Source: a virus. From it: 64,000 bases of DNA. Positions 1 to 64,000 of this stretch are shown here, piece by piece. Location: UHGV virus genome UHGV-1378817. The stretch is one strand, 5' to 3'. The notes under the pieces were generated by a model. That model did no database searches. It was not told the origin of the DNA and was given only the letters and a program-made list of their open reading frames with translations. Within the stretch, counting starts at the first letter, position 1; each line of letters begins with the position of its first letter. The translations under genes were made by a program, and so were the position numbers.

Positions 1-1202
1 AAGGTCCCTAAGAAACCTTCTCTGTGGATGCCTTGGAAATAAACACTTTCTGTCCAGCTAACTGGCAGGCGTTGCTCAACATATTTAGCTGTAGCAAGAG
101 CTTGATAGTGGATAAAATTTGCCCTAGGGCTATTGTTTGCAGATTGTGCACCAATATCATTACACAAGTTGCGAGAGAATCCACGATACTGCTTAGTGCC
201 ATTGTTGAAGAAAATGCCACTTGTGCCGTACCCACGAGCCATTATTACCTCATGGGTGTAGGTGATATTTAAGGAACGCCATGTGTCATCTCCCCAGACG
301 TCTTGCCCGTAGAATACGTTAACAAGCTGCTGGTCATTGGGTGTGTGCATCCTCTGTGTGGCAATTATTGCCCCGTTAGGACCGCACATAAACCCTTTCC
401 ACTCCTCATCTGCAGGAATGCCTCTCAAATCGTTACGAGTAATCTGCACAGGAGGCCAAACAAGGTCGTTTCTACTGTTATTTCTCAGAAAGTCGTATCC
501 AGCAATCCAGAAACCTCTAGGACCACCGAAAATAACAGAGTTGTCATGAACTTCACAATTAATTCTTGGATTTTTCCAAGGACCTGTCTCTGGACTTTCA
601 GATGTTTCACCGATCTTTACAGGGGTTGCATGCTGATTTTTATCTACATGCAAAGATCCGTAGGTGTTGTTACCAGATCCATACAGGTTCAGTATGCCAG
701 TGCCTTCTGCTTCTGCAATAACCCAGACCGTGTTGTTAATACCTCCCATCACCTCAATAAGGCGCTCTGGGTGGGTGTCAAGGTGCAACCCTTTAACGAT
801 CTGTTCAGGAAGAGGTGTCCACTCTCTTACACAAACATCATTACCGCCTGCAGCATCAGACCCAATAAGCCCTGCCGTGCAGCCGATGTAGAAAAACTGG
901 TTATCAAAAGTTCGGATCACAAACGCACGGTCTGCTCTCCACACATGATCAACGTTCCAGGCAGCCTCGTTGGGATAGTTTATCGTGTCAAGATCCCCAG
1001 TGCGGCACTCTCCGAACCTGTTATAGCCCGTGATATTAAGTTGACCATCATCAAAGAGTATAGCTAAGCTATTTACATAGGATACTGTGTTGCTTGTACC
1101 ATCACTGTTGTCTATTGGGTATGACAGAACAGCAAGTTCCTTAATTCCACCCCTCTTATCGAGGAAATGACGACCAAGTTTTAGCAAAGGGATTGGAAGC
1201 AT
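1..1202 (-). CDS. tail fibre/spike-like structural protein, partial (C-terminal part runs off the window edge)
   Basis: Minus-strand frame is open from ATG (plus 1200-1202) to position 1 with no stop, checked codon by codon; GGAGA 7 nt upstream of ATG; absent from ORF track because it has no in-window stop; lies at distal end of the fibre cluster. Confidence 0.4.
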   Translation of the reverse strand, partial: MLPIPLLKLGRHFLDKRGGIKELAVLSYPIDNSDGTSNTVSYVNSLAILFDDGQLNITGYNRFGECRTGDLDTINYPNEAAWNVDHVWRADRAFVIRTFDNQFFYIGCTAGLIGSDAAGGNDVCVREWTPLPEQIVKGLHLDTHPERLIEVMGGINNTVWVIAEAEGTGILNLYGSGNNTYGSLHVDKNQHATPVKIGETSESPETGPWKNPRINCEVHDNSVIFGGPRGFWIAGYDFLRNNSRNDLVWPPVQITRNDLRGIPADEEWKGFMCGPNGAIIATQRMHTPNDQQLVNVFYGQDVWGDDTWRSLNITYTHEVIMARGYGTSGIFFNNGTKQYRGFSRNLCNDIGAQSANNSPRANFIHYQALATAKYVEQRLPVSWTESVYFQGIHREGFLGT

Positions 1203-1220
1203 TGTGTTCTCCAGATAAGA

Positions 1221-1246
1221 AAACCGCCCCGTCAGGAGCGGTTAGA
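1221..1246 (-). terminator. candidate intrinsic terminator
   Basis: On minus transcript: stem AACCGCUCC / GGGGCGGUU with UGAC loop, followed by U-rich UUUUCUUAU; sits between stop of 1251..2996 and next start. Confidence 0.35.
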
Positions 1247-1250
1247 TATA

Positions 1251-2996
1251 TTAACGTTGTGCAATTACCACGTCTACGATATCACCAACACCGCAATACG
1301 TTAATTGCAGCAAGGTAACACTGTTAGCCTTGTTGTTAATAACAGGTGTTGCCGACAGGATAGCATACTTATCGTGCAAAGTCACGTTGTGACCTACAGC
1401 ATCCTGAATGACATAGATAACTGCAGTGAATGGATAAGGTTTATCTTCCGCTGATGTACCAGGCCATTGCCCTATTGTAAAATCCCCTTTCGCGTGAACA
1501 ACATACATGCTGGCCTGCCCGTTAGGTGTCCATGTCCCACTGGACGCGTCAACCTCCTCTAAATCAAAATCTACCTTTCCTGCGTGGAAAGTAGGGGCAG
1601 TAATGGTTTTACCCGCCTCAATTTCTTGAGAGGTGGTTATCTTACCACTGGAGTTAATGCCATTACAAACAAAGTTGACATTAGAGAAGTCTGGCAGCCA
1701 CCCAGTCACTGTGCCGGATATTTCAAGGTTGTGAAGGTAGGTGGTGCCCGTCCCTGCTGCGTTTAAACTAACATCTCCATTTACCTGCAAGTTTCTGGTA
1801 ACGTTGCAGTTTTCAGAGTTTGCAGTTGTTGCAGTTAAAGTAGTGGTTGTCAGCTCGGTAATTACACCTTTGTTGGCTGTAAGCCCTTCCCCTTCAAAAG
1901 TTGCACGCTCATTGACTCTTAGGGTATTCAGAGCTATGTTTTGGATAGAGGCTGTACCTCGAATAACTACAGATCCGCCAACTTCTAAATCACCATTTAT
2001 TAATGCGTCCCCCGTACTTTCAATATAGCTAGGGTAGATCATGGTGCCATCGACAGAGTAGGTTATCCCTGTAACAGTGCCTGTCACCTCAAGGTTCTTA
2101 ACCCTGGTGGTTCCATCTACCTGCAATGTCGGTTCGGTTGCTGCCTTCATGGCATTACCACGAATGTACACGTAGTCAAAAAAGTTATTACCTAGACCAT
2201 CAAAATGCACATCGTTATTATTAGCCACTGGTTTCCCAGAAGTTATAGTGTCAGCTATAACCCTGTGGGTGGACACTTCATGAGGTTGCAGCTCTGTGCT
2301 TCTCCAGTCTGCATGTTTAGGATCGCTCCACGCAAAAGTAAGTGTAGAAGTATTTGCCGTGAGGATTAGGTTCCTGAAGCGTGCAGTAGAATCTGCTCCA
2401 TTAACAGGCCCATGTAAGGTGAGTGTGCCCCCAACTATGGTGTTAGCAAGTTCTGTAAGACCTTTTACCACCAAAGACCCTACAGTAACTTTCATTCCCT
2501 CCATGGCTTCAAATATGCTATCCACATAGTCAACAACAAACTCTGTGTTTGCTATAGACTCAGACTTATCGTCCATTGGAGGCGTAGGTACTCGCGGGTC
2601 ACCTTCGAACCTCGGGCTGTTAAGTTTTGCGTAGTATTTTGCCATTACTGCAGAATCGGTATATAATCTCCAGTTTGGAGATTGTGAAGGATCTGCTGGC
2701 ATTCTAACAGGGTTAGATTTTGATGCTGCGGGAGCGTACCACCACTGAGGACCTGTGTCCCCTTTAAACTCGTACAGCTGGTTAAAAACTGTTGTGGATG
2801 CGCCATACGCCCAAGGGATCGGTGGCGTTTTAAAATAAAGGTTGTCAAGCATGGCTTTTCGTACCGTAGGGATGGTGGTCCCATCCTCTACGACAACTTC
2901 ATCCACAGCGTTACCGTTGACAACCAAGTGCAAACGTTCAGAATCAACAATTACTTGATCTACCGCCTGCTCAAAGCTTGTCATGTCTTGCGCCAT
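1251..2996 (-). CDS. tail fibre / tailspike protein (581 aa)
   Basis: Long ORF in fibre cluster; Gly/Thr/Asn-rich repetitive beta-type sequence (e.g. TGTVTGITYSVDG, GDLEVGGSVVIRG) typical of fibre/spike shafts. Confidence 0.55.
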   Translation of the reverse strand: MAQDMTSFEQAVDQVIVDSERLHLVVNGNAVDEVVVEDGTTIPTVRKAMLDNLYFKTPPIPWAYGASTTVFNQLYEFKGDTGPQWWYAPAASKSNPVRMPADPSQSPNWRLYTDSAVMAKYYAKLNSPRFEGDPRVPTPPMDDKSESIANTEFVVDYVDSIFEAMEGMKVTVGSLVVKGLTELANTIVGGTLTLHGPVNGADSTARFRNLILTANTSTLTFAWSDPKHADWRSTELQPHEVSTHRVIADTITSGKPVANNNDVHFDGLGNNFFDYVYIRGNAMKAATEPTLQVDGTTRVKNLEVTGTVTGITYSVDGTMIYPSYIESTGDALINGDLEVGGSVVIRGTASIQNIALNTLRVNERATFEGEGLTANKGVITELTTTTLTATTANSENCNVTRNLQVNGDVSLNAAGTGTTYLHNLEISGTVTGWLPDFSNVNFVCNGINSSGKITTSQEIEAGKTITAPTFHAGKVDFDLEEVDASSGTWTPNGQASMYVVHAKGDFTIGQWPGTSAEDKPYPFTAVIYVIQDAVGHNVTLHDKYAILSATPVINNKANSVTLLQLTYCGVGDIVDVVIAQR

Positions 2997-3005
2997 GATT
3001 TCTCC

Positions 3006-3272
3006 TTAAGCTTTTTGCTCTTCGTTTTTAACGTGGTCAGGGTGCTGGCAACCCCACCGGAGCGAGATGAATTTGCTAATAAGCTGGGGGCAAGCTACTG
3101 AAGGTGCATATATCCACGCATACCATTCGGGAAGCGTATCATTGTACCCCATATGAATAAACACCCCAGTCATCACCGCCATGCCTATGTTCGACCATAG
3201 CTTAGATTGGGACACTTTCGTAGGGTCATCAGATGCCGCAACCAGCCCCCATAAAAACTGAGTTAGTTTCAT
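3006..3272 (-). CDS. hypothetical small protein (88 aa) with one hydrophobic segment
   Basis: ORF tightly packed between two fibre genes; hydrophobic stretch WSNIGMAVMTGVFIHMGY; no recognisable motif. Confidence 0.35.
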   Translation of the reverse strand: MKLTQFLWGLVAASDDPTKVSQSKLWSNIGMAVMTGVFIHMGYNDTLPEWYAWIYAPSVACPQLISKFISLRWGCQHPDHVKNEEQKA

Positions 3273-3283
3273 TTACCCTCTTT

Positions 3284-4327
3284 TTAAGCATAAGATATAG
3301 TGATCCATTGACCATTTACAAGTTTTTGGATAGCACCTGTCCAGTAATCACCTTGATAAGGGTGTTTATAAGCGTAGTTACCAGAGCACATCACATGTCC
3401 AGGGTAGACTCTTGACTCTCTGTAGGTGGTTTTGAAACGATTTGCTATCCTTACATCATCAACCCCTCTACTGGGCATAGGGATAGTAAGGTTACCACTA
3501 CCGTCTGCGCTGTTACCATTTACCCTGCGGACCACGTTTCTTCCACCAACTGTTGCATATTGGCCCCTAACGGTTTCATCGTTACAATCAACTCTTTCAC
3601 CTATTTGAGCGCTTCCGCAGGATTGTTGTCCGTTGACAGTTGCTCTTGGTATCGTGACCGCATTGGCATTTGCAGAGGAACTTTTTGCATCATTGCATTC
3701 AAGATTTCCTTGGATAGCCAGTCTTGCACGGTTGGCAGTTATAGCATTGAGCTTCATAGCCGAAAACACAGGCTGCCCACCAGAAGGTTGAAATCTCCAA
3801 CGGAACCCGTCTATTTGGTGAGAAGGATCATCAAGATCTGTGCCGTCAGCACCACCGATGTTGTCCATAATCCAGAAATCCATTGTCGTCTTGTCTGGAG
3901 TTATGGTGGTATATATTGCCGCACTATCTGTTGACGCAGATGCAAACTCGATTCTTTGAAGACCTAAAGTTTGAGTCTGAGTCATTATGTCTCCAGACTT
4001 GTCAACATATAGATCGTCCATTTCTTCAGGCGAGTATACATTGAGAACTTGACGTGCAGCAGCTTTGTCTGGAACGTCTGCTAGATTATTAGTGACCCTT
4101 AAGAATCTATTATCCCATCCTGGGACAACATCTTCTGTTAGATGCTTTAACCACGCAGAAAGCATGTGAAGTTCAAAGTTAACAACTTCACATGCCATTC
4201 TTTGTGTCATATCCCAACCTTTCAATCTCTCTTCTTTTTTTGGTTGAGACTTATTCAACTCTCCCGTATTTTCAAGCACAACATCCTGATTGGCCCAAAT
4301 ATCAAGAGGGATAACTGGTTTAGTCAT
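3284..4327 (-). CDS. tail fibre protein, paralog A
   Basis: N-terminus (PLDIWA..QDVVL.NT....GWD) and C-terminus (QKLVNGQWITISYA) match 5342..6382; GDIMTQTQTLGLQRIEF resembles the GDTMTG motif of phage fibres; start taken at ATG 4327 (AGGAGA 5 nt upstream) rather than GTG 4330. Confidence 0.7.
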   Translation of the reverse strand: MTKPVIPLDIWANQDVVLENTGELNKSQPKKEERLKGWDMTQRMACEVVNFELHMLSAWLKHLTEDVVPGWDNRFLRVTNNLADVPDKAAARQVLNVYSPEEMDDLYVDKSGDIMTQTQTLGLQRIEFASASTDSAAIYTTITPDKTTMDFWIMDNIGGADGTDLDDPSHQIDGFRWRFQPSGGQPVFSAMKLNAITANRARLAIQGNLECNDAKSSSANANAVTIPRATVNGQQSCGSAQIGERVDCNDETVRGQYATVGGRNVVRRVNGNSADGSGNLTIPMPSRGVDDVRIANRFKTTYRESRVYPGHVMCSGNYAYKHPYQGDYWTGAIQKLVNGQWITISYA

Positions 4328-4357
4328 CACGTTCTCCTGAGAAAATTCCTTAGGACT

Positions 4358-4389
4358 ATTTTAACACTTTAGAGAACAAAATGCAAGAA
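4358..4389 (-). promoter_or_regulatory. candidate promoter (TTGCAT-17-TGt-TAAAAT, extended -10) for fibre paralog A
   Basis: Minus strand: -35 TTGCAT (plus 4381-4386), 17-nt spacer, TGT then TAAAAT (plus 4358-4363); about 30 nt upstream of the ATG. Confidence 0.35.
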
Positions 4390-4406
4390 CGGAGTCCTTT
4401 CCGTTC
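4371..4406 (-). terminator. candidate intrinsic terminator downstream of 4417..4731
   Basis: Minus transcript hairpin GAACGGA-AAGGACU-CCGUUC followed by UUGCAUUUUGUUCUCU. Confidence 0.4.
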
Positions 4407-4416
4407 TGACCTTTGT

Positions 4417-4731
4417 TTACCTTTTACTATGCTCTACGAGCATGTGCAAAATCTTTTGTACATCAGCTCGGATACCGGAAACATCTGTCCTGACATCCTG
4501 CTTAAGGTCGTTAATATCGGCCTCTAGCTTGCTTAACCGGGTCTCGATAACGGAATCAAGTCTATCTTTTGTAACCATACTGTTTTTCACTAAGATGAGG
4601 TCTTTCTCCAGCTCATCCAACCTCTTGGAAATGCCTTTCCATTTGGTGTGCCACTGGTTGAAAGCCCATACACAGATCGGGACAACGGTACCCATGCAGA
4701 TACCGTACAATGCCGCCAAATCCAACTCCAC
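4417..4731 (-). CDS. membrane-anchored coiled-coil protein (104 aa), function unknown
   Basis: N-terminal hydrophobic helix (LYGICMGTVVPICVWAF) followed by heptad-rich charged region (ELEKDLILVKNSMV..LSKLEADINDLKQDV). Confidence 0.5.
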   Translation of the reverse strand: MELDLAALYGICMGTVVPICVWAFNQWHTKWKGISKRLDELEKDLILVKNSMVTKDRLDSVIETRLSKLEADINDLKQDVRTDVSGIRADVQKILHMLVEHSKR

Positions 4732-4742
4732 AACACCTCCTC

Positions 4743-5327
4743 TTAGAGGGTAGGTCGCTCCGGGAAGAAAATGTCAGGGGCTTTAGATGTATCTATTTCA
4801 AGAAGTTTTACCCTGTACATTTTCAAATCTCTGATGTTACGTTTCTGGTCATCAGTAAGATCATATTCAAGGTCAATCATGTCTTGATAGGCACCAATTC
4901 TAGCAGTAGCCCAAGCAAGTTCTGTCTCTATGACACCCTCTGCCTGTTGAACAAAGAATTCATTGTCTGTGACAAATTCATCACCAACTAAACGCAAAGC
5001 GTCGTGGTGAAGCATAATGTTTTCTGGTACCTCTTCTTTTTTGGCGATAACCACACGAAGACCTGGAGCAGGCCATAAGGCATCAGGTTCTTCTGTAGAT
5101 GTCTTAAGAATTCCCTTTTCGTCAACAAGTAGGAAGATACAACCCGGATTTTCTTGTCGTAATGTTCGTGACTGCACATACCAATCGCCATCATCATTAC
5201 GTAAAAAATACCCAGTGTATGCGGTGTAATCCTCAACCTCTTGAGGGGTCAGCTCTTTGGTTTCCTTGTTGGCGTGGTATTCGCCAGATCCCGGTTGGTA
5301 AAGTTTAAACTCTTGAAGTATTTTCAT
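4743..5327 (-). CDS. tail fibre assembly protein (Tfa-type chaperone)
   Basis: C-terminal region MYRVKLLEIDTSKAPDIFFPERP matches the conserved C-terminal block I recall for Caudovirales tail-fibre assembly proteins; located immediately downstream of fibre gene 5342..6382. Confidence 0.6.
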   Translation of the reverse strand: MKILQEFKLYQPGSGEYHANKETKELTPQEVEDYTAYTGYFLRNDDGDWYVQSRTLRQENPGCIFLLVDEKGILKTSTEEPDALWPAPGLRVVIAKKEEVPENIMLHHDALRLVGDEFVTDNEFFVQQAEGVIETELAWATARIGAYQDMIDLEYDLTDDQKRNIRDLKMYRVKLLEIDTSKAPDIFFPERPTL

Positions 5328-5341
5328 GCTAGTCCTCCGAT

Positions 5342-6382
5342 CTATGCATAATTAACAGTGATCCATTGACCGTTTACAAGTTTTTGTAAAGGTCCTGCCC
5401 AGTAAGTTGAACCACGCATCTCTTTTTTGTCACCGAAATGCCAGCCTGTGACAACGTAGCCGTTGCGGATTGGAGATTCAGAAACGCCGTCCACAAGTCT
5501 TGCACCGATTCTGATGTCTTGCACACCTGTCTGTGGGATAGTGATCGTTACATCACCGTTACCGTTAGCCGTCACCCCGTTCACAGAGCGAACCACATTT
5601 CTGTTACCGACAACACAGTGCTGGCTTCTTACAACCATACTGTCACAACTTGCACCACCATTAACATATACTGACCCAGCCGTCAACTGACTAGCCACAT
5701 TACAGTTGGTGAATGTTGCGGTATTGCTGATAGTAAGGTTATTGCACCTCATGTTATCGACAACTTCAACATTGCCTACCACTTTCAACAGCGCACGGTT
5801 AGCCGTGATCGCGTTAAGGTACATCAAAGTGAACTCCGGATTAATATCCGGCTGAGTTGGCTGGAATCTCCAACGAAACGCATCTATTGTAGATGTGCCA
5901 CCATCATCAAACGCCCCAATATTATCACTTAACCCAAAGTCGAGAGTTGTCTTATCTGGGCCAATGGTTGTCTCTATCCAAGCCTTATCTGTCTCGGCAG
6001 CTTTAAAGTTGATACGTTGCAAACCCAATGGGCCTGTCATTGTATCACCTGTAACTTTTACATACCTGGCGTCTGCCTCTTCCTTAGTAATAATCCCAAG
6101 GTTTCTACGGGCAACAGGGATGTTCAAAAGATCACTCAAGTTATTATCACGTACCAGATAACGACCTTCTTGAGCGGGGATCTGCTCGTCAGCAATGTAT
6201 TTTGCCCAAGTCCCGAGCATATTGAAAATATAGTTAAGCTCTTCGCACGAGGGCTTTTGACCAAGATCCCAACCTTTTCTCCACAAATCATCAATCGGGC
6301 GTAGCCTGTTCTGTCTGTGGGTGTTAGGCAGAACCTGATCCTCCTCTGCCCAAATCTCTAATGGAAAACTAGGTTTTGACAT
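5342..6382 (-). CDS. tail fibre protein, paralog B
   Basis: Shares N- and C-terminal blocks with 3284..4327 (PLEIWA..QVLPNT....GWD ... LQKLVNGQWITVNYA); contains GDTMTGPLGLQRINF. Confidence 0.7.
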   Translation of the reverse strand: MSKPSFPLEIWAEEDQVLPNTHRQNRLRPIDDLWRKGWDLGQKPSCEELNYIFNMLGTWAKYIADEQIPAQEGRYLVRDNNLSDLLNIPVARRNLGIITKEEADARYVKVTGDTMTGPLGLQRINFKAAETDKAWIETTIGPDKTTLDFGLSDNIGAFDDGGTSTIDAFRWRFQPTQPDINPEFTLMYLNAITANRALLKVVGNVEVVDNMRCNNLTISNTATFTNCNVASQLTAGSVYVNGGASCDSMVVRSQHCVVGNRNVVRSVNGVTANGNGDVTITIPQTGVQDIRIGARLVDGVSESPIRNGYVVTGWHFGDKKEMRGSTYWAGPLQKLVNGQWITVNYA

Positions 6383-6394
6383 TTTATCTCCTGA

Positions 6395-8467
6395 TTATGA
6401 GAAGTCTGGCGGGACAACATCTTCTACATACCCTTTCAAAGCAACCTGCCCCATATGAAGCACGGTAGAATCTCTAGCGGTAACAGTGATGCTGTCGGAC
6501 ATTACTTGCGGGTATGCCCACACATACTGTTTTACCTCAGGGTATCTATACTCTATAGTTGCCATGTTTCCGCAAATACATCTCCATAAAAATTCTTGGT
6601 AATTCCTAGTTGGGTCGTAGCCATATACCGGAGCAAGCTCTTTACTAGGAACGAACCCTGCAAGGTATTGTATTTCGGACGGTTGCCAACCTAACTTAAC
6701 GATAGGTATGTTTACAGACTCTTTTGCCTTTTCAATACCTCCCTGCATCACCCAATCGTAGCACTCGGTGCAGAAGAAATCAAGAGCACCTGCTTCCTTT
6801 TTATATTGGTCAGCAAGGTTCAGCTTTTGTGTAAGCTCAGTTTCCATAATGGTTGGGAAAAACAGCAAAGCTGTCATCTGAGCTGATGCAGCGTGTGCCT
6901 TTATTGCCTTTGAAATAGCCGCAATACGAGCGCCAAGCTTACCACGACAAAATGCTACATACTTGTCGTAAACACCACCAGTTTTAGGATCGTCAATAGT
7001 CCCAATATCTAATGCATACTCACCTGTCTCATCATAAAACGCCTGCTTTGTAGGGTAATCATAAATACAAGGTCTACGAGTATCGGTATTGTACCACCAC
7101 CACGGTTCACCAACCTGCATAATCACTGGCAGGTTGTTTCTCATAGCGGCTGATGCAAAATTCTTAAATACTGCAGTAAGGAAATTCATACCCTCTTCAA
7201 TGGTTGGGGACAGGAGGTAGCTACAAGGTGTATACCCTGTTTTAGCGTAGTTATCGTTCCAGTCTCTTTGGGTCCATTCCAACGGGCAGGCATCGCTGAA
7301 AAGCTCAAAACTTACAGATTGCATAACGTCGAAGTTATGTCGTTTGGCATTGTACATAAAATCATCATGCCATTTATAAGCTGCAGCGTTTAGAGCCCCT
7401 GTTCTGTTTATAGACCATTGGGTTCCGGACCATGTGTAGTCATAATAATGACTCATACCAACATAATGGTTTATGGTTCCGGTATAGCCCAGACGCTTGA
7501 TATTGTTCAACACCCTTAAAGGAGACACGTTCCACATATCGTCATATGCGGTGCAGATCCCAACGTCGTGCTCTCTCACCTGGATATTGTTAAGTTGCAT
7601 CATTTTCCAGCCTGTGTCTGGCTGAAGCAGATCTAGGCGCAACTCACACTCTACATTTTCCGTTCTCGGGTCTGTGCTGTTACTTACCCAGTCTTTAGGC
7701 ATAAGTGGTATTAAAATCCTTCTCACCTGCCGAGGATCAACACCCATCATGCTGTTATTCTGGTCCATCCCGACGCAGTCCTCAAAATCAATATGAATTT
7801 CTGCAACATTCTTATCCTCTGAGATGCTGACAGCATATTGAGCTAAAGGAACATAGATGATTGTGCCATCAACAAGGTCTACAGTCATAATCATCTTTTC
7901 AGGAGTGGAGAAGTTGCTGGCGTTGGTTATTGACATTCTGAACCAAAGCTTGGTGTTTCTCATCTCATAGTGATCATCAAACCCAATACCGAAATGGTCA
8001 TACTTGTCAACTGTTTCCCAAATGCACCCAGCCATACCTCCATATGTTCTTGACACTAAACGGTTAATACAACAGTTGTTATCTGCAACAATACAGGTAC
8101 TTTCAGTCTGCTGAGTAGTTGTAACCCAATATCTTGGGTGAAACATTCTCTCCTCGACAGTATCCCAAGATATCCTGTCAAGATTCTCATCTGAAACTAT
8201 TGTACATTTCGCCCTTTGTGTCCCAATCATCACCCCTTGAGATTTTGATGAAAACTCCATAAAGAAGCTTCTTGGTAACCTGTTGGGTAATTTGTCAACA
8301 ATTTCCACTGGGATCTCAATACTGGTTGCCCCAATTGGGATAGTTACATCGCCCTCAACATGATTATAATCTCTACCAGGAACGGCAGTATCCTGAACTG
8401 TTCGGTAATGAAACTGTGCAGCCATTGTAGAGTAATCACGGTAAGGTTTAAAAACAGCTGTTGCCAT
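6395..8467 (-). CDS. tail fibre/spike protein (690 aa) with Calx-beta-like N-terminal segment
   Basis: TAVPGRDYNHVEGDVTIPIGATSIEIPVEIVD resembles the Calx-beta pattern; large Trp/Tyr-rich C-terminal region could be enzymatic; position in fibre cluster. Confidence 0.45.
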   Translation of the reverse strand: MATAVFKPYRDYSTMAAQFHYRTVQDTAVPGRDYNHVEGDVTIPIGATSIEIPVEIVDKLPNRLPRSFFMEFSSKSQGVMIGTQRAKCTIVSDENLDRISWDTVEERMFHPRYWVTTTQQTESTCIVADNNCCINRLVSRTYGGMAGCIWETVDKYDHFGIGFDDHYEMRNTKLWFRMSITNASNFSTPEKMIMTVDLVDGTIIYVPLAQYAVSISEDKNVAEIHIDFEDCVGMDQNNSMMGVDPRQVRRILIPLMPKDWVSNSTDPRTENVECELRLDLLQPDTGWKMMQLNNIQVREHDVGICTAYDDMWNVSPLRVLNNIKRLGYTGTINHYVGMSHYYDYTWSGTQWSINRTGALNAAAYKWHDDFMYNAKRHNFDVMQSVSFELFSDACPLEWTQRDWNDNYAKTGYTPCSYLLSPTIEEGMNFLTAVFKNFASAAMRNNLPVIMQVGEPWWWYNTDTRRPCIYDYPTKQAFYDETGEYALDIGTIDDPKTGGVYDKYVAFCRGKLGARIAAISKAIKAHAASAQMTALLFFPTIMETELTQKLNLADQYKKEAGALDFFCTECYDWVMQGGIEKAKESVNIPIVKLGWQPSEIQYLAGFVPSKELAPVYGYDPTRNYQEFLWRCICGNMATIEYRYPEVKQYVWAYPQVMSDSITVTARDSTVLHMGQVALKGYVEDVVPPDFS

Positions 8468-9153
8468 TAACCCTCCTGTCTAGTTGCGTTTACTGTAATA
8501 CTTTCACAATAAATGGTTGTGGTGTCCCAATCAGGTCTTACGTCAGGAACATATAGCAAAGTAGCCAGCCCACCAACTCCGAATTGGTTTTCTTCCCACA
8601 CTGATCCGAAGCCAAGAGCTGTAGAGTCCCCTTCAAAACCAAAAGCTTGCCCTTGCGATTCTGTAAGACGCAAATGACAAGGTAATGGTAGCATATCTAA
8701 GATCTGATCGATAGACTGCAATATGTCAAAGCAAGTTTTTCTAATATTTATGTCAAACCTGAAGTTGTCTCCTTTCCACGTATCGAAATTGTCTCTTCCG
8801 AACAATTGTCGCAAGGTGGAGATGACATCTTCGCGAGTCCCGCCCCTTGATGCTGCAGCCTGCTGAATAATTAGTGTGGCACGAAAATCAGCATCTGAAA
8901 GTCCATTCCTAAGAATACCAAGTTGATTACCAACTTCGTCAAGGTATCTTCCGCTGGCATTGTTAAGCAATCTTCCTTCAGCCAAACCTACCAGCATCTT
9001 ATCAACATCCTCCAACCTTTTAAGGTACACGGTTAAGAATGTGACTAAATTAACCTTCTCAGCCAGAAAATCTCCAGGCAGGTAGTCAAGACCTCCCTGA
9101 ACAAAATCTGGCAGAGTGTGGATGTGGTTAACATCCGACTTAATCTCTGCCAT
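8467..9153 (-). CDS. baseplate/tail structural protein (228 aa)
   Basis: ORF with 1-nt overlap to downstream gene (translational coupling); position between baseplate and fibre genes; no diagnostic motif. Confidence 0.45.
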   Translation of the reverse strand: MAEIKSDVNHIHTLPDFVQGGLDYLPGDFLAEKVNLVTFLTVYLKRLEDVDKMLVGLAEGRLLNNASGRYLDEVGNQLGILRNGLSDADFRATLIIQQAAASRGGTREDVISTLRQLFGRDNFDTWKGDNFRFDINIRKTCFDILQSIDQILDMLPLPCHLRLTESQGQAFGFEGDSTALGFGSVWEENQFGVGGLATLLYVPDVRPDWDTTTIYCESITVNATRQEG

Positions 9154-9164
9154 ATCTCGCCGCC

Positions 9165-10655
9165 TTAAATAGTTTGTTGGAAAGTTATATTACTTTCGTC
9201 GAGGTCAAACACCTCGGTCATGTTCGCAACAATATCGTTTGTAGTGTAAGCTTCATCAGAAGCTCCTACAGATTTAACTTGAATTACCAGTCTATTAAAT
9301 CTGCCTATTGACACAGCAGCAGATGCAGCACCGACCAATTGGATATTGTACAACGTATCTGCAACATCCAGCCCGTTAACAACCTGCAAAAGAGCCTCTA
9401 CAATGGCATCTTTTTCGGTTGTGGAAAGCGCAGCACCGGAGTAGGTAATTCTTACATCCAGGCGGTAGGTATTTGCCTTGGAGTAATAAATTCTTTCAGT
9501 TTGACCGTCAGATGTAGTGACATCGTAGAAAATATTACCATAAGTCCTGTTCGTACAGGCTATAGTTTGGTAAAGTGCTTGGCAAATGTCCTCCGTTGCA
9601 CCACCAAACACAACCACTTGGAACTTGTAAGGAGGTATACCTTTAGCATCAGTTTTATCAGTGTTGTTGGAGAACACTCTCACTTTCTCAACACCTTTCA
9701 CCTCGCTTACAGCGCTAAGGATTGCAGGACGGGTAGCCTTAGATGTTAACTGTTTTGTGCTGGAAGCTCTTAAGCGATACTCTGAGTCTTTCTCAACATC
9801 CCTGCCTTCATTGAACCTTTCTCGGTTGGTAAGCTTGATAAATCCACTGGGAGTAGGTGACATTGTTGTCACGGTTTCTGCCTCTCTTGACAGCTCACCA
9901 GCCTCGTTAGCGATAACATCCAGTGTGATAGTTCTTTCCCCTACAATCGGGGATACTCTGAAATCTACTCTACTATTAAGTCCAACTTGATCAAGATTCG
10001 AATTGTACCCTATCCACAACGTTCCTGTCAACATATCGATCTGAATCAAATCGTCGTTCAACAGGGTTGTATTATCGACAATGAATTGCTTAATCTCTCC
10101 GTAAAAGCTTGGCAAATCAGAAGAGTCCAGAGACTTATCTGTTAAAACCAGGCTTTTTGTTTTGATACTTCCATCTGTCTGGTTGGTAATTTGAAAGTTG
10201 TATTTACCAATCCTTAGGTCTGGAGCATTTATTCTGTGAGCAATAAGATTCCCTGCTACTTGCACATCGTTGCTAAGAACAAAGTTGCCACTGTCCAGCG
10301 TATAAGTTTTGGAATCATAAATCATATTGTACGGCACAGTTGTGTTGATTGTCAACTGGCAGGTACCTGATGATTTAGAACGGCCTCTTCGGTAAATACC
10401 CTGTCTTCCAAGAAGCTCATCCAGGTAAATACCTTCTGCCCCATACAGCGTCTGTGATGCGTATACAGATGCTGCCATAAGAATAAGTTGATACTCTCGC
10501 TCGTTGAAGATAGTGGTCAGCTTATCTGCAACGGAGTTACTCTGTACGTTGAAGTTTTCGCCAAAAGCACGGATCAGGCTTTGCTTAGTTTCAACGATTA
10601 GGTCATTTAGGGTTGGTATAACGAAACCAGCCTCTGTCAATCCATACTTAGCCAC
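9165..10655 (-). CDS. baseplate-associated structural protein (496 aa)
   Basis: GTG start with GGAGGA 7 nt upstream; large structural ORF directly after a terminator-promoter cassette; function by position only. Confidence 0.45.
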   Translation of the reverse strand: MAKYGLTEAGFVIPTLNDLIVETKQSLIRAFGENFNVQSNSVADKLTTIFNEREYQLILMAASVYASQTLYGAEGIYLDELLGRQGIYRRGRSKSSGTCQLTINTTVPYNMIYDSKTYTLDSGNFVLSNDVQVAGNLIAHRINAPDLRIGKYNFQITNQTDGSIKTKSLVLTDKSLDSSDLPSFYGEIKQFIVDNTTLLNDDLIQIDMLTGTLWIGYNSNLDQVGLNSRVDFRVSPIVGERTITLDVIANEAGELSREAETVTTMSPTPSGFIKLTNRERFNEGRDVEKDSEYRLRASSTKQLTSKATRPAILSAVSEVKGVEKVRVFSNNTDKTDAKGIPPYKFQVVVFGGATEDICQALYQTIACTNRTYGNIFYDVTTSDGQTERIYYSKANTYRLDVRITYSGAALSTTEKDAIVEALLQVVNGLDVADTLYNIQLVGAASAAVSIGRFNRLVIQVKSVGASDEAYTTNDIVANMTEVFDLDESNITFQQTI

Positions 10656-10688
10656 GTCACTCCTCCGGTATGAAAATCTCTACAAGGT

Positions 10689-10717
10689 ATTTTACCAAAT
10701 TTTGTAACAATAGTCAA
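10689..10717 (-). promoter_or_regulatory. candidate promoter TTGACT-17-TGG-TAAAAT
   Basis: Minus strand reads TTGACT ATTGTTACAAAATTTGG TAAAAT; -10 at plus 10689-10694, -35 at plus 10712-10717; TGn extended -10; about 30 nt upstream of the GTG start at 10655. Confidence 0.45.
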
Positions 10718-10723
10718 TCTGAG

Positions 10724-10752
10724 CATAAAAATAAACCCCGCCGAAGCGGGGC
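10724..10752 (-). terminator. intrinsic terminator (UUCG tetraloop hairpin + U tract)
   Basis: Plus CCCCGC-CGAA-GCGGGG (10736-10751); on minus transcript GCCCCGC-UUCG-GCGGGGU then UUUAUUUUUAU; immediately after stop of 10761..14600. Confidence 0.6.
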
Positions 10753-10760
10753 TTTAAAGG

Positions 10761-13700
10761 TTAGTCGTGAGACTCGTTCCAAGGTCCTTGGAAACTAGAG
10801 TTAGAACGGCTTACCACAACAGTAGGACAGGATATTGCGACCCCTGTTACAGAAGACGTTGACCATGGTGTGTAGATTTCAACAACAATATCTATGGTTT
10901 GTTCACCAAGACCCGTTATCCCTACCGCACACATGCCGTTGTTGTCGTTTCCGTACTTCTTACCTGCAAGGATTTGATGTCCGGCTATCCAAACGTTAAG
11001 CTGGGAGCTGGCAAGAGTACCATTCAGTTTAAAGAAGAATGTTACGTTCTTACCCTGACCTGAAACGTTATCTACGTATCTCCACCTCCAACGGCAAACC
11101 CTTTGCTGGGAGTTATATACTGGAGCACAATCTCCGTAAGTCCTGTGTGCAACAATTGCACCTTCGAACTGGTTAGCGCGGATAACAGAAGCTTCTACAC
11201 GACCACGGAAGGTACCTCCGGTTGCATCTATGGTGCCTCTAAAGCTACCATTATTGGCATAAACATCCCCACGGAAGGTACCACTAGTGGCGTTAACTGC
11301 TCCTGTGAAGTTACCAGAACTGGCGTTGATGTTGCCTTTCACCCACACATCCATAAATTGGGCGTGCCCGTTCTTGTTAATATACCAACCGTATTTATGG
11401 TACCCGTTGCCATCGTAGTTGTTTGACGAAATTTCTTGTGCAATCTTGGCAGAGGAGATCGTGCCATTCTCTATAAAAGCGTCTTTCAAGAACGCTTGGT
11501 TGTTCTTGATTGCGAAAGCAAGGGTTGCTGTTCCATTGCCAGGGTTGTATACCGCAAAATTGTTTGCGCTAACCATGAAGTAGGATTGAACTTGGCCTCC
11601 AGACCCTTCCATCCCCAACTGAATACCTGCAACATATTTATTCCCTGCGGAGTCTACCTGTATTTTTGTGCCCCATTGAGCATTTACTTTACCCTCTAAG
11701 TCGGTTACAGCCTTAGATGTTGTAGCTACTGCAGCCCTGATCTCAGACACATCCCCAACATCATCAATGATCTCCTGCTTAGCAACAGCAAGTTCTTGAC
11801 GAATAGCTGACGCTGTGCCGTTGATAAGGTCCACAGTGGCTTTATTGGTATCGGAAATTGTAGCATCCAGCGCTGTTTTTGTGGAGGTCAGTTTTCCATC
11901 CAAAGCATCAATCGCTTGCTTGTTGGTAGAAATCTCCCCACGTGCAGAAGTTATCTGCTCTGACAGTGCAGATGTTTTCTGATTCAACAAGTCAGTGGTG
12001 GCCTTGTTGGTATTGGCAATCAAGGTGTTGAGGTCAGTTTTTGCGGTAGTTATCTTGCCGTCAAGGGTGGTATAGTTTTTAGATACCGTCGCGTTTGTCT
12101 GACTAATCTTTTGATCCAGAGTTTCAGATGTCCTGTTCAAAAGATCCACAGTGGCCTGGTTAGTGCTCAAGATGCTTGCGTCAAGTTCTGTTCTCTGAGT
12201 ATTGATCTTACCATCCAGAGTTTTATCTCCGGCTAAATACCCGCTCTCAACTCCCTCTATCTGCTCTACCAGCTCACCTTTGGCGGCAACCAATTTCTCA
12301 TCTAAAGCCTCTGTCTTTTTGTTCAGAAGATCAGTAGTTGCTTTATTGGTTGTCTCGATTAGAGATGCCAGTCTGCCACTTTCAGTGTTCAGATCGTTGG
12401 TGAATTTGTTCTGTGCAGCAACAAGTTTCCTATCCAGCGCTGTGATATTGCCATTGACATCCTCAAACTTCTGAGTTGTCTCTGTAACTACCGCACCTAT
12501 TCTGTCTCCAAGTTGCTGGAATGCCTCATCTACCCTACCATCCATGTACCTGTTAAGTTCTGTGACACGATTTTCAACCTCTTCAATAGAGGAATCCAAA
12601 GTGCTCATCAACTCTTTATAAGTTTCTGTCTTTTTGAATTCAGCATCTATCTGAGGCATCAAATCCTCAATAGAGGTGTAGCAGCGTGCAGCGCATTCTA
12701 CAAACTGAGAACTACCAAAAGCGTTTGTGGTTCGAATATACCAATAATAAACCTTATCGTTCTGCAGACCTGAAGATGTCCAAGTTGAACCAACACCCAT
12801 ACGGGTGGCGTTCGAAGTAACGGTTGCATCACTGGTGTCGGGCAACCTTGTCATACCAGATGTCCAAAAGTCATACTGGGTGCTAACACTTGCTAAATCC
12901 CTACTATGCGGAATCAAGGTGATAGCAAAGTATCCTTGCTTAACCTCTACAGAAACCGGAGCTTCAGGTGCCTGAATGTTAAACTCACAATACGCTTCTG
13001 GAGATACACCACCTTTATAAGATGTTGCAACCACGGTTGCTGTGTATGACCCTTTTGTCAAACCTTCTACTCTGACAAACTGCTCAACTGTCTGTGCTGT
13101 CCAAACAATCTCTCCGTTCTTTCTTACCTGCACAATATTTTGAGCGTAAGTCCCAACGTTGTCCCAGGCCAAAACACCGTGAGTTACTTCCCCAGCTTGG
13201 AGAACGGAGTATCTGAAGTTTTGCGGCTGAGCTACACCGGACGGGGATATCGGAATATCTACATCGCCGGAATCCGGAAGTTGCCCTGTGGCATCATTCC
13301 ACTCTTTAGCATCTTGACGAAGTTTTACCTTGACACCGCCCTTTTTGGTGAACTCCCATTCAAGAACCCTCATTTCTTGGCCCACTATACCAATACTTGG
13401 GAGATTCATTGTAACGTAACGGCCAGGCTTAAATTTAAAACCTCGCATATTGCAGGTGACTTCAATAATCCTGCCAGCTCTAGCGCGTCTTAAGAAGATT
13501 GCAGAAACACGCTGAGCTTGATAAGGGCTGGTAACAAAGCGATAGTCTATATCGATTATCTTTCTTTCTCCATCCTTCTCTATCCACTCTGGGACAAACA
13601 CTGATGGAAAATCTGTTTCAGAATACCCTTTGGTCGGACTAGTGAATCTGCCAGTTATTGTGTTGGATCTTTTGTCAAATGAGGCTTCAGGATAGATCTT

Positions 13701-14600
13701 AACCTCACCACAGACACAGTCCTCACTCAGTGTCATTGTTGCAGGGCCATAGTATGCACCAACCAGCAAACCATACTTACCAGCAACATAACTAAGATCT
13801 GCACCGCAAGCTTTCAGCATTTCTGCCATAATACTTGCTGGGGCCTCATCCATATCGAACTCACCATTAATGGTGTAACGGCGCTCACTGGTTCCGTCCG
13901 CGTTTCTTACCGCCTCATCGCATATGTTAGCAGCCTCCTTGAAGGACTCCCAGTTGATGGTTTCGTCAGGACATTTAAGGTACGTTCTTAAATAGTCTAG
14001 AATCACCAAGGCCGCGTTATTGGTATACACCTCTTTACTGATACGGGGATCATAGCATTTTTTACCAACCTTGACGAGTGTAACGTTTGGCAACCCAAAA
14101 GGGAACTTGTTAGGGTCAAACCTGAAGCTGGCACGTAGCCAACTGATCCCTCTACCTATCATGTCTGGTGACCACGATGGACAGTGTGTACCCATGAAAG
14201 GATCAGCTGTTTTTCTGTCGTTATGTAGCTCCCACGATACCAAATCCCCATACGAGGAAATAGGATTACCGTCGATGAGTATATCTTCTATACCTTCCAG
14301 AGGGTGATTGGCAAGAACAATAGCACAGTGGAGAGTTCTGTCTCTATCCTGCTCCAAAAACGCAAGCAATCCGGATGTGCGTGTCTTCCCATACACTACA
14401 GAGCAAGGTGCAGCAGAAGATCTGAGAAGCTTTTGTCTATCTTGCTGACTTCTGTAAGATTTGTTGCCCTCAAAAATCTTATCCAAAGTTCTGGTGGTCA
14501 CAGTGTTCAGGCTGTCAGCCAGAGCTGCCTTGGATGCGTTCCAGTCATAACTTGAAGATCTTGCAGAAGCAACGATGTTATCAATCATTGCAATTGGCAT
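10761..14600 (-). CDS. large tail tip / host-specificity-like fibre protein (1279 aa)
   Basis: 1279-aa ORF; N-terminal globular part, central coiled-coil repeats, C-terminal Gly-rich repeats (SGNFTGAVNATSGTFRGDVYANNGSFRGTIDATGGTFRG). Confidence 0.55.
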   Translation of the reverse strand: MPIAMIDNIVASARSSSYDWNASKAALADSLNTVTTRTLDKIFEGNKSYRSQQDRQKLLRSSAAPCSVVYGKTRTSGLLAFLEQDRDRTLHCAIVLANHPLEGIEDILIDGNPISSYGDLVSWELHNDRKTADPFMGTHCPSWSPDMIGRGISWLRASFRFDPNKFPFGLPNVTLVKVGKKCYDPRISKEVYTNNAALVILDYLRTYLKCPDETINWESFKEAANICDEAVRNADGTSERRYTINGEFDMDEAPASIMAEMLKACGADLSYVAGKYGLLVGAYYGPATMTLSEDCVCGEVKIYPEASFDKRSNTITGRFTSPTKGYSETDFPSVFVPEWIEKDGERKIIDIDYRFVTSPYQAQRVSAIFLRRARAGRIIEVTCNMRGFKFKPGRYVTMNLPSIGIVGQEMRVLEWEFTKKGGVKVKLRQDAKEWNDATGQLPDSGDVDIPISPSGVAQPQNFRYSVLQAGEVTHGVLAWDNVGTYAQNIVQVRKNGEIVWTAQTVEQFVRVEGLTKGSYTATVVATSYKGGVSPEAYCEFNIQAPEAPVSVEVKQGYFAITLIPHSRDLASVSTQYDFWTSGMTRLPDTSDATVTSNATRMGVGSTWTSSGLQNDKVYYWYIRTTNAFGSSQFVECAARCYTSIEDLMPQIDAEFKKTETYKELMSTLDSSIEEVENRVTELNRYMDGRVDEAFQQLGDRIGAVVTETTQKFEDVNGNITALDRKLVAAQNKFTNDLNTESGRLASLIETTNKATTDLLNKKTEALDEKLVAAKGELVEQIEGVESGYLAGDKTLDGKINTQRTELDASILSTNQATVDLLNRTSETLDQKISQTNATVSKNYTTLDGKITTAKTDLNTLIANTNKATTDLLNQKTSALSEQITSARGEISTNKQAIDALDGKLTSTKTALDATISDTNKATVDLINGTASAIRQELAVAKQEIIDDVGDVSEIRAAVATTSKAVTDLEGKVNAQWGTKIQVDSAGNKYVAGIQLGMEGSGGQVQSYFMVSANNFAVYNPGNGTATLAFAIKNNQAFLKDAFIENGTISSAKIAQEISSNNYDGNGYHKYGWYINKNGHAQFMDVWVKGNINASSGNFTGAVNATSGTFRGDVYANNGSFRGTIDATGGTFRGRVEASVIRANQFEGAIVAHRTYGDCAPVYNSQQRVCRWRWRYVDNVSGQGKNVTFFFKLNGTLASSQLNVWIAGHQILAGKKYGNDNNGMCAVGITGLGEQTIDIVVEIYTPWSTSSVTGVAISCPTVVVSRSNSSFQGPWNESHD
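11760..12520 (-). repeat. in-frame tandem coiled-coil repeats inside 10761..14600
   Basis: Roughly 50-aa units repeat about 3-4 times (..TNKATTDLLNxKTxALxExI....LDGKxTxxKTxL..); coordinates approximate, placed from the protein sequence. Confidence 0.4.
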
Positions 14601-15037
14601 TAATACCTCCAGACATCAACAACGATAGAATCTTTCATGTCGAACATAAAGACCCCTTTATCACCTTTAGCCAAAATCTGGTTGTTCCAGAACACACCAG
14701 CGGTGAGCCCGTTCAGACCTTCGAAAATGACAATATCTCCACGCTGAACCTGTTTAGGAGTATCCAGCCGAGTCATAAAGAGATCAAAAATAGTAGGCAG
14801 GTGTGTGGTCTTGAAGCGAAGCATGCACCATCTTTTGCTTTCCAACTCTGTTTTATACGTTCCTTCAAAGCTAGAAAGAAAATCTGTTCCGTATTGGGCA
14901 TCAACACACTTAGCTGCAAATGTGCAACAATCGTGGAATCCCCATTCAAAAGGTATGGTGGCCTCTTCGTCAAACACTTTCCACAATCTTTCTTGCCAAT
15001 CCACTAAACGAGGGTGTGTGCTCATTAAACCTCCCAA
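14600..15037 (-). CDS. minor tail protein (145 aa)
   Basis: ORF overlapping neighbours by 1 and 13 nt (coupled); one of three small genes just upstream of the large tip protein. Confidence 0.4.
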   Translation of the reverse strand: MGGLMSTHPRLVDWQERLWKVFDEEATIPFEWGFHDCCTFAAKCVDAQYGTDFLSSFEGTYKTELESKRWCMLRFKTTHLPTIFDLFMTRLDTPKQVQRGDIVIFEGLNGLTAGVFWNNQILAKGDKGVFMFDMKDSIVVDVWRY

Positions 15038-15591
15038 ATGATCGGGCGGCTCGCCACCTGATCCACATATTTAAAAAATCTGTCGTTATCGTTTCTTGAG
15101 CTGTGGCTTTCCTCCGTGTACCGATAAGGAAAACCTCTTAACCAGCTGTTGAAGATGGAAGAGATGGATATGGACAAAGCACTATTCTCCCCTGTCTGAA
15201 TAGCCATATCTGTTATAAGGCCGTCAAACAAGCCATTAGTTGTAACAGGTAGACCATTCTCCATGGCGGTAATGTACAACGTGGCACGACAACCAGAATA
15301 CTCCGTCTTCAGCAGATCACCTACATACTTAGGATCAAACCCGTTCAATGTTGCTACCACAGATCCGAAGTTGGTGGCATCTTTCTCAGACACAGCGGTC
15401 AATGTTGCTGATCCACCTATCCCTATAAAATGTTGCCCCTCAATTACTACAACACCAGTGCCTGAGCACACCCTGACAGTTCCTGTCGGTAGCTCCAGCT
15501 TTGCAGCAATTAAGATCTCAACACCATCAAGCTCCAGCTTTTCAAGAAATAAATTATCTAATGGCGCTCTGATCATCTTAGAAATCCTCAA
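15025..15591 (-). CDS. minor tail protein (188 aa)
   Basis: ORF in coupled array upstream of the tip protein; no diagnostic motif. Confidence 0.4.
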   Translation of the reverse strand: MRISKMIRAPLDNLFLEKLELDGVEILIAAKLELPTGTVRVCSGTGVVVIEGQHFIGIGGSATLTAVSEKDATNFGSVVATLNGFDPKYVGDLLKTEYSGCRATLYITAMENGLPVTTNGLFDGLITDMAIQTGENSALSISISSIFNSWLRGFPYRYTEESHSSRNDNDRFFKYVDQVASRPIIWEV

Positions 15592-16168
15592 AGAAGTTGA
15601 TAACTATATTATCACCTTTTTGCATAGCATCGACTTTTTGCTTAATTTTATAAATATCTCTGATATGAAACCTACCCTTCGGGGATTGAGTTATTATCTT
15701 CATAGTGTCCCCTGCTGCAATAGGTTTTCTAAGTCTTGGAGATATGCTTATAACAGCAGACCCAACACCATCGCTACGCACTGGAGCTGTTACCACTTTC
15801 AATTCATCATTGACAGATATTTTATCCCCAGCTCTGGCTATGTCTCTGTTTGGCTCCCATCCGACCGTCTTCAAAAAATCGTCGTTACCAGTAGGCCCAA
15901 GGGCGATTGGCTCATTAGCTGTTACTGAGTGACCGTAAGTTTTAATGAGAAAAATGTTCCCATCTTTATACACCTGATCAACAAAGCTCTTAAGCTCTAG
16001 CAACTGTGACTCGCTGATATTGGAGACCGTCAAAGTGCCTTTCCAGTTAGGTGTGGCATAGGTTACTTTTTGCGTCTTACCTGTAAACGGACTTTTAAAC
16101 GTAACAATATCTGCCAGCAGCTCCAATCTGATATCTGGAAGGTATCTAGGCCTTTCCCATAAAAACAT
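15578..16168 (-). CDS. minor tail protein (196 aa)
   Basis: ATG with CCTCC-complement SD (GGAGG) upstream; first gene after a terminator-promoter cassette. Confidence 0.4.
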   Translation of the reverse strand: MFLWERPRYLPDIRLELLADIVTFKSPFTGKTQKVTYATPNWKGTLTVSNISESQLLELKSFVDQVYKDGNIFLIKTYGHSVTANEPIALGPTGNDDFLKTVGWEPNRDIARAGDKISVNDELKVVTAPVRSDGVGSAVISISPRLRKPIAAGDTMKIITQSPKGRFHIRDIYKIKQKVDAMQKGDNIVINFFEDF

Positions 16169-16199
16169 TGTGCCTCCAGGTTAAACAATCATGATAGTT

Positions 16200-16228
16200 A
16201 TTTTACCAGATTTTGAGTTAATACGCAA
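16200..16228 (-). promoter_or_regulatory. candidate promoter TTGCGT-17-TGG-TAAAAT
   Basis: Minus strand: -35 TTGCGT (plus 16223-16228), 17-nt spacer, TGG + TAAAAT (plus 16200-16205); shares TGGTAAAATA with three other late-region sites. Confidence 0.4.
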
Positions 16229-16230
16229 TA

Positions 16231-16260
16231 CAAACAAAAAGCCCCCGCCGAAGCGAGGGC
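16231..16260 (-). terminator. intrinsic terminator (UUCG loop)
   Basis: Plus GCCCCCGC-CGAA-GCGAGGGC (one mismatch); minus transcript hairpin followed by UUUUUGUUUG; directly after stop of 16268..20068. Confidence 0.5.
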
Positions 16261-16267
16261 AAAACAG

Positions 16268-19200
16268 TTACTTCAATTTCTCTTGCAATCCAGTAACAAC
16301 CTCTGTCAATTTTTTAACCTGCTCCTCAAGGGCGGTTATTTTATCGTCCTGTTCCCTGCAAACCTGGACAAGCAAGCCTGTTACAGCTGCGTAGTCAACG
16401 TTATAGAACCTTTCCTCAGTCATTAAAGGAATGCCGTCTTGAGTAGGACCTTCTATTTCCTTCCTTTTCACGAAAGATCCTACTGCCTCTGGCAATGCTT
16501 CCATAACCTCTTGAGCAATCACGCCTGCATAAGGCATACCATTCTCTTTCAAGGTGTAGGTATAGCCTTTCATCTTTCTAATTGCTTCCAGAGCGTTAGG
16601 TATGACCTCTATGTTATCCTTCAGGTCCCTATCGGAACTTTGGCTAACAGTAGTACATTCTACCGTGCCGTTGACAGCAAAATATCTTGATTTAGCCTCA
16701 TCTGCCTTAGCGCCACAGTGGAATACCCAGCTGGCGACTGTTGAGTTATCACTTATCTGAAACTCCAGCACATTCTTCCTATCTGCGCCATTACCCCAAT
16801 AGTACAACCTGCCTGTATTAGAAGGCATGTTGGAAGTGTTGGTAACATCCGTCCCACCACCTGTGTGTATTGTGAACTCCGGCTCAAGATTGGATCCTTG
16901 AGTTTTTAAAGTGATACCTTTACCACCAAGCTGCTGCCAATGGCCCCATGTGAAAACACCACCTATCGTTGTTCCGTAACGCAGGAATTTTTCTCCAAGA
17001 TATGTCGTATATTCCTGTACGCAACTCTCTGGAACGTTGGCATAGTTTCTGTAGACAACTAGAGTACCTGCCTGGGAGCATGGGTAGTTTTTATCAAGTG
17101 CGGCTTGAGCATTAGCCTCTTGATGATAAAAACCCTCTCTATCCCCTTTGTAGTCATTAAGGTCATTAGTCCCCAGCCCTTGACCACGGTGCTGAATAAC
17201 CTTGTTCCATGCCCTATGGTTACCACCCTCGATAGACCTGGTGTATAACTGATCAAGGCGACCAGCCATTTGGAAGGCATAGTTTCCAGAAAACGCCACA
17301 GACAGTCCGCCAACAACCATCGAACCTTCAGGTCCGTTGACGTTGCCAGCCATTATTTTGGACGGATTATTATTCCCGAACTGGTTGTTCCAGTCTGCAC
17401 CTGTGTGGCATACAAAACCACCCGGTGCTGAGAAAGTACCATCTTTGTTGAAATTGTAAAATCTGTGAGCAGAACCTACAATATCGCGAACAATAACTTG
17501 ACCAGCCTCTGGAGTAGATCTGAACTCTGCCTGACCTTTGAGACCAGCACCATTACCGCATTTAGAGGTAAACGTACCGTTAGTCAGATCCTCTGTCCCA
17601 TCGGATGCGCACTGGAATCCTGCATTAGAGAATAACGCCTTTCTAGGACTGCCGTAGCACAAATAGTCAAGACCGTCTGCCCATAGCTCGACTTTTGGCA
17701 TATTCATTTTGCTCATCACAGCATAGCGTTCAGCAGTGCCTATATAGTGCCACTGTGTGCCGCCGCCAGTGTAGAACCCTGAAGTACCTTTGAAGTCAAC
17801 AATAGGTCTGGTATTGGTGTTGTTATCTCCAAGAATAGCAAGATTCAAATCTGCTGACTGAAGAGGTGCAACGAACTTAACCCCATCCTGATTGTCTGTT
17901 ACAGCCCCGACCTGGTAATCTTGCTCTCTGGTAAACACTTCGACAACATTTCTACTTGCGTATATGCTGACAGGGAAAGCACGAGCTTCTACATAGAAAG
18001 CAACATACTCTTGTTTACCCCTTGTTGGAGCAACCATCCCAAGAAGTGCTTTTTCATTCTGGTAGAAATTTACTACCCCGTAGAAAGAGTCTCCTCTGTC
18101 TGTCCAGCCACCAGTTCTATAGTGACACTGCAGAGTGGCACAGTTCATAGGATCATTTCCAGATGAAGACCTGGTGACTATAGTAATATCTGTACCTGTC
18201 GAAGGGGCGTAATACGGATCTGTTCTAACGATGATTGGGTAGTATTTCCCATCTTCCATCCCTGCGGTTCTTGGCAGTGTTAAGAAGTCTTTTACACCTG
18301 CTGCTATAGGAACTTTGAACAGATTCTGAGCATCTGCTAAAGTTGTAGCCCCGGTGCCACCTGCGGCTTGAGGTAGAGGTTCCCACTTGGCCTTCCGGTT
18401 GTTATAAACACCCCATTCCAGAGTGCCGTTACCGGATTCGTCCATCCCGCCATCCCAGACAACCATCTTGGCGGCTTTCTTGGACCCCCAGAAGCCTCTT
18501 TCTGCCCCTGAACTACGGATCCACTCTCCAAGTCCCCAGTTTGTCAGCTGACCAGTAAGATCCCCAACCTGCATATATTTAGGACAGTCTAATACACCGT
18601 CTTCGCGGAAACCTAAATATCTATGAGTTTCAGATCCTTTTGCACCTTTGTGCAGGTGGATTGTCAACCAAGCCTTATTGTCGTTTCTTACCTCAGAGTA
18701 GATCCTATATCCATGCTCAAGGACACCGTCAGCGCTGTATTTGTCCCCGTTAACAATACCTGATGCTGACTTAACATCAGCAGAGCTTTGAGACAGGTAA
18801 AGGTGCCCGAAGGTAGGGGTATTTCTAGGCCCAAGACCGATGTGCGATCTAAAGGTATCATCGTTACGAGGTCTGACCATCGGCTGCCATGCAGTCCACT
18901 GGTTTGTGTTGGCCTGATAGGTTCTCAAATACCAAACATCTACGTTAGAGAATGGATAGTATTCCTGACGACAACCTGTACCGCCGTTAGCATTGTTCTG
19001 CCAAACAATCAAGTGACCAGCACCAGAACCTGCAGGGTAACCATTTGCCTCAGTTGCATTAGCAGTCATCGGCTGGTAGTACACACCATCCTGATTACCA
19101 GTCAAGTTATTGATATTGAAATTTGCCTCAAGGGCTGCACGTTGCTTATAGAAAGCCCCTAAGTTAATGCGTGCACCTGCGGCATCTCTGGCACCTGTAC

Positions 19201-20068
19201 CGCCTTGCTCTATAGCAAGAGGTTGCCACGAGGCTGTTTGTTGGTTCCACATACCCCAACGACCTGTTGCGTCAAGCTGCAAGTACCCTGCCGTGTTTAA
19301 ATCATCTCCAGCACGAATAACTGTTCTTGTTGGGTTATTTGCCTCTAGGCGTTTAAATTCATCACGAAGTGCTATTCTTTTTGTTGTTGCTACACCGTTG
19401 GTTACTGCAATGGTATACATTGCTCCGGAGGTAGCGCCACGGAAAATACCATCAACAGTTGTAGTATCACGACGAGATACCACACCGTTCAGAAATTTTT
19501 CACCAGCTGCTACAGAAGGGTAGTTGGTAGTTCTTCCCTCTTCAATAACTGCAGCGCCAACAAAGTTATCAAGGTGAATAACATCGCCTACAGTATGCAC
19601 TGTACCAAAATCTACACGCTGTGCAAGGGCTTTAGCATCGTTAGCTGTCTGAACAGTAACATCCATTACATCCTGCACAGACTGCCCTTCAGCTGTCATG
19701 ATCATAGATGCGCCAATGGTGGATTCCAGCTCCTCCCTTAGGGACGGGTCAGTATATACCATCCATGCAGCGTCAGTAATCCCACCATCGGAGTACGGTG
19801 AAGATAGTGCAGGAACAGTGTGTGGAAATTCGCCTTTCCAACGCAGGTAGAGGTCTTCCTCTTCGAAGTAGGCAAAATCCATTGGGCCGTTTAACTTACC
19901 ACCTTCCTTAAAGGAGATTACATGAGAAACAGTCCCATCCACATGGACAACATCGCCAATTTTTACACGACGAGTCAGGTCTGGTTGTTGAACAACCAGG
20001 TAATCATCCTCTGTCACTGCGGTAGTGGCAGGAAGAGATTCAATTCTGACAACTTTAATATCAGCCAT
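16268..20068 (-). CDS. long tail fibre with C-terminal intramolecular chaperone (S74-type autoproteolytic) domain
   Basis: 1266 aa; C-terminus has SDRDLKDNIEVI..GYTY..AQEV motif and a terminal coiled coil, matching the self-cleaving chaperone domain of endosialidase/L-shaped fibres; N-terminus has LVV..TRR.KIGDVV anchor-like motif. Confidence 0.65.
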   Translation of the reverse strand: MADIKVVRIESLPATTAVTEDDYLVVQQPDLTRRVKIGDVVHVDGTVSHVISFKEGGKLNGPMDFAYFEEEDLYLRWKGEFPHTVPALSSPYSDGGITDAAWMVYTDPSLREELESTIGASMIMTAEGQSVQDVMDVTVQTANDAKALAQRVDFGTVHTVGDVIHLDNFVGAAVIEEGRTTNYPSVAAGEKFLNGVVSRRDTTTVDGIFRGATSGAMYTIAVTNGVATTKRIALRDEFKRLEANNPTRTVIRAGDDLNTAGYLQLDATGRWGMWNQQTASWQPLAIEQGGTGARDAAGARINLGAFYKQRAALEANFNINNLTGNQDGVYYQPMTANATEANGYPAGSGAGHLIVWQNNANGGTGCRQEYYPFSNVDVWYLRTYQANTNQWTAWQPMVRPRNDDTFRSHIGLGPRNTPTFGHLYLSQSSADVKSASGIVNGDKYSADGVLEHGYRIYSEVRNDNKAWLTIHLHKGAKGSETHRYLGFREDGVLDCPKYMQVGDLTGQLTNWGLGEWIRSSGAERGFWGSKKAAKMVVWDGGMDESGNGTLEWGVYNNRKAKWEPLPQAAGGTGATTLADAQNLFKVPIAAGVKDFLTLPRTAGMEDGKYYPIIVRTDPYYAPSTGTDITIVTRSSSGNDPMNCATLQCHYRTGGWTDRGDSFYGVVNFYQNEKALLGMVAPTRGKQEYVAFYVEARAFPVSIYASRNVVEVFTREQDYQVGAVTDNQDGVKFVAPLQSADLNLAILGDNNTNTRPIVDFKGTSGFYTGGGTQWHYIGTAERYAVMSKMNMPKVELWADGLDYLCYGSPRKALFSNAGFQCASDGTEDLTNGTFTSKCGNGAGLKGQAEFRSTPEAGQVIVRDIVGSAHRFYNFNKDGTFSAPGGFVCHTGADWNNQFGNNNPSKIMAGNVNGPEGSMVVGGLSVAFSGNYAFQMAGRLDQLYTRSIEGGNHRAWNKVIQHRGQGLGTNDLNDYKGDREGFYHQEANAQAALDKNYPCSQAGTLVVYRNYANVPESCVQEYTTYLGEKFLRYGTTIGGVFTWGHWQQLGGKGITLKTQGSNLEPEFTIHTGGGTDVTNTSNMPSNTGRLYYWGNGADRKNVLEFQISDNSTVASWVFHCGAKADEAKSRYFAVNGTVECTTVSQSSDRDLKDNIEVIPNALEAIRKMKGYTYTLKENGMPYAGVIAQEVMEALPEAVGSFVKRKEIEGPTQDGIPLMTEERFYNVDYAAVTGLLVQVCREQDDKITALEEQVKKLTEVVTGLQEKLK

Positions 20069-20104
20069 TCTTTCTCCTGAAAGGGGGCAAACAGCCCCCC
20101 TATG

Positions 20105-22702
20105 TTAAAGGTACAATCCACGGTATTGAGCATAAAGGCCCAGACCGCGAAGGATTTCGCCAGAGTGATAGCCAACCGGATCAGAAACTGCCCAGCAGCC
20201 GTTTAAAATATTATCCCCATTAATGAAGTGGTGCTTTTGCAGTAGCTTCACACAGGCTTCCACAACAATATCTATTTGAGGTATTGTCTCTGAATACCCG
20301 CACAGACCTAGCCAGCAGCAACCTGCAAGCCATTCACCTACCACCCACATCCTGTCTCCTCTGTCCTGATAAGAATATCCCCCAGAGGTGTTAAAGTCTG
20401 TAGGCAGATTTCCTGAATGAGATGACTGGAATCTGTTGAGGAACCATGCCCATTTCTGGCAGAACAGGAATAGTCTTTCATCAACAGGTTCTTTATGTTT
20501 CTTGAGCTCATATATTGTGCGGCACGCAGCAACAAAAGATCTTGACTGGAGCTTAGAGTTATCTACCATCTCCCACCAACCAGTCAACCCTTCATTACCT
20601 CTTTGCCATACATAACGTGAGGCAACTGGACCCTCTGTCTTAAATGTATTATTATACCAGACTTGAGCGTCATACAGAAAGCCTATTGTATTTGACAATC
20701 TATGGCGATCTATGTTTTCTGCACCCATGCAGTAGACTGCTGGGTATTGCATACCAGGGTAGGGCCAATTTGGCCTTTCCTCTAAGAGATAGTTTTCCTT
20801 ATCTATCACCTTTCCGGCAGGGAACACACCCGGTGTGTGCCTGTATGCACCTTGCTTGTAGTTTCTGACATAGCAATCGCCAACCTTAGCGGTTGATTCT
20901 GTCTTGCTTGCCATCCATACGCTAAACCAGATTAGATAAGCATCCCTATCTGCAATATAAAATTGCGGCAGTGTGTTGACGCAATACAGATCAAACAAGC
21001 CATTACCTATCTGCCTGTCGCTTAGACTGAAATCTACAGAGGTTAGCCCCTTAGGATTAGCAAAGAAAGGTTTAATCTCTTCTTCGGTGTGATGAGGTTG
21101 TGTCGGATCTAGTTTGAAATCTCCTAGGGTAAGAGTTTCTGTTATCCATTGTCCATTGGTGGCATATAGATCAGCATACCATAACCACCTGTCTTTGTCA
21201 AGAAATTTGACCCTTACCATCTCATCATCTGATCGATAAGTTACTGAGTTTAAAGAAATCTCTCTTCCAAAATTGAAAGTTACTTTGCCTCTTGCTATAT
21301 TACAACGGGTGAAGTTGTCAGAGTGGTTGTAAATGTCGGTATCATACTGCATACTGACACTAGCACCACCGCTTACGGCAATGTTTTCCTCTTTAGGTAA
21401 GAGATACGGATTACCGTCTTTACCAACTACCTCTACGAAATCGGTAACCTTGGCAACTATTTCTGTTACCTCTGCCCCTCCAAAAGGAACCCCTATCCTG
21501 TACTGTTTTTTGTTATTGTTGCCATCATTAAGGATGAAATGTGGCTGGAATAGAACCCCTTCTCCTCCGAAATTCATAACAATTTCAGCATCTCTGCCTA
21601 TTTTGTATGTAGTCCCTTTTTGAATTATTTCGCAAGGCTGGCGTGCGTTCATTCTAAAATTGATATACCCGTCACTGTCCCTGCTCATGACAGGAACTGT
21701 TCCTGCAACAAGACAAGTACCATCTGTGAACGGTGCCTTAATCAGCGTGGTCTTTCTAAACAGCTTGTCGTAGGCGTTTATATCACTGAAATTAAGCAAC
21801 TTGTTGTAAGACTGTTTAAACGCGGTGTAATACTTTTCCTCACCTGTCAAGGTGTAGAGTTGATAACAAGCGTCACACCACATTTCTTCCCCGTCCAACT
21901 CTGGGGCCTGATTATCTGCAACCACGTTTATAGGATTTACAATTACAGGGGATCCTGCAGGTATCACCGATCCACCCTGCTCTTGAGGTAATCTTACACA
22001 ATAGGTCACCTTGTGGCTGCCTGTAACACCCTTATCTTGTAGTTGGATTGTGCCGAACTCTACAGACGTATGACCACTGTCGGCTATGCTACCGTTAGCC
22101 CAATAGCGGTTACCATCCCATGCTATATACCACTCAACCCACCAACTTAATCCGGATGTTGTCCAATCTGGGTTAGCATCTGTGCCACCGTAAACATCAG
22201 AGTCTACAGTGTTTCTTCCTAACACACCGTTATATGCTTGAAATGCCTTGTCTAGGTATTCCCCCCATGTCGGAGATCCAGCTGGGATTTTTCCTCTACC
22301 ATTGGTAAAAGACACCACCACATCTTTAAACCCACCATGTGATGGAACCCCATCTGTGGATAGAGGGTAGTGGGACAATCTTTGCATTTTACTTTCTACT
22401 GCATATGCACCCAGAAGATGGCTATTGTAAGCTTCCCAAGCATCTTTTGCCCTATCCAAGTAGAAATCGCTTTTCGATGCCCTGTATGCTTCAATGTACC
22501 CCAGAATCAACACAGCTTGGGACTCGTGCATTGCCCAATCATTATTTATCTTATTACCTGCCCACCCTGCAGCTATAAGACCATCAGGGTTTACTAGCTT
22601 ATTTTGTGTAGGGGTGTTGGTAATACCTGTGTTGTTATCGAGGCACTTCCTGTGCCCCTCAATCATCTGAAATACGTTATCAATGTTATGTTGAATACGC
22701 AT
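20105..22702 (-). CDS. large tail-associated protein (865 aa), possible enzymatic spike
   Basis: 865-aa ORF between fibre genes; Trp/Tyr-rich globular sequence without fibre-like repeats; function not assignable by eye. Confidence 0.4.
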   Translation of the reverse strand: MRIQHNIDNVFQMIEGHRKCLDNNTGITNTPTQNKLVNPDGLIAAGWAGNKINNDWAMHESQAVLILGYIEAYRASKSDFYLDRAKDAWEAYNSHLLGAYAVESKMQRLSHYPLSTDGVPSHGGFKDVVVSFTNGRGKIPAGSPTWGEYLDKAFQAYNGVLGRNTVDSDVYGGTDANPDWTTSGLSWWVEWYIAWDGNRYWANGSIADSGHTSVEFGTIQLQDKGVTGSHKVTYCVRLPQEQGGSVIPAGSPVIVNPINVVADNQAPELDGEEMWCDACYQLYTLTGEEKYYTAFKQSYNKLLNFSDINAYDKLFRKTTLIKAPFTDGTCLVAGTVPVMSRDSDGYINFRMNARQPCEIIQKGTTYKIGRDAEIVMNFGGEGVLFQPHFILNDGNNNKKQYRIGVPFGGAEVTEIVAKVTDFVEVVGKDGNPYLLPKEENIAVSGGASVSMQYDTDIYNHSDNFTRCNIARGKVTFNFGREISLNSVTYRSDDEMVRVKFLDKDRWLWYADLYATNGQWITETLTLGDFKLDPTQPHHTEEEIKPFFANPKGLTSVDFSLSDRQIGNGLFDLYCVNTLPQFYIADRDAYLIWFSVWMASKTESTAKVGDCYVRNYKQGAYRHTPGVFPAGKVIDKENYLLEERPNWPYPGMQYPAVYCMGAENIDRHRLSNTIGFLYDAQVWYNNTFKTEGPVASRYVWQRGNEGLTGWWEMVDNSKLQSRSFVAACRTIYELKKHKEPVDERLFLFCQKWAWFLNRFQSSHSGNLPTDFNTSGGYSYQDRGDRMWVVGEWLAGCCWLGLCGYSETIPQIDIVVEACVKLLQKHHFINGDNILNGCWAVSDPVGYHSGEILRGLGLYAQYRGLYL

Positions 22703-22703
22703 C

Positions 22704-23372
22704 TTAGATAGCTCCTGCGATAATCAGTGCCCCGTACCAAGTTAACCCGTTGTCGTAGGTTTCCAACTTGAAAATATCTGTTGCACCAGCTGTAAATGTT
22801 AGGATAGGATCTCTTCCGTAGGACCATTTAACATTACCAGGCCAATAGACTTTGTTGCCGCCAGAGGTCTGAGTAATGCATACGGTTATAGTTCTCGCCA
22901 CCCCTTCAAGACCTTCTGTTTGATTTTCAAAAGAGATTGTGGTATTTGAAGTTAGTCGAACCTTAAAGGTATCCGCAACTTCAAGATCCATATCAAGCTG
23001 ACCACCGATAGATCCGTAATCAACTATTCTGCCAGAAGAAGTTGCAGCAAGCTCACCAAAAACAGACCAGGCATTTGCAGACACGCCCCCAGCACCCTCT
23101 ACAGTGGAGTCTGGTAGGATTATTTTAGGATAATCCCCGTTCCACGTGTAGTAGCGCTTAGTCTCTGGGTCATAAGCAAAGTCCTTCTTGCTCTTAAGAT
23201 AACCACCCTCTGTGAAATAGACTATCTTAGTAATACTAAGATCGTTGACAACATCGTCAATCTTAGCCTTTCTTGTCCCATCAGTCTGGTTGACAACCAA
23301 GAAGTCATCACTCAGGACTGTTTCTGCATCTTCAAGATCTGGAATTGGTATTGTAGGATAAGCTACAGCCAT
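22704..23372 (-). CDS. short tail fibre-like protein (222 aa)
   Basis: N-terminus PIPDLEDAETVLSDDFLVVNQTDGTRKAKIDDVV parallels the N-terminus of 16268..20068 (ESLPATTAVTEDDYLVVQQPDLTRRVKIGDVV). Confidence 0.45.
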   Translation of the reverse strand: MAVAYPTIPIPDLEDAETVLSDDFLVVNQTDGTRKAKIDDVVNDLSITKIVYFTEGGYLKSKKDFAYDPETKRYYTWNGDYPKIILPDSTVEGAGGVSANAWSVFGELAATSSGRIVDYGSIGGQLDMDLEVADTFKVRLTSNTTISFENQTEGLEGVARTITVCITQTSGGNKVYWPGNVKWSYGRDPILTFTAGATDIFKLETYDNGLTWYGALIIAGAI

Positions 23373-23381
23373 GATTTCTCC

Positions 23382-24098
23382 TTAGTTAACATCAACAGCA
23401 CGACCAGACTGGTTGGCAATAGCCTCATCATTGGAGGTAGCAATAACACCAGAGTATTCGCGCTCATCTGGAGCAAGCGTCCAGGTATTGCGGTTAATGG
23501 TTTGTTCTGCCTCAGTCATCAGCAGATCTTTATCCTGAGTCAACAGAGAGCCTACAGGGATCGGGTTTTCCATCTCAGGACCAGCATACTGGTTCCACCA
23601 TGTGGCATCTCCGGTTCTAGGTAATCTGAAGTTGATCAGGTAGTACAGTTTATTAGCCCACTTAATCCAACCCTCATCATCACAGAGAGAGGTTGTCCCA
23701 GAATCAGGTTGTGGGTAGGTGAACTGATCAAGACCTACGAAAGCCAGCCTTACAATCTCGTTCTCTTTGGTAACAACCTCAAAGAACGCTTGGTATGTTC
23801 TCGATCTTCGATCCATGGTAGACTGGAAGTTTATGATGTTTAGCACATCCGGCTCTTGTCTTGCCACTTCCATGATCTTGTTATCAAGAACAGTCTTCAT
23901 GACCTTCTTACTGAGAAAGTCCATATAAGGGAAGCCAAACAACTCGTCAAAGTACCAGCTCCCCTTCCACGTATTAAACCTCATCCACAAGCGCTGGCGC
24001 AGACTTACTTGGTTTGAATCTATCAACTCAAGACCTTTGTCTATCGCCAAATCGCCTGTCTGTGGGTCCATTAATATATCACTATAAAGCGTAGCCAT
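23382..24098 (-). CDS. baseplate protein (238 aa)
   Basis: ORF in coupled baseplate array; position only. Confidence 0.4.
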   Translation of the reverse strand: MATLYSDILMDPQTGDLAIDKGLELIDSNQVSLRQRLWMRFNTWKGSWYFDELFGFPYMDFLSKKVMKTVLDNKIMEVARQEPDVLNIINFQSTMDRRSRTYQAFFEVVTKENEIVRLAFVGLDQFTYPQPDSGTTSLCDDEGWIKWANKLYYLINFRLPRTGDATWWNQYAGPEMENPIPVGSLLTQDKDLLMTEAEQTINRNTWTLAPDEREYSGVIATSNDEAIANQSGRAVDVN

Positions 24099-24110
24099 GA
24101 AAGCCCTCTA

Positions 24111-24788
24111 TTAGTGCGGTCCACTTGTCTCGCCATCAGGGCAAGAGTGGGTATGACCTTTATATTCTGCATAGAATGAATCCAAATCCACACCCGCAGC
24201 AGTTATAATTCTACCAGATGGGTCTATTGTGGCACCATTCATTCTGATATTTCCATCCACAGTAGCTCGCAAATTGGCAGCTCCGTTAGTGAAAGAAAAC
24301 TCCCCGCTACTGTCACACCGTAATGTCCCACCAGGTGTTTGAAGCTCAAAATCACCAGAAGGTGTCAGTTTAAAATAAACCCTATCATTCCATAACTCTA
24401 CGTTATCAGGATCAATCTGTAAAGCGTTTGAGTCTGAATGGACAGAGGTGATTGCCCACCCTGGAAACAGGCCGTGAGTTTGTTGATCGTCGTTATTGTT
24501 TTCATTTCTCTCTGAAAACTGCAATCCTACAACATCCCCAGCCTTAATAGGAAGTGTTAACCTTGCCTTTCCGCTGTTTGCAGACATCACCTGAATTGGA
24601 ACGTCATAGATAAGAGGGTATCTCTCCACATCTCCGTCATCAAACGTGGTTTCAGCTATTGGCTGCACGGCTGCAGAAGGTATACTGTAGTCAACACTGA
24701 CAACTCTGGCCCTGATACTGGTGTGGTAGTCCCTCATTATTTTTTCTATAAAGGATCTTACAGCAGCATCTTTCCTATTTATTGCCAT
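24111..24788 (-). CDS. baseplate central spike protein (gpV/gp5-like)
   Basis: 225 aa; C-terminal GHTHSCPDGETSGPH resembles the His-rich apex motif of phage/T6SS spike tips; position between hub and baseplate genes. Confidence 0.5.
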   Translation of the reverse strand: MAINRKDAAVRSFIEKIMRDYHTSIRARVVSVDYSIPSAAVQPIAETTFDDGDVERYPLIYDVPIQVMSANSGKARLTLPIKAGDVVGLQFSERNENNNDDQQTHGLFPGWAITSVHSDSNALQIDPDNVELWNDRVYFKLTPSGDFELQTPGGTLRCDSSGEFSFTNGAANLRATVDGNIRMNGATIDPSGRIITAAGVDLDSFYAEYKGHTHSCPDGETSGPH

Positions 24789-25792
24789 TATACCTCCTCA
24801 GTTTTGTCAACAACTCCACCCACTGTTTCCCCAAGGCCGAGCTCTGTAGTGTAATCACCACCTTCTATGGTGCCCTTATGATGCACCGTGATCACCTTGT
24901 AGAAGCCTGTATATTGCTTGCTTTTAAGATAAATAGTGGACTCTGGGAGGATAGCTCCGTTAAGGCATGTGGTTACAGTAAGGCCAACATCCTCTCTCGG
25001 GTTTTTCTTTTTCTTTTTAGATGTCGAACCACCTTTGGCAGCAGCTTTAGCTTTTCGTTTTTTAGCAGGTTCTGGGTTTTTAGGGGTGGGAGATCCGTGC
25101 ATCCCAGACTCTGCACTTATTTCAAACACAGAGTCTTTGAACCTTTTTCCAACCTTGGTCCAATACAAAGCCCCATCCTGAACGCTAAATGTGGAGTTGG
25201 TCAGCCTTGCAAACCTGCGGAGGTTCTCTGCAGTGTTTCCAGAGAAAGCCATAGAGTATTGCAAAGTCTGGTTTCCAAAACCAACAACCCTACCTTTTGG
25301 CAAGTTCATATCCTTCAGCAGGTCATTAAGCACAGAGTTCAGAGGTGTGCCTTTCTGATAAGATCTTGTGCTTTGGCACTTAATAATGTTCTCAGTGCCA
25401 TCCCCGAAGATGAACTTAGTTTTTCTGGTCGGACCTTCCCATCTGTCTTCAACAAACTCCACAGTTCCGGAGAATATTAACTGGTTCTCATTATCATAGC
25501 CAGCTTCAAACATAACTGCAAGGGCATCAGCCTGATGCATATCCAGATAGCTAACTGTATCGTCAGACAGGTTGTAAACTGTCACATAACCTTTGTTTGG
25601 CTCTTTGGTATTGTCCTTTTGTATGTCAAACTCTATATTGGCAGCACCAGTGTCCGAGCTAACTTCATAAACTCCGGAATCACTCTCCCCTTTCTTTTCA
25701 ACAGATTTTGGGATATTGGTTTTTGATTTACCGCCATGTTCTACAGGACGACCAAACAATAATCGCCATGTTCTACGTCTGTACTCTGCCAT
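24788..25792 (-). CDS. baseplate hub / tail protein (334 aa)
   Basis: ORF with Lys-rich low-complexity insert (AKKRKAKAAAKGGSTSKKKKK); coupled to neighbours. Confidence 0.4.
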   Translation of the reverse strand: MAEYRRRTWRLLFGRPVEHGGKSKTNIPKSVEKKGESDSGVYEVSSDTGAANIEFDIQKDNTKEPNKGYVTVYNLSDDTVSYLDMHQADALAVMFEAGYDNENQLIFSGTVEFVEDRWEGPTRKTKFIFGDGTENIIKCQSTRSYQKGTPLNSVLNDLLKDMNLPKGRVVGFGNQTLQYSMAFSGNTAENLRRFARLTNSTFSVQDGALYWTKVGKRFKDSVFEISAESGMHGSPTPKNPEPAKKRKAKAAAKGGSTSKKKKKNPREDVGLTVTTCLNGAILPESTIYLKSKQYTGFYKVITVHHKGTIEGGDYTTELGLGETVGGVVDKTEEV

Positions 25793-26172
25793 TATTCTAA
25801 CCCTTGCTGTTCCTTGTAAAGATCAACCGGGGTGCCGTATACAAGTTGTAGCTCAGATCTCGCCCCAAGGTTATATCTTCCAACCCTGCCCCAATATTGA
25901 TCGTCTTTAAACGACAGCGCCATCAGTCTACCTTTCGGTAAATCATCTCGGTAATGCAGTCCGTCTAAAATATCTTGACAAGCTGTTACTTTTCTGGTTA
26001 CTAAAGGGCTGTCACCTACTGGACCAAGAGATAACCACCAGGACTCATCCCTCTCATTCCATTGCATACGCATTTCATACGTTTCATTGTCTAAAACAAC
26101 ACGCATGGTTTGATCAGGAAAGCCGTCAATGTCCCACACAAAGGTGATTATGCACCAATCTTTAAGCTCCAT
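25792..26172 (-). CDS. tail protein (126 aa)
   Basis: ORF coupled to downstream gene by 1-nt overlap; position only. Confidence 0.4.
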   Translation of the reverse strand: MELKDWCIITFVWDIDGFPDQTMRVVLDNETYEMRMQWNERDESWWLSLGPVGDSPLVTRKVTACQDILDGLHYRDDLPKGRLMALSFKDDQYWGRVGRYNLGARSELQLVYGTPVDLYKEQQGLE

Positions 26173-26184
26173 TATACGCTCTCC

Positions 26185-27069
26185 TTATTTCCCGTTAACT
26201 TTGTTGTAGTTTCCCTGCTCAGAGGGGACTATGGTAGAAGGTCTTCCATATTCCTGATAATACCAATCCGCAGCCGATTGGGTAACACCGTTTTCATCTG
26301 TCCACATCATAGATTTGTATGGCTGCCACTCCTCTGCAGCGTTTGTGGATGCAGTGTCTGCGAATGCTCCTGTGTCCCTCTTGTTACCCACGTTACTGCC
26401 ATTCTTACAGTCGTTGACAGCACCTTTTTGCTGGGTTTTGCCTACTTTCTTAGGATTGCTGTATACAGTTGCATTAACAACCTTATTCAAGTAGAATGTG
26501 CGGAACTCTGTAAGCTCTACATCAAACACCATTGCAGCACCTTCACCAACAGACTTGTTGGCAGAAAGACTGGTTATGATGTAGTTCTCAAGAAGTCTCT
26601 CCTCGGTAACCAAAGAAACCAACTGTCGCTTATTGATAATCTCAGTCAAAGCCTCCAATGCAGCGCCTGGTCGCATAGATGCTGCAGGGTTTTTAGAGTC
26701 AGTATTCCTATCAATGTAGTTTTGCTCATAAATTATGTGTGGGGATGTATTTACCCTACCAGTAAAAGAAAATACACCATCTTTAATTACAGCGTGGTCT
26801 GACAGGGTAGATTTATCTTCCACCGCAAACCCAGTCTTATCAACAGAATGTTTGAAAGAGTAATTCTCAACCTGATCGAAGATAATGGCAAGATCGTTAG
26901 TAAAGTTTTTACCCTTCATCTCCGTATTGCGACCGCCATAGTTAAGACCGCTGACAAACATAGTGTACTTTACATCGCTTTCAGTTTGCTGCTCTGCCTT
27001 TTCAGCCTTTGGAGATTTAACCTCTTGAGGCTTGTACAGGTCTTTTTCATCAACTATATTGCTTGGCAT
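26185..27069 (-). CDS. tail protein downstream of tape measure (start revised to internal ATG)
   Basis: Track ORF 26185..27096; the upstream promoter -10 would put the transcript start at about 27096, so ATG at 27069 with GGAGAGG upstream is preferred. Confidence 0.4.
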   Translation of the reverse strand: MPSNIVDEKDLYKPQEVKSPKAEKAEQQTESDVKYTMFVSGLNYGGRNTEMKGKNFTNDLAIIFDQVENYSFKHSVDKTGFAVEDKSTLSDHAVIKDGVFSFTGRVNTSPHIIYEQNYIDRNTDSKNPAASMRPGAALEALTEIINKRQLVSLVTEERLLENYIITSLSANKSVGEGAAMVFDVELTEFRTFYLNKVVNATVYSNPKKVGKTQQKGAVNDCKNGSNVGNKRDTGAFADTASTNAAEEWQPYKSMMWTDENGVTQSAADWYYQEYGRPSTIVPSEQGNYNKVNGK

Positions 27070-27102
27070 AACCTCTCCAGGACACTCCGATACCATCTAG
27101 AT

Positions 27103-27131
27103 ATTGTATCATAAAATAGCCGTTTTTACAA
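27103..27131 (-). promoter_or_regulatory. candidate promoter TTGTAA-17-TGa-TACAAT
   Basis: Minus strand: -35 TTGTAA (plus 27126-27131), 17-nt spacer, TGA + TACAAT (plus 27103-27108). Confidence 0.35.
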
Positions 27132-27135
27132 CACC

Positions 27136-27163
27136 GATAAAATAAAGGGGGCCGGAGCCCCCT
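27136..27163 (-). terminator. intrinsic terminator after tape measure gene
   Basis: Plus AGGGGGC-CGGA-GCCCCCT (27146-27163); minus transcript hairpin followed by UUAUUUUAUC. Confidence 0.55.
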
Positions 27164-27173
27164 GCACAGTTTA

Positions 27174-29510
27174 TTACCAAAGGTCGGTAGACATGAAGTT
27201 GATATCTTTATTGTTCTCCCACTCAAGTTTTGCATCAAATATTTTGTTAAACTCACCCTCATCTATTGAAATCGTGATTTTCCCATCACTGATCTCTAAA
27301 GGTAGCATTTCCATAGTTCTTAATTGAGAAGCAAAACCAGGGCCACCCGGCAACGGAAGAGTCCCGCCCGGTAAGGTGTCCAAAGGATTAACAAACCCGT
27401 TACCTCCCGATATGATATCTTTGCGAATCATATCGCTGATAGTATCCAGCTGCTGATTTCTTTCACTTAGTGGGTTGTAACGGTCATTAAATAATTCCCC
27501 GGCGCTTAGTATTGTACCGATAATGCCCAGCTTACCGAGCAGACCAACTTTGCCACCAGGTGTCTTGAGACCACCTCCACCTTTTCCTGCCGGAGCTCCA
27601 CCACCAGATCCTTCTGTAGTAGCGGCACCCGCTGCTCCAGCTGCACCTCTTAGAGAGTTAAGGAATTTAAAGGTTTTTACAAGCATGGATGCCATGACAA
27701 AACCTTTTGTTAGGGCGTTGACTACCAGCATGATGGCAGCAGCAAACCCTGCCCATTTAGCATAGCTAAAGGTGTCATGAAGCTCTTCAGAATATTCCTT
27801 CGTCTTAGCTGTTATGAATCCCCATTTAATCCCCCATTCAAGGAAAAACATGCGGATCTTGACTATAGTGTTGTTTAGTTCACCAACTACCCAGTTAAGG
27901 CCTCTCACAAACCCGCTAACAAAATCACCAGAGGCATCCCACACAAATTGCAGAGTCTCACCCGTGCGGATTAGTGTATAATAGAACTCTGTTAGTTCGT
28001 CAGACCAACGGGTGAACAGTTTCTGACGAGTCAGTTCGATGAAGGTTTTCAGTCTGTTTTCTGCCAGCACGTTAGACTTCTGCATTCTTTCATAACCAGC
28101 TGCAGATGCCTCGTTCATGTACTTAGCCACATACTTCATGATCTTGGCTGTTTTAACCTCACCTTTCTTCATCATGTCCATGAACTGATCCATGGAGAGT
28201 TCAGAAAGACCAAAAGCCTCTTTGGTGGCCTTGATAAAAGGTTCGTATGCACCAGGCAAGGCTTCAGCAAGTTGTTGCTTCAGTTCTTCGGACATTACTT
28301 GTCCCTTGCCAAGCATCTGTTGGATTGCCATAATACCGCGCTGGTATTTTACCTCATCAGCACCATAAGCAGCAGCGTACTGGGAGTATGCAGAAAACAG
28401 CTCATGCACTTCCTGATTTGTCATCTGGTTTTTGGCGTTTACCGACATCTGGGCGTAACCTTGAAGACCAGATTTGAGATCAAAACCAAGACGCATAGCC
28501 TCTTGCTGGACAAACGCAACCTCACTGTTGGCTTTGTTTGGATCTCCAGTAACAGCAGTAAGAGCAGCACTTGCCCCCTCCATCATGTGACCGGATCTAT
28601 TAACCGCAGCAAATCCAGAAAAAGCTGTATACGCAGCTGTTGCATTAATAACAGATCTACGTAAGTCTCTCATGGCATCGCCTAGTGTAAGCGTTTGGCT
28701 GGTGGCGCTTTTAAACCCAGACTGCAGCGCTGACAGGTGGGCGTTAAAGGTTGACTTTTTCATCTCCCCGCGAGCAAACCTGGACTCTAACTCTGAGTAT
28801 CCTGGCAAGCTTCCACGGAATCCGGCCCCATACTTGGCAGAAAGTCTTATCGCGGAGTTGTAGAGGTGGGTTCTTCTTGCCTCACGATCCGACATAAGCC
28901 TATTATCCATACCAGCTTTACCATCCCTTCTTAGCTGTCTATGATAACGATTCATAGCAGCTGTCTGAGCTTTTACAAGATTAGGGTCGGAAGCCACACC
29001 ACCCATATTAGGGTTACCGGGGATATATTTGAAAGCTTTGGCATTAGCCAGAACTCTTGCCTTAGGTGCCTTATAACCGCCGTAAGACACTGGTGCAGAT
29101 TTGGCAGCCTTTTTGGCCTCTTTAGCTTGCTGCTGGTAGAACTTACGCATCCTAGCCATTTCTGGATTTTTAGCGGTAAGATTACCTACAGCTTGTTTAC
29201 GTCTCGCATTCTCCCTACGTTCTATTGCAGCCCTTACTGCAGCCTCTTTCTTGGCCTGTGCTACGCTCTCCCTGTGAAGTTTAGCATTTGCCTGAGATTG
29301 CTGTCTGGCAACCCTCTGCATTGTCTGCTGGGTTTTAACAGCTACCGCCTGCCATCTACTCATGGGGTTGGCTGAGTTAAAATCCTCACCTAGTTTCCTG
29401 AACTCCCTCCCAATACTGCGAATTTTCTCTACAGCTTTTTTGTAGGAGGAGTTCTCTATCTCAAAGCCAATCTTGTTGACTGTTGTGGCAACTATTTTGT
29501 TTGTAGCCAT
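27174..29510 (-). CDS. tail tape measure protein (778 aa)
   Basis: Long alpha-helical Ala/Gln/Lys-rich N-terminal half, central hydrophobic segments, Gly-rich tract (GAAGAAGAATTEGSGGGAPAGKGGGG), directly downstream of G/GT chaperone pair. Confidence 0.7.
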   Translation of the reverse strand: MATNKIVATTVNKIGFEIENSSYKKAVEKIRSIGREFRKLGEDFNSANPMSRWQAVAVKTQQTMQRVARQQSQANAKLHRESVAQAKKEAAVRAAIERRENARRKQAVGNLTAKNPEMARMRKFYQQQAKEAKKAAKSAPVSYGGYKAPKARVLANAKAFKYIPGNPNMGGVASDPNLVKAQTAAMNRYHRQLRRDGKAGMDNRLMSDREARRTHLYNSAIRLSAKYGAGFRGSLPGYSELESRFARGEMKKSTFNAHLSALQSGFKSATSQTLTLGDAMRDLRRSVINATAAYTAFSGFAAVNRSGHMMEGASAALTAVTGDPNKANSEVAFVQQEAMRLGFDLKSGLQGYAQMSVNAKNQMTNQEVHELFSAYSQYAAAYGADEVKYQRGIMAIQQMLGKGQVMSEELKQQLAEALPGAYEPFIKATKEAFGLSELSMDQFMDMMKKGEVKTAKIMKYVAKYMNEASAAGYERMQKSNVLAENRLKTFIELTRQKLFTRWSDELTEFYYTLIRTGETLQFVWDASGDFVSGFVRGLNWVVGELNNTIVKIRMFFLEWGIKWGFITAKTKEYSEELHDTFSYAKWAGFAAAIMLVVNALTKGFVMASMLVKTFKFLNSLRGAAGAAGAATTEGSGGGAPAGKGGGGLKTPGGKVGLLGKLGIIGTILSAGELFNDRYNPLSERNQQLDTISDMIRKDIISGGNGFVNPLDTLPGGTLPLPGGPGFASQLRTMEMLPLEISDGKITISIDEGEFNKIFDAKLEWENNKDINFMSTDLW

Positions 29511-29517
29511 GGTTTCC

Positions 29518-29561
29518 TCATAATAAAAAGGGCCAGATCCCAGAAAAGGAATCCGGCCCTT
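29518..29561 (-). terminator. candidate terminator/hairpin between chaperone and tape measure genes
   Basis: 7-bp stem AAGGGCC/GGCCCUU with large internal loop, then UUUUUAUUAU on minus transcript, then GAGGAAAC SD and the tape measure ATG. Confidence 0.35.
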
Positions 29562-29564
29562 AGA

Positions 29565-29813
29565 TTATCCTCTCCTGCGCTTAGCTTTCGCAGCAGCTGC
29601 GGCAGCCTTCTGCTCCCGCTCCATTTCCCTGTTTTGGACGGTATCTAGGAATTCTTCGATATCAAGATACTCACAGAGCTTCAGGAAATACGCCATATCT
29701 GCAAGATTTAGCGATTCAAAATTTTCCCCTTTGAAATTCTTGAGCACCCTGCACCAAAGAAAGTCGAACCAGTTAAGTGAACTGTTCTTGGCTGCCCACT
29801 CACTGGCCCTCAC
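29565..29813 (-). CDS. tail assembly chaperone -1 frame extension (gpT-like), probably expressed as a fusion with 29825..30298
   Basis: This frame is -1 relative to the upstream chaperone ORF and stays open from the slippery site (plus 29924-29930) to the stop at 29565; C-terminus Ala/Lys/Arg-rich. Confidence 0.5.
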   Translation of the reverse strand: MRASEWAAKNSSLNWFDFLWCRVLKNFKGENFESLNLADMAYFLKLCEYLDIEEFLDTVQNREMEREQKAAAAAAKAKRRRG

Positions 29814-29824
29814 AACAACCTTGC

Positions 29825-30298
29825 TTATTCCTGCTCTTCCGGAGTCTGATCCAGGTTGTTCACCTGCTGAATCATACCCATCTGCTGTAACATCTCCAGA
29901 AGGCTTCCTAAACCGTCTTGTGTGAAAAAACAGCCGTAGTTAACCTCCAGAACCTTACCTGCCAGCTTAATCATCTCCAGCAGATGCCCTGCAAACACAA
30001 CATCCGGGTTAAGCTTATCCACACCATCTACGGTAATATCTTCGAACAAAATTTTAAATAACTCTTCAATAGAGTTATCATCAAGTTCTTGGAACAGGTA
30101 AGCCAGAGCAGTAGGAAGGACTTCTGCCATGTTCTGACCGCCTGAGATAATAGATCCGCCGATAGCACCTAGCGGGACAGCCACAATCTTACCGATTTTA
30201 GGCATGTTTTTCATTGCTTTCATCGGTCCCCAGTGGGTGATCACAAAGTTGTGCCCTGCTAAATCAATCTCTGTTGTAGGTCTAAAGTTTATAGCCAT
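29825..30298 (-). CDS. tail assembly chaperone (gpG-like, 157 aa)
   Basis: First gene after promoter at 30342-30370; acidic C-terminus; immediately upstream of tape measure gene; contains slippery heptamer. Confidence 0.55.
   Translation of the reverse strand: MAINFRPTTEIDLAGHNFVITHWGPMKAMKNMPKIGKIVAVPLGAIGGSIISGGQNMAEVLPTALAYLFQELDDNSIEELFKILFEDITVDGVDKLNPDVVFAGHLLEMIKLAGKVLEVNYGCFFTQDGLGSLLEMLQQMGMIQQVNNLDQTPEEQE
29924..29930 (-). promoter_or_regulatory. candidate -1 ribosomal frameshift slippery heptamer U_UUU_UUC
   Basis: In the zero frame of 29825..30298 the sequence reads tgT TTT TTC (C-F-F); the heptamer fits X_XXY_YYZ and the -1 frame is open downstream. Confidence 0.5.
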
Positions 30299-30341
30299 TT
30301 TATAGCATCCTTATTAGTCATGTTGTGCACCATATTTGTGT

Positions 30342-30370
30342 ATTTTACCATGATTATGGTGCATTGTCAA
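30342..30370 (-). promoter_or_regulatory. near-consensus promoter TTGACA-17-TGG-TAAAAT
   Basis: Minus strand reads TTGACA ATGCACCATAATCATGG TAAAAT; sits between tube-gene terminator and chaperone gene start (30298). Confidence 0.5.
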
Positions 30371-30410
30371 TTTAACCTTTCAAGCAATTCAAGAACGTGT
30401 GTCAAAACCA

Positions 30411-30442
30411 TAAAAGCAAAAAGCCCCACCCGAAGGTGAGGC
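30411..30442 (-). terminator. intrinsic terminator after tail tube gene (UUCG loop)
   Basis: Plus GCCCCACC-CGAA-GGTGAGGC; minus transcript hairpin followed by UUUUUGCUUUUA. Confidence 0.6.
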
Positions 30443-30460
30443 TTATGCTAAAGTGTGCCC

Positions 30461-30934
30461 TTAGATAATACCTGCAAGACCTGCGAGGCCAGTAAGAGCA
30501 CCAGTGATGTTATCACGGTTGAGCCATGCATCCAGAATACCGATATCCCAGTCCAGTTGACCTACTTCGGTTCCGTAAGTCAGGTCAGGCTGTTTCTGGA
30601 TCCAACCGATTGTGGAAATACCAGGACCCTGGCTACCTTCCAGCAGAACCGGGAAGAATACCAGGCCAGTAATCGATGCCTGTTTCTGCCAGTCAGAAAG
30701 GTAAGCGTTCCATACAGAAGTGTTCTGCAAAGACACGGTCATAACACCGGATTGGTTACGGGACAGAGCCGCAGACATTTCACCATCCACACCGACGTGA
30801 GGATAAATGTTGTCTTCGTTTCTTGAAACAACAATCTTGGTGTCAGCAGCGAAGCCAGTGACACGCTGCTGCATCAGATACAGTTTGACCTTTTTAGGGT
30901 CATACGCATAAGGAGTTAAAATTTGAGTTTCCAT
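30461..30934 (-). CDS. tail tube protein (157 aa)
   Basis: Size and position (between sheath and chaperones); strong terminator downstream as expected for an abundant structural gene. Confidence 0.6.
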   Translation of the reverse strand: METQILTPYAYDPKKVKLYLMQQRVTGFAADTKIVVSRNEDNIYPHVGVDGEMSAALSRNQSGVMTVSLQNTSVWNAYLSDWQKQASITGLVFFPVLLEGSQGPGISTIGWIQKQPDLTYGTEVGQLDWDIGILDAWLNRDNITGALTGLAGLAGII

Positions 30935-30944
30935 CTAGGCTTCC

Positions 30945-32321
30945 TTATTCAGTCATTGCAACAGCATTGGTGGATTTAGAACCAACTTTGTCCAGAAGGA
31001 CGTTGATCCGGATACGAACGAAGTGCAGGGCGTTATTATACACCAGTTCTACTTTCACACCTTCCAGAACACGAGCAGCCAACTGATTGGTTGGGATTTC
31101 TGCACGTTTAGGAACTGTGATGATCGGGTCGTAGAATACATTATTGTCTTCGTCGAAACCTGTCAGGATCGCACCATTCTTAATGCCAGTGTTGATTGGG
31201 TTGTTCATCAGGACAGACTTGATAACCGGAAGATCATCATCAGACATCTTCATGCTTAAACCCATATTAGAGCGACGATGCATGTACCCAAACATAGATT
31301 CTTCAGATCTGAACTTGATCCAGTGTGCAAAACGAATAGCGTCTGCATACTGGCCTGAAGCACACTTGCCTTCCCAGAAAGCACCAACACCGTTAATCAT
31401 TCTGTAGAAGTTAACGTGGTTTTCCCAAATCGCCATACGCTGAGTTAAAGTCATAGATGGTGCAATCACACCCGGCATCTGTTTTAAATGCAAGCTGTCA
31501 CCGTAAGACGGATCGTTGGATGCCATAGCGCCTACGATACCACCCTCTGGAAAATCTTTATCAGCACGAGGGTCGTACATGCCAACACTGTCATATTGTG
31601 CAGCCATCAGTTTGGTGGCGATGTTATTATCTTTACCAGTCACATCTTCTGCAGTAGAGTAGACATGCAGTTTGTAGTTAGCCTGAGCCCACTTAGCACA
31701 TGCTTCAATGTCGGTGTGGTCTTCATGGCACAGGAAGTACCAATTGTCACGCTCAGCATTGATCTTATCAACCACTGTAGAAGGTTTTTCAGCATTGGCG
31801 ATATTTTTGATTGTATAGTTACCGGTATGGTAACCAACAGTACAGTCACCAGTGATAGTGATAACACCATCATCAGCCTCTACGGTGATATCGTTCAAGC
31901 TATCATCTGCTTCAATTTTAGTCTTCATTGACTCTGCAATCTGAGTTGCACCTGTTCCACCAGAGATAGGTACTATCAAAGAAGTATTGTAGCTACCTTT
32001 TGCAATAGTCATTACGACATCGGTATCAGCTGCGGCAGCAATACCTTTAAAATCTACAGTGGTCTTTTCTTTGGCCTGTCTGCCGATCATAACGTATTGT
32101 GGAGGGAATACACCACCAAAAGCTTTTGCTGCAAACTCATACGCTGCAGAGCCTTGTGCGAAACCATCTTCCACCATCTGATCCAGCTCTGCATATACGC
32201 GAGCTCGCTCAGTAAAGTTGTTGTGGATAGCGATGAACAGGGGAGTTTCGAAACCTACAGTGTCTATAGGCTGGGTTCCGAGGTTAACTGTAACATCTAC
32301 CACTTTATCTAAATATGGCAT
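30945..32321 (-). CDS. tail sheath protein (458 aa)
   Basis: 458-aa ORF immediately upstream of tube gene; AAGAGGAAAC SD; order sheath-tube-chaperones-tape measure typical of contractile tails. Confidence 0.6.
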   Translation of the reverse strand: MPYLDKVVDVTVNLGTQPIDTVGFETPLFIAIHNNFTERARVYAELDQMVEDGFAQGSAAYEFAAKAFGGVFPPQYVMIGRQAKEKTTVDFKGIAAAADTDVVMTIAKGSYNTSLIVPISGGTGATQIAESMKTKIEADDSLNDITVEADDGVITITGDCTVGYHTGNYTIKNIANAEKPSTVVDKINAERDNWYFLCHEDHTDIEACAKWAQANYKLHVYSTAEDVTGKDNNIATKLMAAQYDSVGMYDPRADKDFPEGGIVGAMASNDPSYGDSLHLKQMPGVIAPSMTLTQRMAIWENHVNFYRMINGVGAFWEGKCASGQYADAIRFAHWIKFRSEESMFGYMHRRSNMGLSMKMSDDDLPVIKSVLMNNPINTGIKNGAILTGFDEDNNVFYDPIITVPKRAEIPTNQLAARVLEGVKVELVYNNALHFVRIRINVLLDKVGSKSTNAVAMTE

Positions 32322-32362
32322 TTGTTTCCTCTTAATATCTGTGCACGGATATCAAACACGCA

Positions 32363-32389
32363 GTGTAATCATTACACTACACAATTATA
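32363..32389 (-). promoter_or_regulatory. candidate -10 element (TATAAT) followed by palindromic 5' leader element upstream of sheath gene
   Basis: Minus strand TATAAT (plus 32384-32389) then palindrome GTGTAAT-G-ATTACAC (plus 32363-32377); -35 region is weak. Confidence 0.3.
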
Positions 32390-32393
32390 ACGA

Positions 32394-32945
32394 TTACTGA
32401 CCACTGTCTGTAACCGCTTTACCAGAATTGGGTGAAGGGAAGTGTGTGGTTATTTCAGCCTTAATTCCCTGAAGATCCTCAAAAGCCCCAATGTCTGTTT
32501 CAACAAACCTTACGTTAAATGTCAGCATCACAGTGGCTCTATTTTCATACATCTGCTTATTCAACGGCACTCTTTGAGGTGAGATTGTTGAATTGTTAGA
32601 GTAGGCAAAGCACGATCCCAGAGGGAAATACTTGTCATAAAACATTGGAAGGTTTATTGCTTGCAATACTCTGCTAAGTGCAGCATATGCCCTGCCACGA
32701 TAAGCTGTTAACAGATAAGTAACAGTATAGCTGTGGGTGACGTAAGCATTACCCTCCGCGTCTTGAAACTCATTATCTTCCCAAGTGGTTGGATTGATCG
32801 CCAAGGTTTGTAAAAGTACAAACTCACCTTCCGGCTTAGGTATGGTAGAGCTTTCTGCCAGAACTACAGTTCTTCCTGTGGCAACCTTGACGAGCTTGGC
32901 AATGGTTGTTTCAAGATCAGAAAAAACTTTTTCGAAAGCTTCCAT
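32394..32945 (-). CDS. neck / tail completion protein (183 aa)
   Basis: ORF between head-tail joining genes and sheath; position only. Confidence 0.4.
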   Translation of the reverse strand: MEAFEKVFSDLETTIAKLVKVATGRTVVLAESSTIPKPEGEFVLLQTLAINPTTWEDNEFQDAEGNAYVTHSYTVTYLLTAYRGRAYAALSRVLQAINLPMFYDKYFPLGSCFAYSNNSTISPQRVPLNKQMYENRATVMLTFNVRFVETDIGAFEDLQGIKAEITTHFPSPNSGKAVTDSGQ

Positions 32946-33370
32946 CAGTTTTCTCCTTCAGGCTCTTCTACCACAAAAAATCTATATCTCCCACCACCAG
33001 AGGTAACATATGCATCGCATTTTAAAACAGTAAACCATTTCAAGTCACCACGGATGTCGGGCAGCTGAATTTGGTCAGCCATTGCATATGTTCCTTCATC
33101 CGGACTGTACAACTTGGTTGAGGAGTAAACTGTAAAAGCCTCGTACTGTCTGTCACCTTCAGGGTTTATTTGAGAGGAGTAATCTTTGGCTGCCCTTCCT
33201 GTCAACGGCTGCACAACACACTCTAAGACATCAAACTCTTCATACTCAAGTTCTAACCCCTCGTTGGCAAAAGGGCCACCAACTGTTTTGTTATACACTC
33301 TGTGGCGACCTTTGAATGTTTTACGAGGTATTAGTCTGTTCTTTCCTATCAGCTTATAACCTGCTGCCAC
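32945..33370 (-). CDS. head-tail joining protein (141 aa)
   Basis: ORF coupled by 1-nt overlap to downstream gene; position only. Confidence 0.4.
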   Translation of the reverse strand: MAAGYKLIGKNRLIPRKTFKGRHRVYNKTVGGPFANEGLELEYEEFDVLECVVQPLTGRAAKDYSSQINPEGDRQYEAFTVYSSTKLYSPDEGTYAMADQIQLPDIRGDLKWFTVLKCDAYVTSGGGRYRFFVVEEPEGEN

Positions 33371-33385
33371 TCAACCCCCTTATTT

Positions 33386-33844
33386 TCACTGTCCGATTTT
33401 AAAGGTTGCAGATTCAAGCAGCACATCGTAATGCCGCATAGCCTCGTTGAAGCCCTTTTCTTGTGCCCACTGCTCACTAACAGTAGGATTACTAAACTGC
33501 CCAGCCTCAATAACAAACTGAATAGCTTTGGCCCCTGTGTCCCCCATCTGCTTAAGAATATCCTCTGCACTTGATCCTCTAGCCATAGCTCTCAACAATT
33601 TTTCTGTCAAGGTCTGTAGTTGAGTACTATGAAATGCAAAGGCTGTCTCCATGAAATTGCGAACAGGCAGCCCGTTCCAACCGAAGTTGTGAATGGCTGC
33701 CAATGTTGCCATATTTAAGCCTGACGGGTGAGGTTCGTCATAAAAGCCGTAGGTTATTGTTTTACTTTCAAGTCTCACAAGGTCTTTGTAGAAGCGATCT
33801 AAACGCTTTAGGTTGAACCTTGTTTGACATTTAACCTTTAGCAT
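33386..33844 (-). CDS. head-tail connector region protein (start revised to ATG 33844)
   Basis: Track ORF starts at GTG 33856; ATG at 33844 has GAGGGA SD upstream and lies just downstream of a TGGTAAAATA promoter-like site. Confidence 0.4.
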   Translation of the reverse strand: MLKVKCQTRFNLKRLDRFYKDLVRLESKTITYGFYDEPHPSGLNMATLAAIHNFGWNGLPVRNFMETAFAFHSTQLQTLTEKLLRAMARGSSAEDILKQMGDTGAKAIQFVIEAGQFSNPTVSEQWAQEKGFNEAMRHYDVLLESATFKIGQ

Positions 33845-33862
33845 TATATCCCTCACTAATGT

Positions 33863-33891
33863 ATTTTACCACAAAGATACATCAAAAGCAA
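33863..33891 (-). promoter_or_regulatory. candidate promoter (weak -35 TTGCTT, TGG-TAAAAT extended -10)
   Basis: Minus strand TGTGG TAAAAT ACATTAG; shares TGGTAAAATAC with the promoters at 10689 and 30342. Confidence 0.3.
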
Positions 33892-33897
33892 CAATTT

Positions 33898-34518
33898 TTA
33901 AAAACTGCGTTTGCGTCTTGGGTGGCGAGGAGGTTGGTTATTTAGACCACTGATAGGTGTAATCCCCTGGACATCAAACGGTCCGTTGCTGTTTTCATTA
34001 AATTTAACCCGAATTCCTTCGTCTACACGAACACCACCAATGATAATCATTCTGCTGTAAGCATCCAGTTCAGAATCTACATAGTCAGGGTGTGCCAGCA
34101 GCCAATCAAGGAAATCTTTCCATTGGGCGTAGGAAGATCCACCACGAATCTCTATGGTCTCATCACCTATTTTTTCCAGACGGGAAGTTATACTTGCATT
34201 ACCGCTGGACACTTCCTGCATCATCAGCCACCTCACAAGCTGCACAAGCACATTGTACTTAAGCAGAGGTAGCTTATCAGGATCTGCCGGATAATTTAGT
34301 TTCAGCTTCTCCATGTCAAGGAATGTTTTAATTACCTCGTCAGGGAGGGTTTCCTCATCAACATTGCCAAGCAACAACCTCATAATATTAATAAGAGGTT
34401 GATCTGGATCAGGTTCCGGAGGTACAGGATCTTCTTTTGGTGGTTCTTCTGGGGTATCAACTACACCATCATGGTTAGGCGGGGACGGGATAATCTCTTC
34501 ATCTTCATACCATGCCAT
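33898..34518 (-). CDS. structural protein with Pro/Glu-rich N-terminal linker (start revised)
   Basis: Track ORF extends through an upstream terminator to 34575; ATG at 34518 (MAWYEDEE) follows the terminator and a GAGG SD. Confidence 0.4.
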   Translation of the reverse strand: MAWYEDEEIIPSPPNHDGVVDTPEEPPKEDPVPPEPDPDQPLINIMRLLLGNVDEETLPDEVIKTFLDMEKLKLNYPADPDKLPLLKYNVLVQLVRWLMMQEVSSGNASITSRLEKIGDETIEIRGGSSYAQWKDFLDWLLAHPDYVDSELDAYSRMIIIGGVRVDEGIRVKFNENSNGPFDVQGITPISGLNNQPPRHPRRKRSF

Positions 34519-34530
34519 TTGAAAATACCT

Positions 34531-34568
34531 CGTAAAAATAAAGCCCCATTCCTGATTTGGAAGGGGCC
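34531..34568 (-). terminator. intrinsic terminator
   Basis: Minus transcript GGCCCCUUCC-AAAUCA-GGAAUGGGGCU then UUUAUUUUUACG; downstream of stop of 34578..35426. Confidence 0.5.
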
Positions 34569-34577
34569 TTAACAAAA

Positions 34578-35426
34578 TTATGCCAGTGCAGCCTCAAAAT
34601 CTTTCATCATATTTTGGAAAGTTTTTGCCTTACTTAAGGTAACACCGTACTCTTTGGCGAAGGCTTGAAGTGCATCTTTTGAACCACTTTTGTCATCTTC
34701 GTTGTTAAGAGCTGCTGCCTGCTGTAGCAGGGCATCAACATCACTGCGAGAAGATCTTGATTCTTGTGCCTGTTCAGGATCCTGCTCAGTGCCTTCCTCC
34801 GGTACAGTCGGGCCTTGGGATTCTTCACCACCACCACCAGGTTCAGTAGGACCTACAGGCGGCTCCGGCTCTGGTTCAGGCGGTGGAGCTATCGTAGAGA
34901 CCAGTCCAAGATTTACAACCTGAGAACGTTTCTTAGGCCACTCAATGGTGAAAGTTTGGGTATCTTCTTCATAAACAATGCTGCATTGCTCATCGTTTAT
35001 GGTCACTTTTTTAGGCATCCCTACAGGGTCCCATAGATGGCCCTCTGCCACGGAAACTTGGAAAGCCGCATCTACCTCTTTAAACACTGACGGGGTGAGT
35101 GTGATATTGACATCCCCGCTTTGCAGTGTTAAAGTGCTTTCATCAAGGTTCTCTGTGAAGAACAGAAGAATAACACCCATACGGATAGTTGAAATACCAG
35201 TATCAATTGGCAGTCCTGTATGTTTTGCAATCTTCTCGAAGAAGTCTACAATCGTTCTGCACGGATAGTGAACACTGCCGATAACGAATTCTGTTGGTGG
35301 CAGCAGGGCTGATAAACCAACATTGATTTCTGGATTATATTGTGCTAAAAATTGATAAAAACTTAACTGATTGTTGAAAACTCTTAATAGAGGATCATAC
35401 TCAACTGGGTAGACGGTTCGCTTCAC
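34578..35426 (-). CDS. head-associated protein with acidic Pro-rich linker (282 aa)
   Basis: GTG start with AGGAG SD; PPPEPEPEPPVGPTEPGGGGEE low-complexity linker; first gene after capsid-gene terminator. Confidence 0.4.
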   Translation of the reverse strand: MKRTVYPVEYDPLLRVFNNQLSFYQFLAQYNPEINVGLSALLPPTEFVIGSVHYPCRTIVDFFEKIAKHTGLPIDTGISTIRMGVILLFFTENLDESTLTLQSGDVNITLTPSVFKEVDAAFQVSVAEGHLWDPVGMPKKVTINDEQCSIVYEEDTQTFTIEWPKKRSQVVNLGLVSTIAPPPEPEPEPPVGPTEPGGGGEESQGPTVPEEGTEQDPEQAQESRSSRSDVDALLQQAAALNNEDDKSGSKDALQAFAKEYGVTLSKAKTFQNMMKDFEAALA

Positions 35427-35447
35427 GGGACACTCCTGTTAAACCCT

Positions 35448-35483
35448 AATAAATAAAAAGGGGAGGGGGAGAACCCCCTCCCC
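35448..35483 (-). terminator. strong intrinsic terminator after major capsid gene
   Basis: Perfect 10-bp GC stem GGGGAGGGGG-AGAA-CCCCCUCCCC (plus 35460-35483); minus transcript followed by UUUUUAUUUAUU. Confidence 0.65.
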
Positions 35484-35507
35484 ATATGGGATGAATCACA
35501 TCAGTGA

Positions 35508-36518
35508 TTATTCACCACCTTTCAGAGTTGCTTTAACAACCAGCTCTGGACGGGTGTTAACTGCCAGCATGGAAGTTTCAGATTCAATCTTCTCTTCACG
35601 CAGGTATGCAGAGTGTTTATACCACATGTACAGTTCCTGTGCTGGAGTGTTTGCTTCGTTAACATCGTCTGCCGGAGCAAAGTGCAGCTGGAACATCTGA
35701 TCAATACCCATCGGCAGAATGCGAGCTTCTTTCTTAGGAATATTGCCAGAGATATCTTCAATAAAGGTGATACCTTTATGCTCAAACACACGGTATACGC
35801 TGTCTTGACCGCCAGCACCCAGACGGCGACGCAGAGGTTCCTGAGCAGAGCCGTAATAGGTGTATGCCAGTTCTACCAGCGGGTGATGAGTAACAGCACT
35901 GAAGAACTCCGGTGAGCACAGAGCTACAATGCGATAGCCAGCTGCGTTATCACCAGCTTGCAGTGCGATGTGCAGACGAGCTTCTTCCAGAACCTCCATA
36001 GGATCCTGATCTGCTTTTGCAGGGTCGATCTCAACAGACTTCTGAGACACACCCCACAGAGTGTAGTAATCATACTGGCAGGTAGCGTCACCAGGTGCAT
36101 AGGATTTACCAAGAATAGCCTGGAACAGCGCTTTCTCACGCAGTGCTTCATGGGAAACACGGATACGGCGAACAACGCGGGTTACTACGTCCTGAACAGT
36201 TTTCGGAGCATCAGGAGTGAAGTAACGACGGAAGTTCTGGACATCTGCAGCAGTGATACCTTTATCCAGAGGGAAGAACGGGATGTTCAGGTTTTTAACC
36301 TGAGCACGTTCATTACCAACGTAGTTACGCTCACCACCACGACGGCGTGCCGGAATGTCGGTTACAACTTCATCAACACGCTCAATCTGAGCAATTGTTG
36401 AGGTGCCAAGACGAGTTTCGAACAGATCCATGCCGGTAATCAGGCGAAATTGACGCGGAACAAGGTCCAGAGTAGCACCTAAATCGACAATGCCAAATTC
36501 ATCTTTACGAGTAATCAT
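35508..36518 (-). CDS. major capsid protein (336 aa)
   Basis: Size, position after scaffold/decoration genes, GGAGAAATAA SD, and a very strong terminator immediately downstream. Confidence 0.65.
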   Translation of the reverse strand: MITRKDEFGIVDLGATLDLVPRQFRLITGMDLFETRLGTSTIAQIERVDEVVTDIPARRRGGERNYVGNERAQVKNLNIPFFPLDKGITAADVQNFRRYFTPDAPKTVQDVVTRVVRRIRVSHEALREKALFQAILGKSYAPGDATCQYDYYTLWGVSQKSVEIDPAKADQDPMEVLEEARLHIALQAGDNAAGYRIVALCSPEFFSAVTHHPLVELAYTYYGSAQEPLRRRLGAGGQDSVYRVFEHKGITFIEDISGNIPKKEARILPMGIDQMFQLHFAPADDVNEANTPAQELYMWYKHSAYLREEKIESETSMLAVNTRPELVVKATLKGGE

Positions 36519-36569
36519 TTATTTCTCCAAAGTAAAACTTAAATATTTTCCCGAACAATTTAGGGCTTA

Positions 36570-36956
36570 TTATTCACCAAGAGTCTGGACGTGAACTTTG
36601 TTACCTAAAGCTTCCAACTTATCCAGAATTCTTTGGTCTGCTTTAGCTCCATCTGCACCTAACAGCATGTCTTTTGCAAAGGTAACACCATGGACGGCAA
36701 CAACCAGGTTATAGGATTGGCCTACTTCTAACGGTTTTGCAAGATGGACCGTACCAGCATCTTTGACAAGAGCACGGTCAACAAGAACGCCGTACACATC
36801 AGAACCGTCTGCGTTAGCGATGGTACCAGTTTTTGTTACAACAGTGCCAGCGTGGTGATGCTCTGTCAGTGTTACCTTAATCTCTTTAAAATTGTAGCCA
36901 GCATCGCTAGAATCAACTTTGCCGAGCACGATATCAGAATATTGAGCGGTAATCAT
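36570..36956 (-). CDS. head decoration-like protein (128 aa)
   Basis: Small Gly/Val/Ala-rich ORF between scaffold and capsid genes. Confidence 0.4.
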   Translation of the reverse strand: MITAQYSDIVLGKVDSSDAGYNFKEIKVTLTEHHHAGTVVTKTGTIANADGSDVYGVLVDRALVKDAGTVHLAKPLEVGQSYNLVVAVHGVTFAKDMLLGADGAKADQRILDKLEALGNKVHVQTLGE

Positions 36957-36976
36957 TTATTTCCCCCGTTAATGTC

Positions 36977-37954
36977 TTATTTGGTAGATTCTGCACGTGC
37001 ACGAGCAAGTGCTTTTGCAACGTTTTCAGCAAGAATTTCTTCTGCGGATTTCGCAATATCATCCACAACAGGTTCGCCATCATTACCATGTTCAGTGGTG
37101 GCAAACTCTTCTTTGGTTTTATGCACCTCTGCTTCCAGCTCTTCAATTTTTGCTTGAGCTTTCTCCAGCATAGCTACGATAGGTTCGTTAGCTTTTTCCA
37201 GCATGAAGTCAACCAGGGTTGCATGATCTTCTTCACCAACAAAGCTTAAAGCTTGAGCCTTAGTCAGCATTTTAGCTTTTTCAACTTCAACCTGGGCCTT
37301 GATGATTTCTTCAGCTTTACTCTGGGTTGCTTTCAGCTCTTCTACTTGCTTCAGCAGATCCAGATACTCTTTAGTTTTGGTTACGTCCACCGGATTCTCC
37401 TCGGTATTTGCGGATTTTGCAACATCATCCACCTCGGCAGTTTTATCCACCTCAGCAGGTTCCTGTACCGCCTTGATCAGGTTCCCTTCTTTATCGAAGA
37501 GATCAGCGGTTACTTGTTCAAAAATCTGTTGTGTTTTTAACAGGCTGTACTGATCTACCACGCTAAGCTGCTTACCTTCTTTTGCAGCTTTATGAATGGT
37601 CACGTTATCACAACGCTCTTCCAGCCATGCAATACAAGACTCTGCGTCAGCTTGCGCCCATTCCCAATCAGGATGCTCTTTAGCCCAAGCCTCCTCTTCA
37701 ATCTCAAAACCAAGCATGTGTGCAAGTGCTTTAGCATCATCATACCACATATCAAAGAAACGACGCAGGTATTCTTCAAAACTAAGCTCCACAGTAACTT
37801 GGCGAAGTGCCTTAACAATATCGTCTGTTAACTGCTCAGGCTTAAGATCACTCTTCATCAAAAGAGATACAGGTCTGTTGTTAGCGCTATAGCCTTGCGC
37901 CTTATGGCACAGGGCAATCCCCTTCTCTTTAATAGTAATCGTTTTTTCAGACAT
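36977..37954 (-). CDS. scaffolding protein (325 aa)
   Basis: Highly acidic, alpha-helical, Glu/Lys/Ala-rich sequence with coiled-coil segments; position between portal-side genes and capsid gene. Confidence 0.55.
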   Translation of the reverse strand: MSEKTITIKEKGIALCHKAQGYSANNRPVSLLMKSDLKPEQLTDDIVKALRQVTVELSFEEYLRRFFDMWYDDAKALAHMLGFEIEEEAWAKEHPDWEWAQADAESCIAWLEERCDNVTIHKAAKEGKQLSVVDQYSLLKTQQIFEQVTADLFDKEGNLIKAVQEPAEVDKTAEVDDVAKSANTEENPVDVTKTKEYLDLLKQVEELKATQSKAEEIIKAQVEVEKAKMLTKAQALSFVGEEDHATLVDFMLEKANEPIVAMLEKAQAKIEELEAEVHKTKEEFATTEHGNDGEPVVDDIAKSAEEILAENVAKALARARAESTK

Positions 37955-38385
37955 TATTCATTGCCCTCTTCTACAACACTGATCCCGAAGTTTACGTTGG
38001 TAATTTCACCAGTTTCTTCATCAACATTACCTGTTGCCTGAATGCTTAGGCCACCAACAATGCCAGCCTTCTTAGCTTCCCATAATTCAGGATTATTGTA
38101 TTTAACTTTAGCAACCCAAGAGCCAGCCTTGATGACCTGCTCAGTGCCAATTACTACAACATCAAACTCTTCTTGAATCCACGTCTTTTCAATAGTGAAA
38201 GAATCTGTAGAGGTCAAGTGAAAAAGGTTTTCAGAAACTAGGCCTGCGGCGTATGCTGCGTCCCAGTTATCTTTAGCCTTTTTGATGGTGTCTTTACTCA
38301 TCCACTCACCGTGAGCATCTTTAGTGTCAGGTTCGTAGATGATTTCGTAGGAAATCATTTCTTCCTGTGGCATCTTATTCCCCAT
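37954..38385 (-). CDS. head morphogenesis protein (possible prohead protease/assembly factor), start uncertain
   Basis: Track ORF 37954..38529 overlaps the portal gene by 89 nt; first ATG downstream of the portal stop is at 38385. Confidence 0.35.
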   Translation of the reverse strand: MGNKMPQEEMISYEIIYEPDTKDAHGEWMSKDTIKKAKDNWDAAYAAGLVSENLFHLTSTDSFTIEKTWIQEEFDVVVIGTEQVIKAGSWVAKVKYNNPELWEAKKAGIVGGLSIQATGNVDEETGEITNVNFGISVVEEGNE

Positions 38386-38440
38386 GTGGATTATTTTATC
38401 ACGCCAAAGGAGGTTTTGCAACCCCCTGTGTTGATAATTT

Positions 38441-39997
38441 TTAATTTTCCATGTTGGATATGGAATTATCTCTGGTTGATGACATCTTAGAAGTGCCGTT
38501 GCCAGTGGATCCTGCAGCCATTCCATCACCAGCCCTACTAATGTCCTGGCCCAAGAGCTTCATCAGCTCTTCCTGATCCATGTCCTCGTCAAATCTTTCA
38601 TCAAACCCGCCTACTTCAAGAATCTTATTAATTACTGCAGGAGTTTTTGGCAAGTAACCTACAGCACCGATCCTCTGGACAAACTTGGAGAAGCTCTCCA
38701 TATCCACTTCTTCAATCAGACCAGGTTTCAGTTTAGGCATATCATCATCTTCAAGGATGATACCATTCAATGCCAGAAGCTGTGGAATAAGATCTTTATT
38801 GAAGGCCTCAGTGATAATATCTATATCACGCTGAACAAAATGACCATGGATAGACTGTTTTGACTCAGACAGAGAGAAGGACCCAACGTTATCGTTACCG
38901 AGGTTAATAAAGCCAGCACCGAAACGGTCAAGAATCGCCTTCTTACGGGCATCAATCAAATCTTTAGTGGAATACTGCTTACCCATACCGTCAACCCCCT
39001 TCAGGGTCATGGAGTAAAGCTCTTTACCAGACTTATCTCTATCAGACGGAAGTATAAAGAAACTTTGCTCACCACTATGGGCGTTTGCTGCGTCAAGCAT
39101 AAGGTCTGCAACCATTCTCCCTTCCATTGAATTCGGGTCAATGCTGGCCTTGTTCAAAATATTGGAAGGAATTTTCAGCTCAAGCACACCACCAAGGTCT
39201 TTGGAACAGCCAACAACCTCAAGGTTTTCAATCAGAACTTTCTCACGGAAAGATCTGTAGCAACCTATCATCGGTGACACACCTGCAGGGTTAGATTCTG
39301 TTCCTGACAGGGTCATGAGCATAAGCTTTTTAGCAGGGATGAAAATTTCAGGCTCATTAAAGCCTTTTGAAGGCATTGCAGCAAGAGGTCCAGCCCAGCG
39401 TGCATTCTGAGTGTTTAGAAATGCATTAGGTGATTGATAAATACCTGTCAGTGTTCTACTATTCTTGTCAAAGACAAACGGCTCTGATCTGGACAAACTG
39501 GCCTGAGGTCGGAATGCAATTTTATCAATAAGAAGCATCCCGGTATATTTACCTTCTTTCTCTCTGCGGTATACTTTCTCAAACAGTGAAAAACCATACT
39601 CGTTAAAGGTAGCTGCGCTTCTTGCAATATCTCGAAGAGTTTGTTGGTTTGCCAAATTACGCAAAGAATACTCTATAAGCTCTGCAGCTTTCTTAGAGTC
39701 TTCACTTTTAACATTATAAAGGATCTTAAAATCATTGAATGCTTTCGTGATGAAAACATATTTTGTATCTAAGGCAGTAGCAACTGTGGAATCACATTTC
39801 ATAGTCTCCACTGTGGCAATCAGCTGAGGCCAACGCAATTCCTCAACCATCATAGATTGCGATTCTGCCATAATTTGGGAAAGTGCGCCAGAACCGATCT
39901 CACTCATACGAACATTATGAGTTGGTGCGCCTGCGTTCCCAGATTTATTCACAGTTTTGGCTGTGGCGTTGTGTTTCCTGCGGTTCTTTTTGGACAC
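38441..39997 (-). CDS. portal protein (518 aa)
   Basis: Approx 500-aa ORF immediately downstream of large terminase; basic N-terminus, acidic C-terminus. Confidence 0.65.
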   Translation of the reverse strand: MSKKNRRKHNATAKTVNKSGNAGAPTHNVRMSEIGSGALSQIMAESQSMMVEELRWPQLIATVETMKCDSTVATALDTKYVFITKAFNDFKILYNVKSEDSKKAAELIEYSLRNLANQQTLRDIARSAATFNEYGFSLFEKVYRREKEGKYTGMLLIDKIAFRPQASLSRSEPFVFDKNSRTLTGIYQSPNAFLNTQNARWAGPLAAMPSKGFNEPEIFIPAKKLMLMTLSGTESNPAGVSPMIGCYRSFREKVLIENLEVVGCSKDLGGVLELKIPSNILNKASIDPNSMEGRMVADLMLDAANAHSGEQSFFILPSDRDKSGKELYSMTLKGVDGMGKQYSTKDLIDARKKAILDRFGAGFINLGNDNVGSFSLSESKQSIHGHFVQRDIDIITEAFNKDLIPQLLALNGIILEDDDMPKLKPGLIEEVDMESFSKFVQRIGAVGYLPKTPAVINKILEVGGFDERFDEDMDQEELMKLLGQDISRAGDGMAAGSTGNGTSKMSSTRDNSISNMEN

Positions 39998-40099
39998 AAG
40001 CTTTACCCCTCAAAACAGTATAACAAAATAGCCCTCGTGTTAGAGGGCTAGTATCTCCGATTACTCTATTCTACCACATCTAATTAAGATTGGCAACAC

Positions 40100-41647
40100 T
40101 TAGATAAAACGCTTGAACATAGAAGGTGATGAGATTGATGGAATCACACAAGGAAGTGCTACCTCCTCTTTCTCCAGGAAATTAATCGCAGAAGCTACAC
40201 AGTCGGCCCAGTCGTCTTTTCTATTAAATGTTGATCTTTCCCCGTTGAATTTTTCAAGTTCAGTCAGAAATGCTTCCAGAGTATCAGGATGGAAACTGGA
40301 TTTTACAATCCTCACCATTCCTTGTTGGGCAAGATTGGCAAAAGGTGAGAACCTTGTCAGTTTAGATTTGTTGGAAGGCATTGGGTCTTCTTCAACCCTA
40401 AACCCTTCGGCGAGCAAGGATCTAGAGGAGGTTAAGAACTCACTCTTACCTGCCTGACCTGGGTCCACAGAGAAGACGATTATGCAATCATCACCATCAA
40501 ACTGCGCCTGTTTCCTGATGATCACATCTCGTTCACCAGCCTTTTTACAGAACTTGCCTTCCAGACCTGTGGAATACCTCCCGTCATCCACGTTCTCAGG
40601 ACAATAATCACCGGACAGGTAATAAAAGCCGTCGCTATCTTTACTTACCTTAACACTGGCGGTAAAGTCAGGAAACTTATTACCAGAAGTTCTCTCGGTT
40701 CCTGCCTTATCCCATGCCCTACAAGATACTGATCCAAGGGGCACTCTGTCGGCATCACGAAGGAAAGATCTTTGAAAATAGTTTGCACCCTCAGGCTTTG
40801 CAAACCAGTTACCATGGAGAAGCTGAGCTTTTTCAAGCTCGGGCAGACCTTCAAGGAAAGCAAGGTATTCTGGGTTGTCTCTTAAGCAGACAGGATTATC
40901 GAATATTGTTGCGCCTATAAACGAGAATGACAACGGTCTTGGCTTGATCTCCACACCCAGTCCGTTAACCGTGGTGTATTTCTCTATCAACTCTTCTTTA
41001 GAGTCTCCCCAGATAAATTCACCGTCGCGTCGGATAAAATATCTTTTCTTACCACATTTCTCCGGATCTGGATACCCTTCATCGTCCAACCACCATCTAA
41101 CCAGTTTGGCAAGCATGTGTTCTGAATCGGGGTTACAGCTGATAACCATTCTTGATGGATACTTTGACTGAGATCGCAGACGAGACATCAGATAGTCTAT
41201 CTGCTCCCATTCGAACTGCGTGCCCTCATCGAAGCAAACCATGGTATACTCAAGCCCTTGATGGTTAAGCTTATCTTGTACATACTCCATGTGGCAGTAT
41301 TTTACAACAGCTCCCTTTTTGCTTCTATCCCACTTGCCAGTGTTCGGATCAAACCGTGGAAAAATGAACTTATGATCCTTCTCTCTGAACTTTGGCTTAA
41401 TGTTTTCAGGCAGATCACTATAAATAGCTACTGCTTTAGGCCATAGTCCACCCTCACCTTCCAACTGTGGGGTTGTTCTTCGGAACATAACCACAGAGCT
41501 GTGGGGGTCATCAATAATTTTAAGTGGCATCAATTGCAAGAGGAACGACTTGCCAGACCCTGCGGCACCGCCGATTACCAAAATATCTGCATCGTTTTCG
41601 AGGATCATCTTCTGCTTTTCAGAACACGGTCCGTAAATCTTAGACAT
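40100..41647 (-). CDS. terL: terminase large subunit
   Basis: Walker A GGAAGSGKS near N-terminus (ILVIGGAAGSGKSFLLQ); 515 aa; followed by portal gene. Confidence 0.75.
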   Translation of the reverse strand: MSKIYGPCSEKQKMILENDADILVIGGAAGSGKSFLLQLMPLKIIDDPHSSVVMFRRTTPQLEGEGGLWPKAVAIYSDLPENIKPKFREKDHKFIFPRFDPNTGKWDRSKKGAVVKYCHMEYVQDKLNHQGLEYTMVCFDEGTQFEWEQIDYLMSRLRSQSKYPSRMVISCNPDSEHMLAKLVRWWLDDEGYPDPEKCGKKRYFIRRDGEFIWGDSKEELIEKYTTVNGLGVEIKPRPLSFSFIGATIFDNPVCLRDNPEYLAFLEGLPELEKAQLLHGNWFAKPEGANYFQRSFLRDADRVPLGSVSCRAWDKAGTERTSGNKFPDFTASVKVSKDSDGFYYLSGDYCPENVDDGRYSTGLEGKFCKKAGERDVIIRKQAQFDGDDCIIVFSVDPGQAGKSEFLTSSRSLLAEGFRVEEDPMPSNKSKLTRFSPFANLAQQGMVRIVKSSFHPDTLEAFLTELEKFNGERSTFNRKDDWADCVASAINFLEKEEVALPCVIPSISSPSMFKRFI

Positions 41648-41934
41648 TAACCTCTCTCCTTTGGAAACAGTGTTCTAATATAGTCTTGCAAAATGATCAA
41701 TTTAGCTCTATCATTGCTACAAGACAGATTATTATCCCTCATAATGCCAGAATTCACTGCATCTGGAGCACCTTTCTTCAAAGGCATAGCTTTAGCAGGT
41801 GGTTTCATGGCACCTTCCGGGGGTTTAACAATCAACCTTCCTACATCCGGAGGGTCAATCTTGTATTCTCTCTCAACGCTGGTTGCACACCCACATAATA
41901 ACAAGCACACAATAAACAGTGTAGCAACTCTCAT
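41647..41934 (-). CDS. outer-membrane spanin (Rz1-like lipoprotein)
   Basis: Signal peptide with Cys-containing lipobox-like LLLCGC; Pro-rich mature part; 4-nt overlap with upstream i-spanin-like gene. Confidence 0.55.
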   Translation of the reverse strand: MRVATLFIVCLLLCGCATSVEREYKIDPPDVGRLIVKPPEGAMKPPAKAMPLKKGAPDAVNSGIMRDNNLSCSNDRAKLIILQDYIRTLFPKERG

Positions 41935-42329
41935 CGATCCTCCTGATTGATACTCTCATTATAAATATCTATAAGCTGATCAGGGAGTGTTGACTTCTTG
42001 CCTTCAGGTGATTGGAGGTAGATAATCTGCTTTTCTTTACCTGCCCTCTCAGCCATATTTAATTTATCCTGCAGATCAGAAAGAGATTTTTCAAGGTTTT
42101 TAACCTCCTCTGCGTGGCCCATTTTAATTTTGTCGGCCTGCTTTTGTTGCTGATCAAGGATCCGTTCCCACTTTAACTCTGTTGCTGACACACCCTCTTG
42201 GTAGGCATCATTAAGCTTGGAGTTAAACCAATACACGGCCCCAAGATAAGCTGTACCTATCGCAGCTGCAAAAACTAAACCTTTTATGATCCCTCTATAC
42301 CTACTCAGCCATGTTAAAACTGAAATCAT
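41931..42329 (-). CDS. inner-membrane spanin (Rz-like)
   Basis: N-terminal TM helix (GLVFAAAIGTAYLGAVYWF) followed by coiled-coil periplasmic domain; paired with overlapping lipoprotein gene. Confidence 0.5.
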   Translation of the reverse strand: MISVLTWLSRYRGIIKGLVFAAAIGTAYLGAVYWFNSKLNDAYQEGVSATELKWERILDQQQKQADKIKMGHAEEVKNLEKSLSDLQDKLNMAERAGKEKQIIYLQSPEGKKSTLPDQLIDIYNESINQEDR

Positions 42330-42345
42330 TTTAAGGCTCCAGAAA

Positions 42346-42380
42346 CGAAAAAACCCCGCAGCTATACAGCTAACGGGGCG
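42346..42380 (-). terminator. candidate intrinsic terminator
   Basis: Minus transcript stem CCCCG/CGGGG with 15-nt loop followed by UUUUUUUCGUUUCUGG. Confidence 0.4.
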
Positions 42381-42434
42381 GGTTAAAATTGAGTAACCTA
42401 AATAGATCGAAACTAACTAAAAGGAGACTAATAC

Positions 42435-42704
42435 TTATCGAGGCACTCGGTGGATGATTCTAACAGTAACTGCATTTTCATTCATCAAGTATGCATCTAC
42501 ATCTCTGTAAATATAAAACTTCTGCTCACTATCAACAACACAAGCTACCGCCCCTTCAGAGTTGTCTTCAAAAAAGACCACCACTGCATCGCAGCTGAGT
42601 TCATGATATGACTCTCGAAGATTTACAGCCAGAGGATTGAAATCGTCACGAAAATCTACGGTATGGGTTGGATTTACACGCTCTACAATTTTAAGTGTAT
42701 ACAT
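42435..42704 (-). CDS. hypothetical protein (90 aa), start revised
   Basis: Track ORF 42435..42794 would overlap tRNA-Pro; internal ATG at 42704 has AAGGAA SD 8 nt upstream. Confidence 0.4.
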   Translation of the reverse strand: MYTLKIVERVNPTHTVDFRDDFNPLAVNLRESYHELSCDAVVVFFEDNSEGAVACVVDSEQKFYIYRDVDAYLMNENAVTVRIIHRVPR

Positions 42705-42750
42705 TTTAAAGGTTCCTTTTGTTTGTATATGTTTAAAGTATAACTGAAAG

Positions 42751-42827
42751 TGGTCTCCACGGAGTGATTCGAACACTCGACCTCCTGATCCCAAATCAGG
42801 CGCTCTACCAAGCTGAGCTACGCGGAG
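42751..42827 (-). tRNA. tRNA-Pro (anticodon UGG)
   Basis: Hand-folded cloverleaf: acceptor CUCCGCG/CGUGGAG (one G-U), D-arm GCUC..GAGC, anticodon loop UUUGGGA, T-arm GAGUG-UUCGAAU-CACUC, encoded CCA. Confidence 0.8.
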
Positions 42828-42838
42828 TATTTATTATT

Positions 42839-42913
42839 TGGTGGCCCTGGGTGGAATTGAACCACCGTCTGGCGATTATGAGTCGCTTGCTTGAACCTTC
42901 CAGCTACAGGGCC
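42839..42913 (-). tRNA. tRNA-Met (anticodon CAU; elongator Met or Ile2, G1-C72 paired)
   Basis: Acceptor GGCCCUG/CAGGGCC perfect, anticodon loop CUCAUAA, T-arm GGUGG-UUCAAUU-CCACC, encoded CCA. Confidence 0.75.
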
Positions 42914-42914
42914 A

Positions 42915-42990
42915 TGGTGCTGATAGCAGGACTCGAACCTGCAACCTATTGATTACAAATCAATTGCACTACCAATTGTGCTACATCAGC
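42915..42990 (-). tRNA. tRNA-Thr (anticodon UGU)
   Basis: Acceptor GCUGAUG/UAUCAGC (one G-U), D-arm GCAC..GUGC, anticodon loop UUUGUAA, T-arm GCAGG-UUCGAGU-CCUGC, encoded CCA. Confidence 0.8.
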
Positions 42991-42995
42991 AAAAA

Positions 42996-43094
42996 GGTGC
43001 TAGGTGATGGAATCGAACCACCTATGTATTCAACGACTACCTCGTCTATTTTCAGGATTAAAAATCCTCGCCCTTGCCAAAGGGCTTACCTAGC
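42996..43094 (-). ncRNA. atypical tRNA-like gene (98 nt), possible pseudo/variant tRNA with UUU anticodon-like loop
   Basis: Perfect 7-bp acceptor GCUAGGU/ACCUAGC, D-arm GCCC-UUUGGCAA-GGGC, T-arm GGUGG-UUCGAUU-CCAUC, but 3' end is CC not CCA and there is a 30-nt extra region between anticodon and T arms. Confidence 0.35.
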
Positions 43095-43100
43095 TCAGTA

Positions 43101-43189
43101 TGTTGACCATGTTGCTAGTCGGCGATGACGACTGTAACATTTGATAATCCGGTTCTGCTTCCGGCTTTCGCTTAATTACAAGGTCAACA
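43101..43189. ncRNA. candidate structured RNA element inside tRNA cluster
   Basis: 8-bp terminal helix UGUUGACC...GGUCAACA encloses about 72 nt with two internal hairpins (AGUCG/CGACU and CCGG/CCGG); does not fold as a canonical tRNA by hand. Confidence 0.2.
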
Positions 43190-43192
43190 ATA

Positions 43193-43283
43193 TGGCTGAG
43201 GGTAATGGAATCGAACCATCATCGAGTCATCCTCAACGGGACGGTTTTCAAGACCGCTTGAGCACCATTGCTCCCTACCCTCA
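43193..43283 (-). tRNA. tRNA-Ser (anticodon UGA), type II
   Basis: 91 nt; acceptor UGAGGGU/ACCCUCA, anticodon stem GCGGU/ACCGU with loop CUUGAAA, long variable arm, T-arm GAUGG-UUCGAUU-CCAUU, discriminator G, encoded CCA. Confidence 0.7.
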
Positions 43284-43397
43284 TTTATAAACAATACTGA
43301 TAATGACACTGATTTTCGAGCAGTTAGTGACTAGTATAAACGACGATAAATATCAATGCCATTATCTGTATGATTTATGCATTTAAAACTATAAATT

Positions 43398-43484
43398 TGG
43401 TGGGGAGTGGTGGAGTCGAACCACCCGAGTCGCAATGACAATAGATTTACAGTCTACACCGCTACCTCTACGGGATAACTCCCC
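43398..43484 (-). tRNA. tRNA-Tyr (anticodon GUA), type II
   Basis: 87 nt; acceptor GGGGAGU/ACUCCCC, anticodon arm GUAGA-CUGUAAA-UCUAU, long variable arm, T-arm GGUGG-UUCGACU-CCACC, encoded CCA. Confidence 0.8.
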
Positions 43485-43488
43485 AATT

Positions 43489-43563
43489 TGGCACCCCGTA
43501 CTGGACTCGAACCAGTGTCAACGGCTTAGAAGGCCGCTGCTTTATCCACTAAGCTAACAGGGC
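43489..43563 (-). tRNA. tRNA-Arg (anticodon UCU)
   Basis: Acceptor GCCCUGU/ACGGGGU (two G-U), D-arm GCUU..AAGC, anticodon arm GCGGC-CUUCUAA-GCCGU, T-arm CUGG-UUCGAGU-CCAG, encoded CCA. Confidence 0.75.
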
Positions 43564-43621
43564 ACTGGGTGGCTTTCTTTTACACCTTAGCCGCCAGAAA
43601 AGGTGGGAGACCATGTTTACA

Positions 43622-43650
43622 ATATTACACTGTTAAGCAAAGTTTGTCAA
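43622..43650 (-). promoter_or_regulatory. near-consensus sigma70-type promoter for the tRNA cluster (TTGACA-17-TAATAT)
   Basis: Minus strand reads TTGACA AACTTTGCTTAACAGTG TAATAT; predicted start about 50 nt upstream of tRNA-Arg 5' end. Confidence 0.5.
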
Positions 43651-43659
43651 GAAAATATT

Positions 43660-43998
43660 TTAGCTATTGCCAACAGGTTGTATTTCTGTGGTAAATGGCA
43701 TAAAAGGTGCTGGTTTTTCAGCCTCTTCTACTACCACCTCTTCCTCTTCACCAAACATCTCATCATATTCTTCCTGCATTCGGTCTGCCTTATCAAGAAC
43801 ATACTCTGCAATGCTTTGACGAATATTTTGTTTGGTTTTCGGGTCCAACATCAGCTCTCTTAAAACTTTGTGAGCTTCTGGAACCATCGCTATAAAAGAT
43901 TCCTTCATATCAAGGATGTTCTTCTCTAGCTGAATGGCGTTGGACTCCTCTTTCAGAGGTCTGCCTCTACGGCGACGCTTTTTAGTTGTATCCGCCAT
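43660..43998 (-). CDS. small AT-hook-type DNA-binding protein (112 aa), start revised
   Basis: ATG at 43998 with GGAGGA SD; N-terminal KKRRRRGRPLK (AT-hook-like GRP core); acidic C-terminus; track ORF extends upstream without SD. Confidence 0.45.
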   Translation of the reverse strand: MADTTKKRRRRGRPLKEESNAIQLEKNILDMKESFIAMVPEAHKVLRELMLDPKTKQNIRQSIAEYVLDKADRMQEEYDEMFGEEEEVVVEEAEKPAPFMPFTTEIQPVGNS

Positions 43999-44039
43999 GT
44001 TTCCTCCATTATCACGTGATAGGTGGATTTTATCATAGC

Positions 44040-44300
44040 AAATACTGATTGTCAAGTTCGCCGCAGGGTGGTATTCCCTGCGACTTGCCCAGCGTCCTGG
44101 ACCAGCAAGACCCAACAAGTGGGTTTTCCAGCTATACCCATTACCGCACACAGGCTCGACCTTATTACAGGTTGGCTGGGGTCACATCGTCATGTGCTGG
44201 CTGCCCCTACCATTTTAAGTGTGGTGCACTATCAAGCCCTCTAAGGGGAACTCAGCCTTCTCCGAACCCTGTTTCAAAGCATCCGGAGATAAAGCCATCA
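44040..44300. other. GC-rich non-coding island (candidate structured RNA or acquired fragment)
   Basis: Visibly GC-richer than flanking AT-rich phage DNA; local hairpin GCAGGG-UGGUAUU-CCCUGC; overlapping plus-strand ORFs lack SD/start context. Confidence 0.2.
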
Positions 44301-44346
44301 AATTCATCTTTAAATTGGATATTCATCATAATACACGAAAACAACC

Positions 44347-44589
44347 TCATTGTAAAGCACAAATAAATAAAACATACTTAATTTGTTTGTTATCAGGCTC
44401 AGGGTAGAAGTAGAAGATCTTGCTATCACCGATCTGAACACCACCATCCCAACAGCATAGCCCATAACCCGTATTCATACAAGCTAAGTCGTTGGCAAAA
44501 TCTATTGCATCATCCAGTGCACGAAATTCACCTTCATCTTCTAAATAATCCTCATTCATGGAACGAAAAACGAGCTTAACCTTAAACAT
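44347..44589 (-). CDS. hypothetical protein (80 aa)
   Basis: ORF from track; acidic, Cys-containing; no motif recognised. Confidence 0.35.
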   Translation of the reverse strand: MFKVKLVFRSMNEDYLEDEGEFRALDDAIDFANDLACMNTGYGLCCWDGGVQIGDSKIFYFYPEPDNKQIKYVLFICALQ

Positions 44590-44665
44590 AGCATTACCTG
44601 TAGACCTCGTAAGTTAAAATTGTATCACATCATATTGCAGATCTTATCAGGTAACATTATTTTTG

Positions 44666-44875
44666 TCAACAGATTCCGGCCTTATCTCGCCTGTCTGCGT
44701 ATTCTTTAATCGCAACCTCCTCGGCATGGGTGACTAAATCTTCAAAGTAACTCTCAAGCTCCTCGTCAATGTCAGGAAACCAACTCTTTTTCCTGTCAGT
44801 GTGAATCGCAGACTTGTTGAATTTATTACAGTTCTTTGCTACCGGATTGTTCATTAATCGCCCCTCAGCGTTCAT
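44666..44875 (-). CDS. hypothetical protein (69 aa)
   Basis: ORF from track, overlaps upstream gene end by 11 nt. Confidence 0.3.
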   Translation of the reverse strand: MNAEGRLMNNPVAKNCNKFNKSAIHTDRKKSWFPDIDEELESYFEDLVTHAEEVAIKEYADRRDKAGIC

Positions 44876-45443
44876 AGTAAATCTTATTTAACATTACCTC
44901 ATCCTTTGCAGAGAGAATACCGAGATATGCATCACCGAACCTACCTGCAACAACCTCTACATGATACATAACTTCGTTAATATCGTCAAGAGTGATAACT
45001 GGATGACCGTATCTCTCTGAGTATTGTCTCAGAGTGCGATGTAGGGAATCATCATCGTAGGCAGACTTTTTAATATCACAAACACGACGAATAGCCTTGA
45101 TGTCGAAAAACCCTGTGCGATACCAACCAAGAAAAAGGTTTCGTACAGTGTCAACACCTACATCAACACCGTCAAGAACCTTATCTACAAGATAGCTGTC
45201 ATCCTTTGGACCTGCTTCCTTAGTTCGAATGTAGTTGCCATCTTTTCCAGGTGACAGCTCCTTCTCATCACCAACCTGAATGCCATCATTTGGCGGTGTT
45301 AACCACTTATCCGGATGCTTACGATCACGAGCGTTAGAATGATTACGCTGGAAACCTGGCTTCCACTTGAAAGTTTTCTCCATCTGTTCTTCATTCTGAT
45401 AACGTTTTGCAATCTTTTCACGGTCATCTTTGCGTGGACTCAT
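44865..45443 (-). CDS. hypothetical protein (192 aa)
   Basis: ATG with GAGGAGG SD; basic N-terminus; first gene downstream of the long non-coding region. Confidence 0.45.
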   Translation of the reverse strand: MSPRKDDREKIAKRYQNEEQMEKTFKWKPGFQRNHSNARDRKHPDKWLTPPNDGIQVGDEKELSPGKDGNYIRTKEAGPKDDSYLVDKVLDGVDVGVDTVRNLFLGWYRTGFFDIKAIRRVCDIKKSAYDDDSLHRTLRQYSERYGHPVITLDDINEVMYHVEVVAGRFGDAYLGILSAKDEVMLNKIYYER

Positions 45444-45539
45444 AACTACCTCCTCTTCAAGTTATAGAAAAACTCACTGTATCGCTTTGTAACGAGCTTT
45501 TCTATCAAACTGGTGCGATTGCCTTACCTGGTATAGTTT

Positions 45540-45820
45540 ATATAGCTGTGGAGCGATTTAGGTGCCTTCTTGTCCGTTTCCACACATAAACTTCATCCAA
45601 GCTCGCGCGGGAGACTCTCAACCGACTCCTTACGGCGCTGGCAAGCTTTCGTCGGTGGTCCACATCAGTGCTCGGCCTTTGGCCTGCGCTATCGCTTCGC
45701 TCCCACACATGTTAACAGACCTGCATGTATGCACTTCTGTTATTGTGTGCACCAGGGAGGCCCGGCATCTCGCCCCTCGTAGGCGAGTGCCAATGAAGGG
45801 CCGACACTACCCATAGTAAG
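45540..45820. other. GC-rich non-coding island (candidate structured RNA)
   Basis: GC-rich block within an AT-rich intergenic region; plus-strand ORFs 45562..45816 and 45570..45782 lack SD and look like composition artefacts. Confidence 0.25.
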
Positions 45821-45846
45821 TAATAAATTTAAAACATGGTACTTAG

Positions 45847-45904
45847 GATCTAGTATATTCTACATAAGTTAAGTATATGTACTTAGTACCATAAGTACTA
45901 GATC
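45847..45904. repeat. 9-bp inverted repeat (GATCTAGTA ... TACTAGATC) spanning an AT-rich tract
   Basis: Arms at 45847-45855 and 45896-45904 separated by 40 nt of AT-rich sequence containing repeated GTACTTAG. Confidence 0.4.
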
Positions 45905-45946
45905 TTTTATTTTTTATTATTTAGTTATTTTAGTTATATTCTTTAT

Positions 45947-46029
45947 GTGTCCGTATCACGGACAGTTAGTGTCCGTATTACGGGCAGATGTGTCCGCGTG
46001 ACGGACAGTAGTGTCCGTATCACGGACAG
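45947..46029. repeat. four phased dyad-symmetric iterons (candidate operator array or origin iterons)
   Basis: GTGTCCGTATCACGGACAG at 45947, variants at 45969 and 45990, exact repeat at 46011; each has arms TGTCCGT/ACGGACA; spacing 22, 21, 21 bp. Confidence 0.6.
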
Positions 46030-46103
46030 TTACTAACCTCTGTTCCATAGCGAACATAAAACATACGAATCCTTATAGTACAGATATTTAAGTTTTTACT
46101 GGT

Positions 46104-46454
46104 CTAACCAGTTGTTGACATTCGAATAACCTCTTCTGGTGGCAAAACTTTGGAAAATGTGCATCTTTTACCTCTCCCTTGTGTGGATATTTCAACCACT
46201 CCTGCACATTCTAAAGTTTTAACGCACGCTGCTGCTTTTGTTTTCTTTATCCCAACATCTGCTGCAATTTTCCTTGTGCTGGGTGTGAAGCGTGAACTTC
46301 CTCCAAGCTTATACCAGTTGTGCAGGTAGCAGTATACGATCTTGTCATACAAGTCAAGAACAACAACCTCCCCAGTTGTGTCATTCAAAACTTTTGACAT
46401 AGACAGTATTTCAAGGGGGACTTTAAGATATAGCAGCTTATCCCCATCTTTCAT
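46104..46454 (-). CDS. putative helix-turn-helix DNA-binding protein (116 aa)
   Basis: Segment SSRFTPSTRKIAADVGIKKTKAAACVKTLECAGVVEI resembles an HTH/winged-helix recognition unit; iteron array lies 75 nt downstream of its stop. Confidence 0.45.
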   Translation of the reverse strand: MKDGDKLLYLKVPLEILSMSKVLNDTTGEVVVLDLYDKIVYCYLHNWYKLGGSSRFTPSTRKIAADVGIKKTKAAACVKTLECAGVVEISTQGRGKRCTFSKVLPPEEVIRMSTTG

Positions 46455-46501
46455 ATCTCCTGATTCTCCTTGTGTGGCAATTTTCTTTAAAATAGCAGGG
46501 A

Positions 46502-47056
46502 TTACTCCCCGCTGTCAATAGCAAGACTCATTGCAATACTGTATGCCTCTTCTAATGGTAAGAGTCTACCCCACACATCCCAACCGACATCAAACTGCCT
46601 GCCAAACAACTGTTGTGTGGTTCCGTGAGCATGACCGAACAGTTGTACTGATCCGTGAGGCTTTCTGTTCCACTTTGCAAACTGGTAATGGCTCATACAG
46701 ATCAAATTCTTGTTGTGGCGAAGCTCGTAATAATCTACAACCTCATGATAGAACTCTTTCATAATTCTGACAGTCGTCCTTGTGTCATGGTTGCCACGAA
46801 CAAGAATAATATGTCCGTTCAACATATTTAGAATATCTGGAAGTAAGTTGTTGATATTTTTATCAGTAGTGCACGCAATATCTCCCAAGTGGAACACAGT
46901 GTCTGCAGGTGACACAACAGAGTTCCACTCGGCGATGATTCCCGCATTCATACTGTCAAGATTGTGATCATACTGAGATCTGTGTTTTTGACATGAATCA
47001 AACTCCATGACCCGCTGGTGGAGAAAGTGTGTGTCGCTTGTTACAAAGTATTTCAT
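46502..47056 (-). CDS. calcineurin-like metallophosphoesterase (candidate RNA-repair phosphatase), start revised
   Basis: Motifs SDTHF, HLGDIA, VRGNHD, FGHAHG; ATG at 47056 (MKYFVTSDTHF) lies just past the stop of the kinase gene; track ORF extends to 47161. Confidence 0.65.
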   Translation of the reverse strand: MKYFVTSDTHFLHQRVMEFDSCQKHRSQYDHNLDSMNAGIIAEWNSVVSPADTVFHLGDIACTTDKNINNLLPDILNMLNGHIILVRGNHDTRTTVRIMKEFYHEVVDYYELRHNKNLICMSHYQFAKWNRKPHGSVQLFGHAHGTTQQLFGRQFDVGWDVWGRLLPLEEAYSIAMSLAIDSGE

Positions 47057-47063
47057 ACATTCC

Positions 47064-47474
47064 TCATTTAAGTTTAATGCAGTTTTTAAGCTGGCGTTCC
47101 ATACGATCCACAACCCTGTCTGGAACATCATGAATGCTTTTATTACCGTGTCGGTTTTCAACCACGATTACGGTATAATTATACCCATGGCTGATTGCCA
47201 TGTCAACATATTCTTGCACATGTTTTTCTTTTGTAAACGTATTACTTACCACGATACGGTCGTATCCCATACGCATCATATCTTCTACGTTATCTTTGCA
47301 CCATTTTGCTGCAAGTGTTACTTTACTTGCATCCCAGTTGTAATTGCCGTCATCGTCGTACCAGAACATGTCGTTCTCAAAATGTGGATACAGACCTTCT
47401 AAAGATAGCGCATTTGCCAGTGTTGATTTGCCAGACCCTGGTAGACCACGCACGATATATAGCATTTTAGACAT
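47064..47474 (-). CDS. P-loop kinase, polynucleotide kinase-like, start revised
   Basis: Walker A GLPGSGKST (as in T4 Pnk kinase domain); ATG at 47474 with GGAGG SD; track ORF extends to 47531. Confidence 0.6.
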   Translation of the reverse strand: MSKMLYIVRGLPGSGKSTLANALSLEGLYPHFENDMFWYDDDGNYNWDASKVTLAAKWCKDNVEDMMRMGYDRIVVSNTFTKEKHVQEYVDMAISHGYNYTVIVVENRHGNKSIHDVPDRVVDRMERQLKNCIKLK

Positions 47475-47502
47475 AGTAATCCTCCGTTTTAATTTCAAAG
47501 AT

Positions 47503-47531
47503 AGTATACCTAACTGTTTTGTTAATTTCAA
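47503..47531 (-). promoter_or_regulatory. candidate promoter TTGAAA-17-TATACT for kinase/phosphatase operon
   Basis: Minus strand reads TTGAAA TTAACAAAACAGTTAGG TATACT in the 100-nt divergent intergenic region. Confidence 0.4.
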
Positions 47532-47592
47532 GTGTTGACACTAGGTTATTTGTGTGGCAGGATAGACTGACAAAATGACAAATGAGGAACGT

Positions 47593-48510
47593 ATGATGAA
47601 GTATTTTAATGCAGACGACCTAGTTGACAAAGGTCTTGTAACCAGTAGATATTACCCAGATCTTGGGTTAAAGATCTATAAATACGCCAGAAAAGTATTT
47701 TACAACAATTTATGGCATTTGTCCCCTCGTTTACTGGAGTGCCGAGGCATTGTTGTCGGTAATGAAGGAAATGTTGTGGCATGGCCCTTCACAAAAGTGT
47801 TTAACTTGGGAGAAAACTCCACCAACCTGCCTGACAATAAGCTTGTGACGGCGGTAGAGAAAAAGAACGGATTCCTTGGTGTGGTATCATCTCATAAAGG
47901 TGAACTATTGTTCTCAACAACCGGATCTCTTGATTCTCCATATTGTAACCTTGCAAAGGAAACCATCCAGGAGCAATGCGGTAATTTAGATCTTATCAAG
48001 AAGGTTATGGGCAATGAAAACATGACATTCATGTTTGAAATTTGTCACCCTTCAGATCCGCATATTGTTCAGGAAGATCATGGCGCATATTTGATAGGTT
48101 GCAGGTATAATGATTCTGGAATAATGCTACCAGAGGCAGCTTTAGATGGGATTGCCAAATACCTTGGTGCAAAACGTCCTCACACTGTGCGTGAAATTCC
48201 GTTCAGCTATGCAAAAGAATTGGCTGCAGAAACAAGAGGTGAAGGGTATATGATTCGTAAGCCTTACTATCCTTATGATCTGCAGCTGAAGATCAAGTCT
48301 CCATACTATCTGGCACGGAAGGCCGTAATGAGGGGTAAAGCTTGGAAGATTTGGGATGATGATATCTTTAAACGTGTTGACGAAGAGTTTTACGGCATGG
48401 TAAACTTCATTCGCAACAACTACACAGAGGATGTATGGAACTGCCTCCTGGAGCAGGAACGCCGTGAGATACTTGACTACTATTTCCACAACGAGGACTA
48501 TATGCAATGA
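47593..48510 (+). CDS. nucleotidyltransferase-superfamily ligase, RNA-ligase-like
   Basis: Motif I KKNGF (KxNG), motif IV-like EGYMIRK, motif V-like LKIKSP; start taken at ATG 47593 after GAGGA (track 47575); a TTGACA -35-like hexamer lies upstream at 47535. Confidence 0.5.
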   Translation: MMKYFNADDLVDKGLVTSRYYPDLGLKIYKYARKVFYNNLWHLSPRLLECRGIVVGNEGNVVAWPFTKVFNLGENSTNLPDNKLVTAVEKKNGFLGVVSSHKGELLFSTTGSLDSPYCNLAKETIQEQCGNLDLIKKVMGNENMTFMFEICHPSDPHIVQEDHGAYLIGCRYNDSGIMLPEAALDGIAKYLGAKRPHTVREIPFSYAKELAAETRGEGYMIRKPYYPYDLQLKIKSPYYLARKAVMRGKAWKIWDDDIFKRVDEEFYGMVNFIRNNYTEDVWNCLLEQERREILDYYFHNEDYMQ

Positions 48511-48857
48511 AGAAGTTGATTGTGTGGCTGGATGACTTGAGAGACCCGTCAAATTATGGGCTCCCAGACGCTATTTGGCTAAAGAATTCCTCCGAGTTTA
48601 TGGATTTTATTAACGATAATAGAAAGCTCTACAGACGCGTTTCTGAGTGGCATATGGACAACGACCTTGGAGAGGTATTAGAAGGGTACGATTGTCTATC
48701 TATGTTGGAGGAAAAATTTGTATTTGGTAAGCCTCCTGTAGTTGACAACGTGAAGATTTTCGTGCATACTTCTAACCCATCAGCTGCTCGTAAATTCATG
48801 CTTGCAGCTGACTCGTTTAAAAAGTTTGGAATAGAGATTAAACAAAACATCTACTGA
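48507..48857 (+). CDS. hypothetical protein (116 aa), receiver-like fold suspected
   Basis: ATGA overlap with upstream gene; pattern IVWLDDLRD...WHMDNDLG...VKIFVHTSNP loosely resembles a CheY-like receiver topology (weak). Confidence 0.4.
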   Translation: MKKLIVWLDDLRDPSNYGLPDAIWLKNSSEFMDFINDNRKLYRRVSEWHMDNDLGEVLEGYDCLSMLEEKFVFGKPPVVDNVKIFVHTSNPSAARKFMLAADSFKKFGIEIKQNIY

Positions 48858-48865
48858 GGACACTT

Positions 48866-49627
48866 ATGCGACGACTTATTATTATCTCCGGTGCTGGTTT
48901 GAGCGCTGAATCTGGTATTCCCACTTTCCGATCTGGTAGCACTGCAATGTGGGAGAATTTCAGCATCGATGAGGTGTGCAACATCCACACCTTTGCCAAG
49001 AACTACTATAAGGTGCATGACTTTTACAATGCACGTCGTGTAGCTCTAGGCAGTGTTGAGCCTAACCTTGCACATCTTCGGATCGCTGAGTGGTATTCCC
49101 GCTGGTCTGGTCGTGTGATCAACCTTACCACCAATGTAGATGATTTGCTGGAGCGTGCTGGTGTAAAACATGAAGATATTTTACATGTCCACGGGTATTT
49201 GCCAGAAATAGTCTATGAGGACGATGAAGGAAGTGACGTCATTAAGGACATTGGATACTCTGAGGTAGACGCAGGAAAGTATACCTGGGTTAAGCCTAAT
49301 GTGGTGTTCTTCGGAGAAGTAGCTCCGAAGTATACAGACATGTATGACCTGTTGACTTCTCTTACGAGCAATGATATGGTTATCCTTGTAGGGTGCTCCA
49401 ACACAGTTATCAATTTTAACTGGGAGCTATTCCCTGCCTGCAATAAGGGAACAAAACTGCTGATCGTTAACAAATACGACTCACAGCAGCTAGGGGAGAA
49501 TGGCATTTCACGTAGTGATATTTACCAATATGAGGATCGCGGCATCCCAGTTTGGTTTAACGGGGCGGTTGATGCTTTCTCTGATAAAACATTCATTGAG
49601 ACCGTAGAAAACTTTATGGAACTTTAA
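48866..49627 (+). CDS. Sir2-family NAD-dependent protein (sirtuin-like)
   Basis: GAGLSAESGIPTFR matches the sirtuin GAGIS..SGIP.FR motif; later TTNVDDLLERAG and HG..P blocks; GAGGA SD. Confidence 0.7.
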   Translation: MRRLIIISGAGLSAESGIPTFRSGSTAMWENFSIDEVCNIHTFAKNYYKVHDFYNARRVALGSVEPNLAHLRIAEWYSRWSGRVINLTTNVDDLLERAGVKHEDILHVHGYLPEIVYEDDEGSDVIKDIGYSEVDAGKYTWVKPNVVFFGEVAPKYTDMYDLLTSLTSNDMVILVGCSNTVINFNWELFPACNKGTKLLIVNKYDSQQLGENGISRSDIYQYEDRGIPVWFNGAVDAFSDKTFIETVENFMEL

Positions 49628-49640
49628 AAGGAGACCTTTA

Positions 49641-50354
49641 ATGCTGAATACCAAATTAATTGACAACCTGGAAAAACTGTCCCAACCTGAAAACTACCTT
49701 TGGTCTGCCAACTGGGTGGAAAACTGGAACCGTGTGGCAGCTAAAGTGAAAAAATCATACACACCATTCGAATTACAGCTTAGCTTCATTGAGGAAGAGT
49801 TCAATGAAGTTTTGGAAGAGCTGGAGAAAGGTGATGGCGGAGATCACCTGCTAAAAGAGGCCTGCGATCTTCACGTTGTCACAAGTTATGCCGCTTATCT
49901 TGTTAATGATAATCACGAAAAGTGGTCAAACCTGTTTGATAATCCACAGGGTCTTAAGTTCAAGATCGGTGAGTTCTATGATACACTGATCGCTGCGAAA
50001 AACACCTCTAAGCAAAAAGCGTCCGCTTACCGCTTAGCAGAGTTGTCAACAGCTTTGCTGTTCCAGCTTCGCGGCGATGTGTGCGGGATGATGCGTAAGG
50101 TTCTCAAATCGAATGACAGCAAGTTTGCACGGGTCAACCATCTACGGTATTCACACGGTGCCAGTGCAGATATGCCTGCTGAACAACTCATCGAGTTGGA
50201 GATTAAAGATCTTGAGCGACGCTTTGATGGTCGATATGAAGGTTTTGTTGCTAAGGAAGAATTCTACAACGGTAATAAAGTTATCATATTCCTTGACAGC
50301 AAAGGTAAGATCATGAAGCCTTCGAGCTTCAAGGATGTAACAGAGTATATTTAA
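49641..50354 (+). CDS. MazG-like all-alpha NTP pyrophosphohydrolase domain protein
   Basis: EEEFNEVLEELEKGD ... EACDLH fits the ExxE...ExxD metal-binding pattern; AAGGAG SD. Confidence 0.4.
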   Translation: MLNTKLIDNLEKLSQPENYLWSANWVENWNRVAAKVKKSYTPFELQLSFIEEEFNEVLEELEKGDGGDHLLKEACDLHVVTSYAAYLVNDNHEKWSNLFDNPQGLKFKIGEFYDTLIAAKNTSKQKASAYRLAELSTALLFQLRGDVCGMMRKVLKSNDSKFARVNHLRYSHGASADMPAEQLIELEIKDLERRFDGRYEGFVAKEEFYNGNKVIIFLDSKGKIMKPSSFKDVTEYI

Positions 50355-50360
50355 CAACAT

Positions 50361-50386
50361 AGCCGGGATTACCCGGCTTTACTTGT
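50361..50386 (+). terminator. intrinsic terminator
   Basis: AGCCGGG-AUUA-CCCGGCU followed by UUUACUUGUUG immediately after stop of 49641..50354. Confidence 0.5.
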
Positions 50387-50417
50387 TGTGGAAAGTATGC
50401 AAGTGAGGAAGATAGTT

Positions 50418-50726
50418 ATGTACAAGCACTCTAGAGATCTTGAAAACGATGCTGTGTTTGGGGATCAGATGAAAGAGTTGGTTAAACTCATAGGCAGGAT
50501 AGAGGATAAGTTTGACACTAAGATCTACATCGACAGCAAAGTATTCAACCACAAAATATGGACAAATCTGTGTGTTGGACTACATGGAGATAAAGATGTG
50601 GTAAATTTAGTTGTAATTAAGTTCATAGTGTGGCAGAATAAAACTATAAATTATTACGATCCACACCTGCTTGTTTACCCGATAAAAGACCTATTAGATA
50701 AGGAGGACTGCAGTGCCGTTATTTAA
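50418..50726 (+). CDS. hypothetical protein (102 aa), start revised
   Basis: Track start GTG 50388 lies inside terminator tail; ATG 50418 has GAGGAAG SD. Confidence 0.4.
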   Translation: MYKHSRDLENDAVFGDQMKELVKLIGRIEDKFDTKIYIDSKVFNHKIWTNLCVGLHGDKDVVNLVVIKFIVWQNKTINYYDPHLLVYPIKDLLDKEDCSAVI

Positions 50727-50982
50727 TCTTGCTAAACCTGTAGAAGCACACCAGTTTGACGGAAGCTCTTCATCAGTATCTGATCTGCAACGGTGGATTG
50801 ATACAGGTGTGTTTACATCGTCACCTGTTCGTACCAGAGATCTTCGTCGCATGTGTGAGCTTGTCGAGCCGTTTGGTAACCTGGTCTTGTACCAGGGAGA
50901 TTGGTTAGTTGACTTTATGGGAGACTGGTTGGTAATGAGTAAAGAAGAGATGTTTAACATTTTTAAGGAAGAGGCCGAGTAA
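50713..50982 (+). CDS. hypothetical protein (89 aa)
   Basis: GTG start with AAGGAGGA SD 6 nt upstream. Confidence 0.4.
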   Translation: MPLFNLAKPVEAHQFDGSSSSVSDLQRWIDTGVFTSSPVRTRDLRRMCELVEPFGNLVLYQGDWLVDFMGDWLVMSKEEMFNIFKEEAE

Positions 50983-52265
50983 TGCATCAGATCAAAACAA
51001 CACTGTACGCACTGAACAAAGATGGCAGCTACCAACAGTGGAAAGTATTCACGGATGGTGATAAGGTTATCGTAGAGTTTGGCAAGCTTGATGGTAAACT
51101 GCAATACAAAGAGACGGTATGCACGCCTAAGAACGTAGGTCGTGCCAACGAGACTACCGCTGAGCAACAGGCCGAGCTTGAGGCTATTAGCAAGTGGGAA
51201 AAACAAGTCCGTCTTGGGTATGTTGAGAATATGGAAGATTGCGAGCAGGGTGTTGACCTTTTACCCATGCTGGTGCATGACTACCTGAAGCGTGGCAAGG
51301 CTCTTAAATTACCTTGCTGGATCTTGCGTAAGTTAGATGGCCTTCGTCTACTTGTTGTTTTCCAGAATGGTGAGCCCAAATTTATTTCCCGTGGTAATAA
51401 GTCCTACCCTATTCAAGGAAAGCTTCTGGAGCAACTTCGCTCTTTCCACCTCACCACTGGGATTAAACAGCTCGACGGAGAGCTCTATATTCATGGTCTG
51501 CCTCTGCAGAAAATAGTTTCTCTTGCTAAACGATGGCGCACACAGGAAGAAATTCAGGCCGAGATCGATAAAGACTACAAGGCAGATAAAAAACGCCGTC
51601 AGGCTGCTATTAAGGCAGGTTTAGCAACATACAAAAACTTCAATAAGATGGACATTCCTGTTGATGTTGAGCCTGTTCGTGATGATTTGCGTTACGGAGG
51701 GTATTGCAGCTACGACTTAGAGTATCATATTTTCGATATCCCTAGCGATAAGGTGTGGTGGGATCCTGAAACAGAGTCTGGGCGCTGTAAGGATCTTATG
51801 GAGGCAAATGGTGCCATTTCTTCTTTGATGCTTGATCATATTAAGGTTGTTGATGCAGAGCTTGCATATACAGTTGATCGGTGCGAAGAGTCTGTTGGTA
51901 TATTTATGTCTGAGGGATATGAAGGTACCATTATGCGTAACTTCTGTGGTAAGTATGAGTATGGTCAGCGAACATCTGAAGCATTGAAATGGAAAAAGTT
52001 CAACGACGCAGAGGTGAAAGTTATTGACGTTGAGAAAGATAAGAATGATGAAGGTGTTCTTATCTGTGTTGACAAGGAGGGTGTTGTTGTTAAAATGAAG
52101 ATGAAAGGCACGCACGAGGAGCGTAGCTATGACAGGATGCAGGAAATGATCGGCAAGTTTGTCACCTTCAAATATCAAGCAAGGACAGAAGACAACAATT
52201 ACCAATTCCCTGTCGGTATCTGCGTCCGAAATGTTAACCCGGACACTTGGGAGGTGCTGGAATGA
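50982..52265 (+). CDS. ATP-dependent DNA ligase
   Basis: Motif I KLDGLR (KxDGxR adenylation lysine) at about aa 115; 427 aa. Confidence 0.7.
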   Translation: MHQIKTTLYALNKDGSYQQWKVFTDGDKVIVEFGKLDGKLQYKETVCTPKNVGRANETTAEQQAELEAISKWEKQVRLGYVENMEDCEQGVDLLPMLVHDYLKRGKALKLPCWILRKLDGLRLLVVFQNGEPKFISRGNKSYPIQGKLLEQLRSFHLTTGIKQLDGELYIHGLPLQKIVSLAKRWRTQEEIQAEIDKDYKADKKRRQAAIKAGLATYKNFNKMDIPVDVEPVRDDLRYGGYCSYDLEYHIFDIPSDKVWWDPETESGRCKDLMEANGAISSLMLDHIKVVDAELAYTVDRCEESVGIFMSEGYEGTIMRNFCGKYEYGQRTSEALKWKKFNDAEVKVIDVEKDKNDEGVLICVDKEGVVVKMKMKGTHEERSYDRMQEMIGKFVTFKYQARTEDNNYQFPVGICVRNVNPDTWEVLE

Positions 52266-52279
52266 TGTAGTGAGGTTCA

Positions 52280-52327
52280 GTAGGTAACGGTAGCCAATTG
52301 AATGATGGTTTTTCAATTGGCACCTAC
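52280..52327 (+). other. long imperfect hairpin downstream of DNA ligase gene
   Basis: Inner 10-bp stem GCCAATTGAA/TTCAATTGGC with 9-nt loop plus outer 6-bp GTAGGT/ACCTAC and a 7-nt bulge; no U tract follows. Confidence 0.3.
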
Positions 52328-52389
52328 ATAACCACACTATGTAGTGTTGTTGATCGGGTTAGTTATGAGTAAACTGGAGAGTATGAAAG

Positions 52390-52860
52390 ATGAAACTTGA
52401 TAAAAATGTTCAACGAAAAGCTTTCTTGGATATGATCGCATATTCGGAAGGCACAGATAATGGTAGACAACCTACCAAGGATCGGGGGTACGATGTCATA
52501 GTCGGAGGCAAGCTGTTCAGCGATTACAGCAAGCATCCCGGTGTTTACGTTAAGCTAAATGCTAAGCTTACCTCCTCCGCTGCTGGGCGTTACCAGGTTT
52601 TGGAGAAGTTTGCTAAACACTACATGAAACAGTTAGGATTACCAGATTTTGGCCCTGCCAGTCAGGACAAGATTGCGTTGCAACTGATCCGTGAGTGCAA
52701 GGCTCTCGCCGACATTGACGAAGGGCGTATCCACGAAGCTATCCGCAAATGCCGTTCCCGCTGGGCTTCGTTACCCGGTGCCGGATATGGTCAGCATGAA
52801 CAGAAGATCGAGAAGTTGATCGAGGTGTTTAAAAAGGCAGGCGGCATTGTTCTGGATTGA
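52390..52860 (+). CDS. endolysin, lambda R-type lytic transglycosylase
   Basis: Near-colinear match to lambda R as I recall it: QRKAFLDM..SEGTDNGRQ..GYDVIVGG..AGRYQ..KQLGL.DF..WASLPGAGYGQ. Confidence 0.85.
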   Translation: MKLDKNVQRKAFLDMIAYSEGTDNGRQPTKDRGYDVIVGGKLFSDYSKHPGVYVKLNAKLTSSAAGRYQVLEKFAKHYMKQLGLPDFGPASQDKIALQLIRECKALADIDEGRIHEAIRKCRSRWASLPGAGYGQHEQKIEKLIEVFKKAGGIVLD

Positions 52861-52863
52861 TCA

Positions 52864-52892
52864 TTGACATAACCACACGGACGTGGTATTGT
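52864..52892 (+). promoter_or_regulatory. candidate promoter TTGACA-17-TATTGT
   Basis: TTGACA at 52864-52869, 17-nt spacer, TATTGT at 52887-52892, then AGGAGGG SD and ATG 52924. Confidence 0.4.
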
Positions 52893-52923
52893 TACCTCAT
52901 AAGATGTTCAGGAGGGTTTAACC

Positions 52924-53130
52924 ATGAAAGATTTTCTGTTGGCAATTTTGTTCATGGCAGCATGTCTGTCCTGTGGTGTCGTGTTTGCAGGTGAAACAGC
53001 GTATCTTGTCGATGTGTATCGGGACAATGGTAAACGTATTTGCCTTTATGAGACAAGCCAAGGTGAGCTCTACGAGCTTGTGAAACAAGGCGAGGCAGGT
53101 TCCTGCCCTCGCACCCATTTCTTTGAATAA
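52924..53130 (+). CDS. small secreted/lipoprotein-like protein (68 aa)
   Basis: N-terminal signal peptide LLAILFMAACLSCG with Cys near cleavage region; strong SD; own promoter; directly downstream of endolysin. Confidence 0.5.
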   Translation: MKDFLLAILFMAACLSCGVVFAGETAYLVDVYRDNGKRICLYETSQGELYELVKQGEAGSCPRTHFFE

Positions 53131-53139
53131 GGGGGATAC

Positions 53140-53604
53140 GTGGAAGACGGACGTTTAATGAAGTCTGAACGCAGGCTTATTGTGCAACTGATCCCAGAAA
53201 CAGCTTGGTATAATAACCTCCGAAACGCTGTGAAGAAGAGTGAGTGGGATAAGATCCGTAAGAAGTGCTACAGAGAAGCCAACTACACTTGTGAGGTGTG
53301 CGGCGGTAAAGGCAGCAAACATCCAGTGGAATGTCATGAACTTTACACTTTCGAAGAGGGAGTGATCCGGCTTGTCGGACTGATAGCGTTGTGCCCAGAT
53401 TGTCACACATCTGTGCATCCTGGGTTAGCAAATATCCGTGGAAAGTATGCTCAGGCAGTTAGTCAGTTGGCTAAGGTGAATAAGATCACTAAGGGTATGG
53501 CAGAGGCGTATTACCGAGACTGCTTTGCAGAGTGGCGTGAGCTTAGTAAAGTTCCGGAATGGAAGACTGACTTTTCTTGGATACATCAGTATTTGGAGAG
53601 TTAA
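53140..53604 (+). CDS. HNH endonuclease-like zinc-finger protein
   Basis: CEVCGG...HPVECH...LIALCPDCHTSVH fits the CxxC...H...N/L..C..CH HNH pattern; GTG start after AAGGGGGAT. Confidence 0.45.
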   Translation: MEDGRLMKSERRLIVQLIPETAWYNNLRNAVKKSEWDKIRKKCYREANYTCEVCGGKGSKHPVECHELYTFEEGVIRLVGLIALCPDCHTSVHPGLANIRGKYAQAVSQLAKVNKITKGMAEAYYRDCFAEWRELSKVPEWKTDFSWIHQYLES

Positions 53605-53606
53605 GT

Positions 53607-54461
53607 GTGGTATACTACAATGACAATGATAAAGATGCAGTTGCTTGGTTGAAGAATCTAATATCTTTAGGACTACTTCCTCAAGGCGAGGTGGATGATC
53701 GTTCTATTACAGAGGTTACTGTAGAAGATCTTAGAGGTTTCACTCAGTGGCACTTCTTCGCTGGCATAGGTGGATGGCCTTTGGCCTTGAAACTTGCTGG
53801 CATTCCAGAAACTTGGTCGGTATGCACAGGATCTCCGTGCTGCCAACCTTTCTCTCAGGCAGGTAAGCAACGTGGAAAATTTGACCCAAGACATCTTGCA
53901 CCAACATACCTCCGGCTCGTTAAACAGCTTAAACCTGAGTTCATGTTTGGAGAGCAGGTTGCAAAAGCGGTTGAATCTGGATGGCTCGACGATATGCAGA
54001 ATGAAATGGAAAACTCTGGTTACAGCTTCGGGGCTTCCATACTTAATGCTGCAATCCTCAACGCCCCGCACCGCCGCGAACGACTTTACTTCGGGGCAGT
54101 TAGCAACGTGGTTAACCCCTACGGTAACTCAGGTAGGGTGCAGATCTCAGGAAGCGATGGAAAGGCGCAAGCAACAACGCTTAGCAACTGGCAGGAAGTC
54201 ATTAAGTCCTGGGAATCTGTGGGAGCAGGTGAGGATGTATTACGGGTGTGGGAGCATACAAGACAGTATCTATGCCGAGACGGAAAATGGCGTAAACTTC
54301 CTGAACCCGGCATTCCCTTGTTGGTTGATGGGCTATCCACCCCAATGGGATTGTCTCGCCACAAAGGCTTCGGTAACGCTATAGTTCCGCAAATAGGGGC
54401 ACTTTGGGTGCAAGAGTTTATGAAGTCAGTGGATGATTGTGTAAGAGGTGAGTATGGCTAA
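53607..54461 (+). CDS. DNA (cytosine-5)-methyltransferase
   Basis: Motif I FFAGIGGW, motif IV GSPCCQPFSQAG (PCQ), motif VI-like FGEQV; start ambiguous between ATG 53577 (overlaps HNH gene) and GTG 53607. Confidence 0.75.
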   Translation: MVYYNDNDKDAVAWLKNLISLGLLPQGEVDDRSITEVTVEDLRGFTQWHFFAGIGGWPLALKLAGIPETWSVCTGSPCCQPFSQAGKQRGKFDPRHLAPTYLRLVKQLKPEFMFGEQVAKAVESGWLDDMQNEMENSGYSFGASILNAAILNAPHRRERLYFGAVSNVVNPYGNSGRVQISGSDGKAQATTLSNWQEVIKSWESVGAGEDVLRVWEHTRQYLCRDGKWRKLPEPGIPLLVDGLSTPMGLSRHKGFGNAIVPQIGALWVQEFMKSVDDCVRGEYG

Positions 54462-54744
54462 GAAACCTGTAAAAGAGAAATTTGATAAGACAGCTTTTGT
54501 ATTCGATACACCTCTGGACGACATCATCAGAGGTATGCAATCCTTGTATCGGAAGGCTGAATCTGAGCAGTTGTCTGAATCAGAACTTTACTGGCTTGGT
54601 TGGTGGGAGTTAAACCTGCCTAAAGCTGAAAGTTCTTGTCTGAGAACTGTTAAAACGTGCGCCCAAGAAAACGCTGCACTTGGAATCTACCACAAAAGGA
54701 AAAGATCAACAAAAAGCTCTCCAAGAAAGACCAAAAAGTCTTGA
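54454..54744 (+). CDS. hypothetical basic protein (96 aa)
   Basis: ATG 54454 with AAGAGGTGAG SD, overlapping methyltransferase stop; Lys/Arg-rich C-terminus. Confidence 0.4.
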   Translation: MAKKPVKEKFDKTAFVFDTPLDDIIRGMQSLYRKAESEQLSESELYWLGWWELNLPKAESSCLRTVKTCAQENAALGIYHKRKRSTKSSPRKTKKS

Positions 54745-54770
54745 CAAAAGTGTTATTAATCTGATATTAT
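54741..54770 (+). promoter_or_regulatory. candidate promoter TTGACA-18-TATTAT
   Basis: TTGACA at 54741-54746, TATTAT at 54765-54770, then AGGAGA SD and ATG 54804. Confidence 0.45.
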
Positions 54771-54803
54771 CGGTCAGATATCTATAAACTAGGAGAACTA
54801 GAT

Positions 54804-55112
54804 ATGCTTAAAATTTTTATTGTTGAAGATAAAGATATTGTCCAGTTGTATGCAAACGAGAATCATAAAGGTATGATTCTGAAGAAGGCAAGCAACCTTC
54901 ATGAAAACACAATTCAACCTGGCGATGTAATTAAGATCTGTGGTTATATGATATCAGACTCCTTGATGAAAATAACCCACCACTGGGGGTCTAATCCGTT
55001 CCTTTTTGAAAAGTATTGGGATGTTGAGTCACTTATTGCAGAGAGTGATGATGCATTCCATTACAGCATCCAACCATCTTGCAGAATAACTAACAGGAGG
55101 GTCTTTGAGTAG
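54804..55112 (+). CDS. hypothetical protein (102 aa)
   Basis: ATG with AGGAGA SD downstream of promoter; no motif recognised. Confidence 0.45.
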   Translation: MLKIFIVEDKDIVQLYANENHKGMILKKASNLHENTIQPGDVIKICGYMISDSLMKITHHWGSNPFLFEKYWDVESLIAESDDAFHYSIQPSCRITNRRVFE

Positions 55113-56244
55113 AGAATATCCACTTATTGAGTCCATAGATTGTCTGGCTGATCTTCTTGAACCTGACGCTATAGTTTATTATGACTTCGATCAAGTTGCA
55201 TATCAAGCTGCAGCAAGTTGTGAAAAAAGGACAATTGAGGTAACACACAAAGCCTCCGGACGTAAGAAGATGTTTAAAACACGAACAGAGTTCTGGGGGC
55301 GGCAGAAGAACACCGTTGGTGGTTGGTTAAAAGCTGAGAATACCAACCGTGAAGCTGCATGTAAAAAGGCTGGCAAGGAGTTTATTCCGTGGACACGAGA
55401 AGATTTCGATGTCTTGGATATCCAAACCCCTGATCCTGTAGAGAACTGCTTGCACACAATTAAGTGTAAAGCTAATGCAGTCCTTAATTATCTCGGTATT
55501 CCGGAAGATCGGTGCGTGGGGGTACTTGGAGGCACAGGTAATTTCAGACTAGATCTTCCCATGCCGGAAAGATATAAAGCCAACCGTAACAATACTCTTC
55601 GACCACTGCTGCTTGGAGATGCAAGACAGTATCTCCAAAAGCAGTATAATGCTCAAGTGATCAACGGTATCGAGGCTGACGACTGGTTAGCTATCCAGCA
55701 ATTTGAAGGTTGGAACCACTACCAAAAAACAGGTAAGTTCAACAAGTTTATTATCTCTATTGATAAGGACCAAAGAACACTACCGGGGCTTGTGTTCGAT
55801 CCCATGCGAAACGATAAGGGAGATTTTGTAAGAGAAACCCCTATGCTGATCGATAACGGTATGGGAAACATCTTCATGAAGCCTAATGGAGAGGTTGGTG
55901 GTTACGGAATGCTGTTCTTCGGATACCAAATGCTGTGTGGTGATTCTGCTGACAACATCAAGCCGTATCAGGGACTTATCGGTAAGGGTAAGTTCGGAGA
56001 TGCCTCAGCATTCTACCTACTGTCTCAGTGCAGCACTCCAAAGGAGATGTGGATGGCTATTATTGATCAGTACAAGAAGTGGTTCCCGAAAGGTGTTGTT
56101 AAGTATACTGACTTCAATGGTATTGATCGTAGAATTTCCGTAGGTCAATGGATGAGTATAATTTTTGACTGTTTGTATATGAAGCGAACATTCAATGATC
56201 AAACAAAACTTGTTAACGTTCTTAGAAATGTTGGAGCAATTTGA
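55105..56244 (+). CDS. 5'-3' exonuclease / flap endonuclease (RNase H-like)
   Basis: GIEADDWLA matches the conserved acidic EADD block of FEN/T5-D15-type nucleases; TTG start with AGGAGGG SD. Confidence 0.6.
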   Translation: MSREYPLIESIDCLADLLEPDAIVYYDFDQVAYQAAASCEKRTIEVTHKASGRKKMFKTRTEFWGRQKNTVGGWLKAENTNREAACKKAGKEFIPWTREDFDVLDIQTPDPVENCLHTIKCKANAVLNYLGIPEDRCVGVLGGTGNFRLDLPMPERYKANRNNTLRPLLLGDARQYLQKQYNAQVINGIEADDWLAIQQFEGWNHYQKTGKFNKFIISIDKDQRTLPGLVFDPMRNDKGDFVRETPMLIDNGMGNIFMKPNGEVGGYGMLFFGYQMLCGDSADNIKPYQGLIGKGKFGDASAFYLLSQCSTPKEMWMAIIDQYKKWFPKGVVKYTDFNGIDRRISVGQWMSIIFDCLYMKRTFNDQTKLVNVLRNVGAI

Positions 56245-56576
56245 TGACTAAAAATTCTGTAGATAACGCAATTATGGAAGCTGTTTTTGAGGATGATCAC
56301 ACAACAGGGACACTTAAAACAAAAAATACATTCGTTGTTGCCACAGGTATGTGGCGGTTGTATGAAGATGACACCATTTCATACATCCTGTACACGGATG
56401 ATTACGCAGATGACCGTGTATGGTCTGCTGTTTTAAAAGAGGATTGTGAGCTGATTGAGGGCGAGCGGTTATGCATGTTCACCAGTGTGGAAACAGATGT
56501 TAAGCTTTGCTCTCTCGTATTGTTCAAAGATAAGGCTTATGCTCCTGATGAAGGAGAGGAGGATGAGGAAGCATGA
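56241..56576 (+). CDS. hypothetical acidic protein (111 aa)
   Basis: ATGA overlap coupling with upstream gene; acidic C-terminus. Confidence 0.4.
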   Translation: MMTKNSVDNAIMEAVFEDDHTTGTLKTKNTFVVATGMWRLYEDDTISYILYTDDYADDRVWSAVLKEDCELIEGERLCMFTSVETDVKLCSLVLFKDKAYAPDEGEEDEEA

Positions 56577-57202
56577 GAGAGCGTCTATTATCCATAGACC
56601 AGTCGTTGACACACACAGCTTGCGTTGTATGGGACGATGGAAAGCCTGTTCATAAGGTTGTGTTACGAACTCAAAGCTCATCTGCAAAAGAGAAGAAACC
56701 AGGGACGGTTTCTTTTGCAACAGCTGCTGAGCGTATTGACTGGATCTGCAAACAGGTCAGATATTATATCCACACGCACGGCGTTGACACCGTAGTTATG
56801 GAAGGGCTTTCCTTTGGATCACGCGGGGATGCCACACGTGAACTGGCTGGGTTGTTTTACGGTCTTGAAGTTATGCTTTGGGATGCCTTAGCTGATTGTG
56901 AAAATGACGGCCTGTTTAAGGTCCACACAGTGACACCAACAACTGCCAAAAAGTTTGCTCGTAGTCATCTTCCTGAGGAACTGGCTTTCGAGGAGAAGAA
57001 AAAGCTTGACAAAAAGACAGGTAAAGAGCATACTGTGAAGAAACCTGTTACAATGGATAAAAAGTTGATGGTTAAGGCCTGCGAAGTATCTGAACCTGGG
57101 TTCCTAGATGGGATCAATTTGGTACAAGGTAAGGCCGATCTCGCAGATGCTTATTGGATAGGCAGGGCGCATCTGGAGGGATTATCGCAAAGCGTAAAAT
57201 AA
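56573..57202 (+). CDS. RuvC-like Holliday junction resolvase (tentative)
   Basis: N-terminal LSIDQSLTHTACVVW resembles the RuvC beta-1 Asp motif; later VVMEGL acidic residue; overlap coupling. Confidence 0.4.
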   Translation: MRERLLSIDQSLTHTACVVWDDGKPVHKVVLRTQSSSAKEKKPGTVSFATAAERIDWICKQVRYYIHTHGVDTVVMEGLSFGSRGDATRELAGLFYGLEVMLWDALADCENDGLFKVHTVTPTTAKKFARSHLPEELAFEEKKKLDKKTGKEHTVKKPVTMDKKLMVKACEVSEPGFLDGINLVQGKADLADAYWIGRAHLEGLSQSVK

Positions 57203-57759
57203 GAAAGAAAGCTGTCAAAGCCCCCGTTCATAACGGGTGGTTAAAAGATTCTAAGGACATAGCCAACTTTCGAAAAGAATTGTCAGAGGAGCAGGATGGT
57301 CTTGATCCGATCTTGTGCGAGCCACTTCGTAAGCCTTGTTTGGATCATGACCATCTGACTGGTCGTTGCAGGGGTGTTTTGTCACAATGCACTAATACCT
57401 TTGAGGGGTATGTGCTTAAATACTGGATGAAATACTGTAACGAGTATACAGATTGCAGTTTATCAGAGGCGTTGCGCCGGATGGCTGACTATTTGGAGAA
57501 AGACTACAGCGACTTCCCGCTCCACAAAAACTACAGAGATGATATGACAAAGTTCTTGAGGAGATGCTCTAAAGCTACGATCATTGCACGAGCAGAATCA
57601 GATCTCAATCTTGTCATTAATCCAGAGTGCACCAAGCATGAGGCTATTGAGTTCTACATGCAGGAGTTTATAAAGAAAACTGAGGAGAGAGATTTCTATG
57701 GGGATGAAAAAGGTATTCAATCCTTGCGACTCAGTCCTGATCAGGATGAAATACCGTAA
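57154..57759 (+). CDS. endonuclease VII-like recombination endonuclease
   Basis: ILCEPL...CLDHDHLTGRCRGVLSQCTNTFEG parallels T4 endo VII CLICQREL...HLDHDHELNG..RGLLCNLCN; start uncertain (TTG 57154 overlaps upstream gene). Confidence 0.55.
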   Translation: MDRQGASGGIIAKRKIRKKAVKAPVHNGWLKDSKDIANFRKELSEEQDGLDPILCEPLRKPCLDHDHLTGRCRGVLSQCTNTFEGYVLKYWMKYCNEYTDCSLSEALRRMADYLEKDYSDFPLHKNYRDDMTKFLRRCSKATIIARAESDLNLVINPECTKHEAIEFYMQEFIKKTEERDFYGDEKGIQSLRLSPDQDEIP

Positions 57760-57919
57760 CTGGAAAGGTGTTGTTGCAGATCGCTGCGTTACTGAGCCTA
57801 ATTTATGGTTTGGCTCTACAGAGTATCATAAAGAAGAGCAGTGGTTGATGCGTGCCTTCGATGTAGACAAGGGCGAATATCGTGACTTCGCTTTAAAAGA
57901 CATTCTTCAGTTTTACTAA
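57746..57919 (+). CDS. hypothetical small protein (57 aa), start uncertain
   Basis: Track ORF 57698..57919 overlaps upstream gene by 62 nt; internal ATG 57746 chosen; weak SD. Confidence 0.3.
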   Translation: MKYRNWKGVVADRCVTEPNLWFGSTEYHKEEQWLMRAFDVDKGEYRDFALKDILQFY

Positions 57920-57931
57920 GGAATCTTAACG

Positions 57932-58915
57932 ATGATGACAAAGTTAACTCTTGAGCAAATTTTAACACTAAAGCAACAGGGATACACTAATAGACAAATT
58001 GCTCGTGAATTTTTAGGCCGTGAGTCACGTGAGAGCTGGATCCGACTACAGCTTAAACGTGCACAAGAGAATATGTCAGAGATTGTAGGAGAAGCAACGG
58101 AGCGCTTCCTTGAAGAGCACAAAGGTGCTAAAGTTTGGGTGTATGATACAGAGACATCTCCAACAAACGGCTGGTTCTTTGGGCACTATAAGACCAACAT
58201 TCAAACCTGCGGTATTGAAATTATGCCCTACATGCTAACTTTCGCAGGTAAGTGGTTAGACAGTCCTAGTGTGGTTGACTGCGCTCTTCCTGATTACAAA
58301 ATGTGGGATGAGGATATTCACAATGATCTCGAATTGATTCAGGATTTGTGGTATTATCTGGATACATGTGATGTCGCAGTAGCCCACAATTCAGGTTTTG
58401 ACTGTGGGTGGGCCAACCAACGATTTGCATTTCACGGATTGCCTCCAACAAGCCCCTACAAAGAGGTTGACACCCTTAAAATGATCAAGAAGGCATTCCG
58501 TTTGAATGCAAACACTTTGGAGTATGCATGCAAATACTTCCAACTTGCCCGACAGAAACTGATTGACCACACATTTGAAATGTGGATCAAGTGTGTTCAC
58601 GGTGATCTTGAGGCGTTTAAACAGATGCGGGAGTACAATGTTGGCGATATCCTATCTCTGGAAGGCCTGTATTTGCTGGCTCGCCCGTTTGCTAAGCAGC
58701 ACCCCAACATGTCATTGTACTACCAGGATGAGGAGCCAAAAGTTCGTTGCCCACGCTGTGGTGGAGAACACCTTCACGAGGAAGAAGCTTTGGCGTATAC
58801 TCAACTGAGTGCATTTAAAACATACCGCTGCGAAGGTTGTGGATCTGTTGTTCGTGACCGTAACAACATCCGCACCAGAGAAGAAATGAAAAATACCCTG
58901 ATTCAGATAATCTAA
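57932..58915 (+). CDS. DEDD-family 3'-5' exonuclease with N-terminal HTH
   Basis: Exo I VYDTETS, Exo II AVAHNSGFD, Exo III region HGDLEAF..Y..D; N-terminal LKQQGYTNRQIAREF HTH-like. Confidence 0.6.
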   Translation: MMTKLTLEQILTLKQQGYTNRQIAREFLGRESRESWIRLQLKRAQENMSEIVGEATERFLEEHKGAKVWVYDTETSPTNGWFFGHYKTNIQTCGIEIMPYMLTFAGKWLDSPSVVDCALPDYKMWDEDIHNDLELIQDLWYYLDTCDVAVAHNSGFDCGWANQRFAFHGLPPTSPYKEVDTLKMIKKAFRLNANTLEYACKYFQLARQKLIDHTFEMWIKCVHGDLEAFKQMREYNVGDILSLEGLYLLARPFAKQHPNMSLYYQDEEPKVRCPRCGGEHLHEEEALAYTQLSAFKTYRCEGCGSVVRDRNNIRTREEMKNTLIQII

Positions 58916-58923
58916 CAATTATA

Positions 58924-58951
58924 GGGAGGCTTGCGCCTCCCTTTTCCTTTT
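58924..58951 (+). terminator. intrinsic terminator
   Basis: GGGAGGC-UUGC-GCCUCCC perfect 7-bp stem followed by UUUUCCUUUU, directly after exonuclease stop. Confidence 0.6.
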
Positions 58952-58960
58952 GGAGGCACT

Positions 58961-59779
58961 TTGAGCAAGAAAGAGTCCAACGACAAATACTACACAAACC
59001 CTGAGTATGCAGAATATCTTGTTGGTAAAGTAAAAGATAAGTATGGGAATTGTGCATACGTTGAGCCTTCTGCTGGAAGGGGTTCTTTTTCAAAACTATT
59101 TTCAGAGATACTGTCGTACGATTTAGTACCAGATCCTGAATTTGAAGGACCAACACCGTGCATTCAGGCAAACTTCTTGGAGGTGCATCCCAAGGCAGAT
59201 GTCTTCATAGGTAACCCACCATTTGGCAAGAATTCATCCTTAGCTTGCAAATTCTTTAACCATTGTGCATCATTGCTAGAGCTTGGAGGGGCTATAGCCT
59301 TCATCTTGCCACGGACATTTGAAAAAATATTTTTTGCAAACAAACTGGACATGTCGATGCACCTTGTCTACAGCGAAAGGTGCCCTAAGAATTCGTTTTT
59401 ACTTAATGGCAAACCTTATGACGTGCCATGTGTTTTCCAAATTTGGGAGAAAAAGGCGTGCAATAGGGATCCTGTAGAGATTGGAGAGAATAAGTTATTT
59501 TCTTTTAGCACACCAGATGACTACGACTTCTGTGTAAGACGTGTTGGGTATAATGCTGGAAAAGTATTGGGGGATGATGACCCAAAATCTGAAGAATCAA
59601 CATATTTCATAAAATCTTTAGTTAACGGTGTTGACAGAGTGTTTGCTGAATGCTATTCTTCTTTTCAAGAAGAAGCAGGTAAGACTGCTGGAATGAAGAG
59701 TATAGGTAAGAAAGAACTACAATACATTTTGGAGACCAGGTATGATCAAAAGCATAGACTTGACCAAAGAACTTACTGA
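58961..59779 (+). CDS. DNA amino-methyltransferase (N6-adenine or N4-cytosine class)
   Basis: Motif I YVEPSAGRGSF then motif IV FIGNPPFGK (NPPF); start moved from track 58931 (inside terminator hairpin) to in-frame TTG 58961 after GGAGG. Confidence 0.6.
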   Translation: MSKKESNDKYYTNPEYAEYLVGKVKDKYGNCAYVEPSAGRGSFSKLFSEILSYDLVPDPEFEGPTPCIQANFLEVHPKADVFIGNPPFGKNSSLACKFFNHCASLLELGGAIAFILPRTFEKIFFANKLDMSMHLVYSERCPKNSFLLNGKPYDVPCVFQIWEKKACNRDPVEIGENKLFSFSTPDDYDFCVRRVGYNAGKVLGDDDPKSEESTYFIKSLVNGVDRVFAECYSSFQEEAGKTAGMKSIGKKELQYILETRYDQKHRLDQRTY

Positions 59780-60200
59780 TGCAAAAGCTTTTGGTGAGAC
59801 AGCGGTACAAAGAGGACAGGCGATGGGACTGGCACTACCTTTCGTCTTAAAAGAGCACTTTACAGATTTTCAACTTATCAAAGGTGATAAGGGAATGCTT
59901 ATCCTGGAGCATAAGTTGAGTAAGAAACGCTATAAAGTCGTTTTTAATTCTAAAGCTCCAACAAAACTGGGATTCAGAACTTACAATCTTAACCCTTCCT
60001 ACACTAAGGGTGTTGGAAGGGTAGAACAACAGCATTTCAGTGCCAGAGCTTCTTTAGCCCCTTTGATGCTAAATTTCTCAGGGGTGGCTTTAGGATACCT
60101 TGATAAGAAAAGGGTTCTTCATGTTCGTTTCACAGACTTTGTAACGCTTTTAGCTAACAACGAGGTTGATGAGAAGGGACGTGTAAAAACAAACTTCTAA
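59742..60200 (+). CDS. hypothetical protein (152 aa)
   Basis: ORF from track overlapping methyltransferase end; no motif recognised. Confidence 0.4.
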   Translation: MIKSIDLTKELTDAKAFGETAVQRGQAMGLALPFVLKEHFTDFQLIKGDKGMLILEHKLSKKRYKVVFNSKAPTKLGFRTYNLNPSYTKGVGRVEQQHFSARASLAPLMLNFSGVALGYLDKKRVLHVRFTDFVTLLANNEVDEKGRVKTNF

Positions 60201-60215
60201 TAACGCATAGTATGA

Positions 60216-60419
60216 TTGGAGACCGAAATGACACTAGAGTTAACAATTCCAGACAGCTTTTCAGAAAACTTTATCCCAGAAATGATGAGTAAGATGCGAT
60301 CATTGCTTGATCAGATTGAGGAGGCTGTTTGGGAAGACGATGCTGTAGTGGCTAACGAGCTGGTAGATAAGTGTAAAAGTATTATTGATGCAGTTGAAGA
60401 ATACCACGGAGGTTTTTAA
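60216..60419 (+). CDS. hypothetical small acidic protein (67 aa)
   Basis: ORF from track with GGAGA SD; coupled to downstream gene. Confidence 0.4.
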   Translation: METEMTLELTIPDSFSENFIPEMMSKMRSLLDQIEEAVWEDDAVVANELVDKCKSIIDAVEEYHGGF

Positions 60420-61033
60420 TGGATATTATTGTTCTTAACGCCCCACCCAGCAGTGGTAAGGATCACATTGCAGATCTCTTGTTGGAAGCTATTCCTAACT
60501 CACACCACCGTGAGGTTAAGGAAATGCTCTTCAGTGTGGCAATTAAGGCAGCTGGTGTAACTCCTCAACTCTGGAATGCACTTTATGACCGCCACTACAA
60601 AGAAGAGCCTTGCCCTTTCTTAATGATAGACGGCAAGCATGTTTCTCCGCGAGAATGGATGATCCATTGTAGTGAAAATCTGATTAAACCTATCTTTGGT
60701 GAAGATGCTTTCGGTAAAGCCGCAGTCGCATCTTTGAAGAAAGATTTCCCTGAAGGTAAAGGGGTTATTGTTTACTCCGATGGGGGATTCAAAGAGGAGC
60801 TGGCATGCCTTAGCGAGTACGCATACAGCACAGGTGGAGATCTGTTGTTGTTCCGTATTCACCGTGTAGGATATGACTGGGGAAATGATTCCAGAACCTA
60901 TCTAAGTCTGGAAAAGAACGGAATAAAAGGGGTTGAGTTTGATGTTGTAAACCCTGAAGGTGCACCTTGGGAGTGTGCATCGGAGATTGTGTGCAAGTAT
61001 ATTGATGCTAAAGAGGCCCAAGAAGAATGTTAA
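60419..61033 (+). CDS. deoxynucleoside monophosphate kinase-like
   Basis: N-terminus MDIIVLNAPPSSGKDHIADLL parallels T4 gp1 MKLIFLSGVKRSGKDTTADF as I recall it. Confidence 0.55.
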   Translation: MDIIVLNAPPSSGKDHIADLLLEAIPNSHHREVKEMLFSVAIKAAGVTPQLWNALYDRHYKEEPCPFLMIDGKHVSPREWMIHCSENLIKPIFGEDAFGKAAVASLKKDFPEGKGVIVYSDGGFKEELACLSEYAYSTGGDLLLFRIHRVGYDWGNDSRTYLSLEKNGIKGVEFDVVNPEGAPWECASEIVCKYIDAKEAQEEC

Positions 61034-61620
61034 TCGGAATTGATGTAGATCTGACACTGGTAGATTCAGGAACAGCATGGTGGGAGTGGTTGGAGCGTTT
61101 GTATGGTCCAGCCAGTAAGACAGTAGCTAAACCTTCTAATGGGCTAATGTATTACGATTTGTCAAAGTATTGGCCTGATCGTCCCAAAGAAAACATCATA
61201 GGACCTTTTGATTTCTGGAGTGATCCGTTCCTCTACGACTTCCTTAAGCCTGAAGAGGGGGCTATTGAGGTTATGAAAGATTTGGTGGCTCGTGGTCACA
61301 AGCTTGCATTTATCTCGGTATGCAAGAAAGGTCACCTTGCATCTAAATCAAGGTTCTTAAAGCGTTGGACCAGTGATTTTATGGACCTGGACGATCACAC
61401 CCAGGGCCACGGCTTCTACGCCACACATTTCAAAGGGAATGTGGCTGTAGATGTTATAATTGACGACAGGCATGAATACCTGAACCAATTCGCTTCACGA
61501 CCTGAAGTTATTAAAATCCTAAAAGATACGCCTTATGAGCAATTCGAGGAGTTAAAGGTCAGTGTTGACTATACCGCTAATAGCTGGTATAAAATAGGAA
61601 AATTTTTAGAAGGTATTTGA
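61027..61620 (+). CDS. HAD-family phosphatase, 5'(3')-deoxyribonucleotidase-like
   Basis: N-terminal IGIDVDLTLVDS fits HAD motif I DxDx(T/V). Confidence 0.5.
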   Translation: MLIGIDVDLTLVDSGTAWWEWLERLYGPASKTVAKPSNGLMYYDLSKYWPDRPKENIIGPFDFWSDPFLYDFLKPEEGAIEVMKDLVARGHKLAFISVCKKGHLASKSRFLKRWTSDFMDLDDHTQGHGFYATHFKGNVAVDVIIDDRHEYLNQFASRPEVIKILKDTPYEQFEELKVSVDYTANSWYKIGKFLEGI

Positions 61621-61621
61621 A

Positions 61622-61822
61622 ATGGGCAGATGTTCTAAAGGTGGCGATCCTGTAGTCAGATACGGTGACTGGCTAGAGGTGTATGATCTAGGAGGTAAGC
61701 TAGTGTATGCCTCTAGGATCACCCAAGATATGTGCTCTGACATGTTCAACAGATACCTTGCATTTAAGGCCAACATAAACCCAGACGAAATTTCCAAAAT
61801 TAAAACAAGGAGAGCTAAATAA
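61622..61822 (+). CDS. hypothetical small protein (66 aa)
   Basis: ORF from track, coupled to ThyX-like gene start. Confidence 0.4.
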   Translation: MGRCSKGGDPVVRYGDWLEVYDLGGKLVYASRITQDMCSDMFNRYLAFKANINPDEISKIKTRRAK

Positions 61823-62805
61823 TGCTAAAACTGTGCACTGCAAAGATTATTGCTGACAGCATTTCCGAGAAAGGTAAGCGTATCACCACTTTTGAACTAG
61901 AGTATCCTCGAATTATTCACTCAGAGCTTATGACGCACCGAGTGTTCAGCCGAAACGCCATGTCTTCCCGTGCAGTACCTGTCGGCAAGATGCTGCAACA
62001 GATTGTGGAGAATCCGGCAATGCCAGTTCGCTTCGGTGTAAATAAGCGAGGAATGGAAGATGGTGGGGAACACGATCAAAAGATCCGTGTAGAGTACACT
62101 GACATGGAGCTAACTCCTGAAGAGTTTTGGAAAGAAGCTGCAAAAAACGCCGCTTGGCATGCAGAGAAGTTCGCCCTTGCTGGTTACCATAAGCAAGTAT
62201 GTAACCGCTTAGTGGAGCCGTTCCAGCGCATGAAAACAGTTGTAACAAGCACCGAGTGGAATAATTTTTTCCACCTCCGTTGCTGGCACGATGCGGATCC
62301 TACGATTCAGATGTTAGCTAATTGTATGTGGGAGGCTCTTGAGAATAGCACTCCTGAAATCCTTAAACCGGGTCAATGGCACACCCCATATGTAGAGCAC
62401 GTTTATTTGGACGGAGAGTTTAACTACGCTGTACGTGACACAGAAGGAAAGCTCTGCATTCTCGATACTAAAGAAGCTCTGTCTATCAGTGCTAGTTGCT
62501 GTGCACAAGTATCTTATCGAAATATTGACAGCACGTTTGAAAAGGCAGATAGTGTGGCTAAAAAATTGATTGGTGGGGATCGTATTCATGCAAGCCCTTA
62601 CGAGCACCAGGCAACACCTATGGATCACGATAACGCAATGGAACGTTTAAACTACTACCTGTCTTCATGTGAAATCACACAAGACATCAGTACTTGGCAG
62701 GAAGGTGTAACCCATCAAGACCGTGATGGTAAATTCTGGTCTGCCAACTTTTGTGGGTGGGTTCAGCACAGACAACTGCTTAATAACCACTTCGTGAAAG
62801 GTTAA
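61822..62805 (+). CDS. thyX: flavin-dependent thymidylate synthase (ThyX-like)
   Basis: SELMTHRVFSRNAMSSRA aligns with the ThyX RHR..S.N..S.R signature; GGAG SD. Confidence 0.7.
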   Translation: MLKLCTAKIIADSISEKGKRITTFELEYPRIIHSELMTHRVFSRNAMSSRAVPVGKMLQQIVENPAMPVRFGVNKRGMEDGGEHDQKIRVEYTDMELTPEEFWKEAAKNAAWHAEKFALAGYHKQVCNRLVEPFQRMKTVVTSTEWNNFFHLRCWHDADPTIQMLANCMWEALENSTPEILKPGQWHTPYVEHVYLDGEFNYAVRDTEGKLCILDTKEALSISASCCAQVSYRNIDSTFEKADSVAKKLIGGDRIHASPYEHQATPMDHDNAMERLNYYLSSCEITQDISTWQEGVTHQDRDGKFWSANFCGWVQHRQLLNNHFVKG

Positions 62806-62806
62806 T

Positions 62807-62823
62807 CCTATCACAGTGATAGG
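62807..62823 (+). terminator. perfect palindrome CCTATCAC-A-GTGATAGG (terminator hairpin or operator)
   Basis: 8-1-8 dyad immediately after ThyX-like stop, followed by TAACTTTTGTG; overlaps region upstream of a consensus promoter. Confidence 0.4.
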
Positions 62824-62834
62824 TAACTTTTGTG

Positions 62835-62863
62835 TTGACTAATAGTATTAGATAATCTATAAT
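62835..62863 (+). promoter_or_regulatory. consensus-like promoter TTGACT-17-TATAAT
   Basis: TTGACT at 62835-62840, 17-nt spacer, TATAAT at 62858-62863; the track ATG at 62865 lies only 2 nt after the -10. Confidence 0.45.
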
Positions 62864-62903
62864 AATGGCTCACTTTGTTGGTGAGCCAGAAATGGAGACA
62901 GAT

Positions 62904-63365
62904 ATGAGTAATGTTATGATTCCTAAAAAGACATTTATTTCAGTTACTTTAGATTTTCTATCTACCGTCCCCGGGTTTAACGTTCGCACACGAAACGGTC
63001 TCCGAGCTGCACTCTTTGCCGTAGGGTTTGATTTAAAAAGTATTGATGTTCTTCGTGGAAAAAACGTTCGATGCAAAAATAAGCCAACACATTATCGAAA
63101 GGCAGATGTATTTGCTGGTGTCATGCGTGCAGACTTTAGATACCCACAAATGTATAACGGTGTAGATATTTTAGATGTAGATAAAGCACCTGGTGAGGCA
63201 ATGCTTGTTCAAGATCTCCCGTATGATATCCCCGTAGAGGATCGTGTTAATGTAAGAAAGTATACAAAACAATCTGAAAAGGCTGAAGATATTCATATTG
63301 TTGATGAACCTTTCAATTTTGAAGATCTGCATCGCCTGGAAAAATTATTCGGTATTGAAAGCTAA
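62904..63365 (+). CDS. hypothetical protein, start revised to internal ATG
   Basis: Track ORF 62865..63365 would begin upstream of the predicted transcript start; ATG 62904 (MSNVMIPKK) is preceded by GGAGA. Confidence 0.35.
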   Translation: MSNVMIPKKTFISVTLDFLSTVPGFNVRTRNGLRAALFAVGFDLKSIDVLRGKNVRCKNKPTHYRKADVFAGVMRADFRYPQMYNGVDILDVDKAPGEAMLVQDLPYDIPVEDRVNVRKYTKQSEKAEDIHIVDEPFNFEDLHRLEKLFGIES

Positions 63366-63375
63366 GGTGGTGAAG

Positions 63376-63606
63376 ATGAATCATAACTCCAAGTGGAAGG
63401 ATCTTGGTTTTGCAAGTCGGGCAGAATATGTTGGTTGGCTTTGGTTCAACGGCCTGACAAACGATATTAAAATGTATGATGATGTTTATTATGACGAGTA
63501 TACAGGTAAAATTATAAATATCTCTGTAGAAGAGGATACCTTTATCCAGCAAGATACTGATACCTGCCTTGATAAATACGTTAATGAAGTGGAGGAAGCA
63601 AATTGA
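63376..63606 (+). CDS. hypothetical small protein (76 aa)
   Basis: ATG 63376 with GGTGGTGAAG upstream; in frame with track ORF 63298..63606. Confidence 0.4.
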   Translation: MNHNSKWKDLGFASRAEYVGWLWFNGLTNDIKMYDDVYYDEYTGKIINISVEEDTFIQQDTDTCLDKYVNEVEEAN

Positions 63607-64000
63607 TCACCAAGGTAATTAAAAGCAACGGATGTGAAGTGGCATTCGATCCAGAACGTTTAAATAAGGCAGCTATTTTCGGTGACGACGGTAACGGCAA
63701 TTGGTCACACATTGCACTGGATGCATACAAACGACTGTATGATGGATGTACAACCAAAGAAGTTAACCAAGCTATCATAGACTCCTGTGTTAGCCGTAAA
63801 GACGAAGCACATTCCCGTATGGCTGGTCGTGTTCTTATTGGTCAGATTTATAAAGAGGCTTTTGGAGGGTTTACAAAGATCCCTTCCTTACCATCATTTT
63901 ACAATGACATGGTTGAGAAAGGTTATTGGGAGGATATGGGTTATAGCTTTACCGAGCTAAACACTTTAGACGCTGTTATTGACCACAGTAAAGATCTCGG
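63603..64000 (+). CDS. nrdA: ribonucleotide reductase large subunit, N-terminal ATP-cone region (partial, continues beyond window)
   Basis: TTG start with GGAGGA SD 6 nt upstream; ITKVIKSNGCEVAFDPERLNKA ... resembles the ATP-cone N-terminus of NrdA-type reductases; no stop before window end. Confidence 0.55.
   Translation, partial: MITKVIKSNGCEVAFDPERLNKAAIFGDDGNGNWSHIALDAYKRLYDGCTTKEVNQAIIDSCVSRKDEAHSRMAGRVLIGQIYKEAFGGFTKIPSLPSFYNDMVEKGYWEDMGYSFTELNTLDAVIDHSKDL

What the first reader, a model, noticed from the sequence alone, without database searches (positions are those of the whole stretch)
16268..23372. Shared N-terminal anchor motif on two different fibre proteins and a self-cleaving C-terminal chaperone domain
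16268..20068 and 22704..23372 begin with a similar segment (..D.LVV.Q.D.TRR.KI.DVV..), suggesting a common docking domain for alternative distal proteins on the same baseplate site. The long fibre ends with an SDRDLKDNI-containing module resembling intramolecular chaperone domains that are autoproteolytically removed after trimerisation (coding roughly 16268..16720).
Basis: partly seen in the sequence, partly recalled or inferred. Interest (0 to 1): 0.45.

Follow-up and report, generated by a model that had tools for sequence, protein, structure and literature searches.

The report
Shared tail-fibre plug and self-cleaving chaperone
Two tail proteins of an rV5-like E. coli phage share a roughly 45-residue N-terminal attachment plug, and the long fibre ends in a well-known self-cleaving folding chaperone; this is ordinary modular phage-fibre biology, already largely described in close relatives.

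Summary
The window is an rV5-like Vequintavirus (97% nt identity). The three genes are orthologues of rV5 gp43 (222 aa), gp42 (865 aa) and gp41 (1266 aa).

Both observations hold.
- **N-termini:** they align at 38% identity over 99 residues (E 3e-18). No other ORF in the window shares the segment.
- **C-terminus:** gp41 ends in a Peptidase_S74 intramolecular chaperone (aa 1145-1266). Its Ser1145/Lys1150 dyad matches T5 pb1 and the phi92 endosialidase.
- **Orthologue evidence:** a published cryo-EM map of the MaxBurger orthologue shows no density for this domain.

The interpretation needs correcting.
- The shared unit is a lineage-specific plug of about 45 aa, followed here by a Tail_spike_N domain.
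- The plug occurs typically twice per genome in about 312 Vequintavirinae/phi92-type phages, on varied cargo (fibre, colanidase, endosialidase).
- gp41 and gp43 are both virion components. Two sockets are therefore more likely than alternative occupancy of one site.
- gp43 is not a distal fibre. Its C-terminal XD1/gp9-like domain always travels with a gp42-like gene, so it is probably the adaptor for gp42.
- gp41 is a chimera: the plug fused to a lateral-fibre body like those of T5-like (Demerecviridae) phages, with a hypervariable tip.

The docking partner remains unidentified. The finding is largely known and of low to moderate interest.

The parts
22704..23372 (-). rV5 gp43 orthologue (222 aa): plug + Tail_spike_N + XD1/gp9-like C-terminal domain. 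Proposed adaptor for gp42.
   Evidence: ORF. PHROG 7760 across the full length. AF2 model built with an 88-sequence alignment has mean pLDDT 81 and three domains. rV5 gp43 was detected in virions.
23238..23372 (-). gp43 N-terminal plug (aa 1-45), the lineage-specific anchor motif.
   Evidence: Aligns with gp41 aa 6-42, z = 11 versus shuffles. Conserved in SSE121 gp037/gp039, PD114 and phi92 gp140/gp143, and two KP12 proteins. Model shows strand, short helix, hairpin 24-37 and helix 38-44, pLDDT ~72-76.
23052..23237 (-). gp43 Tail_spike_N domain (aa ~46-107).
22707..23036 (-). gp43 C-terminal beta-sandwich domain (aa ~113-222), XD1/T4 gp9-like fold with an Asp-box-like hairpin. Always paired with a gp42-like gene.
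20105..22702 (-). rV5 gp42 orthologue (865 aa), a plug-less virion 'tail protein'. Proposed cargo of gp43.
   Evidence: ORF. PHROG 2871. No Pfam, NCBIfam or PDB sequence hit. 35% identical over the full length to SSE121 gp038 and phi92-type gp141. Its start codon lies 1 nt after the gp43 stop.
16268..20068 (-). rV5 gp41 orthologue (1266 aa): plug + Tail_spike_N + lateral-tail-fibre body + variable tip + S74 chaperone.
   Evidence: ORF. PHROG 6578. 99% identical to the rV5_ev147 tail fibre. rV5 gp41 was detected in virions.
19934..20068 (-). gp41 N-terminal plug (aa 1-45).
   Evidence: The first 136 aa are >=99% identical in 112 phage records.
19754..19933 (-). gp41 Tail_spike_N domain (aa 46-105).
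   Evidence: PF18668, 41 bits. PDB sequence hits to CBA120 TSP1/TSP4, G7C gp63.1 and others over aa ~50-140.
16637..19567 (-). gp41 fibre body (aa 168-1144), homologous to lateral tail fibres of T5-like and other siphoviruses. Includes two GGTGA collar motifs at aa 289 and 570.
   Evidence: tblastn gives 34-37% identity over aa 168-1261 to T5-like (106-121 kb) phage fibres, and matches Queuovirinae and lambdoid side-fibre genes. Collar motifs. Natural variants are deleted between the collars.
16697..17071 (-). Hypervariable distal tip (aa ~1000-1124), the probable receptor-binding region.
   Evidence: The EmilHeitz orthologue is 95-100% identical up to aa ~1000 and unrelated beyond. The MaxBurger tip is ~55% identical while its chaperone is ~92% identical. 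blastn to 81 Vequintavirus records stops at window ~16697.
16271..16636 (-). Intramolecular chaperone / Peptidase_S74 module (aa 1145-1266, 13.7 kDa). Catalytic Ser1145 codon 16634..16636, Lys1150 codon 16619..16621. Predicted cleavage Ser1144|Ser1145.
   Evidence: PF13884, 55.5 bits. Positions. Invariant S, D, K and IAQ.V in alignment with phi92 gp143, S16 gp37 and MaxBurger. T5 pb1 precedent: Thr1263|Ser1264 with Lys1269.
16241..16260 (-). Intrinsic-terminator-like hairpin 8 nt after the gp41 stop.
   Evidence: 8-bp stem with 7 GC pairs, followed by TTTTTGTTTG.

Best explanation
The region encodes two baseplate appendages of an rV5-like myovirus. Both attach through the same kind of N-terminal plug.

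1. The plug. It is a segment of about 45 residues specific to the Vequintavirinae / phi92 group, followed here by a Tail_spike_N head domain. By analogy with CBA120 TSP1/TSP3 and G7C gp63.1, such heads are trimeric and dock onto a trimeric platform of another tail protein.
2. The long fibre. gp41 carries the plug on a long lateral fibre whose body is shared with fibres of T5-like and other siphoviruses. The fibre folds as a trimer with the help of its C-terminal S74 intramolecular chaperone. Ser1145, activated by Lys1150, then cuts the chain between Ser1144 and Ser1145. This releases a 13.7-kDa chaperone and exposes the variable receptor-binding tip.
3. The stub. gp43 carries the plug on a short protein that ends in an XD1/gp9-like domain. 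This stub most likely holds the plug-less gp42 protein on the virion.
4. Occupancy. Both appendages are present together, so they probably occupy two sockets rather than compete for one.

Shown here: the homologies, the domain boundaries, the catalytic residues, the modular distribution and the gene linkage. Inferred: docking, cleavage in this phage, the gp43-gp42 contact and the number of sockets.
For: Identity of the locus.

Plug:
- Shared N-terminus, significant and unique in the window.
- Tail_spike_N in both proteins.
- The gp43 model matches the G7C gp63.1 and CBA120 TSP heads. Those heads bind XD3-type platforms (PMC8825819).
- The plug heads different cargos. SSE121: a small protein and a colanidase. 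phi92 and PD114: gp140 and endosialidase gp143, neither with Tail_spike_N. KP12: 521-aa and 996-aa proteins. Metagenomic relatives: beta-helix spikes..
- The plug consensus finds 574 places in 312 phage records, all 130-160 kb myoviruses.
- Conservation is at protein level. The DNA is 55.5% identical and the longest exact run is 10 nt.

Fibre and chaperone:
- N-terminal 136 aa >=99% identical in 112 records, against only 13 records for the C-terminal 220 aa.
- Fibre body homologous to T5-like fibres.
- S74 module and dyad.
- T5 pb1 mechanism.
- The phi92 gp143 record annotates cleavage before SDGTLK.
- The MaxBurger orthologue has the same SSDRDLKDNI. Its cryo-EM map lacks the peptidase domain (PMC12143355).

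Occupancy and adaptor:
- gp41, gp42 and gp43 are all in rV5 virions.
- The gp43 C-domain and gp42 have matching distributions (534 vs 525 records, same genus counts) and conserved adjacency in myo-, sipho- and podoviruses.
- In the siphovirus KLB28 the adaptor N-terminus is the lambda Stf attachment domain PF08400 instead of the plug.
Against: - No docking partner was identified. No Kuttervirus-type XD2/XD3 sequence is detectable in the window.
- Published phi92 and Vequintavirus maps do not resolve these N-termini.
- The plug region of the gp43 model has only moderate confidence (pLDDT ~72-76) and was modelled as a monomer.
- The cleavage evidence comes from orthologues, not this phage. Absent cryo-EM density could also reflect disorder.
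- The gp43-gp42 contact rests only on gene linkage and co-occurrence.
- Klebsiella relatives such as KP12 have plug-bearing proteins with no gp42 homologue in the corresponding slot. gp42 is therefore not needed for plug docking. This also leaves open that gp42 attaches some other way.
Confidence: 0.68

Rival explanations
1. One socket with alternative occupancy. gp41 and gp43 compete for the same baseplate site, so each of the six positions, or each virion, carries one or the other. This would give mixed particles.
For: The two plugs are clearly homologous. In Klebsiella relatives the first plug-bearing gene is replaced by a different 521-aa protein, which shows that a socket tolerates different cargo.
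Against: Both proteins are detected in virions. Both genes are retained typically in pairs across ~312 genomes in several genera. The plugs have diverged to 38-46% identity within each genome while each is >=99% conserved between genomes, as expected for two distinct partners. The phi92 map shows three fibre types, each in six copies.
Confidence: 0.12
2. The shared N-terminus is mainly a trimerisation or assembly element, or a recognition tag for an assembly factor, rather than the contact with the baseplate. Attachment would be made by other parts or other proteins.
For: The TSP1 head needs Zn2+ and its N-terminal helix to trimerise (PMC8825819). The plug is short, and no partner was found.
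Against: The plug is the only segment common to cargos as different as an endosialidase, a colanidase, a long fibre and a 157-aa stub. These proteins have their own trimerisation devices (beta-helices, the S74 chaperone). The plug's distribution follows the virion lineage and not the cargo. That is the signature of a virion-attachment module.
Confidence: 0.1
3. gp43 is itself a small receptor-binding protein. Its XD1-like domain binds a glycan, as in CpaA and StcE, and gp42 attaches independently. The conserved gene pair would then reflect joint function on one substrate, not physical contact.
For: The XD1 fold serves as a glycan-binding module in CpaA and StcE. The domain is usually C-terminal, also on long fibres, and sometimes occurs in several copies.
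Against: gp42 homologues have no recognisable attachment module of their own. They are always preceded by a small gene ending in this domain, with 0-4 nt spacing or overlap. The N-terminus of that small gene changes with the virion type: plug, lambda Stf N-domain, or others.
Confidence: 0.2

Closest known systems
Phage phi92 gp140 and gp143 (endosialidase 92 precursor), with gp141
   Same: Same gene order after the sheath initiator: small plug protein, gp42/gp141-like protein, then a plug-bearing cargo ending in an S74 chaperone. The plug is present on exactly gp140 and gp143. gp141 is 35% identical to gp42 (via PD114). gp143 is annotated as cleaved before SDGTLK.
   Different: The phi92 proteins lack the Tail_spike_N domain. 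The cargo is an endosialidase rather than a long fibre. An extra gene (gp142) is inserted. gp140 is 157 aa: plug fused directly to the C-domain.
[quoted passage not shown]
   Same: Long lateral fibre ending in a receptor-binding tip plus an S74 chaperone with a Ser/Lys(+5) dyad. gp41 residues 168-1261 are 34-37% identical to fibres of T5-like phages. The mechanism is established for pb1: S1264A blocks cleavage, and only the processed form competes for the receptor.
   Different: The N-terminal attachment part is replaced by the Vequintavirinae plug and Tail_spike_N. T5 pb1 itself was not hit by sequence in the PDB search. The receptor of gp41 is unknown.
CBA120 TSP1-4 and G7C gp63.1/gp66 branched tailspike complexes
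   Same: Tail_spike_N head domains at the N-terminus. The gp43 model matches the gp63.1, TSP3 and TSP1 heads. Several receptor-binding proteins are mounted together through N-terminal heads. The gp43 C-domain has the XD1 fold of TSP4-N.
   Different: No XD2/XD3 platform is detectable. The first 45 residues are not recognisably shared with Kuttervirus TSP1. The cargos are a fibre and an adaptor, not four beta-helix spikes.
K1F endosialidase C-terminal intramolecular chaperone domain (Peptidase S74) and MYRF ICA domain
   Same: Pfam S74 match with the SD...K dyad. MYRF and S16 gp37 were hit in the PDB. rV5 gp41 was already linked to PDB 3GW6 by HHpred in 2013.
   Different: It sits on a fibre rather than on an endosialidase. 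Sequence identity is low.
Klebsiella podophage KP32-type 'conserved docking peptide / branching domain' systems
   Same: A short conserved N-terminal peptide on a secondary receptor-binding protein serves as the docking element, and cargos are exchangeable (abstract of PMC13352976).
   Different: Different phage family and no sequence relation tested. In those systems the partner is a known T4 gp10-like branching domain.

Membership tests
Peptidase_S74 / intramolecular chaperone auto-processing domain (PF13884) | Sequence match to the family model above the curated threshold | tested here: met
   55.5 bits against a cut-off of 22, E 7e-15, residues 1145-1196.
Peptidase_S74 / intramolecular chaperone auto-processing domain (PF13884) | Catalytic Ser with Lys five residues downstream at the start of the domain | tested here: met
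   Ser1145 and Lys1150 in SDRDLK. Both are invariant in the alignment with phi92 gp143, S16 gp37, MaxBurger and a metagenomic relative. Spacing is the same as T5 Ser1264/Lys1269.
Peptidase_S74 / intramolecular chaperone auto-processing domain (PF13884) | Located at the extreme C-terminus of a trimeric fibre or spike, followed by a helical coiled-coil region | tested here: inconclusive
   The C-terminal position is met (aa 1145-1266 of 1266). A coiled coil was reported for rV5 gp41 by PCOILS (PMC3606486) but was not computed here. The trimeric state was not tested.
Peptidase_S74 / intramolecular chaperone auto-processing domain (PF13884) | Autoproteolytic release after trimer folding | not testable with these tools
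   Indirect only. The cryo-EM map of the MaxBurger orthologue lacks the peptidase domain (PMC12143355; orthology checked). The phi92 gp143 record annotates a mature peptide.
Tail_spike_N head domain (PF18668; CBA120 TSP1 / G7C type) | Sequence match above the curated threshold in both proteins | tested here: met
   41 bits against a cut-off of 25 for each: residues 46-103 of gp41 and 51-105 of gp43.
Tail_spike_N head domain (PF18668; CBA120 TSP1 / G7C type) | Fold similarity to solved TSP or gp63.1 heads | tested here: met
Branched receptor-binding complex of the CBA120 / G7C kind | A scaffold protein with T4 gp10-like XD2/XD3 platforms that the heads bind | tested here: not met
   phmmer with a Kuttervirus TSP2 XD2-XD3 region found nothing in any window ORF (best E 0.87). 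Only an XD1-like fold was seen, in the gp43 C-domain. Divergent platforms could have been missed.
Branched receptor-binding complex of the CBA120 / G7C kind | Physical head-to-platform binding | not testable with these tools
   No complex prediction or experiment was available.
T5 pb1-like lateral (L-shaped) tail fibre | Homology along the fibre body and tip to fibres of T5-like phages | tested here: met
   34-37% identity over gp41 residues 168-1261 to fibres of 106-121 kb T5-like phages. 57-59% identity over the last ~170 residues.
T5 pb1-like lateral (L-shaped) tail fibre | Binding of O-antigen or another surface glycan as a non-essential primary receptor | not testable with these tools
   No receptor data for this allele.

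The most novel reading that the evidence does not exclude
The plug marks a twin-socket attachment system common to all rV5 / phi92-type myoviruses. gp43 (phi92 gp140) is a universal adaptor whose XD1-like domain carries the plug-less gp42 (phi92 gp141). The gp140-gp141 pair would then be a candidate for the still unidentified 'fibre II' of phi92, which the 2026 cryo-EM study places at the base of fibre I (gp143) but could not assign to any gene. More generally, [attachment module + C-domain] followed by a gp42-like gene would be a mobile two-gene appendage cassette. It would plug into myo-, sipho- and podovirus tails simply by changing the adaptor N-terminus.
Probability: 0.3. Interest if true: 0.45.

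Novelty: already known. Interest (0 to 1): 0.22.

Why it matters

- Knowing that a 45-residue plug defines which proteins mount at two baseplate positions gives a practical handle for host-range engineering. The part after residue ~165 of gp41, or the cargo behind the plug, could be swapped while the plug is kept.
- The predicted cleavage site (Ser1144|Ser1145) tells engineers which part must be retained for folding and which part is absent from the mature fibre.
- The gp43-gp42 linkage offers a testable assignment for an unassigned fibre density in phi92.

None of this changes general understanding of phage fibres.

Tried and rejected
- A single-sequence AlphaFold model of gp43 was useless (pLDDT 35). 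It was redone with an 88-sequence alignment.
- The word-indexed homology search with gp43 gave only 4 close relatives.
- The same search with a profile of the 45-aa plug returned only short fragments of 43-91 aa. It could not be used to survey cargo architectures, so tblastn against phage genomes was used instead.
- PDB sequence searches found nothing for gp42, the gp43 C-domain as a single sequence, or the C-domain as a 57-sequence profile. Pfam and NCBIfam also found nothing for these.
- The 'sialidase domain protein' annotation of gp43 in BASEL records was rejected. Only weak BNR/Asp-box hits (best E 0.05) and 26-residue Foldseek matches to sialidase hairpins were seen.
- I tested whether the plug equals the N-terminus (D1) of Kuttervirus TSP1. 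The similarity lies in the Tail_spike_N part, and the first 45 residues align only weakly.
- The search for XD2/XD3 platforms in the window was negative.
- gp42 as an obligatory scaffold for plug docking was rejected, because KP12 has two plug proteins with an unrelated middle gene.
- DNA-level repeat or recombination between the two N-termini was rejected (55.5% identity, longest run 10 nt).
- The 2012 phi92 paper (PMC3457257) and the RBPseg supplements are not held.
- The phiTE (Certrevirus) baseplate structure was read for fibre attachment, but its fibres use a different N-terminal helical bundle.

Full report
**What the window is.** The 7.1-kb region is 97% identical at DNA level to rV5-type Vequintavirus phages; 116 phage records cover at least 80% of it. 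In the annotated BASEL phage WalterGehring the same genes follow the tape measure, tube initiator, hub, spike and sheath-initiator genes. All are on the minus strand. By length, position and the rV5 paper's description:
- 22704..23372 is the orthologue of rV5 gp43 (222 aa).
- 20105..22702 is the orthologue of gp42 (865 aa).
- 16268..20068 is the orthologue of gp41 (1266 aa here, 1272 in rV5).

The gp42 start codon lies one base after the gp43 stop. A strong terminator-like hairpin follows gp41 at 16241..16260.

**Checking the observation.** The two N-termini align at 38% identity over 99 residues, E 3e-18.
- Searching each N-terminus against all 444 ORFs of the window finds only the other.
Each is significant on its own: z = 11 and 17.6, with 0 of 2000 shuffles reaching the observed score.
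- Pfam places PF18668 Tail_spike_N on residues ~46-105 of both proteins.
- Pfam places PF13884 Peptidase_S74 on gp41 residues 1145-1196.
- SDRDLKDNI begins at Ser1145, and the module runs to the C-terminus, window 16271..16636.

**The chaperone module.**
- Ser1145 and Lys1150 have the Ser/Lys(+5) spacing of T5 pb1. There, S1264A blocks autoproteolysis, the Thr1263|Ser1264 bond is cut, and only the processed tip competes for the receptor (PMC4690869).
- In an alignment with phi92 endosialidase gp143, S16 gp37, the MaxBurger orthologue and a metagenomic relative, the Ser, Asp, Lys and a downstream IAQ.V motif are invariant.
- The GenBank record of phi92 annotates the mature endosialidase as ending immediately before the SDGTLK serine.
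- PDB sequence hits are S16 gp37 and the MYRF self-cleaving domain.
- The RBPseg study reports cryo-EM maps of two Vequintavirus phages (PMC12143355). The MaxBurger fibre carries a C-terminal peptidase S74 domain but shows no density for it. The EmilHeitz fibre ends in a lectin-like head instead.
- I verified that these are the gp41 orthologues. MaxBurger has the same SSDRDLKDNI, about 92% identity in the chaperone and about 55% in the tip. EmilHeitz is 95-100% identical up to residue ~1000 and then unrelated, with a Laminin_G_3 hit and no S74.
- The rV5 paper of 2013 had already linked the gp41 C-terminus to the K1F endosialidase chaperone.

By inference, the mature fibre here ends at Ser1144 (124.9 kDa) and a 13.7-kDa chaperone is released. 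This part of the finding is correct and already known.

**What the shared N-terminus is.** Comparison with related genera separates two parts. The first ~45 residues have the consensus h.I..LP.a..v..dDyLVVdQ.D.TrK. They are present on exactly two proteins in each genome examined:

| Phage | First plug protein | Second plug protein |
|---|---|---|
| Seunavirus SSE121 | gp037 | gp039, a colanidase |
| phi92 and PD114 | gp140 | gp143, the endosialidase |
| Klebsiella phage KP12 | 521-aa protein | 996-aa protein |

- phi92 gp141, gp142, gp150 and gp151 lack the plug.
- The phi92 proteins have no Tail_spike_N domain. gp140 goes straight from the plug into its C-domain, and gp143 goes into the endosialidase N-extension. 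The 45-residue plug is therefore the common unit, and Tail_spike_N is an accessory.
- A tblastn with the plug consensus finds 574 places in 312 phage records. All are 130-160 kb myoviruses of this group, with annotations ranging from lateral tail fibre to colanic-acid degradation to tail spike.
- Metagenomic relatives carry the plug in front of beta-helix spikes and other bodies.
- Within Vequintavirus the first 136 residues of gp41 are at least 99% identical in 112 records. The last 220 residues reach that level in only 13 records.
- The two plugs in the window are only 55.5% identical at DNA level, with no exact run longer than 10 nt. The similarity is therefore maintained at protein level.

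This is the classical signature of a virion-attachment module with exchangeable cargo.

**gp41 is a chimera.** Residues 168-1261 are 34-37% identical to the lateral fibres of T5-like phages. Shorter stretches match fibres of Queuovirinae, Dhillonvirus and lambdoid phages. Only residues 1-134 match the Seunavirus colanidases. Natural variants of 617, 827 and 988 aa keep the N-terminal ~330 residues. One is deleted exactly between the two GGTGA collar motifs at residues 289 and 570. This fits the permutable domain order that RBPseg describes for this fibre class.

**gp43 is not a distal fibre.**
- An AlphaFold model made with 88 homologues (mean pLDDT 81) has three parts: the plug (strand, short helix, hairpin 24-37, helix 38-44), the Tail_spike_N domain, and a C-terminal beta-sandwich (residues 116-221, pLDDT ~90).
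- 3413 cluster representatives match gp43 at E<=1e-3, and most of the 150 listed match this C-terminal domain. It is usually C-terminal there and sometimes repeated. It has no Pfam or PDB sequence match.
- The 'sialidase' label in some annotations rests only on an Asp-box-like hairpin.

**Linkage of the gp43 C-domain with gp42.** The phage records that hold this domain (534) and those that hold a gp42 homologue (525) have almost the same genus counts:

| Genus word | gp43 C-domain | gp42 homologue |
|---|---|---|
| Escherichia | 240 | 243 |
| Salmonella | 102 | 101 |
| Vibrio | 60 | 62 |
| Erwinia | 33 | 33 |
| Campylobacter | 23 | 23 |
| Cronobacter | 12 | 12 |
| Aeromonas | 7 | 7 |
| Klebsiella | 6 | 6 |

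In every lineage inspected, the gp42 homologue is directly preceded by a small gene that ends in this domain. The lineages are Vequintavirus, Seunavirus, phi92-like phages, the jumbo phages 121Q and an SPN3US relative, the 7-11-like podovirus GAP52, and the lambda-like siphovirus KLB28.

The N-terminus of the small protein changes with the virion type. In KLB28 it is the lambda side-fibre attachment domain PF08400. I infer that gp43 is the adaptor that mounts the plug-less gp42 on the tail. This rests on linkage, not on a demonstrated contact.

**One site or two?** gp41, gp42 and gp43 were all found in rV5 virions by mass spectrometry. The plug genes are kept typically in pairs. The phi92 map shows three fibre types, each in six copies. 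Fibre I, assigned to gp143, sits on the wedge protein gp145. An unassigned fibre II is attached at the base of fibre I. Two sockets, possibly adjacent, are therefore more likely than alternative occupancy of one site.

The partner itself could not be identified:
- No XD2/XD3-type platform is detectable in the window.
- gp42 cannot be an obligatory scaffold, since KP12 lacks it in the slot between its two plug genes.
- The related phiTE structure uses a different fibre N-terminus.

**Comparison and verdict.** The region works like the modular receptor-binding proteins of CBA120, G7C, T5 and phi92.
- Membership in the S74 and Tail_spike_N families is met by sequence. For gp43 it is also met by predicted fold.
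- Membership in a CBA120-type branched complex is not established, because the defining XD2/XD3 platform was not found.
- Both features of the finding belong to known families in a well-sequenced phage genus, and the chaperone was noted in 2013.

The cassette offers a testable candidate for phi92 fibre II. Interest is low to moderate.

Noticed in passing
window 10761..16168 (minus strand): A siphovirus-style tail-tip block sits inside this myovirus baseplate locus. It has four genes: a 196-aa 'distal tail protein' (PHROG 1302), a 188-aa tail protein, a 145-aa DUF6950 protein, and a 1279-aa lambda J-like protein (Ig_J, Ig_J_second, Phage_Tail_Tip). It lies between gp41 and the wedge genes in Vequintavirus. 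It is absent at that place in Seunavirus SSE121 and in phi92-like phages.
   Followed up: partly
window 20105..23036, and loci L009-L012: The gp43 C-terminal domain and gp42 form a conserved adjacent gene pair in very different phages: jumbo myoviruses, a 7-11-like podovirus, a lambda-like siphovirus and Rosemountvirus. The small protein's N-terminus changes with the virion type. This suggests a mobile adaptor-plus-cargo cassette.
   Followed up: yes
window 16268..20068; proteins P0122, P0124, P0142: Public data hold shortened natural variants of gp41 (617, 827 and 988 aa) with the same first ~330 residues. In the 988-aa form the junction falls exactly at the two GGTGA collar motifs (gp41 residues 289 and 570). 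This points to deletion by recombination between the collars.
   Followed up: partly
window ~20083..20100 (minus strand), between gp42 and gp41: A GC-rich hairpin (GGGGGGC TGTTT GCCCCC, then TTT) lies in the 36-nt spacer just upstream of the gp41 ribosome-binding site. The terminator scan did not call it because the T run is short. It could be an attenuator or an RNA-stability element.
   Followed up: no
search results for the whole region: About 18-23 GenBank records named 'Campylobacter phage' with host C. jejuni (MG0656xx series) are near-identical to E. coli rV5-like phages across this locus. The host label looks doubtful.
   Followed up: no
locus L006 (EmilHeitz) 6001..10769: An alternative gp41 allele of 1478 aa replaces the tip and S74 chaperone with a lectin-like (Laminin_G_3) head. 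It is followed by an extra 110-aa ORF of unknown function that is absent from the window.
   Followed up: partly
window 6395..8467 (minus strand): A 690-aa fibre protein combines a Calx-beta domain with the N-domain and TIM barrel of the N4 non-contractile tail sheath protein (PF23844, PF23845). This matches the ECA/NGR-binding deacetylase fibre discussed for Vequintavirinae and N4.
   Followed up: no
window 22704..23372: BASEL records annotate this protein as 'sialidase domain protein'. The only basis found is an Asp-box-like hairpin (TYDNGLTWYG). There is no sialidase fold or family match.
   Followed up: yes

What the first reader, a model, noticed from the sequence alone, without database searches (positions are those of the whole stretch)
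29565..30298. Programmed -1 frameshift candidate in the tail chaperone pair upstream of the tape measure gene
Within the gpG-like ORF the zero-frame codons tgT TTT TTC form the slippery heptamer U_UUU_UUC (plus 29924-29930). The -1 frame is open from that point through ORF 29565..29813, which would give a longer G-T fusion product. Position immediately upstream of the tape measure gene matches the conserved G/GT arrangement of tailed phages.
Basis: partly seen in the sequence, partly recalled or inferred. Interest (0 to 1): 0.5.

Follow-up and report, generated by a model that had tools for sequence, protein, structure and literature searches.

The report
Tail chaperone -1 frameshift in rV5-like phage
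The flagged site is very likely a real, evolutionarily conserved ribosomal -1 frameshift that makes a short and a long form of the tail assembly chaperone in an rV5-like E. coli phage: a textbook mechanism, but not annotated in any public genome record of this phage group that I inspected.

Summary
The window is an rV5-like E. coli myophage (Vequintavirus). On the minus strand the gene order is sheath, tube, tail assembly chaperone (29825-30298; Pfam Phage_TAC_15), a -1-frame ORF ending at 29565, then the tape measure gene.

The heptamer T_TTT_TTC (29930-29924) is in the correct phase and is the only canonical slippery heptamer in the overlap. Slippage there would give a 244-aa G-T fusion.

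- **Conservation.** In 58 of 59 scored loci (the window plus related loci; 37 distinct fusion proteins, down to about 29% identity) the heptamer is invariant. The codon before it changes (TGT, CCT, AGT, TCT), yet its third base stays T. Other conserved Phe codons vary freely between TTT and TTC.
- **The -1 ORF.** It always extends 188-296 nt past the G stop and evolves as coding sequence.
- **No separate start.** Ten of 23 lineages have no possible start codon for it.
- **A replaced site.** A Barbavirus relative carries G_GGA_AAG instead.
- **Stimulators.** No downstream RNA structure is supported. An SD-like GGAGG lies 13 nt upstream and is largely conserved.

The mechanism is the known G/GT tail-chaperone frameshift. 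It has already been annotated or proposed in related FelixO1-like and Pakpunavirus phages. This is a new member of a known kind, valuable mainly for annotation.

The parts
29825..30298 (-). Tail assembly chaperone gene (G-like), 157 aa, zero frame, stop TAA at 29827-29825.
   Evidence: ORF and translation. Pfam PF21822 Phage_TAC_15 at 83.6 bits (cut-off 22), E=2.3e-23, residues 15-129. phrog_3840 tail assembly chaperone, E=5e-69.
29924..29930 (-). Slippery heptamer T_TTT_TTC (zero-frame codons tgT TTT TTC, residues C123 F124 F125).
   Evidence: Sequence and phase. Invariant in 58 of 59 scored loci and in all 37 distinct fusion proteins: Phe124 TTT 37/37, Phe125 TTC 37/37, and the preceding codon TGT, CCT, AGT or TCT, always ending in T.
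29944..29948 (-). SD-like GGAGG, 13 nt upstream of the heptamer; candidate upstream frameshift stimulator (inferred).
   Evidence: Anti-SD duplex energy is -10.5 kcal/mol, against a mean of -1.9 at control in-frame positions. An SD-like motif at 13-14 nt is present in 28 of 37 sequences. Glu118 is GAG 27:3, against GAA 281: GAG 107 for the other Glu codons (Fisher p=1e-11). The same GGAGG-N13-TTTTTTC is present in FelixO1-like contigs.
29828..29923 (-). Dual-coding overlap. The zero frame encodes the G-specific 32-aa tail (TQDGLGS...EEQE). The -1 frame encodes the start of the T extension (HTRRFRKP, then a Gly/Ser/Asp-rich linker).
   Evidence: Translations. Synonymous-site identity rises from 0.40 upstream to 0.52 in the overlap (MWU p=0.015). 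The top-ranked columns of the whole gene are 124, 125, 128, 129 and 130.
29565..29924 (-). The -1-frame extension (T part): 119 codons from CAC at 29924 to the stop TAA at 29567-29565. Joined to G residues 1-125 it gives a predicted 244-aa GT fusion.
   Evidence: Open frame. tblastn finds both pieces adjacent in relatives down to about 29% identity.
29568..29825 (-). Conserved C-terminal T domain (SKVVVRASEWAAKNSSLNWFDFLWCRVLK...). Databases hold it as the 'hypothetical protein' family phrog_10409.
   Evidence: Alignment of 23 lineages. Substitutions at T-frame codon positions 1/2/3 are 18/15/56 for the window against L025. phrog_10409, E=8.5e-51, function unknown. The AF2 model is predicted helical but has low confidence, pLDDT 51.
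29811..29813 (-). GTG that opens the annotated 82-aa ORF; rival independent start.
   Evidence: Weak SD (AAGG, -4.2 kcal/mol, against -6.0 and -6.3 for the G and tape measure starts). It lies inside the conserved motif. The position is not conserved, and 10 of 23 lineages have no start codon at all.
27174..29510 (-). Tape measure protein gene (778 aa), immediately downstream.
   Evidence: Pfam PF20155 TMP_3, E=1.4e-18. Annotated as tape measure in relatives.
30461..30934 (-). Tail tube gene, upstream context.
   Evidence: Pfam PF11681. Annotated as tail tube in OR062943.
30342..30370 (-). Sigma-70-like promoter (TTGACA-17-TAAAAT, extended -10 TG) just upstream of the chaperone gene.
   Evidence: Consensus scan, 11 of 12 matches. 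A promoter is annotated at the equivalent place in phage Gotham.
29528..29561 (-). Terminator-like hairpin (14 bp plus a T tract) directly after the T-frame stop and before the tape measure start.
   Evidence: Scan. A terminator is annotated at the same place in Murica and Gotham.

Best explanation
**What it is.** This is the tail assembly chaperone pair of an rV5-like (Vequintavirus) myophage, expressed by programmed -1 ribosomal frameshifting.

**The two products.**
- Most ribosomes translate the 157-aa chaperone (G-like) to its stop.
- A minority slip back one nucleotide on U_UUU_UUC. The P-site tRNA-Phe moves from UUU to UUU and the A-site tRNA-Phe from UUC to UUU.
- Those ribosomes continue in the -1 frame to 29565. 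They make a 244-aa product with three parts: the chaperone domain (residues 1-125), a flexible Gly/Ser/Asp-rich linker, and a conserved helical domain of about 85 aa (T-like).

**Inferred function.** By analogy with lambda G/GT, the short form would coat the tape measure protein. The rarer long form would add a domain that recruits tube subunits, and neither would stay in the virion.

**Stimulators.** The shift probably needs no downstream RNA structure. It may be boosted by the SD-like GGAGG 13 nt upstream pairing with 16S rRNA, as in E. coli dnaX.

**Shown versus inferred.**
- Shown here: the ORF geometry, chaperone homology, nucleotide-level selection on the heptamer, coding selection on the -1 frame, and the lack of a conserved independent start.
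- Inferred: that slippage actually happens, its efficiency, the role of the SD-like element, and what the T domain binds.
For: **Geometry and phase.** The heptamer is in phase. The -1 frame is open for 124 codons, starting three codons upstream of the heptamer, and no other slippery heptamer lies in the overlap.

**Chaperone homology.** The first ORF is a tail assembly chaperone lying between the tube and tape measure genes.

**Conservation of the arrangement.**
- 58 of 59 scored loci keep in-phase T_TTT_TTC at the homologous codon. This set is the window, 14 GenBank loci and 43 of 44 IMG/VR loci. They include Vequintavirus, Seunavirus, Mydovirus, Certrevirus, Stephanstirmvirinae and Plateaulakevirus phages and an Acinetobacter phage.
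- In all of them the -1 ORF runs 188-296 nt beyond the G stop.

**Selection at the nucleotide level.**
- Phe124 is TTT 37/37 and Phe125 is TTC 37/37.
- The preceding residue varies (Cys, Pro, Ser; four codons), but its third base is always T.
- Control Phe columns are 18:17, 15:14 and 23:12 (TTC:TTT).
- Synonymous identity is 0.99 at the heptamer against 0.36-0.42 upstream.
- MWU gives p=3e-4 for codons 119-125 and p=0.015 for the overlap.

**Translation of the -1 frame right after the heptamer.** G-frame codons 128-130 are synonymously frozen (GAC 14/14, GGT 34/35). This fits the conserved -1-frame Arg-Phe.

**The T domain is coding.** Third-position substitutions dominate, for example 18/15/56.

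**No conserved start.** Ten of 23 lineages have no ATG, GTG or TTG. Gene callers across 1.84 billion representative proteins yield only ragged fragments of 43-102 aa.

**Replacement and natural fusion.**
- Barbavirus lacks the T-run but has in-phase G_GGA_AAG four codons downstream, with a homologous T domain.
- 28 FelixO1-like contigs have agT_TTT_TTC at the same site. One record (CL1) has T7, which fuses the frames into a 213-aa ORF annotated as 'tape measure chaperone'.

**Literature.**
- U_UU.U_UU.C is among the efficient -1 motifs in E. coli (PMC4066793).
- The G/GT mechanism and its 30:1 product ratio are established (PMC5009743).
- The same frameshift is annotated in FelixO1-like Moogle (PMC4319497). 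It is also proposed for Vandenendeviridae and Andersonviridae (PMC12846349).

**SD-like element.**
Against: - There is no direct protein evidence. The rV5 proteomics paper mentions neither a frameshift nor a chaperone, and chaperones are not expected in virions.
- No conserved or unusually stable downstream RNA structure exists. The consensus fold has no pairs. The z-scores for the 70 nt downstream run from -1.4 to +2.2 in 12 lineages, and the window scores +0.19. Efficiency may therefore be low.
- The window does have a GTG with a weak SD 12 nt after the G stop, so some independent or re-initiated T product cannot be excluded here.
- FF is a conserved dipeptide, so part of the heptamer conservation is protein-driven.
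- The IMG/VR sample was recruited with a peptide pattern ending ...NY[GA][CPS]F. It is therefore biased towards lineages that keep this peptide, though not towards any codon choice.
- None of about 20 GenBank or RefSeq records inspected annotates a join.
Confidence: 0.87

Rival explanations
1. The downstream ORF is a separate small gene. It would be initiated at its GTG (29813), either independently or by termination-reinitiation after the G stop 12 nt upstream. The heptamer would be conserved only because Phe-Phe is conserved.
For: - A GTG with a weak SD (AAGG, -4.2 kcal/mol) lies 12 nt after the G stop in the window.
- Many GenBank records, including the manually curated Murica record with an RBS feature, annotate it as a separate gene.
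Against: - The GTG is not conserved and lies inside the conserved SKVVxRA motif.
- Ten of 23 lineages have no ATG, GTG or TTG between the heptamer and the conserved Trp.
- Annotated starts are scattered, and called fragments range from 43 to 102 aa.
- Third-base T before FF and fixed TTT/TTC choices are not explained by protein conservation.
- Synonymous freezing of G codons 128-130 shows -1-frame constraint upstream of any start.
Confidence: 0.05
2. The long product arises by transcriptional slippage rather than ribosomal slippage. RNA polymerase would add one extra U on the T6 run, and that mRNA subpopulation would be translated conventionally into GT.
For: - The site is a homopolymeric T6 run.
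- One extra T fuses the frames exactly, as seen in the CL1 record, which has T7.
- TTTTTTC is somewhat depleted in the window.
Against: - Efficient bacterial transcriptional slippage is described for runs of about 9 A or T (PMC5009743). Here the run is 6.
- The run is strictly phased as X_XXY_YYZ in every lineage. A polymerase mechanism would not need this.
- Barbavirus replaces it with G_GGA_AAG, a ribosomal slippery heptamer that is not a homopolymer.
- An SD-like element at dnaX-like spacing fits a ribosomal mechanism.
Confidence: 0.06
3. No functional recoding occurs. The -1 ORF would be a non-expressed remnant or a chance open frame, and only the 157-aa chaperone would matter.
For: - No experimental detection exists.
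- No downstream stimulator is found.
- The AF2 model of the T part has low confidence.
Against: - The -1 ORF stays open in all 58 loci that carry the heptamer, across roughly 30-100% identity.
- It evolves with a strong third-position bias.
- It has a conserved domain.
- The slippery site is replaced, not lost, in Barbavirus.
Confidence: 0.02

Closest known systems
Phage lambda gpG/gpGT tail assembly chaperones (-1 frameshift at G_GGA_AAG; Levin et al. 1993; Xu, Hendrix & Duda 2004, 2013, 2014, as summarised in PMC5009743)
   Same: Two overlapping ORFs lie directly upstream of the tape measure gene, the second in the -1 frame. A canonical X_XXY_YYZ heptamer sits in the overlap. The result is a short abundant product plus a rare C-terminally extended fusion. 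No strong downstream structure is required.
   Different: - The chaperone family differs (Phage_TAC_15, with no detectable sequence similarity to gpG), and the host phage is a large lytic myophage.
- The heptamer is U_UUU_UUC.
- The shift site lies 34 codons before the G stop (from my memory, it is close to the end of G in lambda). The short form therefore has a private 32-aa tail.
- An SD-like element lies 13 nt upstream.
[quoted passage not shown]
   Same: This is a homologous chaperone (tblastn and alignment). It has the same agT_TTT_TTC at the homologous codon, the same GGAGG 13 nt upstream and the same -1 extension. It is almost certainly the same ancestral recoding site.
   Different: - Those reports concern other taxa.
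- The papers I checked on rV5, Murica, phiTE and phi92 contain no mention of a frameshift.
- No Vequintavirinae or Stephanstirmvirinae record inspected carries a joined CDS.
- The T extension is longer here (119 aa against 92 aa).
Phage P2 gpE / gpE+E' (-1 frameshift on a T-rich heptamer in a myophage; recalled from memory, Christie et al. 2002)
   Same: It is a contractile-tailed phage with a tail chaperone pair between the tube and tape measure genes and a U-rich slippery heptamer.
   Different: The protein family is unrelated, and the phage is small and temperate. I did not test this comparison here.
E. coli dnaX -1 frameshift (A_AAA_AAG with an upstream SD-like stimulator and a downstream hairpin)
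   Same: An SD-like sequence lies a short distance upstream of the heptamer. It falls within the 6-17 nt range used by Sharma et al. (PMC4066793).
   Different: No downstream hairpin is present here. The shift extends the protein rather than truncating it. The function of the SD-like element is only inferred.

Membership tests
G/GT-type tail assembly chaperone frameshift (Xu, Hendrix & Duda 2004) | The gene pair lies between the major tail (tube) gene and the tape measure gene. | tested here: met
   Order on the minus strand is sheath 30945-32321, tube 30461-30934, G 29825-30298, T to 29565, tape measure 27174-29510.
G/GT-type tail assembly chaperone frameshift (Xu, Hendrix & Duda 2004) | The second ORF overlaps the 3' part of the first in the -1 (rarely +1) frame and extends beyond its stop. 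| tested here: met
   The -1 frame is open from 29939 to 29565. It overlaps G by 112 nt and extends 260 nt beyond the G stop. The +1 frame closes after 19 codons.
G/GT-type tail assembly chaperone frameshift (Xu, Hendrix & Duda 2004) | A canonical slippery sequence lies in the overlap, in the correct phase, and is conserved among relatives. | tested here: met
   T_TTT_TTC is the sole candidate. It is invariant in 58 of 59 scored loci, with synonymous-site evidence. Barbavirus has G_GGA_AAG instead.
G/GT-type tail assembly chaperone frameshift (Xu, Hendrix & Duda 2004) | The downstream ORF lacks its own conserved translation start. | tested here: met
   Ten of 23 lineages have no ATG, GTG or TTG. 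The rest have weak-SD candidates at non-homologous positions. The window's GTG is lineage-specific.
G/GT-type tail assembly chaperone frameshift (Xu, Hendrix & Duda 2004) | Both the short and the fused product are made at a fixed low ratio. | not testable with these tools
   This needs a western blot, mass spectrometry or a reporter assay.
G/GT-type tail assembly chaperone frameshift (Xu, Hendrix & Duda 2004) | Both products are required for tail assembly and are absent from virions. The T domain binds the tube protein, and the G domain binds the tape measure. | not testable with these tools
   This needs genetic and biochemical tests. The AF2 model of the T part is too poor (pLDDT 51) for fold comparison. 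No PDB relative was found by sequence.
Pfam PF21822 Phage_TAC_15 | The score is above the family gathering threshold over most of the profile. | tested here: met
   83.6 bits against a cut-off of 22. Residues 15-129 match profile positions 2-125 of 127. The shift at residue 125 leaves nearly all of the matched domain (residues 15-129) in the fusion.
SD-stimulated -1 frameshift (dnaX / IS type) | An SD-like sequence lies 6-17 nt upstream of the heptamer. | tested here: met
   GGAGG lies 13 nt upstream (29948-29944). The element is present in 28 of 37 sequences. Glu118 has a GAG bias with p=1e-11. It is also present in FelixO1-like contigs. Its stimulatory function was not tested.
Structure-stimulated -1 frameshift (hairpin or pseudoknot 5-9 nt downstream) | A conserved, unusually stable downstream RNA structure is present. 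| tested here: not met
   RNAalifold predicts no consensus pairs. The 70 nt downstream do not fold better than shuffles in 12 lineages. The only stem in the window starts 19 nt downstream and is not conserved. No Rfam match was found.
Programmed transcriptional slippage | A long homopolymer run (about 9 A or T in bacteria) is present, with no need for codon phase. | tested here: not met
   The run is T6. It is strictly phased in all lineages and is replaced by GGGAAAG in Barbavirus. The run-length criterion comes from PMC5009743.

The most novel reading that the evidence does not exclude
The recoding cassette may be more than the heptamer. It may be a compact, structure-free module, GGAGG-N13-U_UUU_UUC, in which the upstream SD-like sequence stimulates the shift. 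This module appears to have been frozen at one codon of the Phage_TAC_15 chaperone. It is found across a very deep clade of large lytic myophages: Vequintavirinae, Stephanstirmvirinae and Felixounavirus, and partly Plateaulakevirus. Lineage-specific elaborations exist, such as the tandem C_CCU_UUU_UUC in Stephanstirmvirinae and the swap to G_GGA_AAG in Barbavirus. The dual-coded 32-aa private tail of the short form would then also be functional, making this a three-part product design (G-tail against GT-linker-T) rather than the lambda-style 'G plus extension'.
Probability: 0.35. Interest if true: 0.4.

Novelty: new member of a known kind. Interest (0 to 1): 0.25.

Why it matters
The main value is for annotation.

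- **Missing join.** None of the roughly 20 records I inspected joins the two reading frames. They come from several hundred rV5-like, PVP-SE1-like, CR3/phiTE-like and phAPEC8/phi92-like records that match the fusion. These phages are widely used in therapy and biocontrol work.
- **What the records list instead.** Most list the chaperone and a separate small 'hypothetical protein', and some omit the second ORF.
- **A database consequence.** PHROGs holds the T part as a family of unknown function (phrog_10409).

Recognising the frameshift assigns a function to that ORF. It also explains why gene callers give it ragged starts.

It is useful for engineering as well. Synonymous recoding or refactoring of the tail module must preserve TTTTTTC and probably the upstream GGAGG.

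Scientifically it adds a well-sampled example of a slippery site kept invariant over deep divergence without a downstream structure. It does not change the understanding of the mechanism.

Tried and rejected
- **Downstream stimulatory structure.** The 125-nt fold of the window gave z=-2.3, but the stem starts 19 nt after the heptamer. A 12-lineage consensus fold gave no pairs. The 70 nt downstream fold no better than shuffles. Rfam found nothing relevant. I rejected this as a conserved feature.\n- **Other shift sites or the +1 frame.** There is no other in-phase heptamer, and the +1 frame closes after 19 codons.\n- **In-frame G-T fusions or stand-alone T genes.** The word-indexed search gave 3 hits, all 80-82-aa fragments. 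The exhaustive search gave 17 hits. These were only ragged 43-102-aa fragments, plus weak multi-stretch hits to long unrelated proteins. The T part alone, with a 4-row alignment, gave pLDDT 51, so I ran no fold search. PDB sequence searches were empty.\n- **Existing frameshift annotation in public records.** None was found in about 20 records, including RefSeq and the curated Murica record.\n- **Literature on rV5-like phages.** I found no mention of the frameshift.\n- **MiataMamis.** Its two small ORFs suggested a broken T frame. The frame is in fact intact, and the split is a gene-calling artefact.
Full report
**What the window is.** The 901 bases around the finding are at least 99% identical to 42 phage records and 95-99% identical to 76 more. 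Most are named Escherichia phages of the genus Vequintavirus (rV5-like myophages). All relevant genes lie on the minus strand.

- Sheath: 30945-32321 (DUF3383).
- Tube: 30461-30934 (KPP10_Orf10 family).
- A 157-aa ORF: 29825-30298.
- An 82-aa ORF: 29565-29813.
- A 778-aa tape measure protein: 27174-29510 (TMP_3).

The 157-aa ORF is a tail assembly chaperone by homology. It matches Pfam Phage_TAC_15 at 83.6 bits against a cut-off of 22 (E=2e-23). It also matches phrog_3840 'tail assembly chaperone' at E=5e-69.

**Checking the observation.** Read on the minus strand, codons 123-125 of the chaperone are tgT TTT TTC (Cys-Phe-Phe). TTTTTTC at 29930-29924 therefore has the X_XXY_YYZ phase needed for tandem -1 slippage.

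- The -1 frame carries a TAA three codons upstream of the heptamer. It is then open for 124 codons, down to the TAA at 29567-29565, and takes in the whole 82-aa ORF.
- The heptamer is the only in-phase slippery heptamer in the 112-nt overlap. The +1 frame closes after 19 codons.
- Slippage would join residues 1-125 of the chaperone to 119 residues of the -1 frame (HTRRFRKPSGD...), giving a 244-aa product.
- The motif as such is not enriched. TTTTTTC occurs 11 times in the window against 18.8 expected.

The case therefore rests on phase, the long open frame and comparative evidence, not on the presence of the motif.

**Comparative evidence for the arrangement.** A tblastn search with the predicted fusion found both halves as adjacent pieces in different frames. 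This held in hundreds of phage records down to about 29% identity. The records included Seunavirus, Mydovirus, Certrevirus, an Acinetobacter phage, and Phapecoctavirus and Justusliebigvirus of the Stephanstirmvirinae.

- I retrieved 12 such loci. In all of them T_TTT_TTC sits in phase at the homologous codon, and the -1 frame runs 254-278 nt past the chaperone stop.
- A scan of IMG/VR with the chaperone alignment gave 44 more loci. Of these, 43 show the same pattern, with extensions of 188-278 nt.
- Two Aeromonas Plateaulakevirus-type phages also show it, with a 296-nt extension.

One caveat applies. The IMG/VR scan used a peptide pattern ending ...NY[GA][CPS]F. It therefore favours lineages that keep this peptide, although it is neutral with respect to codon choice.

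**Selection acts on the nucleotides, not only on Phe-Phe.** Among 37 distinct fusion proteins:

- Phe124 is TTT in 37 of 37 and Phe125 is TTC in 37 of 37.
- The three other well-conserved Phe columns are split 18:17, 15:14 and 23:12. All other Phe codons together are 149 TTC to 124 TTT.
- The residue before the pair changes between Cys, Pro and Ser, using four different codons (TGT 18, CCT 11, AGT 5, TCT 3). Its third base is T in all 37.

Synonymous identity between pairs of sequences below 75% identity:

| Codons | Identity |
|---|---|
| 1-118 | 0.36-0.42 |
| 119-122 | 0.65 |
| Heptamer | 0.99 |
| Overlap | 0.56 |

The most synonymously frozen columns of the whole gene are 124, 125, 128, 129 and 130. 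By column means (0.40 for codons 1-118, 0.77 for codons 119-125, 0.52 for the overlap), Mann-Whitney tests against the upstream columns give p=3e-4 for codons 119-125 and p=0.015 for the overlap.

The frozen GAC and GGT at codons 128-129 supply the C and T that begin the conserved Arg and Phe codons of the -1 frame (..RFR..). The -1 frame is therefore already under protein-level constraint three to five codons after the heptamer. That is far upstream of any possible separate start.

**The downstream reading frame is a real protein domain without a start of its own.** In an alignment of 23 diverse T parts, the overlap encodes a variable Gly/Ser/Asp-rich linker. A conserved domain of about 85 aa (SKVVxRAxEYAxKNSSLxWFDYLWCRVLK...) begins at the chaperone stop.

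- Substitutions between the window and five relatives fall mainly on the third codon position of the T frame, for example 18/15/56.
- The window's GTG (29813) lies inside the conserved motif and has only a weak SD (-4.2 kcal/mol, against -6.0 and -6.3 for the two neighbouring real starts). It is not conserved.
- Ten of the 23 lineages have no ATG, GTG or TTG at all between the heptamer and the conserved Trp.
- Annotated starts in GenBank are scattered accordingly.
- An exhaustive search of 1.84 billion representative proteins returned only ragged fragments of 43-102 aa.

Independent initiation at the GTG is not the conserved way of making this domain.

**Natural variants that point the same way.**
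- *Barbavirus.* Rheinheimera phage Barba18A has lost the T-run (HYGCLTSGKS). It carries an in-phase G_GGA_AAG, the lambda heptamer, four codons further on. Its -1 ORF encodes a homologous T domain. A slippery site that is replaced rather than lost argues for function and for a ribosomal mechanism.
- *FelixO1-like phages.* In 28 contigs the homologous codons read agT TTT TTC, with a 92-aa -1 continuation. The GenBank record of phage CL1 alone has seven Ts, which fuses the frames into a 213-aa ORF. Its authors annotated that ORF as 'tape measure chaperone'.
- *Stephanstirmvirinae.* The site is extended to C_CCU_UUU_UUC, which is two overlapping heptamers.
- *The exception.* L062 reads tcT TTT TGG (five Ts), yet its -1 frame is still open for 161 nt past the stop.

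**How it most likely works.** U_UU.U_UU.C is one of the more efficient -1 motifs measured in E. coli, and U_UU.Y is second only to A_AA.G as an A-site tetramer (PMC4066793).

I found no downstream stimulator.
- The window's 125-nt fold has z=-2.3, but its main stem starts 19 nt after the heptamer.
- A consensus fold of 12 lineages has no pairs.
- The 70 nt following the heptamer fold no better than shuffles in 12 lineages, with z from -1.4 to +2.2.
- Rfam has nothing relevant.

There is, however, an SD-like GGAGG 13 nt upstream (29948-29944). Its predicted anti-SD pairing is -10.5 kcal/mol, against a mean of -1.9 at control positions.
- An SD-like element at 13-14 nt is present in 28 of 37 sequences.
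- By my reading of the printed representative sequences, it is present in about 6-7 of 10 clusters at 60% identity.
- The Glu codon that forms its core is GAG 27:3, although these genes otherwise prefer GAA 281:107 (Fisher p=1e-11, not corrected for relatedness).
- FelixO1-like contigs carry the same GGAGG-N13-TTTTTTC.

This spacing lies within the 6-17 nt range used for SD-type stimulators of -1 frameshifting (PMC4066793). I regard its stimulatory role as plausible but unproven.

Transcriptional slippage is a weaker rival for three reasons. The run is only six Ts, whereas bacterial examples involve about nine (PMC5009743). The run is strictly phased. Barbavirus uses a heptamer that is not a homopolymer.

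**Function.** The role of the two products is inferred by analogy with lambda. There, gpG and the G part of gpGT bind the tape measure, the T part binds the tube protein, the ratio is about 30:1, and neither protein stays in the virion (PMC5009743).

One difference is that the shift site here lies 34 codons before the chaperone stop. The short form therefore has a private, moderately conserved 32-aa tail. The fusion still keeps nearly the whole Pfam-matched domain (residues 15-129; the shift is at residue 125).

I could not test binding partners. The T part alone modelled poorly, at pLDDT 51 with helices after a disordered linker. No solved relative exists by sequence.

**Comparison with what is known, and novelty.** The G/GT frameshift is a textbook feature of long-tailed phages.

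- For homologous chaperones it was annotated in FelixO1-like phage Moogle in 2015 (PMC4319497).
- In 2025 it was proposed as a conserved 'GTTTTT' -1 frameshift in Vandenendeviridae and Andersonviridae, groups described there as relatives of Vequintavirinae (PMC12846349).
- For rV5-like phages I found no description. The rV5, Murica, phiTE and phi92 papers do not mention it.
- None of about 20 inspected GenBank or RefSeq records joins the frames.
- PHROGs lists the T part as a family of unknown function.

The finding is therefore correct and useful for annotation, but it is a new member of a known kind.

**Verdict.** I put the probability that a -1 ribosomal frameshift at this heptamer produces a functional fusion at about 0.87. 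Interest is 0.25.

Noticed in passing
window 30342-30370 (-), 30421-30444 (-), 29528-29561 (-): The chaperone pair looks like its own small transcription unit. A terminator-like hairpin follows the tube gene. Next comes a near-consensus sigma-70-like promoter (TTGACA-17-TAAAAT with TG). A 14-bp terminator-like hairpin then sits directly after the T-frame stop, just before the tape measure start. Murica and Gotham annotate terminators or a promoter at the same places. This could set the chaperone-to-tape-measure stoichiometry.
   Followed up: partly
L020 (OK040806.1, Escherichia phage CL1) 874-1515, against L066-L093: The CL1 GenBank record has seven Ts where 28 related FelixO1-like contigs have six. 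This produces a single fused 213-aa 'tape measure chaperone' ORF. It is either a homopolymer sequencing error or a genuine constitutive-fusion mutant.
   Followed up: partly
L019 (NC_048189.1, Rheinheimera phage Barba18A) about 1224-1230: The homologous chaperone lacks the T-run. It has an in-phase G_GGA_AAG (the lambda heptamer) four codons downstream, with a homologous T domain in the -1 frame. This is an example of slippery-site turnover within one chaperone family.
   Followed up: partly
L004, L005, L013, L014, L043, L047-L063 (Stephanstirmvirinae-like loci): The site is extended to ggC CCT TTT TTC. This gives two overlapping slippery heptamers, C_CCU_UUU and U_UUU_UUC. Sharma et al. list both among the motifs with more than 0.10% frameshifting without a stimulator.
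   Followed up: no
L062 (IMGVR_UViG_3300035698_000246) about 655-680: This is the only relative without the heptamer. It reads tcT TTT TGG (five Ts), immediately followed by AAGGAGG, and its -1 frame is still open 161 nt past the stop. The shift site and mechanism in this lineage are unclear.
   Followed up: no
search hits (for example MG065646.1, MG065654.1): Eighteen records named 'Campylobacter phage', with host given as C. jejuni, match this E. coli rV5-like sequence. The five listed are about 99% identical, and further records so named match Justusliebigvirus-like phages. They probably reflect mislabelled or contaminating coliphages.
   Followed up: no
P0010, P0012, P0013, P0018, P0019: The conserved core of the T domain (query residues about 32-88) gives weak multi-stretch matches (E from 3.5e-6 to 8.1e-4, 4-8 stretches) to long proteins of 737-1311 aa of unknown nature. 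This may be a repeated helical motif or may be chance.
   Followed up: no
window 29931-29942 (-), codons 119-122: The codons just upstream of the heptamer (GTT AAC TAC GGC) show raised synonymous conservation (0.65 against about 0.40). GGC is used at Gly122 (26 of 33), although other Gly columns prefer GGT. This may be a sequence-context effect on slippage that goes beyond the SD-like element.
   Followed up: partly
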